Source: Fimbriosthenelais zetlandica (Eukaryota). Taken from it: DNA of 64,000 bases. Positions 1 to 64,000 of the stretch are shown piece after piece. The position numbers and the translations under genes were made by a program. The notes below the pieces were generated by a model. It saw nothing but the letters and a program-made list of their open reading frames with translations, did not search any database and was not told where the DNA came from. Each line of letters begins with the position of its first letter. Positions within the stretch are counted from its first letter, which is position 1. Location of the stretch: assembly GCA_977030845.1 (NCBI GenBank), contig OZ365109.1:39618001-39682000 (forward strand), in the 5' to 3' direction.

Positions 1-1752
1 AACATTCCATAAATGCCCGTTTACATTAGGAGCCCCTAGCTCGGCCCCCAGACATGCACGAAGAATGGCATGAAACCAATATCAGGTCCTATTTATACAG
101 TGTCGCCAGAACACTTTTAAAACATGTCTTTGAGTCAAATCAGAATAAATTAACAACTTTTACTGATAAAATATCTTACCCATACAGAGTCTAATCTGTT
201 TTTTCATTGACCCCGATTTTCATCAGTTCATTATGTACTTGTAGGCTATCAAAATTATTGCTCAAAATGCAAAAATAATTTCAGGCGATAGTGTAATAAG
301 ATTTCATGACGATTGAGTGTTTCTGACCATAGCTATACCAACGCACATTTACATGTAAAAGATAATTAGATATATCATTAAAATATCCATGAATCTCTTA
401 TTCATGAACATAATTATGATGCACATATAACTAGGATTAGCGACAAAATATATCATGCTATTAGTTTGTTTTAATAATACGAGCCTATTATACAACTTTC
501 GAATTTCTCGAATTAATATGTAAATATAACTTAGGTCTAACAAGCTAACCTTTCTTGACCTACTTTCTATAATATGCCTTCTGTACTCTTTTGATTTGTG
601 ATAATTCTCTTTGAGGAATGCTGTGGAGAAAAGTTGAAGAAGAAAGATATATGATTGGTCATAACAAAATCATTGGAGTACCTGTGAATATGTATCAAAT
701 ATCGTCTTCAAAATCAGATATGATACAGAATTCGTCTGTTATCAATATTACCTTTATCAACATGGCTAGATTCCACTTTACCATTATAAAGCCTATCAGT
801 TAGTAGCTATACATTAAGCTTGAGCCTGGCTAAATATAACAGCACCCACCGGACCCAGTCCCTATAGGGCTTTTGACTGTAAAATGATAAAAGGGCCAGA
901 GCTCTAGTTCTGTTGTCGATGTTTTGCCGTGCTATAAAATAGGCGTGTATGTTTTAGGCCACGGGCCTGGTTACACTTGTGTGTTTAGGGAAGGGTACAG
1001 ATTTATATTACAACACTGTCAAACATGGTAGTAAATCCTCGGTAAATTCCAGGTAGGAAGCTATCAATTGTACTAACTAGGTTATTAAAGGGTCATAAAA
1101 ATTAGCCTAGCCAACAATTAACAACGTCACTACTTAGATTTCTGAAGGCAGTTTGTTCTTGATTTTTTGGTGCTAAGACCTACCTGGTGTTGTACAAGTA
1201 AATCATCAATGGCGAGGGTCAGCGAAGGTACCCTCGTCGAGCGATTGTGTTGTACAAGAAATATTTTTGAAAACAGTCCCTGGACAAAGCCATAACAAGC
1301 AGTTGTCCAAGCACATTTTTCAAGAAAATAGTACTTGAACAAAGCAAACGCTCTACGAGGTTGCCCTTGCCGAGCCTCACCATTGGTTTGTAAGACCCAG
1401 TCCTTCGATTCTCTACCCTTGTTTAATTCTTCATGGGAGAATTTCCCATTATTTTCACTTTTGTCTATCAAGTCTCCATCTTGTTTACAGTTGTAGTGAG
1501 TGACTCAGCTACTGGATCCTTGTCCAATAGCTGTCTAGGAGAGCTGCTCTTATGGGGTCTATGATAATGGCAATAGGTTGTTAGCTTGCCTACCAGTGCC
1601 TTATGTATCCAATCAGCAAGGCTAAGTACCATCCATCTCTCCCCCTCTATATACACACTGTCCTGTCTGTGTATCCATCCATGAAGACTTTAGGTCCACT
1701 ACCCAGATTGTCCATTAATTGCATCGCTATTGGTTGCTATCTACTCAAAGGA

Positions 1753-1990
1753 GGGGAGTTAGCTCAGTTGGTTAGAGCGCCAGCTCACACAGAGTGGTTG
1801 ACCAATGATCGAAGGGTCGGTGTTTCAATCCCCCGAGCTGTCCAAGGCCCAATGCCTCCCTCCTCAGGGTTGTACATATGTTCTAGAGCACATGCACCTA
1901 GAAATATCCATTGCTCAGAAGGCAATGTAGTACTGCTGCACATAGAAAGAGCCCCCAGCTGAAAATCATACGAGAAACCTAATTTGCATT
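1753..1990 (+). mobile_element. tRNA-derived SINE (family 1); 3' boundary approximate
   Basis: A-box TAGCTCAGTTGGTTAGAGC and degenerate B-box GTTTCAATCC with extra sequence between them, so it is not a foldable tRNA. Confidence 0.6.
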
Positions 1991-2019
1991 AAAATGGACC
2001 AGATTCATACTATAGAAGG

Positions 2020-2460
2020 CTGGACCCAATCTGCAGGAGACTGGACATAATTTGCAGCAATTTGGACATTATGCAAAAGGCCGAACTGTATTTCTGCAGG
2101 AAAATGAACCCAACCTGCAGGAATATTGATCAGACTCGTAGGATGCTGCAGGAGACTGGATCCGCTCTGCAGGGAACTAAACCCAATCTGCCAGAGTCTT
2201 GACCCAATCTACAAGGGGATGGAAACAATGTTTAGGTTATCTGACGATCTATGGGAAGCTGAACCCAATCTGCAGGAGTCTGGATCCAATCTGGAGTAGT
2301 TTAGACTGGAGTTGTCCGGACAATCTGCAGGAGGCTGGACCCAATCTACCGAGTTCTGGTCACAATCTATACAGTAGTCTGGGCCCCAATTGCAGCAGTC
2401 TGGACACAACGTGCAAGGGGCTGGTCCCAATGCTATGAGCCAGTGACTTGACCAAATCCA
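2020..2460 (-). repeat. Degenerate array of the same 21-bp minisatellite, inverted
   Basis: Recurrent ggacccaatctgcagga units. Confidence 0.75.
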
Positions 2461-2654
2461 TTTAGGACTGGTCTAAAAGGACTAGTCTTTTTATTTCCCT
2501 TGGCCATTTTTAAAATTAAATCTCCAGCTGCAATAGGGAACTACAGTTCCAAATACAATCTAATGAACAACTGGGATAGTGGGGCATTGCCTGAACGATG
2601 CTATTATGAAAAGCAGTCCTTGGTTGCTTCCTCCAGTGGTGCTACTGCTGAGCG

Positions 2655-2752
2655 GTGGTGGTGGTGGTGGTGGTGGGGTGGTTCCAGCCAGTGGTGCTTG
2701 GTTGGTGGTGCTAGGACCAGAGAGGGTGCCGATGGTGGTGGTGGTGGTGGTA
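2655..2752. repeat. Two (GGT)n microsatellite tracts
   Basis: Directly visible; they explain the poly-W, poly-G and poly-V ORFs. Confidence 0.9.
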
Positions 2753-5476
2753 GTCCAAGAATCCATGCAACAAAGGCATTTCAGCTACCCATCCGACAAC
2801 AACCACCACCCAACTACTAACCCCTTATACCTACACATGGCCCTGTCTCCACCCAGCTTCCTTATACATAGTGCATTATCACATCTCACATGCCGTTACC
2901 ATGGCAATACCAGGAGACACTGACCCTACCACAACCCTTACATAGAGGGTCTGGCTAGTTGTGAGAACCTTGCATATACAGTCTTAGTGTCCGGTAAGGA
3001 CATTGGGTCCACACACTTCAACCCTGAGTTTGTGGATATCCCCTGGAAAAATAACACTAATGGATCAATGTAGGTATCAGTTTACACTAGGGTGTGCTTA
3101 ACCATAGGGAATATTACCACGATTGGCGCTATAGGATTTCAGGGCTGCAAGGCTTTTAAAAGATCAGCCAGCCATCAATGGATCCACACATTCACAGGGC
3201 ATGATTTATTATCACTGTGGAGGAAATATCCATACTTGAGAGACCCTGTCTGCATACCCCAGGAGCTCATTCTGAACTGGGTCCCTACGTAATTGGGGGA
3301 TTTATGCTGGAAAGGTTCCAATCAGTGCTTTCTTCCCGATCCCTAGGAGCAAAGGTTAACTTGGTTATGGATAATCAGGGCAAAGCGATTGCCCTCTGTG
3401 TTGTGTTTATCCCATGCTTATGGCTATGGAGAATACATTTAATAGGAAGACGCTTGGAATATGCACACTGAACATATTTGTCACCTGAAGTGGATGTGCA
3501 GTCTCTGGGAAGGAAACTGTCTGTTCAGCCTTGATTTTGATCCTTTTTATTGTCTGTCAACGTCTTGTGCTGAGGAAAATAGACGATAGATCAATTCTAA
3601 ATTTCGGATTGCACAAGATTCGGATAGTATTGAATGCAAGGAAGTCAATACCAACTCAGTTTTAAAATGCTAAGTTGCTTTGAACTCCTATGATTTTCTT
3701 GTATTGATTACTCTGAACCTAAGAAGCAATTGTTGAGCTTATATTTCCTGGCCGGAAATCGCTAGTAATCGCACATGGTATGCTGTATTTTACTTCAGCC
3801 ATGATGCGTGATATTGCGATGTGTGATATCGTAGCTCGCATGCATGCTCTACCATGTAAAATAATCATGGTAATGAATCATGCATCATGAATCGATCTTG
3901 ATTCGTTCTGACAGTCATTCTATGGGAACGTACCAAGCCATTCTGTTATGAGAAATAATTGGCAATTTTGAGCATTTCCGACTCCAATACGGTGTCGAAC
4001 TTGTACGGGTTGTTGCATATGTAACATAAACCCTTTAAGGACTATATAAGAAACAGAAAGCAAGAACAGGATATGTGTTTAAATTAAAGCCAATGGAAGC
4101 GATGTTTGAAATGGGTTTGATGGCCTACAAACTTTGAAACGGGATCTGCATTTAAACCCTGTAAACCGAGTTTTAAAAGGTTCGGATGGGTTGAATTGAA
4201 TGTCACTGATGCATTGAAACACTTGACCTCTTGTTTAGCAATGTGAATCTATTGAATCAGACATTGAGTGATGCATAATTCATTGCAAGAGTAAGAACAA
4301 ACAGTAGGGCCAATGTAAATATCAACCTGGTCTGTATTTGAACCAGGCTTCAATGATCTATATGGGCCATGAAGGTTGGAGATTTACAAAGAAATGAAAT
4401 GTTGTTTGTAATGATTTGGAATGTGCAAATTCTTTCGAGACAGAGAGATTGAAATATCCATCTTGCAGTGACATTTTCTTAGGCCAGTTCAACCAATTCC
4501 TACCTTAGAAGAAATTGACAGTATTTCCTTGAAAACCTTTACGAAAATGGAGTCAATTAAGCTAGAAAATACCACTTGGTTATCCTCTAGACTTGCTTAC
4601 TTCTCTATTTCTTTCACCCTGGAAGTTGGTTGTCACATAAGATGTTTGTTTGAAACCTGAAACACTGACATACCTGGCTTTCAAACTTTACTAAAGTGTT
4701 CATAAAAACAATCGCCAATCTTTATCAGGTGCAAGAATGCTGCACATAAAAGTGCAGCAACTCATAATAACAGGTATTATAAAAGCGACGCTCAGTGTGA
4801 TAAAAATATCCGAGTAAATGCTTTTAAAAACTAAAGAAAATCTTAAATGGAGGAAAATGGCTCTTGGTGTGTTCCTTGAACTAACAAAAGCTTTGTCAAG
4901 GAGCTTTGTATGGTGTGAGACATGTAGCTCGGAGAACCATAATGACCGCCAGCGCTAAATGTAAAGAATGCCTGGCACCATTTACGCTTCTCTCCAACAG
5001 ACAAGGATTAAATTCTCATCAGAGGAAAGAAAATAATCCCATAGAGGAGCTCTATAATGGGATTGTGCTTTGTAGCCTAGTACAACATGGTGTCAAATAT
5101 TATGTATTTGCAATTGTTTCTATCAAACATCGAACAATTTTGAATTTAATTCGATTTTTGAGTAATATTTTACACTCAAACTGTCTGTTATTTTATAAAT
5201 AATAGGATAGATGTGCAAATATAAATGAGACAGACTCAAGCAAAATGAATTATATAGGAAAATGGATTGCAATTCTTGCCGTATTAAATAACACTGCCAA
5301 TATGTATGAAACAACCCATGATATTCTACTTAATAATCGCCCTATCAAGGAATCTATCATTAGCTGTTCATATGATAAAGGTGCCAAAACATCCAGCCTG
5401 GAATCATAATCAATATCAGGATGTGTAGATTTTATAATAATATGAATATCAAACAGTGCCAACATGTGAAGTAGCC

Positions 5477-5665
5477 ATGTTTCACCGTAATAAACAGAAG
5501 GCTATAGGACGGACGCCTAGTTTAGAGGAAGCCTTCTTCTCACCATTACGGATAGCTTACGGTACGGGGCTGGACAGTTCTAGTTTTGACAGCGGAGGGG
5601 AGGACGTAACGAGTGTTGATAACCTATCATTGATTCCCGACTCCCCAGCCTACAGGAGAATAGAG
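5477..5665 (+). CDS. MCTP: Candidate first coding exon A of MCTP (MFHRNKQK...DSPAYRRIE, 63 aa)
   Basis: gtagccATG start context, in-frame upstream TAA at 5438, protein-like composition, phase-0 donor GAG|GTGGGC matching the phase-0 acceptor at 16673. Confidence 0.6.
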
Positions 5666-8600
5666 GTGGGCATCATAACATCTTACACCATAAAGCCTGA
5701 AGCACACTAATCCCATTCTCTATCTGGCTCCTCCAGATAGCTGTCCGAAATTATATGTCTATTCACACCAAATGCTTGTAATTTTAACAGTTCGTTACAC
5801 CTAGGTAAGGCTAACCACTGACACAATTTCGATCATTGGATGCCATTGAAAATGGGGGTTTGGATGGCGACGGATTAGTGTGTTCCAGGCTTAATGCTGT
5901 AATCTATGGACGGGTTGATCAAGGAGGTCCCTGATCAAAATCCCCAAGGATTCCTTAAATTTATCATTGTCCTTCTGCTCCCAGTGCTGTGGGTTATCTA
6001 AGTCCAGCCATGTCCCCCACGGTCTATGGTGAGAGTCATGTAAAAGGCCAGCCATGTCCCCCACGGTCTATGGTGAGAGTCATGTAAAAGGCCGGCCATG
6101 TCTCTGTTGTGAGAAGCATGACAAAGAATCATACAGCTGTCTATCAATAACTAAAGACCATAGGGCCAACGGTGTGCTTCCTCCTTGCAACATGACACTG
6201 TCGGTTACTCTGACAAAACAATCATCCTCCATTTTGTATGAAGTAGCTAGATTGTTCATACCAAGCAGATTAGCTGCTGCTCTTCTGAGGCCTACTTGTC
6301 ATTCAGACAGTCTGGAATGTTTTTCTGTTTTGTATATTATGACTTCTTCCCTTTTCCCATTCTTTCTCTTACTCGTCTATTCTGTATTCAGTCTGCTAGG
6401 CCCGCTGAGCCCCGAGCTGTCGTTCCGTCAATCTCACTCTTGCCCCCTTGATGCCCGCTTAATCATCTTTGGGAGTAATATTTCACCATGGCCATCCAGA
6501 CATTCTTATTGACATATGCAGATATAGAGGGCGGGCGAGTCGCCAATCTCAGTGCAACAAGCTAATAGGCCGTGTATTAAAAGTGGCTCTATCACCGAAA
6601 TTTATGTCTGCTCCACAGCTTTTATTTTTGGCAAAACTGTCGGTGTGACTGCATTCTACGCTCTGATTCTAGGATCTATTTGATAAATGCCGAAACTAGA
6701 GTTTGTATCAGATTCAGAATGTGCAAATCTATAATGTTAAACTCGCATATACCGGTATAGCATGGGCAATCATTGTCTATTGACGATAGAGCCACGAGTG
6801 TTGCACGAGTAATCCTATCTAGAAGTCAGCCATTACCAACTAAGGGAGGAGGCCATTCAAGTCCTAAGCCCCTGAGACATCTTAGGACGTTCCTAATGAC
6901 GCTTTCTGGAGCATCCGAAGGGGCAGTCCATTGAGGCCTATTTAAAGTATATACTTGCTGTCTTTTAGAGACTTTTGTTGGCTCCTCTCGGGAGCTTACT
7001 TTATGTCGCTAGTTTCTTTCACTGTTAAATGGGCCTTCCTTCGCCGCTTCCCATTTATACTGTCAAAAAACGCCTTCACAGTCTAATCACCATAATTAAT
7101 TTAATATAAATTAATTTCTGTATTTCAACTTCAATTCAGTTGCATATTCCTGAAGGGAAAAAAACGCAGATGGTTCCAATGAATGGTGGGGGGAATGGGA
7201 GAGAAGAGAAAGGATTCAAAGCCGGGACTGTACGGCTCCGATTTGCTTGCAACACCTCAGCTGCGACAAAGGTGATGTTTGTGTTTCAATGACAAATTTA
7301 CCCTTTGAGGATGGCCTTGGACACTAGGATCACAATATTAATTTTGTCCTACACATGCCTCACCTTTGTCGCAGTAGTGTCGGAAGCACAATCGCAGCAG
7401 TGGAGTACGACCTTAAGTAAAGAGGGCCTTCTGCTCTGATGCTCTCCATGACAACTCAGTGTGACCAATCACTAAAAGCCTTCTACTGTCATGAGGGTCA
7501 ATGGGGTCCATGGACAGATGTAACACCCTCGGCTACATAAACAATGGGGGTCAAAGAGGGCACACCAAACTGTCTGGTGGACTGAGTGTTTCTCTTTGTG
7601 ACCATGATTAAAGCACTCTCTCTTGTAGTTGTGTCGCACAACAAGTGCCGGAAGAATTTTGCGGATTCATGTTCTTACTTTGATCCTTGGAGTTGAAAAC
7701 TTTGATGGCTGTTTGAAGTTTGCAGATGCTAAAACAGTCCAGAAAATAGCTAGTGCCTTTTGTGCTTTTTCATAAATGTAATGCATAATAGGCTATGAAG
7801 ATCTTTGAAAATTTCAGAGATGTCTTCCGAAATTATAACACCTTTATTAATTTAATTGTATATATCAACTTATAGGTTTCAGGGCCAAAAAGGTAAAAAA
7901 AAAAACAAAAAAAAACCCCAAACCCCCACAAACAGGCGTTTTCCTGCAGTGTTTCTTAATAATTCCTTATGTGATGTTTTAGATACAATAGCCTTGTCTT
8001 TCTCATAACTAATTTCTAAACCAGTACTATCCTACTGGAAACATGGAAAGGAATTGTCATTGTGAGCTATCCGATCTATTGCCGGGTAGATTTGATGCAT
8101 CACCACGTCTCTACGTGACTCCCCTATTGCATTGAAATGATGAAACCAAGCCACAGGATCGGGACTTCTAATCGATTTAAAAAATGGAGAAGCCGTGGCT
8201 AGAATTTCATTATAACAGGCATGGCTCAACCATAATCCCTTAAATCCTCCCATTCAGAATATTGCAACTTAAAAATGTTTGCTGTGTCCCTCTTCAATCA
8301 AGGAGGGAGTTTAGTGCTAATACCCATGGAATCAACAAATAGTGTCACTGTCAATTTATTCCCTGACTTTAGTCACACGGCATGTGGCAAATTTGCCACC
8401 CACCCTTTGCTATATAATATACCAATATAGCCACATGCTATATCTCATACTATACCATCCTATTGCCCTGCAGAATGATGCTGAAAATGAAGAAGAATCG
8501 TTAAAAAAATGACCTTCTGCAGAATAAAATAAGGTCACAATTAACGGTTGGAAAAAAGTATGGATTGAGATCCACTGTATTTGACAGTGTGTGCCAGGAT

Positions 8601-11600
8601 TAATAATTAATGGATTAAATTTTGTGGACTGGTTCGAATATTACCTACTTACATTCGTTGTCAACCTCCGTTGTCCTCTTCAAAATTCCAAACCCGTCTA
8701 CAAGATTGTAAAACCATTGAACACGTCAAATTCATTAAAATGCCAGTGGTCTTCCCTCAGCCGAGATGTGTGTTAAGAAATATGGTGTTCAGCTTAATCA
8801 GGTAACATTAAGGATGGATTTCTCCAAGCTGGTCAATCCAAATGACTATTGAATTCCAAACTACTTTACTTCCCTACTGTTAACAAGGAGTTACACATCC
8901 CGAAATTATTCATACCCAACAGTACTTATCCCAAGTCAGGGGGAAGTTCACAATGCAATTAAATTAGATTTTTTTTTACCTGCAAAGCTAATTCAGAATA
9001 CTTATGTGAATTAAACAGAAATGTATTTATATCTTAAATGATGCCAACTCTGAACTTTCACGATATTTGACAAGGGTAGGCGTTATTTTATTTGTGGATC
9101 ACAGCATTAAAGCCTCCGCTGCGATTTTGCTTGCGACACTACTGTGACAAAATGTGGTCGAAGTATCCAAGGCCTTCATGCCGTCTTCCACTGGTACATT
9201 TTTCATTGCTACACAAGTATCACCTTTGTCGCAATTGTGTCGCAAACAAAATCGCAGCAGTGGAGTCCCGGCTTTAAGGCCAGCCATTTACCATTGCCGA
9301 GGCACTGGTTGTAAATGACATCATTTCTATGATTAGCCGCCACGCCTTCCCTGCCCAGTGTTTTTGTTGTTGTTACTATTTTACCGAGTTAGTGGGCAGA
9401 GTGGTATTATTAGACCTTTCAGGAATTAACACGGAGCTGCTGAGGGGGGCTGCTTGTTCACGGACCCCCTATTGTTACTTTTAATTTTGCAATTCAGATT
9501 GTAAATTGAAAATGCGGGTTGCTATTCGGATTGCTGTTGCAATTGGCTACAGATTGCATTTTCCAGTTCAGATTGTATTTTACCATAAATATCAGATTAC
9601 GCTTTGCCATTCTGATTGCCTTTAATCCAACCTGCTCACTTTCTTGGATTGGATTAAACTTTTTCTTGAAGCTGATAACATCCAATGCCTTTAAATTTGG
9701 TTAAACGTTCAATGGATAATTAGGTCAGTGGGTCGTGCAGTTTCCCCTGTCTTATTGATCCATGAAAGTCAAATTAAATAAAACTTAAAAATAGATTATT
9801 TGCAAACCCATGAATTAAGGTAAGGTCTGATAAGGAACTGGTTTAATCCAGATAGGGTAGACTTAGACCTTTGCTCGATTCTTGCCCAGATGGATAAATT
9901 TAACTTCAGCTCCAGCGGAAGATTTTGCCACTTAATTTAATAGGCAATGGAGGATGAATGATTTCCCTGGCAACTTGACCACTTCTTATACTGGAATGTT
10001 GGTAATTCAATTTGTTAGACTCAAAGGACCACAATATTTTGCATGCAAAATTACCAAAGTAGGTGAATTGCTGACAGAAAACCAAAAATCAACTATATAT
10101 TTTAAGTCGATGCATATCCAGACAATTTCTAAATTCCTAATGTCCGGACGTAGACTTTAGTTGACATGCGAAATATTTGCTTTGAAATGGAAGCATGAGG
10201 GTGTGGGGAATAGCCCCCCCCCCCCCCCGTTAAATTACAGGCCTACCTTACATCCTGGCTTCCAGGTCTCACATGGCCTTCCTCCTCCTACTCAGGCCAG
10301 TCAGCATCATGGATTAATCACTAATCCACCCACCTTAATCCCACCATTATAAACACCTCATCATCTCCTGGCCACTCCTAACCCTGGAGGAGACAGTCAG
10401 GGTCCTGTCTGACCCAGGAGGACCTGACCTTATCTATAATACACCTTACTACAGGCTGAAGGACCAGTCCCAACCTATACACTGGAGATTTGATATCAAG
10501 GAGTCACCACTACCCACCAAGCTCCTGGGTTAAAGCCCAGTATCTATCTAATCCATCTATATACCAATATTATATTGTCATCCGACCATATAGCCCACCA
10601 CCCCCTTCACCCTGGATCCTACCCCGGCGGTCCATCCAATTTCAAACTCCCCAGCCAGTTCAGAACAACCCGGGACTCCTTCCAATGAGCCACATATACA
10701 GGAATGGATCTGGTTTTCGCTGACCAAGCTCATTCTATACATCAGTCATGACTTTAGAGTGTCTATGGAGGCTTTGGGTCCCTCGGCTTGTAGCCCTGGG
10801 GAAAACAGACGACCCGGCGGTTCCAAAGTTGGGACGTGAGAAGAAACGCCGGAGACGTTCAGGCTCAGGACGTCACCGACGTCGCAGACAAGGTCATGAC
10901 CCCTGCGCCTTAACACATCAAATCTCGCTAGACAAGAGTTGTCTGAATTCGGTGAGCAGTCTGTGATCACTTGTGTAAATATAGGACCACCTCAAGGGGG
11001 AAGAGGGCAAGATTAGGTCTACTGTTGATCGATAGGTTGTTGGTTCTGGGGATTGTCACAATGATTTGTCAGTCATAGAAAGAGCTCACAGAGAATGAAT
11101 TGTTCTTAAGATTTAAACAGTTTTGCAAAAGAACTATTCAGTTTTTTTAAAGCCTTTGCTCTGATTATATCAATTTCTCAGGCCAGTTTATTATAATACC
11201 AGGCGATTTTCAGTGGATGTCAGTCTGCAGACAAGCCTCATGCTTGTGTCAAAATGAATTTTTTATATCATATTTTTCATTAGGACACCTTGATCATTTT
11301 TGTCGCAGTAACCTCGCAAGCTAAATTGCAGCAGTGGAGTCTATACTTGGTCAGAAGATTCATAGCTGTGCTGTCTGTAAGTAGTCTTCAGTTTCTGAGG
11401 CAGAAAGACTGCATGACTAACTGAGAGTAGGAACAAGTGACCTATTCTCAGAACGTGTAGCCAGATCAGAACAAAAATGGTGCAGCATCAGCAGGTAGTC
11501 CTATAAAACGCTTGAAACGTAGCTTTTTATGGTCTCAGTCGCTATGAATATCTCCTTAGTCGCTGGCATGGCTTAAAATTAAAACAAAAGGAGTGATGTA

Positions 11601-13967
11601 TCTACAATGGAGGGTGAGGCTATGTAGGCTAGGTGTTGTACAAGAAAATCATCGTTGGCGAGGGTCGGCAATGGTGACTTCGTCGAGCAATTGCATTGCA
11701 CACGCAATATTTTTTAGAAAACAGTGCTTGGAAAATGTACTAACAATTAATTTTCCAAACACTTTTTTCAAGAAAACAGTGCTTGAACAAAGTAAACGCT
11801 CGACGAGGTTGCCCTCGCCAACCCTCGCCATTGGCGAGGTTCCTTGTACAAAGTGGGGTCAGTCTGAAGATCCAGAGCTAAATTGTGTGCTGACTGTAAG
11901 TTTCTGAAGCAGAAAGACTGATGTAGATGGCTAAAAGACATGCGTATGATTCATTGCTGTCCGGAGGTAGCTGTAGATGATAACAGGGCATCTTTAAGCA
12001 TGCAGATCTGCTGACACAGCAAGATAAGATAAGATCCCATACTCCTTTAACACTTTGATCAACGTGTGATTCCTTCCCAGCCCCAGGTATTTTTATATCT
12101 ATATATGGGTCTTTGATCTTATACCGGTCTGAAATGTCTTGATCCATGTTCTAGATCGTTTAAATTAAACTTAATCAATAATAATTTTTATTTCATATAT
12201 TTTATGTCATATATGATATCAATCATCTATTTTGGACGGTAGTGTGCAGTAGACTATTAAAGTATGAGGCGTAGTTTTGATTAGTAAGTTGCACAATCAT
12301 TATTTAGCTCAGTATATACTAAAACAAAGAAAGAGCTTGAGAGAGAAATAAAGAGCTAAGAAGGAAAAGGAGAAAGAAAGAAAAAATATAGAAATGTAGG
12401 TCATACTAAAAACCCTAATCACTAACAACATTTTATGCTCAATAATAATCATTATTATATAATTTTCTTAATACTTCATAACATAAGATTATTTCTTACA
12501 CGTACCTTGGGTATAGCAGAACAGTATAAATCGCCCTTGGCATCGCCAATATGAGCTATTCAGGAACATATGGCGGCTATGCCTGGCTATTTCTATGATA
12601 TCCGGACCTTCTGTGAGGGGCATTTACCTTGAGCATTACGAGACTGGAGAGATTGCTTCTCTTTAACTCTCTGCCCCCTGTACTGATAGGCATGAAGGCT
12701 GGAGATAAGAGTTAACTGTACAGGGGAGCTAGTTCTGACCCATACATGCCATAACCGGCCTCCTGAGATTAATGTCAGGCTACTAAACACTGATTCATTC
12801 TAACCAGTGCTTGACCATTACATCTGTTTATCTGCTTCAAGATATTTTAAGGAAAATATACAGTCAATTCCGAAAATATTCAAACTTTGTCAATTTGATA
12901 GAAAGTTTATAATACAGTTTTAAATAGAGCATCTTTCTGGTATAAGTCGCAGGAGAATTCTGAATTCAACTCTTTAAATATTTTATTCTTGGTGTGGAAA
13001 TTTAAGGTGATGCATAATCCCACTAGTTGACACTCGAGAATTTTCAAGCGAACAGTGTGCAGAATCCGGCAAGCTGATCCTTTGTCATAGTTTGTGGCTA
13101 AAAGAATAATATGGTATAGATCTATCTGATATGCTTGGATAATGTTTGCATTGGTCTCATTCCATCTAAAAAGAGCATTGGTCTCACTGTCACAAGTAGG
13201 CACCGTCATGATATAACTGAAAAATTGTTGAAAGTGACGTTAAACCCCAATTCAATCAATCAATCAACTTCTATTCCATCTACATTTTTCTCATAATTAC
13301 CATATTCTGGATTTACTACTCACTGCCTATCATTTATCTTGTCTTCTGTCTCATCCACCCACACCCTAATATATTCAACATTATCTCATCAAAACATTTC
13401 AAAGTTACAAAAGTTTTTCTTTTGGAAAGTGGCTTACTTCAAGGGAACCAGATGGGACCCAATTTAAAACTACGCATCTCATAACTCCCATTCTTCTGGG
13501 GATTCAGCCATTTGCCAGCTGTGGTTCTGTATCATTCTTAGAAGGCAAACACTCCGATATGACAATGTCAAAGGGAATTATTTTCACTGTAAACTATCAA
13601 TACCCACTGCCTGAGCTAGATTAATTTTTGTAATTTTCTTTGCTTTGGTGGACAACAACCATGTTTTCTTCAGTTTCTTCAGTCTTGATGAAGGATTCAT
13701 ATTAGGGAAGGACATAGCTCTATCCTCTCATCTTCTTCTCTCTCGCCCTCTCCATTCTGTCCCTCCTCGCTCTCTCCCTCTTCTCTCTGTCGGTCTCTCT
13801 GTGTTGGGGTGTCTATGTCACTGTTTCTCCCACTCTCTCCCTCTTCTCTCTCTCTCCCTCCCTCTCGCTCGCTCTCTCTCCCTCTCTCGGTCTCTCTCTC
13901 TCTCACGCTCTCGCTCTCTCCCTCTCGCTCCCTCCCTCTCTCGCTGCCTCCCTCTCTCGCTGCCTCC

Positions 13968-14009
<42 letters not shown>

Positions 14010-29900: not shown

Positions 29901-32900
29901 ATTGAAGGCCAGCCATGTCTCTCAGTGTATTGAGAGGCATTTTACAAGAACCATTGCTGCCCTTCACAAAGAGCAGGCCATTTTGTACTGACAACATGTT
30001 TCCTATTCTGAAATTTAGGGCAATACCTACAGCCTAAGTAATTGCCATAGTGGATTTAGGGCAATACCTACAGCCTGAGTATTGGCACAGTGGATTTAGG
30101 GCAATACCTACAGCCTCATGCAGTATTGCCATAGTGGATTTAGGGCAATACATACAGCCTCAGTATTGCCATAGTGGATATAGGGTTTATGTATTTCTAA
30201 TGGTAACAATGCAATGTGTCGAGGGAGTATAAACAGCTGGTTAACTGGTAAACAGCTTTGTGCCTGCACCAGGAACAGTAGCTGAACAAAACCTAGACCA
30301 ACACAGTCCGTAGATACTCCCACTCCATCTGATGGTGCTGGTTCTCAGGGTGGTGATGGTGGTGGGGGGAGGGGGGGGGGGTGAGAGAGTTGGGGGTGGG
30401 AGAGAAGACGGGGAGGCGTGAGGGTGTGGAAAGGGAGTGGGCTCCAGATAAAGAATGATGTTGAAGCCTAGGGCAACAGTTACACTCCTAAAGTATTGTG
30501 ATCAAAGCACTATGATAACACATCAATGATAATATGAAATTTACTTGGATCAAATATATGACGTTAAAACGTAAGCTATTTTTTGCCTAAATTGCCTAAA
30601 TTGTACACTTTGTCACCATAAACAAAGAATTGAGACCATAAATTTGACACGTTATCAATAAACTTAAGTTCGGCTTGCCATAAATATACATTAAGGCTAT
30701 ACCACCGTTGCTGTGGTGATTTGTCATGCAACACAATAATCCATTTTTTTTAAATTGTGTCCATGAATCCTGTGGAGAGATGTCTCGGGAGAAGTTCAGA
30801 ACATTAAATGACTGCGGGACCTGAAAATATTTGCTGTGAAATTAAAGCAGACGAGACCGCAATGTGACACTGAAAACCGTAGAAACCGAAGCCTGTAAGG
30901 AGATTAGGTTTAATAGTGTGGGCGAGAAGGCAGTTGAGAAAGGACCACCATCTCTCTAGTCGCTCCTACCGCCATTTAATATGCCAAGTATTGCCATAGA
31001 AGCCAAGCTATAGACTACACCCTCCCTCTACCAGCTACCGCTTTGGATTTACTGTTATATATCCGCGCATTATTTCAGGCCTTTATATCTGTATTATGAC
31101 ACTATAACCAAATAGGTCTTGGATGCGCCCTTTAGGAGATATTTCAGCTGAGCATGTTGTGAAATCAATGGAGCTACATGTGGGTTGCAATAGGAGCAGC
31201 TCGACTGAGCAATACATTGAGCCGCTCAGGGATTCACGGCTGATATTAGATATGTAATCTAAGGCCTGGATAGTGTATCTACATTCCTATCTATTAGATG
31301 CAGGAATTGCACATCCCTGTTAGGGCACATTGAATATCTTTTGTTTCGTGGAACAACAGATTTATTGGGATACATTGGCTATTTATCAAGCAATTCCCAT
31401 GGCCATAAGTTATTTGTCTCTTGGAATAGATTCCCTTTTCATTGCTACTTATCACAAAAGGGACAAGAATGCCTTTATGTCTTATCAAAAGTTATCAGAA
31501 GATGGATCGGAAGTGTGTTTTTTTTCTCAGGAGAAAATCATTTTAAACCTTTTTTCTCCATATTTTCCGATTAGAAATACTCCAAAAATAGAGGGATATA
31601 CAAATGAGAACATAAAAATTTAATATTGGGCTAATTGTATTCTGCTTCTCCAACGACACCCAACATGTTTACATTTGTTATTAAGTAACCTTATGCGCAC
31701 AGCCTTCAAATCGGTATATATATATATAACTTAAGAATATATAAATTTATTTTTAAAATCTCCTCATGTATAGGAAAAGTAAAGCAATACCGAATCAGAT
31801 TTAAGGTCTGTTTAGAAGAAAGAAAACATCTATTGTAGATTGGATGTTTTGTATTGAGATCACGGTGAGAGCCTGACGCTCCTGGCTGATTGTGAATGAC
31901 TGTAGAGCCAGACCAGCCTCATGGTTAATCCCACTACACAGCTAATTAACTATACAATGAATAATTCCCGCCTTCTTCAGCCTTAATGACAGAAAAACGC
32001 CCGATATGAATGCTAAAACAAGAGCTCTGATTACACTCAAACTAAACGCTGGCCTCCACTGATGAGATTGTTTTGCCACACATGCGAATTTATGAATTTT
32101 ATTGTGACAAGGCAAGGAGGTTCTGGAATACCTCTACATATAAAGGGAAAGATCAGGCAGTTTTTATTTAGAAATATTCTCCAAAACCACCTCTTCCAAG
32201 AGCAACTGGAAGAATTTTCTTAACCATAATACACATTGAATAATACCACATTTCACATTCTGTTCACATACATTCCCAACTCTCCTGGTTTTGTACAAGA
32301 AAATCGCCAACGGCGAGGGTCGGAGAGGGTACAAGCAACATTTTTGAGAAAACAGTGCTTAGATAATGCAATAACAAGCAATTTTCCAAGCACTTTTGTC
32401 AAATAAAATGGTACCCTAACCCTAACTTGACCCTCGCCATTGGCGTAGTCCCTTGTACAATGTGAGGTATGTCCACATACCTTCCCAACTCTGTCTCATC
32501 GGTCGGTCATTTGTGTTGGTGTGAGTCAACTTTAAAGATAACGCAAGTTCCCTCCCATTATTACCACTGTTACGGCTCTATAAAAAGTCCACCATATGGG
32601 GAAAGTCTGTATAATTGAATTATAATTGTGGTGGATTCAAAGTGGGTATTGTTTACTGATTACAGTAGTCTTACAAAGAAAAGCTGTTTTTACTCGTCAT
32701 GTCTAATTATCTTCATAGAAAGACAATTAAATAAGTGCAATTAGAATCTGTTGTCTTAAAGAGACCTGTCTAGTAGTATTTTGCTCACATTAGTCTGAAT
32801 CACTTCAATGGATTTCAATGAAATAACTGCATTACATTGTCTGAAGTGAAATTCAAAGAATTATTGGAAAGTTAATTAAATTCTGATCCTAATGTGAGGC

Positions 32901-35900
32901 ATATATAAACTATACTCGTTTAAGACTACTCCATGCATTAAAGGTAATATAGGACAATTGTTAGTGATTCTTTAAATGATTTTAATTGATTTGTGATTAT
33001 TCTTTAAATTAATATGCTCTTTTGTCTCACTCTCTCCTTTCGTATGCCATTCTTGATAAAAATGATAATGAACCATACCATGCCATGCCAAGATATGCCA
33101 TCCCATTGATCGGGATGAAATATTTACAATCACCCTACTTCTTTTGAACCTACAAAATTTAGTGTCCCGAATTTGGTAAAATCTAAATTCTTTCCTGGGA
33201 AAGAATTTCTAAAGAGCTTTCTCGTGGTGCCTTTGGTAGCTATCTTCGTAATGGACGGAGCTGCAGTTTCCATGAACAGGAAAATGCCTGGATTATTTTT
33301 TTGCCATATTTACTGACAGCTTTGATTTCTTTGTGAAGAAACCAGGTGTTCTTTATGAAAAAGCCTGACCCTGACCCTCCGATCATTCCCTCAGCCTGTC
33401 AAAGTGCGAGAATCTTTTTAAAAAATGATTAAAAAATGATCTTGTTTGCTCTTAAATAACTTCCAAGACAAAGCGTCTTTAAGAAAGCAAGCTGCCAAGT
33501 GCAAGGATCCTTTCAGATGAATTAAAATGCTTTAATACAAGCTAAAAAAAACTATTTTGAAAAAGAGGGAAAAATTTGCTTCTTGAAGGAATGGGAAATG
33601 TGAAAACTTCCAAGGAGTCCTAGGATGTCATTACTGTCAAATGCTAATTGTAGGTTATGTTTTTTAGAAGACGGATATTGTAAAAATGTCCATTTGGCCA
33701 TTCCCTTATGGAAATATATATTTTCAACATTTACTCGCATCTGCAGTATATTTCAGAGTGCTAATAGATTACATAATTTTTACCGCATTTAGCTGTCATT
33801 TATACAAAAATCATTTACAGTGTAGGATTTCCTATCTCTATGTATTCCACGTCTCTTGGATTAAACAGTGGTCCCAACAGACGACTGCTCCAAGTCCAAC
33901 AGAAAAGAGAAAAACACTGGAAGGGAACCTACAACTCCACAGGACCCTCTCTCAAATGAACCTCCGTAATTTGCATATTGATAAGGAGTTCGTTCCTCAG
34001 GGAGAGGTGTGAATGATTTGGGAGTGATCACCAATAATAGACTACCTGTATTTGATGGGGACAGGTGAGAAAATTGACACCTGTAATAATGGACCTCTAT
34101 ATATGCACCTCACTGGGATTAAAATATGATACCTGATTACCAGGATTATCATGAATATTTATAAGGTAAGATTAATGCTGAGTAGCTTGTAACACTTTCG
34201 CTGCCAAAACAATTCCAAACTTTTGTGTTTTTCTTTTCTTTTTTTTTGATTTTGTGAGTACAAAAGCATATGATAAATAACAGAGACAACAAAGGAGTTT
34301 TATAGTAGGTAACATATGCGAGTACATCCCTCATTTACAAACTCTGAAATTGTGTTGGTGCTTCTAGCACAAGTTGTCCATCTGAATTTATAGACAATTT
34401 TATGATAATTATGTTCTGGTTTAACTTATATTTTTTATATTAACTTGAATGGAAGGTACAATTTCTGGGATAGTGGCGGTGAAATTCATACAGAATAGTG
34501 AAGGCTTTGCTCACTTATGTGTAATATCTGAAAATATGTCAGATAATCTCTATTGAAAGCTATTGATTGAGCTATTTGAAAGCGTAATACAATAGGCACA
34601 TGGCTTGGTAAGGCTAGTGGCAATGTTAGTAGGGCGCCAGACACGTAGATCAGAACTGGGCAGAAATTGTGTATTTGACACACTTTTCTAAGAGGGTCTG
34701 GTCCTAGTGTGTACACAGAAAAACCTATGTAAAGTTCCCCAGGTACCTCCTCTCCCCAAATATTTAGCCAATATCCAGTTTACAAACCAAAACTGTTATC
34801 ACTTCTCCCTGGATACTTATGTTGCGAAAACAAAACGGAGGTCTGACATAGGAAGTGGAGACAATTCTTACAGGATATTTTGATGGTTGGTTGGAATTAT
34901 TATCCTTTACTATGGATTATAGATTTTAAAAGAAGGAACTGCATTGGCAAAAAGTTGGTTTATTATGAGAATTTAGAATTTGCTTAGGAAATGGAAGAGG
35001 TTGTGAACACTCCCTGGGGATGGGAGTGTTCGGACACTAATAGTATATTTATCATTGGCTTTTCCCCTTGAGATTTCAGCTAGAACCTGTGTACAAATGA
35101 TAAAGACTTCCAATGTCCTTTAAAATCATCAGTGATGTATATATAATATTTCATGCGTAATAGCCTGGCTCCACTATAAACCACAAAATCGGCCAGCGAC
35201 TTGTCCTTTGACCTAAATTGTTAACCACAGTTATACATTATTTCCCTCATATTTTGCCATTTGTTTGAATTTGGCTTACCATAACTTTCAGAATGGCCAC
35301 AGAACATTTCTCATATTTATTGACCAATAGATTGATCCTATAATATATAACCCGTGACCCACGTACACCCAGCCACCCACCCCGACCCGACTCCACTCCC
35401 ATGGTCAGTCTCCTGCTATTATAACTTGTGGACAGCTGCAGTACTGTCAACACTCCGCTTTGAGAAGTCAAGAGTTTTTGAAGGTTTTTGAAGTTTTTGA
35501 GTGGTTGATATGGGGGATTTACTGGCTGGTCCCGCAGAGGAGGAGACAGAGTGGAGGTGTGCTCTCAGGTCTCTCTCCATGGACAATATTAAAAAGGTGG
35601 CTGTAAGTATTCTATACTATTGTCTACACGCTAAATCTTATATCAGAAATTGTCTTATGAGTTGAATGGCTTTAGTGCCAGTTCACTGATAGAAAACAAC
35701 CACAATTCTTACTGTCAAACTTGAGAAATCAGACCTTTATATACAGTTGGCAGCATCATAATTTATGCTTAGGCAACCTTGTGAAATTGCAACGTTAATT
35801 TGATTCCAAATAGCCCCAGATTTATTCCATAAAGTCCCGGCATCTACATCTATAATTTCATGACCGACTAATAACTATAAGTAATAAAATAAAATATTAT

Positions 35901-38900
35901 CCCTCTATTATCCCTCTAAAAATCTTTGAAAAATATTCATTGGAAATTTTTTTAATCTATTGCAACACTACTATGATTTGTCTAAAATCCAAGGTATTAG
36001 TCTCATATATGACGTATGTTGATGACTCAAGCCTCTTACATAACCAATATTGATATGATTTGCTCAACAACATGAGCAAAAGAGCAGAAATAATTGGTCT
36101 ATTGTGTAGACATACGGTCAAATGGTGGTCAAATGTTGAGCTAATGTACAGGGTTTTGTAAGCTTTTTTGTGATACATATTACCATTCTTCAGGTGGCAA
36201 AAGAGAAATTGCGATGCAAAATCGCATGATTGGATTCTGATAGCTATGCAAAATCAACGTGCATATCATTTTTTTTCAAACCAGAATATACCCTGCAGTT
36301 TAGGTATCATTGTTATACAATGGCCTGTATAGTGTATGGTATTATAAGTGTCAATGATTCAACGTTATGTTCTGGTCACACCTGGCAAGGTTATCATTCA
36401 CACATGGTGTCTATAACATTAATATAGGTAGAGCAGGAGGACGACAAGGAGAGAGAAATGTTTAGTATACAACCCACAGAGAAAAGGCGTCATAAAAGAT
36501 CGGTAACTGATTCAGATTCTCAAAGTGGTATGAGCTATGACAATAACTGGGCTGGGTTCTCCTTGATTAGGTCCTGCAGATTGAGTTCAGTCTCCTGCAG
36601 GTTGGGTCCAGTCGCCTGCAGTCTCCTGCAGCTTGGGTCCAGCCAGTTACAGATTGCCCCCAGTTCCTTTGAGACCTAGTCCTGGTGTAGTGTAATAACT
36701 TATAGTGATAAAATAATTTAAGTGCATTTTCTTGTTTCTGCTTTCTGTATTCAGTAACTACTAAGGCCATCAGATAACAAGTTGTGATATTTTTTTTTTT
36801 TTTTTTTTTTTTTTACAAACATTTTGATTTTTAGAAATACCATATAAAATTTAATATTATTTGCAAATAAAAATCAATTAAACATGGAAATACTTGTCAT
36901 AAAGCTCCTAATTCATAAAATATGTATTTTTCTGAAATAGGGGTTTTCTTCTGTGATTTGTTCCCACTTGTTTACAAGTTGTAACTCTGGACATTGATGT
37001 TCTGCCTGTGGCTGCAGCTTAACATCTGGGAATGTTGCTTCAGTGAATGCTGCATGAACTAGAGTCACCAGCTTTAATTAAGTTTGTTCCATGGTGGGAT
37101 TTTGGGTCGCCTGTCGAAAAGCAGTATAGTGACATATAAGGAAGCTTTATTGCTGTATACCTTTGTATTGCTTCGATTCATATAATATACTATATTCATA
37201 TGCTTCAAATTTGATTACGAGTCGTTTTGAAAACTGCCTTTTGCCTGCGATACATTATATACCAACAGTTTACAAATGAATTTTTGTTTTGCTTAGTAGT
37301 CAGGTTGATGAATGGAATATGAAATTGGAAGGAACTTACAGAAGGAAATAGACTATGAAAATATGATAAATTATCTGATGATAGTCCTATCCTTTTCTGC
37401 AGCAGTATTTTAGTCAATATTCATAGCGAATTTACATTGGAAAATTAGCATTAAGGTCGTATAATATATATAGCAAGCTTGCTACTAATATCTATGCAAA
37501 TGGCCTATCTGCTATAAATTGCATGACGGTAGCAGACTGACTAAGATAGCTCTAAGTGACATTAGCCTTAACTTAGTTTCAAATGTGGATAGAATGTCAT
37601 AACGGTTTTTAATCACAACAGTGTTTTGATAAACTTATTTATATATGAAATATATTCTTCAGGATATTTTTTCCATAAATGCTGTATTGTTTGATATTGT
37701 CTATCAGCTTTTATCAGTGCCTTCAATATCACGATAGATCAGTATTATAGATAGCAGTTAAGATGGTTTATCCTAGAAAATATCTACAATATAGCCAAAA
37801 TATGCATTCAAATTAATTCTATTTATCCAAATATTTGGAACTGTTTTTCAAATGAGCAAATTTACAAATGAATTTAGGCTGATTTTTAGGTATTTTGTCT
37901 ATCGCATCTAAGCTATCTTAACTATTATCCGAGTGTTCTATGTGATAGTGGAGGCTTTTTTCCATTATTGTCTCGTGTTATTATGCTGATATTGTAAGCA
38001 TCATATATACTCTCATATCAGGATGTCCACAGTTTAATTACTCTAATAAGTCACAATTTTCTCCATAACATTATTTTTCTTCCATTTTCATCAATTTCCC
38101 TCTATATTAATAACCTTATTTTCGTCCATCTTTGAAACTACATGTAGATGAACAAATTATTATATGAATTTGTTCTTGTAGAGTCATAGACCCTTTACAT
38201 TCTCAACATCTTGTTATTTCTTTCATTTTTCCATCCATGACTTTTGAGAGAATTCCTCAATCTAAATTGAGATATCAACTTTCCAAGCCCAAAAGTAACC
38301 TGTTGTAAATAGTTCAAATTTGCCCTGAATTATTTCTAACATTCGAGATATTGCATCTTGAGTGAATATTGAATTATACATGATTTAGTATTTGATGGTT
38401 TTATTTTGGTATTTGTTTGCAGTATTTCAAGAAAGCCAATAAGCTTGGAGATCAAGCTAAGAAATTGAAAACCCAAATATGGAGTTCTGTGGTTACGATT
38501 GTCCTGGTGGAGGGGAAGAGTCTGCTGCCCATGGACGACAATGGTTTCTCGGATCCTTATGTTAAGTTCCGGTTAGGAAACGAAAAATACAAGAGTAAGG
38601 TATGTGTCAGGATTCTCACTTTGGGGTATGTCAATACCAAGATTCTCACTTGGGTATGTACATGCCAATTCCAAGATTCTCACTTGGGTATGTACATGCC
38701 AATTCCAAGATTCTTACTTGGGTATGTGTGCCAATTCCAAGATTCTCACTTGGGAGTATGTCAACTCCAAGATTATCACTTGGATATTTACCTGCAAATT
38801 CTCACTTGGACATGTACACGTGTCAATTCAACGATTCTCACTTGGGTGTATGTATAAATTCCAAGATTATCACTTGGGTATATATATATGTGTAATCTCA

Positions 38901-41900
38901 GGTGGGTATGTGTGAATTCCAAGATTCTCACTTGGATATGTGTCAATATCAAGATTCTCACTTGAAAAGATCATGGTTGCCTTTTCAATGGAGAAAGGGC
39001 GTGCTACAAGCATTCATATACATTATGTTTCTGTGAATTTTTATTTTGTAAAGGGGAATGCATATACTGTATACTGAATGTGATCTGTGCTCATTTGTTG
39101 TGATGTACAACGTTCTTGTCAACATGGCTACCGTCACAACATAGCCACAGTTTTGTTCCTCTGTGTTGGAAACTCCTCCTAATTCGAGTCCAATTTTTTT
39201 TGTCATCTGAAATTGTAAATAATAGAAATGTATCCTTCACAACGTATAGTTGCAAGGAATTATGAAAAACATGAGACTCAATGTAGGCCTGTTTAAAGTG
39301 GATATTGAGTCCTATTTGGGAAGTAAACAATCCTTAGCATAATTTTTGAGAAAAAAACTATATTCAGGCAGTGGTTGATATCCACCAAGGTTATTTGCAG
39401 ATGTTGTAAAGTGTTATTCCTCTTAAATTGCTTTTGTTTTACATTGATGTCTATTGACAATGTTTTTTCCCGTATTATAAGCATGTTTATACTAAGTTCT
39501 CGCATATTTTGTATATTATCAGTCAATTTCAGAATGCCATATGTTCATTATGTATACATGTAGCTATCATTTTATGGTGTACCATGGGTTGTTGCTTAAT
39601 CCTGCAACCACTCAAAAGTCCTGATTTTCAACTGAACAGCTTGCAGAATTGGAGAATACATTTGGAATGCATTATAATACTCACCAGATTTTACAAGCTG
39701 TTCGTTTGAAAAACAGGTATCTTGGGGTGCTGGAGGTATTATACGATGCCCTCAATATCTTGTGGACCATCGATATTGTTTCTTTGCTTTTAAAAGTAAT
39801 AATTATACATGCATGTTTGTCATATATTTTTGACTGGATCACTTTTTACAGGCCAAGAAATATAATCAGAGAATATAATGACAATTGCCTAGGAACATTT
39901 TAATACATTAGCCTATTTATTGATAAATTTTAAGATGATTTAAATTTTCCATCTGCTTTGGCATTGCTTTTTGCTGACAATTGCCTTTTGCTTTTTGCGG
40001 GCCTCTTTGCCTATATATCTGGAATTTTTACCGCTGTAGGAATCTCTTTATAATACATTCAGTCTTAATGGCCAATAAGAAAGTAATTTTTCACAACCTT
40101 TTTGTCTAATTTTCTGTCCTCAGGGTTCCCAGCCATCCAGGGAATTTAGGGTTGAAATATGTTTTTTATTTTATTTTTTCCTGTAAGAGAGAAAACTCTT
40201 TATTTTGGAAGTCCACATTTTTAAAACAAGCAGTTTTTAAGCTAGCAGTTGTGCTAGCTCCCGCAACTGCCGTATCTGCATCTAGGGAACCCTGGAGGTG
40301 CTGGGGAGCCTGTAGAATGTATGTTCTGTGAATGAGTACTGATGGACACTCTCTGTGGTGTCTATCTTCAGGTTGTCCGTCAACGTCGCCGTGCCACCAG
40401 ATCACGTCATCATGTAGGCTCCCACCAACCATATGCCTCCTCCTCCACTACCACCTCTTCTTATTCTTCCATCTACTCTTCTTCCTCCTACTCTCCTTCA
40501 CCAGAGAGTGTTGATAATGTGACTAACTCCTTAACCATTTAATATGTGATCATATTTAGATGTTTCCAGGCTCTCTCCGCTATCTTCCTGCCCATTATTC
40601 AGTGCTGGCCCCTACTGTTAAAGTGTTGAACTATAAATGTATATAATATCAAGGATGCAAGTGATCACCAACCATCAATATACATTGAAGTATCAATATA
40701 ATTTTTAGTATTCCTAGACATTTTGGATTTTCCTCCATTCTACACATTTCATTTTGTTTCATTTATTGGTCCATTATATGCTCAAAAATGTAAGAAATTA
40801 TCGGAATGTCAACATTAATATTAAGATTTTATGGTTGTTTTTTAATTGCCTCACTTGCATTCTTGACAGAAGAGTGTGTCAAAACTAGGGCTGGTTGCAC
40901 AAAGCAGAATCACCAAACAGTTATTTTATTCAAAAGAAATTCTAGGGCTCTTTCATGAGAAAAGATATGGAATGCATTCTATTGCTATTTGGTAATTTCC
41001 TTATCTGATTTCCCAACATCATTATAGTCACTATAAAATGTGAATGGGCCATCTTATTTTGGAACATTTCAAATATATACATTTAAATTTTATACATCTG
41101 TTAGTGGAAACAAATTCTGAACAAGTAGGCCTATGCCCATGAATTACTGAACGCTCTTGGCCAAATTTATTTTTAAAAAATCGACAATAGCCTATGGAAT
41201 TATGATGGAGGCTTTATGCAAATTGAACAGCCTAATAACCTCTGAGTGACTCTGCTGTGGGGTAACCTGTCCATGCACCAGTAGGTCAAACTAATGTGTT
41301 CTTCGTTTAGGCAGTTGGTAACACATGCTGTTGGTGTTGTGGCGCTCCTGCGAGGGAAAGAAACCAATGCTAATAGGCCATGGAATATATATGGTGCCAT
41401 TTCCTCCCAAATATGGAGTGTTCATCCAGTGTCCATGTACAGTGTAATCTCACTAATTCGACCCTCCACTGTGAAATATTAATACGGACAGATCCATCTT
41501 TGGGACCAAATTATTGTCATATTGTGGGAAACACCACGGTGGTGTAGTGGTTAGAGTCTCTGCCCCGTGTGTGGAAGGTCGCAGGTTCAAACCGTGGCCG
41601 GCTCAAACCAAAGACTTAAATATTGGTACTAGCGGCTCCCTCTGTTGGCAGTTTGAACCGTGACGACAGTGCTATGATTGGTTGGCCTGGTGTCAGGAAA
41701 ATGTGATTGGATGAGGTATCATGTCATGTCATGTGTCAGACGAGATACCTCAGTGTGGCAGCAATATAAAAGAGCCTAGGTCTCACTGTCATCAGTAGGC
41801 ATTGTCATGATATAACTGCTGGGCTAATTCTAACCACAAATTTCTTTTAGCAAAAAGTGCTAATGACACCAAATTTCTTTTAACAATTTGCAGTTGGCGT

Positions 41901-44900
41901 TAGCAGATGTTAATTTGAAGGAAACATTGCTAGTTGGATTTTTCCTTCAACTCTGATATTTGTGTGATTTTGTGGTTAGGTGTGATTTTGATTTCGCAAA
42001 ATTAGCGAATAACAGTCATTTTCTTTTAGCAAAGTAGCATTTTTATTCGCAAATTGCGACAGTGCGATCGGGTAGAGCCAGCCCAGAACTGACAAATTGT
42101 TGAAAGTGACATTACGAAATCATGGAATAACAATGGTCGCTTTAGTGGTGTTCTAAACATTTGGTTTTGACCTTTTGATGGTCGCATAATGAGGCAGTCG
42201 CTTTAGTGAGGTTGCTGTTGACTGTACTTCTAAATGGGTGTGTTACTTTGTATTATGTCTTTGTTTGTAAGGTATGATGCCCTCAATATTCAGTCCTGGT
42301 TGCAATGTCAGCTATTCGCTTCATGCACCGTAGCTTCTTTGCAATTATTCCGTATTTGCACCAAGAATAATTATGACCCTTTTCACCTCAGATATTATAG
42401 GTTGACACTTAGCCTGTAGGCCTACATATAATATTATATGAGAATTAAATTTACACAGACTATGTAGGTTAAAATAGGTTACATAACATGTTATCTAGAT
42501 CCCTGAACAGGTATTGATAAAGACCCTCCCTTTGCGTGCTTGTCCGTGTGTTTATGTTTGTCTTTAACATGGCTAATCACTAAAGAAAATTATTGGGATA
42601 TAGTTTCTTTTCCATAAGAAAAATAAGGTTTGGGTATCGATAATAATAATAAGACTAAACACTTGTTTTGCTTGAGATTTATTCACATGAGTTCACACTA
42701 ACTAAAATTGTTTAAATATTGCCGTAAGACTCTTTCGTTTCTCCTTCTAATGACTTTCTGTTTGTAAAACATTCTAAACAGAAAATTATTTAATCCTGAA
42801 ACAAAAATAATATTTTTGCATCATATCGTACATAGTACATATCCAGCAGCAAAAGTAATGTCTGTCAGTCATTTTCCTGTCATTATTTTATTAATTTTCA
42901 GTACATTATTTCTTTAACAAACACATTTCAATTACCAGAATAATTTAAACATTTCTCTATTTCCTTTGTACTTATACTATTAAACTTCAACATTCCAACC
43001 AACAGATTTAAACCCTGATTGCATGATTAGTCTAATGTCAGTGAATGTTATTTTTTCAGTATAAAGCCAAGACCCTGAACCCCCGGTGGCTGGAACAGTT
43101 CGATCTTCATATGTTTGATGATCAGACGAGTCACCTTGAGATCTCAGTATGGGACCACGATCACGCCGGTAAAGACGACATCATGGGCAGGTCAGTTCTT
43201 ATAGTTTTCTTCTCTTTTTCCCTTGACCACCACGGTGGTGAATTGGTAATGCCTAGTTTACACTAAGAAATCTTATTATTTTTTTTATATTGGGTTGATT
43301 TTTACATCCAAACATGTACATCGAAACTAATTGTGATATTCTTGTCAATTATACCCATTTTAGGTCTTATATAGCTCTTACTTTTCCTACCAATTTAGAC
43401 CACATCCTTCTATAATAACTCAGATGGCTACGTTTCCTATTTCTAATATTAAATAATTTGTAAAATAATAATCTCATAACAATACTACTGCGTGTTCACC
43501 TCACCAAATACTGACCTGGCCCAGACTGAATTATCTCTTTGATTAACAATTTTTGTCAGACACAACATGCCTACGTTTGTAATATTACGCACTTTATTTT
43601 ATTTGTATCCTCATACTTTTTCAAGCCGCTAGCAGTCCTGTTAGATTTTAATCGGTTCTGTCACATTCCACCTGTTCTAACAAATCCCAAGAAATTCATT
43701 TTCAAACGTGGCAATCGTGGCAATTTTTTTGCCAGGCAAAAAAATTGTCGCGGTCATCCAGGCGTTCAAGGTATATCACATTACCCCTATCAGTCCCATC
43801 ACGTCGCCTAAGGTTCTCTTACCTTTATTACGTTTAACCCGGTTAAAGCAAACATGCGTAACATGGTCAACGTGGACAAGTGTAAATGTATCATGAGAAG
43901 TGTTTGTCCTGCATCCTTTTTATACCTGATCTTTTAAACGCGCTCCAAACGTGCTCAAAACTTGGTCTGAGCCTGTTTTTCCCCCACGTTCATCTGTTGT
44001 ACATAAGCCTTGTTATATCTTATTATGACTTGAGAAACTTGGGGGAACTTTAACAAAACTTGATAAATGTGAGGGAACTGGTAGCATCTTGCAGGAACTT
44101 GACAAAACATTTTGGCATCCTGACCTAACCTTTATGGTTCTTGAGTCACCTGGACTCAGGAACCCGATTCTTACAGTTGATCTGATCCGATCACCCTCAG
44201 AGATCCCAACACAACCTAATCAAACGGTAAAAGAATTCTGAATTCACAAATGACGAAGGTTTCCAGGTTCCAGTACGTTTCAAACAAACGTGGAGAACGT
44301 GGCCAACGTGACCAAGTGTAAACTAGGCATTAGAGTGCCTCCCCCGTGTCTGGAAGGCCGCCGGCTCAAACCGCGGCGGGTCATACCAAAGACATGAGAC
44401 TACACTGTCCATAAGGATCGTGTATTTAAACGAAGAAACCTCGGTAATTCTTCCTTCATCCATCGTAAGTTTAAATCCTTGTAAAATGGCATATTCCGTA
44501 TAGATTATGATCGTATGAATAGAGGCTTCGTAAGGCGCCGCTCAGCGTAAGGCGCCGCGCATCGTAAGACGCCGCGCATCGTAAGGTGGGACTTCGTAAG
44601 TTAGTGACTTCGTAAGTTAGGGGATTAAGGACGCACTACTAGCGCTCAGGCGGCCGCTATAAATACTATTAGCTCCTGCGCTTCTATGGTATATATAGGC
44701 AGTAATATGGAATATTAATTTATTGATAATTATGGGTGTTTTGATTTGATCCCCCTTCACTTTCAAATAGATTTTGTTTATATAATGTACAATATTTCAG
44801 GATGAGAATATGGAAGGGTATGAGAAAGTCAACAAAATGTATTTAGTCAATTATATTTATTGAAGTTGTCCTCTGCACAAAACAATTGGATGAATATAAT

Positions 44901-47900
44901 TTCAATTGCTCTTTCACATGCTAAACTACCCGATAGGCCTATACATATATTGCAAACAGCATATCTGAGACACCAGTAACAAAATGCAAACCACATGGTT
45001 GAGTTTTAATTTGGTGTTAACTCTTTGTATTGAAATGTCATTTAAAAGGAAAAACCATTGGGTAACAATAAGTTTAAATTCCTCTGAAGTCGACCTTACA
45101 AATCTGACAAATGAATCCATAATTATACATTCATTCTCTCGATAAGCTACCCAATATTTAATCCGAGTTCAAACACCGAGTCTGAGAGGGGAGGAAAGTC
45201 CGCGCCACTCTGTCTCACCTACCCCCATCCCTCCCCCTGTTCACAGTCCCCCAGTCCAGGTCGGCCATGTGTGAACTTGAACAAAGCTATTGTACTGTGA
45301 TTATGTAAGCTTAGTAGACAATGGTTCAATGGCTTGTTACAATTGTTATAACTACATGTATACATGTGCTCACTCAGGAGTTACTTTTAAAAATGACCAG
45401 TAATTTGACAGAGATATATCAAGTAAACCTTTGTCCAAGTTAAATTAAACCGGACCAATAAAGGTAAATAATTATGGTTATAATTATAAGTATGTAACAT
45501 CACGCATCCATTAAGTAAAACTTCCTCCAATCTATATGGACACAGATCTAATGAACTTAAATATAGAAAATAGATAGATGTAGATAGATGGTTTGTCACA
45601 GAGGCGAAGAGAAGGCAACTGCACATGAATAAATGTTGAGGCAGAAGATCTGAAAAAGAAAATCAATACGGAAAGTTAATTTATTAGTAAACGGTTATCT
45701 GTTACTCTATATTTTTTAGAGATGGTAACTTTATATTAACAAAACTTGCCAAATCTTAATACAAGCTTAAAAGCCCTCTAATACTATACGGGATAAAAGC
45801 TTAGGGAAATGAGTACACACGCCCTCCCGATAGCCAGACACTTGCTGCCTGACCCTTAAAATAAATACATTATACCTACTTTCATCTGAATTCTCCACTT
45901 TGTCCTCGCACTGTTTATATCCCTCTCGAGTTTCTTCATCTCCGAGAATTCCTTATAAGATAAAAAAATAAGTGACATATTATTAATATAAGACAAGACC
46001 ATTGTACAACCATAGGTGTGAAATGCATCCATAACAGCTTCCAAGTTAAGCTGAACTCCCTCCACATGTATACATTCTTTTTTTACAAATCTAAACTTCT
46101 AATCAAAGAACTTATGAATGTACCGGTGAAAGCACATATCTGATATTATTAAATTGAGGTAGTTACTTACATGTTTGCCATATGCTTAGATCCAACATGT
46201 GCCTAAAATTATCCAAATTTTACACAGTATTCAAGGTTTGGTGAATACATGAAGCCTATCTCCTCGCTTGAGAACTTGCTTGCTTGTCTGTGGTCACTCG
46301 ACTGGTGGTGGGGCAGGGATGTGGAGGAGGAAGTCACTCCTCGATGGTCCTATCTTGTATTACGTAACTACATCGTAAGATGAGGGGGGCGTATAATGTA
46401 TTACCTCGTAAAGTGGGGAATCTAATCTCATAATTACACGAGGGAACGTAGAATGCGGCAACCAATCTTGTAATTATACAAGATTGGCGGATTAGGTAGT
46501 TTTTGCGTTAAAAAAACGAGGTTTCATTGTGGTCAAACGGAAAGCAAGGACAGTGTAGTGGCTCCCTCGCTTCGCACTCAGCAAAATGAGGACAGTACTT
46601 GGACTGGTCAACCTGGTGTCAGTATAATGTGATTGGGTGAGTTATCATGTCAGGTGCCTCGGACATGATACCTCAGTGAGGCAGCACTATAAACGAGCAC
46701 AGGGCTCACTGTCACAAGTAGGCACCGTCATGATATAACTGAAAAATTGTTGAAAGTTTTCAGTCATAATCTTTTTTTTTCATCAACGTCTTTTTTTCTT
46801 TTCTTTTTCCATTATTTCTTCTACATCTTTTCCTCTTTGTCATTAATTTTGTTACTTCCTATTTTGTTTTCCGTCGGCTCCATTGTAAGTCTTCCTCCAT
46901 TCTCCATCTTGTCTCCATTACTCTTCAGTAATGAGAAATGAATTAAACGTAAAATGCCACTGGCTGAGACTGATAGATTCTGATTTTTCTTCTCTCATTG
47001 TCTTCCTCTCCTCATGAGCAGAGATCTCACATATTAAACAGAGCTACATCCAGTAGGCCAGTATAACTATAATATAGTGTTATGAATTGAATTAAGATTG
47101 AGATCACCTTTGACAAATTTCCTGATCCAATCTCGACTTACTGTACCATATGCCAAGGTACCTTGCAGCGTAGATTTTCACTCAGTTTCCTATAATAACA
47201 ACAATTGTGATTGGCAGGATATGAAAAGTTTTGCAAAGCAACAATAGACCTACAACAGTAGACTTGACGAGCATACAGGGTGTTGTTGTACAAGTAAATC
47301 GTCAATGCCGAGGGAAGCCTCGGAGAGCGATTGTGTTGGACAAGCAATATTTTTGGAAAAAAAAACAGTGGGAGAGGATATAATGTCAGGGTTCCCAGCA
47401 ACTCGGGAAATCAGGGAAAACCTGGAAATGAATTTCGCTTTTTCCAGACAGGGAATTTGAGAAAAACTGGAAAAATCAAGGAAAACTCAGGGAATTTAAA
47501 CACTATAACTTAAGTCAGGAGGATAAGTCGGAGGTCGACGCGTAAAACCCCATCCCCGCCACTGACGTTCAGAGTGCTTTATATGACTAAAATATCTCCT
47601 GTGATTTAAGAGCTTACTCAGGGAAAAAGCAGGGAAAACTCTGAAAGTATTTTAATGTTTTACAGGGCAACAATAGACCTGACGAGTTTAGGACGGGAGA
47701 GGACACACACGCTCGATACACAGCTTGAAGACGGTGCGGGTATTATACGTATACTACTCACTATTAGTGGTACGAGTGGTGGCGAGTCAATCTCTGATCT
47801 CGTCAACTACACGCCCAACCCACGTGAACGAGAACAAATCGTCTGTAAACATGTAAGCATCAACTTGTTTCATTTTTCATTTAGTTAAAGTTTCTATTGG

Positions 47901-50900
47901 CAGTTATTTAAAAACCATTTAGTGAGTCTTCCCTATTTATGGCAAATAGTCCATTTGCATTGACCCAGAACTTTGCTAGCCAGGTAACAGTTTGGCAACG
48001 ACACCCAAGCACCGTATTGTGCTACTAGTACAAGCCAGGGTGGAAGGTCAACTTATCCGCAATTAAAAACCATTTTTAGTAAAAGCAACCCGTGGTTTTT
48101 GAAATCATATTATGGATAAGAATTGACACATGGAAGTAAATTCGGATTATTTTATTTTGTTTCAGGGCCTTATGAACTCATTTAAGAACATCAGAGACAT
48201 TGGCTGGCTCCAAGTCAAAGGTAAAATAATTGCATTGTTTTTAATCAAATTAGAATTAAGTTAATTAAATGTAGCCTAAATGTAGTAGGTATGGTATTAA
48301 GCCACAGAAAAAAAAACATCCAAACATGTGAATTAATTGTCAACTTTGTGATTGATTTTATTTATTTTTTCCAGTGATAAAGGCTCAGGGTTTAGCTGCA
48401 GCAGATTTAGGTGGAAAGAGTGACCCTTTCTGTGTCATAGAACTCGTCAATGACCGCCTACAAACTCAAACAGAGTACAAGACGCTCTTCCCTGAGTGGG
48501 GCAAAGTATTTACACTGTAAGTGCAAATAACTTTCTCTATTTTATTTTTTATTTTTTTTTACGAATTTTCTCGAGGGATTACACCATGGGTCAGGCAGTA
48601 TTGTTCTTGAATGTGGGAGGGCTCTAGTGCTGTTAAAAGGATGAGTCATTTTTTCTTACTGAATGTGGTACGATACATACAGCACAATCCTAACTTTTGT
48701 CCAATAGCCTGAACCCATTGATCTACGATCTCCCTATGATCTTTTTGAACTTGCTCAAAATAAGAAGGTAGGGTGTTCTGATCCCTGAAGAACATGAACA
48801 TGATCGTAGGTTCATTCAACATACTTCTAAATTTTTGGATCGTAATTGAATCGTAAAGCAGATTGTAGGGAAATCGTAGCTCAGTGAGTTCAGCCTATAA
48901 TACTCTGATTAATTATCTATTCATATGATTAAATAGTTTAGACTCTCTTTCAATTCACTTTCTTTCCTAAACTTTTAAACCTAGCCTAATAGAAACCTAG
49001 TAGAAATATTCCATGGTATTCCATGTCGGACAGAGCCATGTCACCCACATTGTGAGGTGGCACACCAGATCTCAAATCTAGAACTAATAATTTTTGCAAG
49101 GATTATGTAAGTAAGCTCTGTAGAACACCCCTAATAATTTTTATGATGGACTTTTTCTCTTTAGAAATGTGAAGGACATTCACTCAACATTAGAAGTAAC
49201 AGTTTATGATGAAGACCGGGACAAAAAATCTGAGTTTCTGGGTAAAGTGGCAATACCTCTACTGCGGGTGAGTGTGTTTTATTATTTTATAAAATGCTAA
49301 TGAAACAACTGACAAAAGTGAATCTTTTTACCAGGTTCTGGGACAAGAAAGATTTGTTCCTGATTCATTTGTTGATCAATATTAATCATAATAAAAGTTG
49401 TACATAAATGCCCTTTTATTTTAAAACTGGAGCATGGAACTATATTCCGAGGCTCAGCCAATCAGATGGCACGAAATGAGGTCAAGCAATGTTATGTAGG
49501 TCACTAGGCCATGAATGATCTTAATGTCCTATGTATACAATGTATCACGTTTTTGGGTCCCTAACTTATCTGAATCGAGACAAATTTAAAGATATTTAAT
49601 AAGAAATTACGACCTTGGATGTGAAATTTGAAACAATCTGTCAATTTTTCAGCCATTTAATATTCCCTATTACATTATAATCACTACCTTGTATTTATTC
49701 CCACTGGCTTGTACATCTTTGCTTTCCTTATGAAAAGACTTGCCGTATTTCATATTATCGATCACTTTTAATTTAATGCTCACGCTCAAATTTCACTTGT
49801 ATTTGAATATGGAGTAAAATTGAGAAATAAATTTTGATTTAATAATCAAATTATTCATATACACAAAATAAAAGCACCATATGAAAGAATATGAAATCAC
49901 AAAAAAGTATCGTCACAATATTTCGATATAACACATGTATTTTATTTTGATATTTTGAATGCTAATGAACAACATGCATGTAATAACGATGTCTATTTCA
50001 CAGTCTTTAACTAGGCCCACACCAAACCGACAGACAATTTTCGGCCCAATCACCCAATGATATTGATCTAGCAGATTGTCGGATCTTGACAATTTGGCCT
50101 TACTTCTATTTTTCTTCAAATTTTACCATCTGCCGGTTTTAAAACCAAATAATGCAACAGTAAAAAACTGTAAATTGTACAATGTCTGTCAGCCTGGTAT
50201 GTGGACACCTTAAAGTGGTGGATCCAGAGAAAATACATTTTTTCTAAAACCTAATCTGAGTGGATGGGAAAGGGGGTCCGTTGATCGCCATTTAGAAATC
50301 ATTTTCCTTGGGCCAATCTGTAGCCCATTCTCTTGGCACTCAGCGGTAAGTGGACAGTGGCCAACCTGGTGACTGGGTGAGGTATCATGTCATGTGCCTG
50401 CGACATGATACCTCAGTGAGACAGCACTATAAAAGAGCATATGGCTCACTATCACAATCAGGGACCATCATGAGACCAGAAATTGATGAAAGCTAAAGTT
50501 AAAACACATTAAAACCTAATCAACCAATCTGGATCCACCCCTAACTTAATATCATTTTTCTCTCCTCAGCCCTGCTTATGCTAATATTTGTAATCACTCT
50601 ACTGGTTGTTTCCACTCTCAAGTTACATGGAGTGTACGGCAACCCTCACTTTCAGATCCGCTGCGGAGAAAGGCGCTGGTATGCCCTCAAAGACAAGAAA
50701 CTGACAGGCAGGGCTAAAGGTGCCATCCAGTTGGAAGTAGATTTCATCTACAACCATGTAGGTGACCTGTATACACAAGGGTCAAAATTCATGTACAAGT
50801 GGCTTAGGTTGAAGACCATGAAATATTTTGTTTCTAGTAAACCATCTCCAATATTTTAAAGCCTTGAATACATTGAATGAGATTTTTGTCGGAGCAGATG

Positions 50901-53900
50901 ACGAAAAATCCACTTAAGTGTGTTCAAGGCCTTGCTTTTCTCTCCAGGCCAACTTTGTTTTCTGTTAGCTATATTGATGTTGGACTTTCAATAAGACTGA
51001 AATGCATTAACATTTGGGAATTTTTCTAAAACAATTTTTAAAAAGAATATTTTATTGGAAACAGTAATGTTTTATGGTCTAGCAGGCGTTATCTCCTCAA
51101 TGATATATCAGTCTAGAGCATGTCATTCTTAAGTTGGTGAACCTAGATAGTTTTCAAAATTAAACAAAGCCAATAACTGAAAAGCATGAATGAAAGAATC
51201 ATTGAGGCATTTTAAAAAGGGTTTCTTTGTTTTCTTTCTGCAGATTTTGCTGCTGATTATTAAGGCTTAAGTTGAATGTACATAGACTGTGGGTTTGAGG
51301 AGATAATGATATGTACTCAATATTGTATTGTTGGATGTTGAATTGTGAAGATGAATGTTATCAGCGAGATGTCACACTGATTCATCCTATTGCAGCATTC
51401 TTATACATTTCTTGCTCTAAAATCTGATTGCTTAAAACTCGGTTCTTACATGTATTGGTATCTATAAAATTGCATTTTACTTTTTTGCAATGCTGCTGCT
51501 CCTTGAAATATAAAAATTGGGTCATATACAAATTTGCAAGTGGAAAATACTCTCACTGGACCCATCATCAACACATGGGGGTTTGCGTTATCCCCTCACC
51601 TTTTCTTGCAAATTTGCTATATTCTTGTTTACAGTGTGGCATCTCCTGACATGTTGCACCCTCCGTCTGGCCCTGTGGCATCACTGTGGCTGCCTCCACC
51701 TCTCTCACATTGTACATTCACCCACTGGTCCTGGTCTAGTCTAATCTATGTCACATCCTAGTGCTTAACTAACAGTAGCCTATTGCACCCCTTACTGTTT
51801 ACAGATCAGAAATGGCGAAAGGCGATGGTATCAATTAAAAGATAAGAAAGTCATGGGGCGAGCCAAGGGGGCTGTCCTATTGGACATGGACTTCGTGTTT
51901 AACCATGTGAGCGCTCATTCAAAAGAACGGAGAATTTATTTAAAATTTCATGTTTTCTAAGAGTTCCTTCACAGTAGAGAGTACCATGAGAGTTCTACTT
52001 ATTTTTTAACATCATGCTGTGATTTTTGGATCCCGGTTAAATTTCGGTTTTCTGGATTTTATAATTATTAAATATATTGGAAATTTCTAATTATAATGTA
52101 CTGCTTTTCACTACAATCCCCCATTTCTCCTCGTAGGATACTTCTACGGTATTTTCTAAGGGATTTTTTTTCCGAGAATTTTTTGTGTGGGGAATTTTAG
52201 ATTATTCCGGTGTCTACTCTCGGCTTGCCTTTGTCTTGAGCTTTTGTGTAATATTTGTGATTATTAACATTTTGGCAATGCAACTGTTTCACTCTTCTTC
52301 CTATTCATCTCTGCCTTTAATAATAATTATTTTAATGATTGAATAATACTAATTTCTACTTCTAAATCCTAACCAACTAGCCCTATAGATTAAACACTTT
52401 GAATCCTAACTACTTGCAAGTCTTCTTTTACATTTTTTGCCAGAATGATTTTACCGGTACTATCCCTTAAATCCTATTATTCCTTTCATCTAAAGTAATT
52501 TTCTTAAAATATAAGAAAATATGTTTGAAGTGCTTTTATAACCATAAGATAACACTTACTGAATTTAAATGTAGATTCTTGTTACAGCCAATTAGACATT
52601 TAGCTGATCATTTTCTTACTTGACAGATAAAAGCTGCTGTTAGAACTTTTAATCCACGAGAAGAAAAATATATGCAACCAGAACCAAAGTTCAAAATCTC
52701 TGTAAGTATATCCTCTAAAAGGAACCCCCATAGTTTAGCTACATCGAGGAGATAACTATCTTTCGAAATTCAATTAATTTGGCTAAACTTGTTAGTATAA
52801 TATTCTTGCCAAAACATGGCAATACATGGCACATTCCAGTAGGCATAGCTCTGGAACTATTCAGTGTATACAAATATAATTTCAAGTCTGAATTAAATGG
52901 AAATTGAGTAAAAAAAAATTAAACAAAATACATGATCGAGATTGACCGTGATGATTTGATTCTGGTGATTTATATTAGTATGATGTGGTGATTTGGTATG
53001 ATTTTGGTATTTTGATCTTCAGGTCATGAAGAGGAACATTGACAGAGTAAGCAAACTGGTGGAGGCGGCTGTTGAAGCTAGTAAATTCATACAGAGCTGC
53101 TTTGACTGGGAATCCAAAATACGGAGTTCTGCCGCCTTCGCTGTGAGTACTTTCCTTATTAAGCCTGGAACACATTAATGCGATTCTCTCTCCGTCTCCA
53201 TCCGATAGCTGTCAGAAACTATATAATTTCTCTTCACACCAAATGCCTGCAGGTTGGGTCCAGTCTCCTGCAGGTTGGGTCCAGTCTCCAGCAGGTTGGG
53301 TCCAGTCTCCTGCAGGTTGGGTCCAGCCTCCTGCAGGTTGGGTCCAGTCTACTGCAGTTTGGTTCCAGCCTCCTGCAGGTTGGGTCCAGTCTACTGCAGT
53401 TTGGTTCCAGCCTCCTGCAGGTTGACCTCTGCCCTACCATTTGGGTCCAGTGTCCTTAGTTAAAGCCTCACTTAATCTAAAGTAAGGAAGCATACATTAT
53501 AAATAATGAAATGTTGTTTTATTTTGCTCCAGGTGTTCATGATCATAGTGTGGAACTTCGAGCTGTACATGTTGCCTATCACGCTACTAATCGTCTTCGC
53601 CAAGAATTTATTAGTCGTCCATATAGCAGGCAACTTGATGAAAGAGGACGATGTGAGTCATACTTTACATCTATATTTCTACAGCTCAGTGGGTCCTATC
53701 TCCTTTAGTGGAACTATTCTGTATCAATTAAAGCAAAAAGTAAAATAACTTGCAGGATTCCCAGGAAGTCTAGCATATAGGTCATGTAAATTGTTTCTCA
53801 GATGGGGAATGGGAATGGTCTGAAACTTGAAATAGTACTTGATGATTCTTTGGCTCAGGCTCAGTAAACTGTCAACATAGACTGGACTGATTCTTTATAT

Positions 53901-56900
53901 TGAAGTTTTTACCATTTCTATAACAGGAATATGTAGATGAAGAAGAAGACGAAGAAGAGGAAGACAAGGAGAAGGTAAGAAACTCTTACTTACATTTTAC
54001 TTCAGAATTGTGGTCACAATTATTAATCAGTAGATATTGTTGGTTTAGAAATATTTGTGTTTTAAATGTTTATAACCGTCTACTTTGCTGGATATTGAAA
54101 AAATTCAAAATGGGCTACATGTACATAATATATGCACTGAAGGTGTCACTCACGATTTATCCCCCAAATTTAATTCATTTAAAGTTAGTAGGTAGAAGAA
54201 GTAGGCATATCTGGGGCACGGGGGGGATATTTTCATAATAGATTTGAATTTATTTCCATATCCAGTTCATATTCTAGATCTATATAGAATGGACATCTAA
54301 CTTTTGTTGTTTAGACTCATGCCCTGAGAGATTGATTGTTTAGTAGGATAGTAAGTCTTGTTGTAGTTTAGATTGTTGATTTAAATTTGTTTACCCCTGT
54401 AGGAGAAATGTAAATAATTGTTTGTTGTTTACCAAGTATTCAATTGGAAGCCACATTATTTAACCCCCTTGGCACATTAAAGTTTATTGGCAAAATGTTA
54501 CATTGTACAGCTGTTTGCAAGTATTTGTTTTAGAAATGCATTACAGTATGTGAGCAATATTCTTCTGTGATATGGCCATCAAAACAGCTGATTTTTGCCA
54601 ATTATATGATAAGTCTCATGTGCAATGGGGGTTTAATAATTAGCCTTCTGTCTGGACTGTGTTAAACCTGTAGTGTATTTGTGATGATTTATATTGTCTT
54701 CCTTGTCTATTCTTCATCTCAGCGCAAGGTAAATAGTTTAAGAAAGCGATCGTCTGAGTTTGACTGATTTGGGTAACATAGTACCTCTCTGTCCCCTCTC
54801 TTAATTTTTGAAACCCAATTGAACTTGATTTGTTTATACAATTTCATCTGATAAATTTAAGAGGAATTTTATTTTTTTTCTCTCTGCAGCCACTCTTTTT
54901 TTTAATCCCTGTTGATGTTGATTTTTCTATCATTAAATCAAATAAATTTAAGATGGATTTTGGGTCCCTTCAGGTAATTTTTCATGGTGATATTTTTTGT
55001 TTTTCTTCGATAAAGGCGTTTTCCATCCCTTTACCTTGTATCTTGTGAATCCTTTGTATAACCTTTTGAGGGTTTCTGCCTAAAATTCCTTCAATTTTAA
55101 ATACAATGACTTACAATTTAATTTTCATATTTTTGAACTAATCGTGTGAATAAGGATTGTTTAGATATGTATAAGAATTGTATTGATGTTCATAACTAAT
55201 ACACTTGTAATGTTATGGGAAAAGAAACAACTTTGAAATTGATTTCGTTAGACACAGATACATGATGTATCTGTTTATTATCTGTTTTACGGTATACTAC
55301 ATCTAGTGTTGTAAAGCCCTATGTCCACCCTGTTTCAGTATAATATAATTTTCTCTTTATTTTTATCAGTTTATTGTCTTATGAATTTTGCACAAGTCCC
55401 GTAGAACCTATAGTTTTGTAACGTTCTAAATTTTAGAATTGTATTTTCTACAATATCAATGTAGCTTTTGTACATCCATGTCTAGTTGTGCACACAATTT
55501 ATTGTCATTATTTCTGCCCCATTGTTTGCACATGACAGCAAAAGGTAAATAGGTCCAAGTTTTCAGTGAAGACGTTCTCTCTAATCTGATCTTTTATCTG
55601 TCCAAACTATCTCTGTCACTCCACTTACATTCCTCAGATAACACTTATCTCTCACCTGTACACGGAAAATATCATCCATTGGGATTTTTTGTAAGAAATG
55701 ACGAAGTTATGTTCAGTGGGAGACTTCAGAAAAGGCAGCCAAACATTGGTGAATCAGGTCTTATAAACATTGGTGTTCTTTCATTTCATTTTTACAGATT
55801 AAAAATTGTACATTTTGCCTAAATGTACAATTGTGGGCTGAGGAATTTCATTATACTTTAGAATATACCTCATTATCTTTGGCAGTGTCGCCATGATAGT
55901 GACATCTGTTGCCAATATGATGCAAAATCACTATTCATTCATTCCCTTCATTTATTAAGTATTTCTTGGGGGGTGGGATGGAGGATGTGGAAGTGCCTAC
56001 TGTAGTCTCCCATTGCAGATCGATCAGTTTGGATATTAGATAAACTTTAGGGTGTCTTAACTAAGGGTTTACATAAGAAAATAGATCACCAAGTTCATTT
56101 GAAGTCCTACGTAAAGACCAAGTTAAGGCATGAACAGTCAGTCAAATACAATTTGCGTCAAGGTTAAAGAAAAGTCAAACACATTCAAGCACTGCAAATC
56201 ATTGACCTCACAAATTGTTGATAAGAATAACCGTTTTTTTGTCACTTTTGGTGGTGTTTTGTGGTGATTATTGAAACCAAAACCAAAACCGGTCATTTCT
56301 GAGACCACAATGACTTCCCTGACTGGTGGCGGAGATGGTTACTTAAGTCGCGGCCTCGCCTTTCTATGGGCTGGCAAACCCCCCCCCCCCCCCCCCCCCC
56401 CGTCCCCGTTTTACAAGGAACCTCGCCAATGGCGAAGGTCGGCGAGGGCCACCTCGTTGAGCGTTTGCTGTGTTAAAGTTCAGTTTTCTTGAAAAAAGTG
56501 CCTGGAAAGTTGCTTGTTACTGCATTGTCCAAGCACTGTTTTCTCAAAAATATTGCATGTACAATACAATCGCTCGACGAGGGTACCCTCATCGACACTC
56601 GCCATTGACGATTTTCTTGTATAAAACTACCATCATACCGGACCCATAGAATAACCGTTGATATTTCCTGAGTGCTGCATTTTGGTCTCTATCTCTATTT
56701 TGGTCACTATTTCTGATCATTCTCTTTCATGGACACTTTCATAAATGAAAGTTTTCTCATAATTTGTTTTATCAATTGACCTTTAAGAATGGTTAACTCA
56801 TCAATTAACTCACAAGCCTTTCCATTTTTACAGTAAATTAGTGTTTTGCTAAGACATTCATATATATGGATTTGTGGTTTATGCATTAAATTTTGAAGTT

Positions 56901-59900
56901 ACGTTATTTTCACCCTATCCATGAAGACCTCTACAAAAAGTATAATATCTTCCTTACAGTCAAGTTTCTCTGACTTGCAATGGTGTAGGGGGAAGTGTAA
57001 AATATGCAGACCTGGATTGAAAGGTTTATTTTTCCAAAGAGTCCCCGGTCTCTGTTCAGAGGCAATGCATAAACTCTGATGCATCAATTTACAGCTGAAA
57101 CTAGGAACTGTTGTTATCATTGTTAACACTACTATAAGAAAGCTGCGTATTGGATGAATGATTGACTGAATCCACTGCTCTTTGTTTGTGGCACCAGCAA
57201 ATTTGTCCAAAGCCACTTGTCATAAATTGTGCTGTGCACGGGGCCATTTTCTTGATGTATGTCTAACGATCTTAAAAGAAAATAGTAGGCTATGTATTAT
57301 ACCAAAGGTTGGTAATCTACATGAACAAGTCAAAGTTGGTAAAATATAGTTTAGATTTTCCCAATTGTAGGAGTATTAAATTAAGGCTGGGACTAAGTTA
57401 AACTACCGGAACCCATCCTCAAACAGGGCTTGTGTTCTTGTGAACGCTCACACCAATTTACAGTGTTGACTGCGATGCAAGATGTAAAATTGCTGACTAA
57501 TCTGTGTTGGATTCAAGATTGTCTTAACTGTGAATAAAGCCCGGACTCCACTGCTGCGATTTGCTTACGACAGTACTGCGACGAAGGTGTCACAATGAAA
57601 ACTGTACCATTGGAGGTTAAGGCCTTGGATACTTCAACCACAATTTACTAATTGTATTGTGACACAGGCATCATCTTTGTTGCAGTAGTGTCTTAAGCAA
57701 AATCTCAGCAGTGGAGAACGGGCTTTAGGGTGACTAATGTGGTAACTCCACTGGCAAGGCAAGGCATTGTACAACAATGCATTCACCTATGGTTTTACAA
57801 TGACCTGGGAGCTTATGGTTGTACAATGACCTGTGACAATGACTTGCGAGTATTGGGTTTTTCATTGCAATTTTCTACTTGGTCCCTGCTTTCGTGGGCT
57901 ATAGAGGAGCTACATACTCGCAATATAACTGCAAGAGTTGCAAAAATTGCGGTAAATGCAGCTGTCGCAAGCTGCCACAGAAATGTCAGCCGCAGGGGTT
58001 GGCCACCGGGCTGGCCACAACAGAAATTGCCATGTCATTGCTCGCAACAAAACCCAGGAGAGTTATCTCATAATTGATGTAATTTGCCTGACTTTTATTA
58101 ATGATTTCATGTCGTTTTATGTCCCATATACAGCCGGAGGTAACATTCATGTCATTTACTGCACTAAATTAACACTTGCAACAACCCTCACACATTACTC
58201 CAACTTTTGTTTGAAGCAGTTATTTGATATATTTTTTAAATAATTAAGTGGAGTATAATTCATAACCTATCTAGCCTAAACTGGAGACTAAACTTTGGAA
58301 AAAGTATCATTTTTTTCTCAAATTGAATTATGATGAATTAATAGCTACAAGGAAAGGGTGCTTATGGAAAGTAACTAACGAGAGGCAGTACATGAGGAAA
58401 ATTCTTTCTTTCAAAGAAATATTCTTGATTTCAAAGGCATAAATTAAACCTGTAATGATATAGATCTACATTATATCAAAATTCAGGAATCAGTAATTAC
58501 TATCTCTTATCTATTCCTACCATCCTTGCTCCAATTCATATTTCTTCAAATTTCTTTCTACAAATTGTCCCTAACCCTGAACCCCCTCTACAAAAAAGTT
58601 AAATAATCTGATGATTTCAGTCATTAGTTCAGTAGGAATCACAGAGTGGATCACTAAATCACAGAATCTCCCTCATCGGGGCCAGCCATAAAACAAATAT
58701 CTGTCATAGCTTGGATTTTCAGAAGGAGAGGAAATATTTCAACTCCCAGTACAACTTAATAAGCTCAGTAGCAAAATGTCAAACTTTACAAGTGTTTATG
58801 AACAAAACCTCTCAAATTGACCTGTATTTGATTCATGTCACGATTCATGATTTGATGTAATATGGTTTTTGTTCATCATAAACTAGAATTTGACATTATG
58901 CCATTGAACATTAATTGGTGGTGGTTTGTATATTTTTTGCACCAATTGTATGCATTGTCCAAGTTTATTCTATTGGCATCATGGACCTCTAGTAAAACAG
59001 ACCCTTGATTGAGGATAAAATGCTCTTATTTTGCAGAATACAATACTTGACTCGGTGTCATATTTGGTTCTGATGGTGATTTATCTAATTAAGTTCAGGC
59101 CCGCTCATTCTCCCCCTCTCTCCCTACTAACTTAAAAATTATCATTAACTAACAAATGCTGAATTAATGAATGGAAAATGAAACAAAAATGAACGCTCCC
59201 TTCTCAAGTCTCACGTGAAGTCACGTGCTGCACGAGAAATCATGTCATTTGTATTTATGCTCAATTTTGTGCTGAACTAAATTTTTTAAAGTAGAAATTT
59301 GAAATAATGATTCCTTGAAATCATAATTATGCCATTTTGAATTTCCAGGAAGGCATTGTCATTTTAAAACTTTAATTAAAGAACACAGTATTGGAACATC
59401 ATTTGACAGAAAAGAAATTGAAAGAACTTACTTTTAAACCTTCTTCTATTTATTTTAAAATTACAATATTAAATTTTGATTAGGGGAGTTTTCATTTTTT
59501 GTTTGAGGCCCATACGTTGGATCGGGTTCAATGGCTGCTATACGAGGCAAATACTTTTGCTTGAAAAAAATGCGTCTTAATGCTTACAAAATCCCTAGCA
59601 TTGCCTGCATAGTTCCTGTCAGTTCTCCAAGGTTAAGATTTAAATAGCAGCTTTAACCCTTGAAATAATAATGATCATGAGTTTAAATATATGAACTAGG
59701 GCTACGAGAAATATTCGGGTTAAGAGGGTTAATCCTCAATGCATCAATCCCCTGGAACCCTGCTGAATGAAACACTCTAAAAATTAGATGGAAATTTATA
59801 ACAGAGTCTTGGACTGTTATAATGTGCATTATCACACCTGACGAGTATGTTTTAGAGTGTTTGTTGTATATATGTTTGCTGGATTAGTATGGTAGTCACT

Positions 59901-62162
59901 GTAAACAAAATAAAAAAAAAAGGCACTGTACTACAAGTAGGTCTACACAATGCATTATTGATGCAGTAATTGTTAGTAGAAACACCCTATATCAGTGTGT
60001 GTAGGTTTTCAGGCAATTACGTAATTTCAGCATTTACAAATTCCATAAAAATAGCATGAAAGTTACTCATTGTCAATCCCATCTTCCATCAAAGACTATA
60101 TCATATTACAAACAACATTTTCAAATAGAATAATTATCTTTTTCGTCAAAACATTTTTTTGGAATAAAACTGTAATGTTTGAAAAATTCATTTGTTTAAT
60201 TGCCTGACTTGCGTCTTTGGTACCTATTAATGAATATTTTCTTTCATAACGGTTGATCAGCGTAAATTAACAACAACATTTTAAGCGTCCAGGGACCCAT
60301 TTTATAAAGATTGTTGCTTATGAAATGGGCAAGAGTAAAACATAGCCTGCTACCAAGCCTCCCCTCGCATTTCTCTCCTCTGCTTACCTTTATCTATAAT
60401 TCTCCCAAATGCAATAAAAATGCTTGAATATTCAGTATTCTTCCATAGTAGTATCATACATATAGCTCTTATGTAGAGAATTTCTGTATTGTTGTGATTG
60501 ATATTGATTTATTTATAATACTAATTTAATTTCTTTTCTCAGTATGTAGACAAAATGAGCATGGTAAATCTTTTCGAGTAGAATTGTTTAATTTGTTTTC
60601 CTTAATAATGGCATGGATATTGGGGTTGTCTGGGTGAACATCATTGAATTTAAGTTGACTTTGTCTAAAGTTTGAATGGTTATTATTGCAGGAAGAGAAG
60701 AAAAGTTTTAAAGAAAAGCTCCAACAAATACAGGAGGTTTGTTTACAAGTACAAGAAGGTATGGATATGGCTGCTTCCATGGGGGAAAGGGTGAAAAAGT
60801 GAGTTATTTTTAAGATTTTGTCCCCAATAAACTTCATATATTTATATTAAGGGAGTTGAATTATTCTGCTTCCAGCTGTAATATCATGGTTATTGGAAAA
60901 AGTTCATTCAATTTTTAATTGAAAACAAACCACCACGTTTTTCATGTTTAATACTAAGGCTAATGACATTCCTATTTTTTCAGCACCTTTAACTGGACAG
61001 TACCCTGGTTGTCATGGCTAGCCTTCATTGTTCTCTCCATAGCAACTCTGGTGCTATACTACGTGCCCATTAGATACCTTATTATGGCGTGGGGTAAGTT
61101 ACCATCTCACGTTCATTAGTTATTCTTGGACATTGAATTACTGCAGTAGAATCATTACCCTGTATTTTTGTGACCGTACATGAATTTCTTTTACTTAATT
61201 ATAAGATCGAATGAAACGTATTGCATCGTCAATATTCTCGAATTAGACAGCTCTGACAATAAAGCCTTCTGTGTGTAAGGTTTGATCAAGATCGAAGCAA
61301 TTTTCATTCCATTGATGTCATGACGTCATTGTGTGACGTCATTATGACATCATAATAATTATTGGATTAATAATTAATCAATTATTGGATCAATACTCCA
61401 GACACAACTAATTATAAGCCCCCTCTTGTAGGATAAATGGTATGAAATGGAATTAATTTTTATTTTATATGATGTTAACTTGAACAATATATCAAACGAA
61501 ACAAGTTGCAGATAAAAAATATATCTTTAACTCTATTAATGCTGCTTATATATGTATGCTGCAAACTGTACTGCATATCGTACTCCTTTAGAACACAATG
61601 ATCTTATTTGCATATTGCCATGGTTATTTTCAGGGATAAACAAGTTCACCAAGAAGTTGCGCGCACCAAATGCCATTCCCAATAACGAGCTGTTGGACTA
61701 TCTGTCACGCATTCCATCTGACAAAGAACTGGTCAGTTTTTGTTTTTATTTTATTTTTATTTATTCTATGCAAGTGACATTCAATTCTCATGAAACTGGT
61801 TGTAATAAATGTTTGTGAGGCTCTCACTATGTAATTTACACTGACAGATTGAATCTGTGACTTTTTGTCTGTCAGTCCAGGAAAATATTTTGTCATGACA
61901 TGACCAAATTCAGAAAAGGGCCCTCCATTTGGTAGCAACAGGGAAGAGATGATGTTCAGGACCTTGTTTTTTTTTCCACTTGAATAATATCATCAATCCA
62001 TTTTGTATTTTTCATGTGAGCACTTGCGATTCATGAGTAATTTACACACCTAATTATATGAATAATAACGAGGCTAATTTGCATATTTTTTAACAGATAA
62101 TGTATCGGGACCTCCGGCCCGATCCGAACATAGGTACAATGAAGAAAAAACGGTCCACATGA
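5477..62162 (+). CDS. MCTP: MCTP (multiple C2 and transmembrane domain-containing protein, MCTP1/2-like), spliced gene model, about 761 aa
   Basis: join(5477-5665,16673-16781,19458-19680,24510-24633,38423-38599,43060-43190,47666-47852,48166-48220,48375-48516,49165-49267,[50656-50757 or 51805-51906],52627-52701,53023-53142,53533-53652,53927-53974,60692-60798,60984-61093,61634-61731,62097-62162) = 2286 nt. All introns are GT-AG with matching phases. Three C2 domains with SDPY/SDPF and D-x-D motifs are followed by hydrophobic segments. The first exon is less certain than the rest. Confidence 0.92.
6004..6102. repeat. 44-bp tandem duplication
   Basis: ccagccatgtcccccacggtctatggtgagagtcatgtaaaagg occurs twice, plus a partial third unit. 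Confidence 0.9.
9111..9273. mobile_element. MITE family B (Kolobok-like: TTAA target site, AG...CT termini)
   Basis: TTAA|agcc...ggct|TTAA with about 50-60 bp TIRs. Other copies at 7220-7412, 21253-21433 and 57538-57724, with fragments near 11295-11345 and 29300-29365. Confidence 0.7.
10748..10951 (+). CDS. MCTP: Candidate alternative first coding exon B (MTLECLW...[16 protein letters not shown]...SCLNS, 68 aa)
   Basis: CpG-rich ORF from gtcATG to a phase-0 donor TCG|GTGAGC, compatible with the exon at 16673. Confidence 0.55.
11634..11851. mobile_element. MITE family A (about 215 bp, long imperfect TIRs starting TGTTGTACAAG); representative of 11 copies
   Basis: Copies at about 1188-1394, 11634-11851, 19756-19950, 20819-20915, 22339-22512, 22735-22920, 23518-23715, 26543-26761, 32289-32461, 47283-47370 and 56408-56624, in both orientations. 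Confidence 0.85.
13178..13268 (+). mobile_element. SINE family 2, 3' tail fragment ending in (TCAA)n
   Basis: Near-identical to 46704-46757, followed by aaaccccaattcaatcaatcaatcaa. Confidence 0.8.
13730..14045. repeat. (CT)n-rich microsatellite tract
   Basis: Long polypyrimidine ctctct/ctcg/ctcc repeats. Confidence 0.95.
14881..14965. repeat. (CT)n followed by (AT)/(ATCT) microsatellite
   Basis: Directly visible. Confidence 0.9.
15430..15582 (+). mobile_element. SINE family 2, 5' part
   Basis: ggtcgctggttcgaaccgcggccgggtcataccaaagact...actagtggctccctcgcttggcactc matches the other copies. Confidence 0.8.
16673..16781 (+). CDS. MCTP: MCTP exon, start of C2A ([37 protein letters not shown])
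   Basis: ttattctag| acceptor, G|gtaggt donor (phase 1), C2 beta-1 strand and first Ca-binding Asp. Confidence 0.92.
16791..16927. repeat. 31-bp minisatellite with ABAB higher-order structure
   Basis: gtatactgcccctttaagg at 16799, 16830, 16861 and 16892 with alternating tails. Confidence 0.9.
17243..17302. repeat. (CCCT)n microsatellite
   Basis: Directly visible. Confidence 0.95.
18445..18712. mobile_element. Family C element copy
   Basis: Aligns with 47400-47645 (gacgcgta...cccgccactga...tatgactaaaatatctc). Confidence 0.6.
19458..19680 (+). CDS. MCTP: MCTP exon, C2A core ([11 protein letters not shown]...[14 protein letters not shown]...ELN)
   Basis: Long poly-T tract then cag| acceptor, gtaagt donor, canonical C2 motifs. 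Confidence 0.97.
20625..20820. repeat. GA-rich low-complexity tract
   Basis: Purine-rich gagaga/gggaga repeats. Confidence 0.85.
22945..23110 (+). repeat. 21-bp minisatellite array
   Basis: gggtccagtctc units at 21-bp spacing. Confidence 0.85.
24510..24633 (+). CDS. MCTP: MCTP exon, end of C2A ([11 protein letters not shown]...[20 protein letters not shown])
   Basis: cttgcag| acceptor in phase 2, CAG|gtaaga donor in phase 0. Confidence 0.93.
24998..26086. mobile_element. Possible 1.1-kb Kolobok-like non-autonomous element
   Basis: ttaa|GGTGGAGTTAG at the left and CTAATCTGCACC|ttcg at the right form degenerate inverted ends. Single copy in the window. Confidence 0.35.
26543..26761. mobile_element. 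MITE family A, full-length copy in the opposite orientation
   Basis: gttgtacaaggaacctcgccaatgg...ccctcgccattgatgatttccttgtacaac. Confidence 0.85.
27219..27239 (+). CDS. MCTP: Candidate 21-nt microexon (ENRDHRI) in the C2A-C2B linker
   Basis: gtatttttcgccttgtag|GAGAATCGGGACCATCGCATA|gtaagt. Symmetric phase 0, no stop. Confidence 0.55.
30014..30185. repeat. 40-44 bp tandem repeat, 4 units, each with an internal ggcaata...tattgcc palindrome
   Basis: tttagggcaatac at 30014, 30055, 30095 and 30139. Confidence 0.9.
35510..35602 (+). CDS. MCTP: Candidate internal alternative first exon C ([31 protein letters not shown], 31 aa)
   Basis: gatATGG start context, in-frame upstream TGA at 35498, phase-0 donor GCT|gtaagt matching the exon at 38423. 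Confidence 0.6.
38423..38599 (+). CDS. MCTP: MCTP exon, linker and first half of C2B (YFKKANK...[14 protein letters not shown]...[17 protein letters not shown])
   Basis: gtttgcag| acceptor, AAG|gtatgt donor, C2 motifs. Confidence 0.97.
38600..38965 (+). repeat. Minisatellite of about 26-36 bp, about 12 units, starting at the exon donor site
   Basis: Core ccaagattctcacttgg followed by gtatgt in most units. Confidence 0.9.
40372..40413 (+). CDS. MCTP: Candidate 42-nt cassette exon ([14 protein letters not shown]) inside C2B
   Basis: tctatcttcag| acceptor with branch-like TACTGAT about 30 nt upstream, CAT|gtaggc donor, symmetric phase 0, CpG-rich. Confidence 0.45.
41532..41820 (+). mobile_element. 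tRNA-derived SINE (family 2), near full length
   Basis: A-box GGTGTAGTGGTTAGAG, B-box GGTTCAAACC, body and tail shared with the other copies. Confidence 0.85.
43060..43190 (+). CDS. MCTP: MCTP exon, C2B ([17 protein letters not shown]...[15 protein letters not shown])
   Basis: ttttttcag| acceptor, AG|gtcagt donor, KTLNP and D-x-D motifs. Confidence 0.97.
43249..44330. mobile_element. Non-autonomous DNA transposon, 1082 bp, 16-bp TIR ATGCCTAGTTTACACT, inserted in the SINE A-box
   Basis: Perfect inverted ends flanked by TA on both sides (or a TTA/TAA target as in PIF-Harbinger). No transposase ORF is visible. Confidence 0.8.
44403..46555. mobile_element. Non-autonomous DNA transposon, 2153 bp, TIR CACTGTCC, TA target duplication (CMC/EnSpm-like)
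   Basis: gacTA|cactgtcc...ggacagtg|TAgtgg; removing it restores gacTAgtgg of the intact SINE. Subterminal CGTAAG repeats. Confidence 0.8.
47387..47645. mobile_element. hAT-like non-autonomous element (family C, end CAGGGTTCCCAGCA), truncated
   Basis: Homologous to 18445-18712. The matching inverted end tgctgggaacccta is at about 21857 and another 5' end is at 40121. Confidence 0.6.
47666..47852 (+). CDS. MCTP: MCTP exon, end of C2B and linker ([14 protein letters not shown]...EQIVCKH)
   Basis: tttacag| acceptor in phase 2, CAT|gtaagc donor. Confidence 0.95.
48166..48220 (+). CDS. MCTP: MCTP exon, start of C2C ([19 protein letters not shown])
   Basis: gtttcag| acceptor, G|gtaaaa donor in phase 1. 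Confidence 0.93.
48375..48516 (+). CDS. MCTP: MCTP exon, C2C ([23 protein letters not shown]...EWGKVFT)
   Basis: tttccag| acceptor, gtaagt donor, SDPF motif. Confidence 0.96.
49165..49267 (+). CDS. MCTP: MCTP exon, C2C ([34 protein letters not shown])
   Basis: ctctttag| acceptor, CGG|gtgagt donor. Confidence 0.96.
50330..50528 (+). mobile_element. SINE family 2, body and tail, lying between short inverted ends gtggatccag (about 50217) and ctggatccac (about 50530)
   Basis: Shared body with a 14-bp hairpin tgaggtatcatgtc/gacatgatacctca. Confidence 0.75.
50656..50757 (+). CDS. MCTP: MCTP duplicated exon variant a ([34 protein letters not shown])
   Basis: ctttcag| acceptor, CAT|gtaggt donor, 102 nt, phase 0-0. 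Confidence 0.92.
51805..51906 (+). CDS. MCTP: MCTP duplicated exon variant b ([34 protein letters not shown])
   Basis: gtttacag| acceptor with CTAAC branch-like motif upstream, CAT|gtgagc donor, 102 nt, phase 0-0. Confidence 0.92.
52627..52701 (+). CDS. MCTP: MCTP exon ([25 protein letters not shown])
   Basis: ttgacag| acceptor, gtaagt donor, sequence typical of the MCTP segment after C2C. Confidence 0.95.
53023..53142 (+). CDS. MCTP: MCTP exon (VMKRNIDRV...[16 protein letters not shown])
   Basis: tcttcag| acceptor, gtgagt donor. Confidence 0.95.
53246..53452 (+). repeat. 21-bp minisatellite (CTGCAGGTTGGGTCCAGTCTC)n, about 9 units
   Basis: Direct tandem units. Related arrays at about 2020-2460 (inverted), 22945-23110, 24205-24420 and 36570-36680. 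Confidence 0.9.
53533..53652 (+). CDS. MCTP: MCTP exon, first hydrophobic membrane segment ([25 protein letters not shown]...KEDD)
   Basis: gctccag| acceptor, gtgagt donor, hydrophobic stretch. Confidence 0.95.
53927..53974 (+). CDS. MCTP: MCTP exon, acidic loop ([16 protein letters not shown])
   Basis: taacag| acceptor, AAG|gtaaga donor. Confidence 0.93.
54723..54728 (+). CDS. MCTP: Candidate 6-nt microexon (RK)
   Basis: ttgtcttccttgtctattcttcatctcag|CGCAAG|gtaaatag, phase 0. Confidence 0.55.
55539..55544 (+). CDS. MCTP: Candidate 6-nt microexon (QK)
   Basis: tttctgccccattgtttgcacatgacag|CAAAAG|gtaaatag, phase 0, TGC close upstream of the acceptor. Confidence 0.55.
56408..56624. mobile_element. 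MITE family A, full-length copy
   Basis: Same TIRs and core as the 26543 copy. Confidence 0.8.
57538..57724. mobile_element. MITE family B copy
   Basis: agcccggactccactgctgcgat...ctcagcagtggagaacgggct inverted ends. Confidence 0.75.
60692..60798 (+). CDS. MCTP: MCTP exon ([36 protein letters not shown])
   Basis: attgcag| acceptor, gtgagt donor. Confidence 0.96.
60984..61093 (+). CDS. MCTP: MCTP exon, second hydrophobic segment ([37 protein letters not shown])
   Basis: ttttttcag| acceptor, G|gtaagt donor, FNWTVPWLS and P-x-RY-x-x-x-x-WG motifs. Confidence 0.97.
61634..61731 (+). CDS. MCTP: MCTP exon ([32 protein letters not shown])
   Basis: attttcag| acceptor, CTG|gtcagt donor, NNELLD-x-LSR-x-PSD motif. 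Confidence 0.96.
62097..62162 (+). CDS. MCTP: MCTP last coding exon ([21 protein letters not shown])
   Basis: ttttttaacag| acceptor in phase 0, TGA stop after a basic KKKR tail. Confidence 0.88.
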   Translation: MMYRDLRPDPNIGTMKKKRST

Positions 62163-62420
62163 GAGCACGCCCTCCACCACCATCACCAGCTGAGGGCGTG
62201 TGTGAAGACAACTCCACGTGGCTTCCATTTTGTACCTTGTTCTTCCTGCCAGACTCAGTACAAGTCTTTCACGGACCAGCTTCACTCCAACTCCTGGTCA
62301 TCAACACCTCGTTATTCTCTGTGGTGCCTTCTATTTGTCCCAAAATGAAATTAGCAATTAAAATGTCGGCTGTAGCGCATGGGATGTGCTCCTGGGTTCA
62401 GTAAGGTGGATGTGCAATCT

Positions 62421-62770
62421 AAGCTTACTTCTGATTGGTCAACCAGAAGAGAGCTGACTTCTGATTGGTCAGCCATACGGTGGTTGACTTCTGAGTGGTC
62501 ATCCTTAGCCTGCCTGTGATTGGACAGCCGTTTGGTTGCAAGGCAATGCTTCCAATTGGCTGTCCGAAAGTCAGGTGGTTTCTGATTGGCCGTCCCGAAG
62601 GTAGCTTATATTTGATTGGGCATTCAATATCTTACTTCTGATTGGATATCCCTGAGGTAGCTTGCTTCTTATTGGTGAATCTGTAGTCAGGTGACCTATT
62701 TGGACATTGTCAGGGTAGCTTATTTCTGATTCGGCATCCTGAGACTAGCTTACTTCTGATTGGATGTCCA
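62421..62770. repeat. Degenerate tandem array of 12 units with core CTGATTGG (CCAATCAG on the minus strand), modal period 30 bp
   Basis: Cores at 62431, 62461, 62491, 62516, 62552, 62582, 62612, 62638, 62668, 62696, 62726 and 62756. Confidence 0.85.
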
Positions 62771-64000
62771 GGAACCCGCAATTTTCTGAAAGAACATCCA
62801 AGGCTGCTGATAGGGCTTGACCTCATTTGGGATGCCATGGCAACGAGGTCAAAGCAACGTCATTTCCGGCTGTGACAGGTCAAAAATATGCATGACTTCA
62901 GGCACTCTTGGTGTTCTCTTACTTTGGGACTGGATTGACATGTAAATATATATATAACAAACATTGTAACACTGTCACGTGTTATTTTATCTATGGTGCT
63001 GATCTCAAAGTAATACGCACCGTCACAACTGAGCTACAATAACCGCTCACTAACCTTATTATTTATGAATGATATGCTCACTCATGGCTCTTACTTTTCC
63101 ATACTTTCATTTCTTGTTGGTCCCATCTCCACATGCATTTAGATCATCCATTAATTAATGCACTGGCTACTGAAGTAGTTGTAATAGGATTATATACGTC
63201 CGTTTATATATATTAGATCACTGTTATCTGTTATTAAATGTGCTCAAATTTAAGCCTAATTGGCTTATTAGTCTCCCTAATGAGATTGTCGCTAGTTTCC
63301 CTTATTACAATTAGGGAAAATGTCTTAAGTTTACTGTTAAAAATGGGGGAAATCGGCTGTTATGATATGATTGAATTCCATGATCCTACCATTCCAGAAA
63401 ATTAACCTTTTTACCACAACGAGGACGTTACGTCATACTGTGATTGTTTTTTCTTGTTTTCAAGAAGGGAGAGTTCTACTTCCTCAAGTCCTCAGTTTAG
63501 TTCAACCAAGTGTTCCTTATATGGAGGTAAAGACAAAGCCAGAGAGACTGTGGTATAAGTGTTGTCGATTATTGGTGTGCAACAAATTAACTTTCATCCA
63601 GGGTGAATCGATACGAAACTAACCCAAAAGAACTTGTTCGATCGCAAACTAAAATGTATTATTTCAGCTGCCAGATATTTTGCTATGCAAAAAATACACT
63701 AATACCTAATTGTAGAATGCACGTGCACCACAGGAAAGAGAACTGTTACAGTTTTTTCTGTCAATTCATTGTAAATTTGTGTTTGTTTAAAGGCAGCTTT
63801 TATGTGGGATTCCAGTGAAACCTTTAGGGTTGTCATCATAGGAAGGTCATATGTCTAAACTTCGTTTTAACCTTCTGTGCTCACAGAGAAAAATTCTATT
63901 GTCCTATTATTCATTTGGCAGTGAGAGGTTTGACATTGTTACTCTAATGGTTGTATATATCAATTCATGGTAATAGACACTTTAACATTTTATTCTACAA

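What the first reader, a model, noticed from the sequence alone, without database searches (positions are those of the whole stretch)
35510..35602. Internal first exon that would make a C2A-less MCTP isoform
A strong start context (gatATGG), an in-frame upstream stop, 31 sense codons and a perfect phase-0 GTAAGT donor match the exon at 38423. A TATA-like tattataa lies at about 35418. The product would keep only C2B, C2C and the membrane region, so promoter choice would change the number of Ca2+-sensing domains.
Basis: partly seen in the sequence, partly recalled or inferred. Interest (0 to 1): 0.7.

Follow-up and report, generated by a model that had tools for sequence, protein, structure and literature searches.

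The report
Unproven extra start exon in MCTP
Inside a long intron of a worm calcium-sensor gene (MCTP) lies a 93-base stretch that looks like a start exon for a shorter protein, but related worms lack it and no RNA data could be reached, so it is an untested candidate.

Summary
The sequence is as described. ATG at 35510 follows an in-frame TGA (35498-35500). 31 sense codons run to 35602, GTAAGT starts at 35603, and the frame continues into the first C2B exon (38423-38599).

The stretch lies in the 13.8-kb intron between the last C2A exon (24510-24633) and that C2B exon. Mollusc orthologues join these two exons directly.

It is more exon-like than average intron:
- Such an ORF-plus-donor arises in 1-7% of simulated introns, and about 0.1-0.3 times per intron of this size in real DNA of this genome.
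- Codon use fits the gene's real exons in the proposed frame only.
- It is single-copy.

Against it:
- Two complete and two partial orthologous introns from related genomes hold no counterpart.
- None of the ~490 fetched proteins, mostly MCTPs, carries the peptide.
- Half the codon score comes from four GAG codons.
- Similar codon-like islands occur on both strands of the intron.
- The TATA-like motif is non-specific.
- No sequencing run was listed, so transcription and the 35602>38423 junction are untested.

My odds: unused pseudo-exon 0.47, real species-specific alternative first exon 0.35, cassette or poison exon 0.10. If real, it is an ordinary internal-promoter isoform.

The scan logged this same stretch once more (s1-198388, a repeat read) and nothing like it on other DNA.

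The parts
24510..24633 (+). Last C2A exon of the MCTP gene (..[11 protein letters not shown]), ending on a codon boundary. This is the canonical splice partner of the exon at 38423.
   Evidence: P0015 and P0014 align here and then continue directly into 38423. The donor is CAG|gtaaga.
24634..38422 (+). 13.8-kb intron between C2A and C2B that contains the candidate.
   Evidence: One search shows the orthologue proteins skip it. The orthologous introns are 4.7 kb in L004 and 6.7 kb in L006.
35340..35400 (+). C-rich tract with CCACCC-like motifs, upstream of the candidate. It could be read as promoter boxes, but it looks like low-complexity DNA.
   Evidence: One search gives the sequence. One search gives GC 0.47-0.58 against about 0.3-0.4 around it. 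A G-rich tract of similar kind lies at 30329-30468.
35417..35424 (+). TATA-like tattataa, 86-93 nt upstream of the ATG.
   Evidence: It is not specific: the intron holds 46 TATAA and 32 TATAWAW.
35498..35500 (+). In-frame TGA that closes the frame upstream of the ATG.
35510..35602 (+). Candidate coding first exon: ATG plus 30 further sense codons.
   Evidence: Codon log-odds are 11.3 bits in frame and lower in the other five frames. It is single-copy in the genome. It has no Pfam match.
35603..35608 (+). GTAAGT donor in phase 0.
   Evidence: The same CT|GTAAGT or CT|GTGAGT style occurs at real exons of this gene, at 48517, 52704 and 53145.
38423..38599 (+). First C2B exon ([25 protein letters not shown]), with a phase-0 acceptor after cag.
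   Evidence: Pfam C2, E 1.5e-06; 81-89% identical exon-level ORFs in related genomes.

Best explanation
The stretch 35510-35602 is most likely an exon-like but unused piece of the 13.8-kb C2A-C2B intron of an MCTP gene (a pseudo-exon).

On this reading the canonical transcript splices 24633 directly to 38423 and removes the stretch with the intron. The ATG, the open frame and the GTAAGT donor arose without selection in a slightly GC-richer, single-copy patch.

Shown: the gene map, the direct C2A-to-C2B join in orthologues, and the absence of any counterpart in related genomes.

Inferred: that the stretch is not transcribed as an exon.
For: - Mollusc orthologues (P0015 Patella, P0014 Babylonia) pass directly from ..K[DE]Q to the FF/YF-K/R exon.
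- The complete orthologous introns of L004 (4.7 kb) and L006 (6.7 kb) hold no match to the peptide. Nor do 2.7 kb upstream of the C2B exon in L007 or 10 kb downstream of the last C2A exon in Paralvinella L002.
- In L004-L007 the best Smith-Waterman score is no better than with shuffled queries. At DNA level only the flanking C2B exon aligns.
- None of the ~490 fetched proteins, mostly MCTPs, carries a similar peptide.
- ORF-plus-donor combinations of this kind occur about 0.1-0.3 times per 13.8 kb in real DNA of this genome.
- Half of the codon score comes from four GAG codons.
- Codon-like islands of 11-17 bits occur about twice per strand in this same intron, including on the antisense strand.
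- TATA-like motifs are abundant.
Against: - The full combination is rare in simulation: 1% of simulated introns with the ATG context.
- It is the only candidate of its kind in this intron.
- Codon use fits the gene's real exons in the proposed frame only: 0.36 bits per codon, against a leave-one-out exon mean of 0.21 and off-frame means of -0.29 and -0.41.
- It is matched or exceeded by only 2.3% of GC-matched stop-free intronic windows. None of 26 comparable ORFs in 400 kb of genome sample reaches it per codon.
- The codon-like island begins at the closed frame and ends at the donor.
- The stretch is unique, not a repeat.
- The related genomes are distant (about 71% nucleotide identity in the neighbouring exon), so a species-specific exon would not show in them.
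Confidence: 0.47

Rival explanations
1. This is the first reader's reading: a real, species-specific alternative first coding exon.

Transcription starts within or upstream of about 35440-35510, possibly through an upstream non-coding exon that enters at the tttttgag| acceptor at 35501. Translation starts at 35510, and 35602 is spliced to 38423.

The product is a roughly 560-600-residue MCTP with a new 31-residue N-terminus followed by C2B, C2C and the two-helix membrane anchor, but without the N-terminal region and C2A.
For: - All sequence requirements are met.
- The combination is rare in simulation.
- Codon use fits in frame only.
- The donor has the gene's own style.
- The patch is unique and GC-richer than its surroundings.
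- In this species the C2B first exon has no ATG before PMDDNG, so a separate ATG exon would be needed to make an intact C2B.
- C2A-less gene models exist in Octopus, Branchiostoma and Haliotis, starting at or inside the equivalent exon.
- C. elegans mctp-1 is said to use two promoters.
- Engineered MCTP1/2 lacking C2A still raise ER-plasma-membrane contacts (PMC13537348), so such a protein could be active.
Against: - No RNA evidence of any kind could be reached.
- Related genomes have no counterpart.
- There is no canonical initiator, and the TATA-like motif is non-specific.
- The codon score is dominated by a GAG run.
- The short models in other animals may be split or truncated gene models rather than promoter isoforms.
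Confidence: 0.35
2. An internal alternative exon rather than a first exon, in one of two forms.

(a) A 63-nt phase-0/0 cassette (35540-35602, acceptor ..cccgcagag|GAG) that inserts [21 protein letters not shown] into the C2A-C2B linker.

(b) A 101-nt exon entered at tttttgag|TGG (35502). This shifts the frame and runs into a stop inside the 38423 exon, so it would be a poison exon that lowers MCTP output.
For: - Both acceptors exist, and the frame arithmetic is worked out.
- The C2A-C2B linker is variable, with long insertions in other animals (Anneissia and Cloeon isoforms).
- The same intron holds other exon-like pieces: the 21-nt candidate at 27219-27239 and a 75-nt one at 36428-36502.
Against: - The acceptor at 35540 has a poor pyrimidine tract.
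- The better-looking acceptor, cccgcag| at 35537, is out of phase.
- The codon-like signal already starts at the ATG, upstream of 35540 (0.50 bits per codon over 35510-35539).
- The frame used by the 101-nt version scores only 0.085 bits per codon.
- No counterpart appears in any fetched MCTP linker.
Confidence: 0.1
3. An exon of a separate transcript nested in the intron, either a small gene or a non-coding RNA. Its donor would join to something other than 38423, for example the exon-like piece at 36428-36502.
For: A second unique, codon-like, phase-0/0 piece lies 826 nt downstream.
Against: - No Pfam or Rfam match.
- No similar peptide anywhere else in the genome.
- The acceptor and donor of the second piece are weak.
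Confidence: 0.05

Closest known systems
Animal MCTP genes (multiple C2 domain and transmembrane region proteins), with C. elegans mctp-1 reported to use two alternative promoters
   Same: - The host gene is an MCTP. Exons with Pfam C2 matches for C2A, C2B and C2C and a C-terminal membrane region align at 55-75% identity to mollusc MCTP1-like proteins.
- A preprint states that two C. elegans isoforms are predicted from two alternative promoters (10.1101/2020.01.13.904789).
   Different: - Nothing I read says that any natural MCTP isoform starts between C2A and C2B.
- The candidate peptide has no counterpart in any fetched MCTP.
- From my own memory only, unchecked here: vertebrate MCTP1 long and short forms differ upstream of C2A and both keep C2A.
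Internal-promoter isoforms of other multi-C2 proteins that drop an N-terminal C2 domain (UNC-13 long and short forms)
   Same: The idea is the same: promoter choice removes the N-terminal C2A domain while the rest of the protein is kept. The C. elegans unc-13 gene encodes long and short isoforms with different release kinetics, and the N-termini of the major UNC-13/Munc13 isoforms carry a C2A domain (abstracts of PMC3743133 and PMC3821175, listed).
   Different: - Those isoforms are shown by cDNA and genetics. This one is a sequence prediction only.
- UNC-13 C2A does not bind calcium, whereas MCTP C2A is thought to.
C2A-less MCTP gene models in public annotation (Octopus vulgaris CAI9722261.1, 552 aa; Branchiostoma XP_066275026-29, 557-565 aa; Haliotis rubra XP_046571191/199)
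   Same: They begin at or inside the exon equivalent to 38423-38599 and keep C2B, C2C and the membrane region.
   Different: - They start with an ATG inside or 3 residues before that exon (MQSFYRR.., MKAQIW.., MDDNGF..), not with a separate upstream coding exon.
- Several are probably split or truncated models.
Engineered MCTP1/2 lacking C2A
   Same: The domain content matches the proposed isoform. In U2OS cells MCTP1 delta-C2A (450-999) and MCTP2 delta-C2A (341-878) still increased ER-plasma-membrane contact sites (PMC13537348).
   Different: These are laboratory constructs of human proteins, not natural isoforms.

Membership tests
MCTP gene (host gene) | Three C2 domains in series | tested here: met
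   Pfam C2 matches at the exons 19427-19681 (E 8.6e-19), 38423-38599, 43045-43200 and 48356-48517. They are colinear with the C2A, C2B and C2C of P0015 and P0014.
MCTP gene (host gene) | C-terminal two-helix membrane region (Pfam PF08372 in the orthologues) | tested here: met
   Exons at 53011-53652 and 60689-61740 align to the C-terminal region of P0015 and P0014, which carry PF08372.
Alternative first coding exon (internal promoter isoform) | ATG in a usable context, frame closed upstream, and open to a consensus donor whose phase matches the next exon | tested here: met
   It is the only such candidate in this intron.
Alternative first coding exon (internal promoter isoform) | Coding-like codon use in the proposed frame | tested here: inconclusive
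   - 11.3 bits in frame, with the other five frames lower.
- Only 2.3% of GC-matched intronic windows do as well.
- But half the score comes from four GAG codons, and similar islands lie on both strands of the intron.
- The model was trained on only 726 codons of this one gene.
Alternative first coding exon (internal promoter isoform) | Transcription start upstream, shown by CAGE, 5' RACE or read pile-up | not testable with these tools
   No run was listed for 35300-38700 or for 47600-53700, so read laying could not be used.
Alternative first coding exon (internal promoter isoform) | Spliced junction 35602>38423 in RNA | not testable with these tools
   No runs were listed. An exact search for the 24-nt junction in JGI metagenome and metatranscriptome contigs found nothing, which says little.
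Alternative first coding exon (internal promoter isoform) | Conservation of the exon in related genomes | tested here: not met
   No counterpart in L004, L005, L006, L007 or L002. This is weak as a test, because those genomes share only about 71% nucleotide identity even in the neighbouring exon.
Alternative first coding exon (internal promoter isoform) | Core promoter motifs (TATA box, initiator) at the right spacing | tested here: inconclusive
   tattataa lies at 35417-35424 but such motifs are abundant. By eye I saw no initiator consensus 25-35 nt downstream. No eukaryotic promoter tool was available.
Cassette exon of the C2A-C2B linker | Acceptor with a pyrimidine tract, length a multiple of three, phase 0 at both ends | tested here: inconclusive
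   Only 35540-35602 (63 nt) fits the phase, and its acceptor context ggctggtcccgcagag| is poor in pyrimidines.

The most novel reading that the evidence does not exclude
The stretch is a real, recently evolved internal start exon. The worm would then make a two-C2 MCTP (C2B, C2C and membrane anchor, with a new 31-residue N-terminus) from a promoter inside the C2A-C2B intron. Promoter choice would set how many calcium- and lipid-binding C2 domains this ER tether carries. It would be a case of a new first exon arising in an expanded intron: 13.8 kb here against 4.7-6.7 kb in relatives.
Probability: 0.35. Interest if true: 0.45.

Novelty: not a real feature. Interest (0 to 1): 0.25.

Why it matters
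If the exon is used, this MCTP would exist in a three-C2 and a two-C2 form chosen by promoter. That would be a simple natural handle on what C2A adds to an ER-resident calcium sensor and membrane tether. Human constructs without C2A still tether membranes (PMC13537348), so a distinct but active short form is plausible.

Internal-promoter isoforms that drop an N-terminal C2 domain are well known for other proteins, so even a positive result would be an ordinary addition.

If it is not used, which is my leaning, the case is a calibration point. A perfect-looking ATG, frame and GTAAGT with a good codon score can sit in an intron about 0.1-0.3 times per 14 kb in this genome.

Tried and rejected
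**RNA evidence**
- The look-up of sequencing runs on 35300-38700 (kind rna) and on the exon-dense 47600-53700 (kind any): none was listed. Read laying was therefore never usable.
- Metagenome contigs scanned with the 54-aa ORF and with the exact 24-nt junction: nothing.

**What else the stretch might be**
- Repeat or transposon origin: rejected. The 461-bp stretch and the peptide are single-copy in the 447-Mb genome. The only repeat seen nearby is at about 36164-36300.
- Intron-hosted small RNA: no Rfam match at E <= 1 in 33500-39000.
- Known protein domain: none in Pfam.
- N-myristoylation of MG..: rejected by eye. Asp at position 3 breaks the usual motif, as I recall the PROSITE pattern.

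**Orthologues and relatives**
- A closer relative: none found. The best exon-level hits were 81-89% identical in a very conserved exon, and several of their contigs had no DNA on offer.
- Full-length annelid proteins: only a Capitella model (649 aa) and a Paralvinella fragment surfaced.
- An analogous start exon in relatives' introns: L004 has none at all, and L006 has three weak, unrelated ones.

**Limits reached**

Full report
**Observation**

- gat ATG G starts at 35510.
- An in-frame TGA lies at 35498-35500.
- 31 sense codons ([31 protein letters not shown]) run to 35602.
- GTAAGT lies at 35603-35608.
- The downstream exon begins after cag at 38423 on a codon boundary and ends at 38599. 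A 35602>38423 junction would therefore read ..KKVA|YFKK.. in frame.
- The TATA-like tattataa is at 35417-35424.

**Gene map**

The + strand of the window carries an MCTP gene.
- Pfam C2 matches fall on the exons at 19.4 kb (C2A), 38.4 and 43.0 kb (C2B) and 48.4 kb (C2C).
- A search of 1.84 billion representatives with the C2A exon gave full-length MCTPs. Laid on the window by tblastn, they mark the exons from 16.7 kb to 61.7 kb.
- The last C2A exon is 24510-24633 (..[11 protein letters not shown]). It ends on a codon boundary.
- In P0015 (Patella, 917 aa) and P0014 (Babylonia) the sequence passes directly from ..K[DE]Q to FFRK.., which is the exon at 38423.
- The candidate therefore lies inside a 13.8-kb intron (24634-38422) and is not part of the canonical protein.

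**Could it be an internal exon?**

The frame is closed at 35498.
- The only in-phase cassette is 35540-35602 (63 nt). Its acceptor, ..ggtcccgcagag|, has a poor pyrimidine tract.
- A T-rich acceptor, tttttgag|TGG at 35502, would give a 101-nt exon. That shifts the frame and meets a stop inside the next exon, so it would be a poison exon (worked out).
- Neither fits as well as a first-exon reading. The codon-like signal already starts at the ATG.

**Chance**

- In 3000 third-order Markov copies of the intron, an ATG-ORF of at least 31 codons ending in phase on GTAAGT occurred in 6.6%. With purine at -3 and G at +4 it occurred in 1.0%. With looser cut-offs the figures were 29% and 4.6%.
- Real DNA is less kind. 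In 200 kb sampled along the same chromosome (400 kb of strand), 8 such ORFs end on GTAAGT, 3 of them with that ATG context. That is about 0.28 and 0.10 per 13.8 kb. At least one, in L009, looks like a true exon of another gene.
- In the window, the candidate is the only one of its kind in this intron.

**Codon use**

I built a codon log-odds model from 726 codons of this gene's mapped exons against its introns.
- The candidate scores 11.3 bits (0.36 per codon) in the proposed frame. The other five frames are lower.
- Real exons, scored leave-one-out, average 0.21 in frame and -0.29 and -0.41 off frame.
- Only 0.7% of stop-free intronic 31-codon windows do as well, and 2.3% of GC-matched ones.
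- None of the 26 comparable ORFs in the genome sample reaches 0.36 per codon.

Three cautions apply.
- Four GAG codons give half the score. Without them it is 0.21 per codon.
- The model reflects one gene's amino-acid make-up.
- Islands of 11-17 bits occur about twice per strand in this very intron, including the antisense strand and low-complexity G-rich DNA.

**Other intrinsic points**

- The stretch and its peptide are single-copy in the 447-Mb genome.
- It has no Rfam match.
- It sits in a 250-bp GC-richer patch, 0.47-0.58 against about 0.3-0.4.
- The upstream half of that patch is a CCACCC-type low-complexity tract.
- The donor GCT|GTAAGT has the same style as real donors of this gene: ACACT|GTAAGT, TCTCT|GTAAGT and TCGCT|GTGAGT.

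**Comparison with relatives**

Exon-level ORFs 81-89% identical to the C2B first exon led to contigs of related genomes.
- L004 and L006 hold the whole orthologous intron (4.7 and 6.7 kb).
- L007 holds 2.7 kb upstream of the C2B exon.
- L002 (Paralvinella) holds 10 kb downstream of the last C2A exon.
- In L004-L007 only the C2B exon aligns at DNA level, at about 71% identity.
- The candidate peptide finds nothing in any of the five loci. In L004-L007 the best Smith-Waterman scores are no better than with shuffled queries.
- L004 has no ATG-ORF-donor of this kind at all.
- None of the ~490 fetched proteins, mostly MCTPs, holds a similar peptide.
- These genomes are too distant to exclude a species-specific exon. 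They do exclude a conserved one.

**RNA**

- Metagenome scans for the ORF and for the exact junction were blank.

**Known context**

- A preprint says two C. elegans mctp-1 isoforms are predicted from two promoters.
- Engineered human MCTP1/2 without C2A still raise ER-plasma-membrane contacts (PMC13537348).
- Public annotation holds C2A-less models in Octopus, Branchiostoma and Haliotis. They start at or inside the equivalent exon, and some may be truncated models.
- In this species that exon has no ATG before PMDDNG, so an intact C2B would need an upstream ATG exon.

**Verdict**

The evidence still does not reach what is needed to call it an exon.

My odds:
- unused pseudo-exon, 0.47;
- real species-specific alternative first exon, 0.35;
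- internal cassette or poison exon, 0.10;
- part of another transcript, 0.05.

One RT-PCR across 35602>38423 would settle it.

Noticed in passing
window 36428-36502: A second exon-like piece lies in the same intron. It is 75 nt and in phase 0 at both ends ([25 protein letters not shown]), between atatag| and |gtaact. Its codon log-odds are 9.3 bits. The 36400-36560 stretch around it is single-copy, and it has no counterpart in relatives or in fetched MCTPs. Both splice sites look weak.
   Followed up: partly
window 24634-38422, versus L004 5254-9985 and L006 2100-8815: The C2A-C2B intron is 13.8 kb here, against 4.7 kb and 6.7 kb in two related genomes. Nothing in the introns aligns.
   Followed up: partly
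window 36164-36300: A repeat of about 135 bp has many copies in the genome: 699 first-look candidates, and all 39 non-self scored matches fall on this element at 80-90% identity. It lies just upstream of a short-period PAGWVQ-type repeat at about 36560-36650.
   Followed up: no
window 30329-30468: A G-rich low-complexity tract gives the highest codon-like score in the intron. This is a warning that the codon test is fooled by composition.
   Followed up: no
window 50644-50760 and 51799-51915: Two similar exons both align to the end of C2C in the orthologues (..[12 protein letters not shown].. and ..[12 protein letters not shown]..). This is the twin-exon pair already followed up in this scan (s1-198368).
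   Followed up: no
It is absent from P0015 and P0014.
   Followed up: no
L004 9986-10162 and L005 4557-4733: Two contigs of one ENA sample carry the same C2B exon ORF and identical tblastn matches at the neighbouring C2B and C2C exons. They are either haplotigs or a recent duplication.
   Followed up: no
L009 3181-3360 (G000:C1:4003181-4003360): In the random genome sample, one ATG-ORF ending on GTAAGT reads like the N-terminal part of a ligand-gated ion-channel subunit (..GRPV..VDFGLGLIQMDLDERNKILTTSMW..). It is probably a real exon.
   Followed up: no

What the first reader, a model, noticed from the sequence alone, without database searches (positions are those of the whole stretch)
50656..51906. 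Tandemly duplicated, probably mutually exclusive exon pair encoding the end of C2C
Two 102-nt, phase 0-0 exons encode the same segment with 24 of 34 residues identical ([34 protein letters not shown] vs [34 protein letters not shown]). Many synonymous differences and intact splice sites indicate an old duplication with both copies under selection. Including both would duplicate the terminal beta-strand. They are 1047 nt apart and double inclusion keeps the frame, so neither steric hindrance nor NMD explains exclusivity; RNA pairing or regulators would be needed. I do not recall this being described for MCTP but cannot check.
Basis: partly seen in the sequence, partly recalled or inferred. Interest (0 to 1): 0.85.

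Follow-up and report, generated by a model that had tools for sequence, protein, structure and literature searches.

The report
Twin alternative exons in worm MCTP
A calcium-sensor gene (MCTP) in this probably annelid genome holds two side-by-side versions of the exon that finishes its third C2 domain; both have been kept intact in at least six worm genomes, so the gene very probably makes two sensor variants, an ordinary kind of splicing switch that I found no description of for this gene.

Summary
Exon A (50656-50757) and exon B (51805-51906) are each 102 nt and phase 0-0, with AG/GT borders. They share 24/34 residues and 67/102 nt. The window holds no third copy.

The gene is an MCTP (three C2 domains plus a PRT_C membrane region). 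The exon encodes strands beta7 and beta8 of C2C and the loop between them.

The same A-then-B pair, intact, occurs in five other genomes, including Capitella teleta, where B is not in the annotated protein. Introns do not align between these genomes and synonymous sites are saturated, yet pN/pS is about 0.2-0.25. Both copies are therefore old and under selection.

B exons share an invariant Gln (WYQLKD) and a more hydrophobic beta7-beta8 loop. A keeps the state seen in single-copy species. Ridgeia, a nemertean, an oyster and a bivalve-like contig have one copy.

Spliced transcripts of a relative carry B alone. The Capitella gene model carries A alone. None of 499 related proteins carries both.

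No RNA run was listed for this species, so one-at-a-time use is inferred, not shown. Steric hindrance, frameshift/NMD and U12 incompatibility are excluded, and I found no intron complementarity.

The scan has noted many other such exon pairs in this genome, in other genes. This is a new member of a known kind.

The parts
49165..49267 (+). Constitutive upstream exon of C2C. It encodes strands beta5-beta6 and the DEDRDKK calcium-binding loop, and its donor is CGG|gtgagt.
   Evidence: Sequence. tblastn of Patella P0011 and transcript P0222 aligns here. Orthologous exons in six loci are 73-88% identical at the protein level.
50656..50757 (+). Exon A, 102 nt, phase 0-0. It is the variant that keeps the state of single-copy species (Ala at position 10; polar loop LTG; ...IYNH). 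Borders: acceptor ttcag|, donor |gtaggt.
   Evidence: Position-equivalent A exons occur in L002, L014 (Capitella), L004, L005 and L008.
50758..51804 (+). Intron between the two variants, 1047 nt. It has no alignable counterpart in other species and no significant complementarity to the flanking introns.
51805..51906 (+). Exon B, 102 nt, phase 0-0. It is the derived variant (invariant Gln at position 10, WYQLKD; hydrophobic loop VMG; ...VFNH). Borders: acceptor ttacag|, donor |gtgagc.
   Evidence: B-type exons lie in the same second position in five other genomes. The B type is used alone in spliced transcripts L001 and L007.
52627..52701 (+). Constitutive downstream exon, 75 nt, phase 0-0. It encodes the linker helix after C2C ([15 protein letters not shown]...).
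   Evidence: In the AF2 model the helix starts right after beta8.

Best explanation
These are two alternative versions of one coding exon of an MCTP gene, made by an ancient tandem exon duplication in an annelid lineage and included one at a time. Each encodes beta7, the beta7-beta8 loop and beta8 of the third C2 domain. In a topology-II C2 domain this loop lies on the same end as the calcium- and membrane-binding loops. The calcium-ligand aspartates lie in the constitutive exons. The switch therefore yields two C2C variants with the same calcium site but a different neighbouring surface. A keeps the state of single-copy species. B carries an invariant Gln in beta7 and a more hydrophobic loop, which I infer tunes membrane or partner binding. 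Shown: the homology, the intact splice sites and frame, the conservation and purifying selection of both copies in six genomes, and B-only spliced mRNAs in a relative. Inferred: that this species splices in exactly one copy per mRNA, that the choice is tissue-regulated by trans-acting factors, and that the variants differ in function.
For: The anatomy is. There is no third copy. MCTP identity rests on tblastn of Patella, chiton and transcript proteins along 16.7-62.2 kb and on Pfam C2 plus PRT_C in the relatives. The same A-then-B pair, each 102 nt with AG..GT, occurs in L002, L003/L014 (Capitella teleta KB309412.1), L004, L005 and L008. Only exons align between these loci. No copy has a stop codon, pS is about 0.9 and pN about 0.21-0.25; the A exon of L005 versus L008 has pN 0.04 at pS 0.97. 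B exons cluster in the tree (82/91; labels cluster in 0 of 500 shuffles; a single B clade is not rejected, p-AU 0.21). Position 10 is Gln in all 7 B exons and never in A, and B's loop is more hydrophobic in 6 of 6 species. Transcripts L001/P0222 and L007 carry B only. Capitella protein P0268 carries A only. None of 499 related proteins has two segments. For the structure, PDB 2EP6 (human MCTP2 C2) ends one residue before the exon end, and in the AF2 model (pLDDT 87) exon residues 94-127 cover strands 101-108 and 115-128.
Against: There is no RNA evidence from this species: no run was listed, so read laying could not be used. No A-only and B-only transcripts were found from one and the same organism. 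The Capitella A-only product is a gene model, not necessarily a cDNA. It is unknown whether the organism behind P0222 has an A exon. Co-inclusion and double skipping both keep the frame, so nothing at the RNA level is known to forbid them, and one assembled transcript (P0151) skips the segment. Capitella's A exon nests inside the B cluster, so the history includes either gene conversion or weak signal from only 34 columns. The functional difference is an inference from residue patterns alone.
Confidence: 0.75

Rival explanations
1. Only one copy is used. The other is an unused relic (pseudo-exon) of the duplication that merely looks intact.
For: No RNA data exist for this species. Capitella's annotation uses only A. 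Ridgeia has a single copy, so a copy may have been lost there, or the pair may never have been present.
Against: Both copies keep their length, frame, AG/GT borders and core residues in six genomes whose introns no longer align and whose synonymous sites are saturated. pN/pS is about 0.2-0.25 for A and for B. B is the segment present in spliced mRNAs L001 and L007. A is identical in protein between L005 and L008 at pS 0.97.
Confidence: 0.05
2. The exons are alternative but not strictly exclusive. Appreciable shares of mRNAs include both or neither, giving in-frame +34 or -34 residue products, and the correct proteins are sorted out only at the level of folding.
For: All three outcomes keep the frame. 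No enforcing mechanism was found: introns are long, donors are U2-type, and there is no complementarity. The assembled transcript P0151 lacks the segment in both of its repeated halves.
Against: None of 499 related proteins and transcript fragments carries two segments. A C2 domain with beta7-beta8 doubled or missing cannot form the eight-stranded sandwich. P0151 is visibly misassembled (an internal repeat of about 360 residues), and its source genome is unknown.
Confidence: 0.15
3. The choice between A and B is enforced by competing RNA structures (one docking site and two selector sites), as in insect Dscam, 14-3-3 zeta or Mhc.
For: This is the best-known mechanism for in-frame exon clusters with long introns, and tandem duplication can create competing arms (PMC6071210, PMC9013439). 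One 10-nt match lies between the B acceptor region and the downstream intron in L004 (reached by 0 of 100 shuffles).
Against: No intronic block is conserved between any two of the six loci. Duplex energies between introns are ordinary (|z| < 1.6). The longest reverse-complement matches equal shuffled expectation in 14 of 15 intron pairs. The inverted repeats in the window are AT-rich and only 71-81% complementary.
Confidence: 0.15

Closest known systems
Mutually exclusive exons derived from tandem exon duplication (for example the human tandem duplicated exon substitutions of PMC9741552 and PMC8373072, the human MXE landscape of PMC5740500, and the C. elegans ME clusters of PMC4165533)
   Same: The exons are adjacent and homologous, with the same length and phase and intact sites. 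They replace a structural element inside a folded domain. They are ancient and both copies are under purifying selection.
   Different: The gene (MCTP) and the lineage (annelids) do not appear in those papers' main text. Exclusivity is not shown by RNA here.
MCTP1, MCTP2 and Drosophila Mctp (ER-resident calcium sensors with three C2 domains; PMC5449185, PMC8351558, PMC13537348)
   Same: The domain order is the same. C2C is closely related: 2EP6 (human MCTP2 C2) matches with E 3e-47. The calcium-ligand aspartates are conserved in the constitutive exons.
   Different: In the annotated isoform sets of the molluscs, the nemertean, the crinoid, the hemichordate and amphioxus examined here, this segment is encoded once. 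The papers I searched describe no exon switch in C2C.
Docking-site/selector MXE clusters (Dscam exon 6, 14-3-3 zeta, Mhc; PMC6071210)
   Same: The variants are in frame, the introns are long, and exactly one variant is expected per mRNA.
   Different: No conserved or statistically unusual intron complementarity was found in any of five species tested.

Membership tests
Tandem-duplicated mutually exclusive exon pair | Adjacent exons that are homologous to each other | tested here: met
   24/34 aa and 67/102 nt are identical. The reciprocal tblastn E-value is 3e-15, and these are the only two hits in the window.
Tandem-duplicated mutually exclusive exon pair | Same length and phase, with intact splice sites on both | tested here: met
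   Both are 102 nt, phase 0-0, with AG acceptors and GT donors, in the window and in five other genomes.
Tandem-duplicated mutually exclusive exon pair | Both copies maintained by selection across species | tested here: met
   Six genomes have both copies. pN/pS is 0.22-0.25 at saturated pS, there are no stop codons, and the introns do not align.
Tandem-duplicated mutually exclusive exon pair | Each mature mRNA contains exactly one of the exons | tested here: inconclusive
   B-only spliced transcripts exist in a relative (L001, L007). The Capitella model is A-only. None of 499 proteins carries both. No RNA run was listed for this species.
MCTP (multiple C2 and transmembrane domain protein) | Three C2 domains followed by a C-terminal two-helix membrane region (PRT_C) | tested here: met
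   Full-length MCTPs align exon by exon from 16.7 to 62.2 kb. Pfam finds C2 and PRT_C in the nearest relatives P0222 and P0268. Hundreds of named MCTP orthologues are 55-60% identical to the window's exons.
MXE enforced by steric hindrance | The intron between the variants is too short (under about 60-80 nt) for both to be spliced | tested here: not met
   The A-B intron is 1047 nt here and 158-2111 nt in the other genomes.
MXE policed by frameshift and NMD | Exon length is not a multiple of three, so double inclusion or double skipping gives a premature stop | tested here: not met
   102 nt is 34 codons. The neighbouring exon is also phase 0-0.
MXE by U2/U12 spliceosome incompatibility | One flanking intron has U12-type consensus sites | tested here: not met
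   All donors are GTAAG-, GTGAG- or GTAGG-type and all acceptors are AG in six genomes. No ATATCC or GTATCC donor is present.
MXE by competing RNA structures (docking site and selectors) | Conserved intronic sequences complementary to one common site | tested here: inconclusive
   No conserved intron blocks were found. Duplex energies and longest complementary matches are no better than shuffles in 14 of 15 comparisons. The methods were crude and no closely related genomes were available.

The most novel reading that the evidence does not exclude
The switch swaps the fourth top-side loop of a calcium-sensing C2 domain between a polar version (A) and a hydrophobic version (B). That would give worms two MCTP sensors with different membrane penetration or partner choice from one gene. 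Exclusivity would be kept without any of the four textbook mechanisms, that is, by a regulator-based or still undescribed mode.
Probability: 0.2. Interest if true: 0.6.

Novelty: new member of a known kind. Interest (0 to 1): 0.4.

Why it matters
MCTPs are ER-anchored calcium sensors implicated in synaptic homeostasis, lipid droplets and ER-plasma membrane contacts. How their three C2 domains divide the work is poorly understood. This natural switch has been kept across six deeply diverged genomes. It changes only beta7, beta8 and their loop in C2C and leaves the calcium ligands untouched. That points to this surface as functionally tunable and offers two matched variants for binding assays. 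It also adds to the many tandem alternative-exon pairs the scan has noted in this genome, and it shows that the Capitella reference annotation lacks the B exon. As a splicing phenomenon it is ordinary.

Tried and rejected
(1) RNA evidence. The look-up of sequencing runs listed no run, either for the 3.7-kb stretch or for a 186-nt constitutive exon, so read laying could not be run.

(2) The species' own protein. It is not in the 5.8-billion or 1.8-billion protein collections. The third search, with a 207-aa piece, returned mostly arthropod, nematode and vertebrate fragments and no A/B isoform pair from one organism.

(3) Isoform sets. The 90% clusters of ten annotated species showed one segment per species, so there is no parallel switch there.

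(4) The metagenome scan found a second B-only transcript and a sixth genome with the pair, but no A-type transcript of the same organism.

(5) Intron comparison. blastn between the six loci aligned only exons.

(6) Docking/selector search. RNAduplex between introns was first too slow. In three species it then gave |z| < 1.6. Longest reverse-complement matches equalled shuffles, except for one 10-mer in L004. The window's inverted repeats are weak and AT-rich.

(7) A weak "QKSKLWYQ" hit in L017/L018 is noise, and those contigs end too soon to say whether a second copy exists.

(8) Accession searches for the source assemblies found no paper, so the species behind L002, L004, L005 and L008 remain unnamed.

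(9) One look-up failed (Lineus P0205 not on record) and one gave no DNA (P0004).

(10) A first script scanning all frames timed out and was replaced by tblastn.
Full report
**Observation**

The two segments exist exactly as described. Window 50656-50757 and 51805-51906 (+) each translate without a stop into 34 residues. Each follows a ...cag acceptor and precedes a gt donor. They share 24/34 residues and 67/102 bases, and 12 of the 24 conserved codons differ synonymously. The adjoining intron sequence is no more similar than chance. A tblastn of either peptide against the whole window finds just these two places (E 1e-15 to 1e-21; the next hit has E > 0.2), so there is no third copy.

The upstream constitutive exon is 49165-49267 and the downstream one is 52627-52701. 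The downstream exon is 75 nt and also phase 0-0. Inclusion of one, both or neither therefore keeps the frame.

**The gene**

Full-length MCTP proteins align exon by exon from about 16.7 kb to 62.2 kb on the + strand. These include Patella caerulea P0011, a chiton protein, oyster proteins and others. Both A and B align to the same residues. The nearest relatives carry Pfam C2 domains and the PRT_C membrane region.

The closest sequence found is P0222. It is an 817-residue product of an intron-less 2886-nt contig from a JGI sample (L001), that is, a spliced mRNA. It is 60-89% identical to the window per exon. The window's own protein is not in the protein collections.

**What the exon encodes**

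The solved structure 2EP6 (a C2 domain of human MCTP2) matches this domain with E 3e-47. It ends at the residue before the last codon of the alternative exon.

An AlphaFold2 model of P0222 residues 430-565 was built on a 70-sequence alignment (mean pLDDT 87). It has eight strands followed by a helix. The exon corresponds to model residues 94-127. These cover the turn after beta6, strand beta7 (101-108), a six-residue loop, and strand beta8 (115-128).

The domain starts with the strand that precedes the D-x-G-G-K-S-D-P loop and ends with an extra strand after W-Y-x-L. From established knowledge of C2 folds, that is topology II. In topology II the beta7-beta8 loop lies at the same end as the calcium-binding loops. 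The invariant aspartates lie in the constitutive exons. The switch therefore changes the last quarter of the sandwich and one top-side loop, not the calcium ligands.

**Conservation**

A profile of A and B searched against 1.8 billion representative proteins returned many short ORFs that are single genomic exons. Fetching their contigs, together with one metagenome scan, gave five further genomes with the same layout. In each, the order is upstream exon, an A-position exon, a B-position exon, then the downstream exon (the L005 and L003 contigs end before the downstream exon). The loci are:

- L002, an ENA assembly contig.
- L003 and L014, which are Capitella teleta scaffold KB309412.1.
- L004, a Logan contig of ERR14986678.
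- L005, from GCA_013332915.1.
- L008, contig JAAUXT010144061.1.

In all of them both exons are 102 nt with AG and GT borders. The intron between them is 158 to 2111 nt long.

In Capitella the annotated protein CAPTEDRAFT_227763 (P0268) uses the first exon. The second exon, at L014 11457-11558, is not part of it.

Between the six loci only exons align by blastn, at about 70-80%. Synonymous sites are saturated (pS about 0.9). Nonsynonymous differences are about 0.25 among A exons and 0.21 among B exons, and no copy has a stop codon. Between L005 and L008 the A peptide is identical (pN 0.04 at pS 0.97). Keeping frame, length and splice sites over that much divergence is not compatible with a neutral relic.

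**History**

In a tree of the 34 columns the B exons and the P0222 segment fall together (support 82/91). Capitella's A exon falls inside that group. The labels are clustered in 0 of 500 shuffles, and a single B clade is not rejected (p-AU 0.21). The alignment is short, so this is indicative only.

One column separates the sets cleanly. Position 10 is Gln in all seven B segments. It is Ala, Thr or Gly in A. It is Ala in 8 of 13 single-copy outgroups, with Thr, Ser, Met or Lys in the rest and never Gln. B also tends to Val31/Phe32 where A has Ile31/Tyr32. B's loop positions 16-18 are more hydrophobic than A's in six of six species. A thus looks like the conserved original and B like the derived copy.

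The pair is not general:

- Ridgeia piscesae (a siboglinid annelid) has a single copy.
- Tubulanus polymorphus has a single copy, and there the segment is fused to the upstream exon.
- Magallana gigas has a single copy.
- A bivalve-like contig, L012, has a single copy.
- The annotated isoform sets of Lineus, Magallana/Crassostrea, Mytilus, Haliotis, Octopus, Biomphalaria, Branchiostoma, Antedon, Ptychodera and Tubulanus each contain one version.

The duplication therefore arose within annelids, or was lost repeatedly. Notes by other agents on this genome independently call it probably annelid. They report many other tandem alternative-exon pairs and no RNA record.

**Usage**

No RNA run could be listed for this species, with either the 3.7-kb stretch or a constitutive 186-nt exon. 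The junction test could therefore not be done.

The indirect evidence is as follows. Two spliced contigs of a relative (L001/P0222 and L007) join the upstream exon to a B-type segment and then to the downstream exon. The Capitella model joins the same exons through A.

One assembled transcript of unknown origin (P0151) lacks the segment altogether. It is visibly misassembled, with an internal repeat.

Taken with the structure, the most likely reading is one exon per mRNA. A C2 sandwich cannot accommodate a doubled beta7-beta8 hairpin or do without one. I put this reading at about 0.75. The main reservation is that strictness is unknown.

**Mechanism of choice**

Three textbook mechanisms are excluded by the sequence:

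- Steric hindrance is excluded because the intron between the variants is far too long.
- Frameshift/NMD policing is excluded because the exons are in frame.
- U2/U12 incompatibility is excluded because all sites are ordinary GT-AG.

For competing RNA structures I found no support. No intronic block is conserved between loci. Inter-intron duplex energies in three short-intron species lie within 1.6 s.d. of shuffles. Longest reverse-complement matches equal shuffled expectation in 14 of 15 intron pairs across five species. The exception is a 10-mer in L004. The window's own inverted repeats are weak and AT-rich.

These tests are crude and the species are too distant for covariation analysis, so the model is weakened, not refuted. 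By elimination, regulated choice through trans-acting factors acting on weakly defined exons is the most likely mode. This is inference.

**Comparison and novelty**

The anatomy is that of a classic tandem-duplication-derived alternative exon pair. This class is well described in humans, flies and nematodes (PMC9741552, PMC8373072, PMC5740500, PMC4165533, PMC9013439). None of those papers' main texts mentions MCTP. Full-text searches combining MCTP with mutually exclusive exons or splicing found nothing relevant.

I therefore rate it a new member of a known kind. It is interesting mainly as a natural pair of C2C variants for MCTP biochemistry and as an annotation correction for Capitella. It is not a new splicing principle.

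Noticed in passing
L014 11457-11558 (Capitella teleta KB309412.1, about 71439-71540): The B-type exon is intact in the Capitella reference genome but absent from the annotated protein CAPTEDRAFT_227763, which uses only the A-position exon.
   Followed up: partly
L015 50521-50721 (Tubulanus polymorphus OZ123230.1): In this nemertean the upstream C2C exon and the A/B-homologous segment are contiguous in one exon. The intron that precedes the duplicated exon in annelids and oysters is missing there.
   Followed up: no
protein P0151 (metaclust, 1196 aa): This assembled MCTP transcript of an unknown lophotrochozoan joins ...AIPLLK directly to FKAAIRTV..., skipping the 34-residue segment. It also repeats about 360 residues internally. 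It is either a real skipping isoform or an assembly artefact.
   Followed up: partly
window 38611-38964: A tandem array of about 30-34 nt units (8-11 copies, 72-75% matches) starts right at the donor of the C2B exon (38420-38620). It gives long spurious ORFs.
   Followed up: no
window 53246-53424: A 21-nt minisatellite (8.5 copies, 88% matches) lies in the intron after the exon at 53011-53160. It is open in several frames on both strands.
   Followed up: no
B evolves faster than A in that lineage.
   Followed up: partly
L014 11151-11252: Capitella's A-position exon groups with the B exons in the tree, and its 3' half (...EMDVVFNH) is B-like. This may reflect gene conversion between the two copies.
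   Followed up: no
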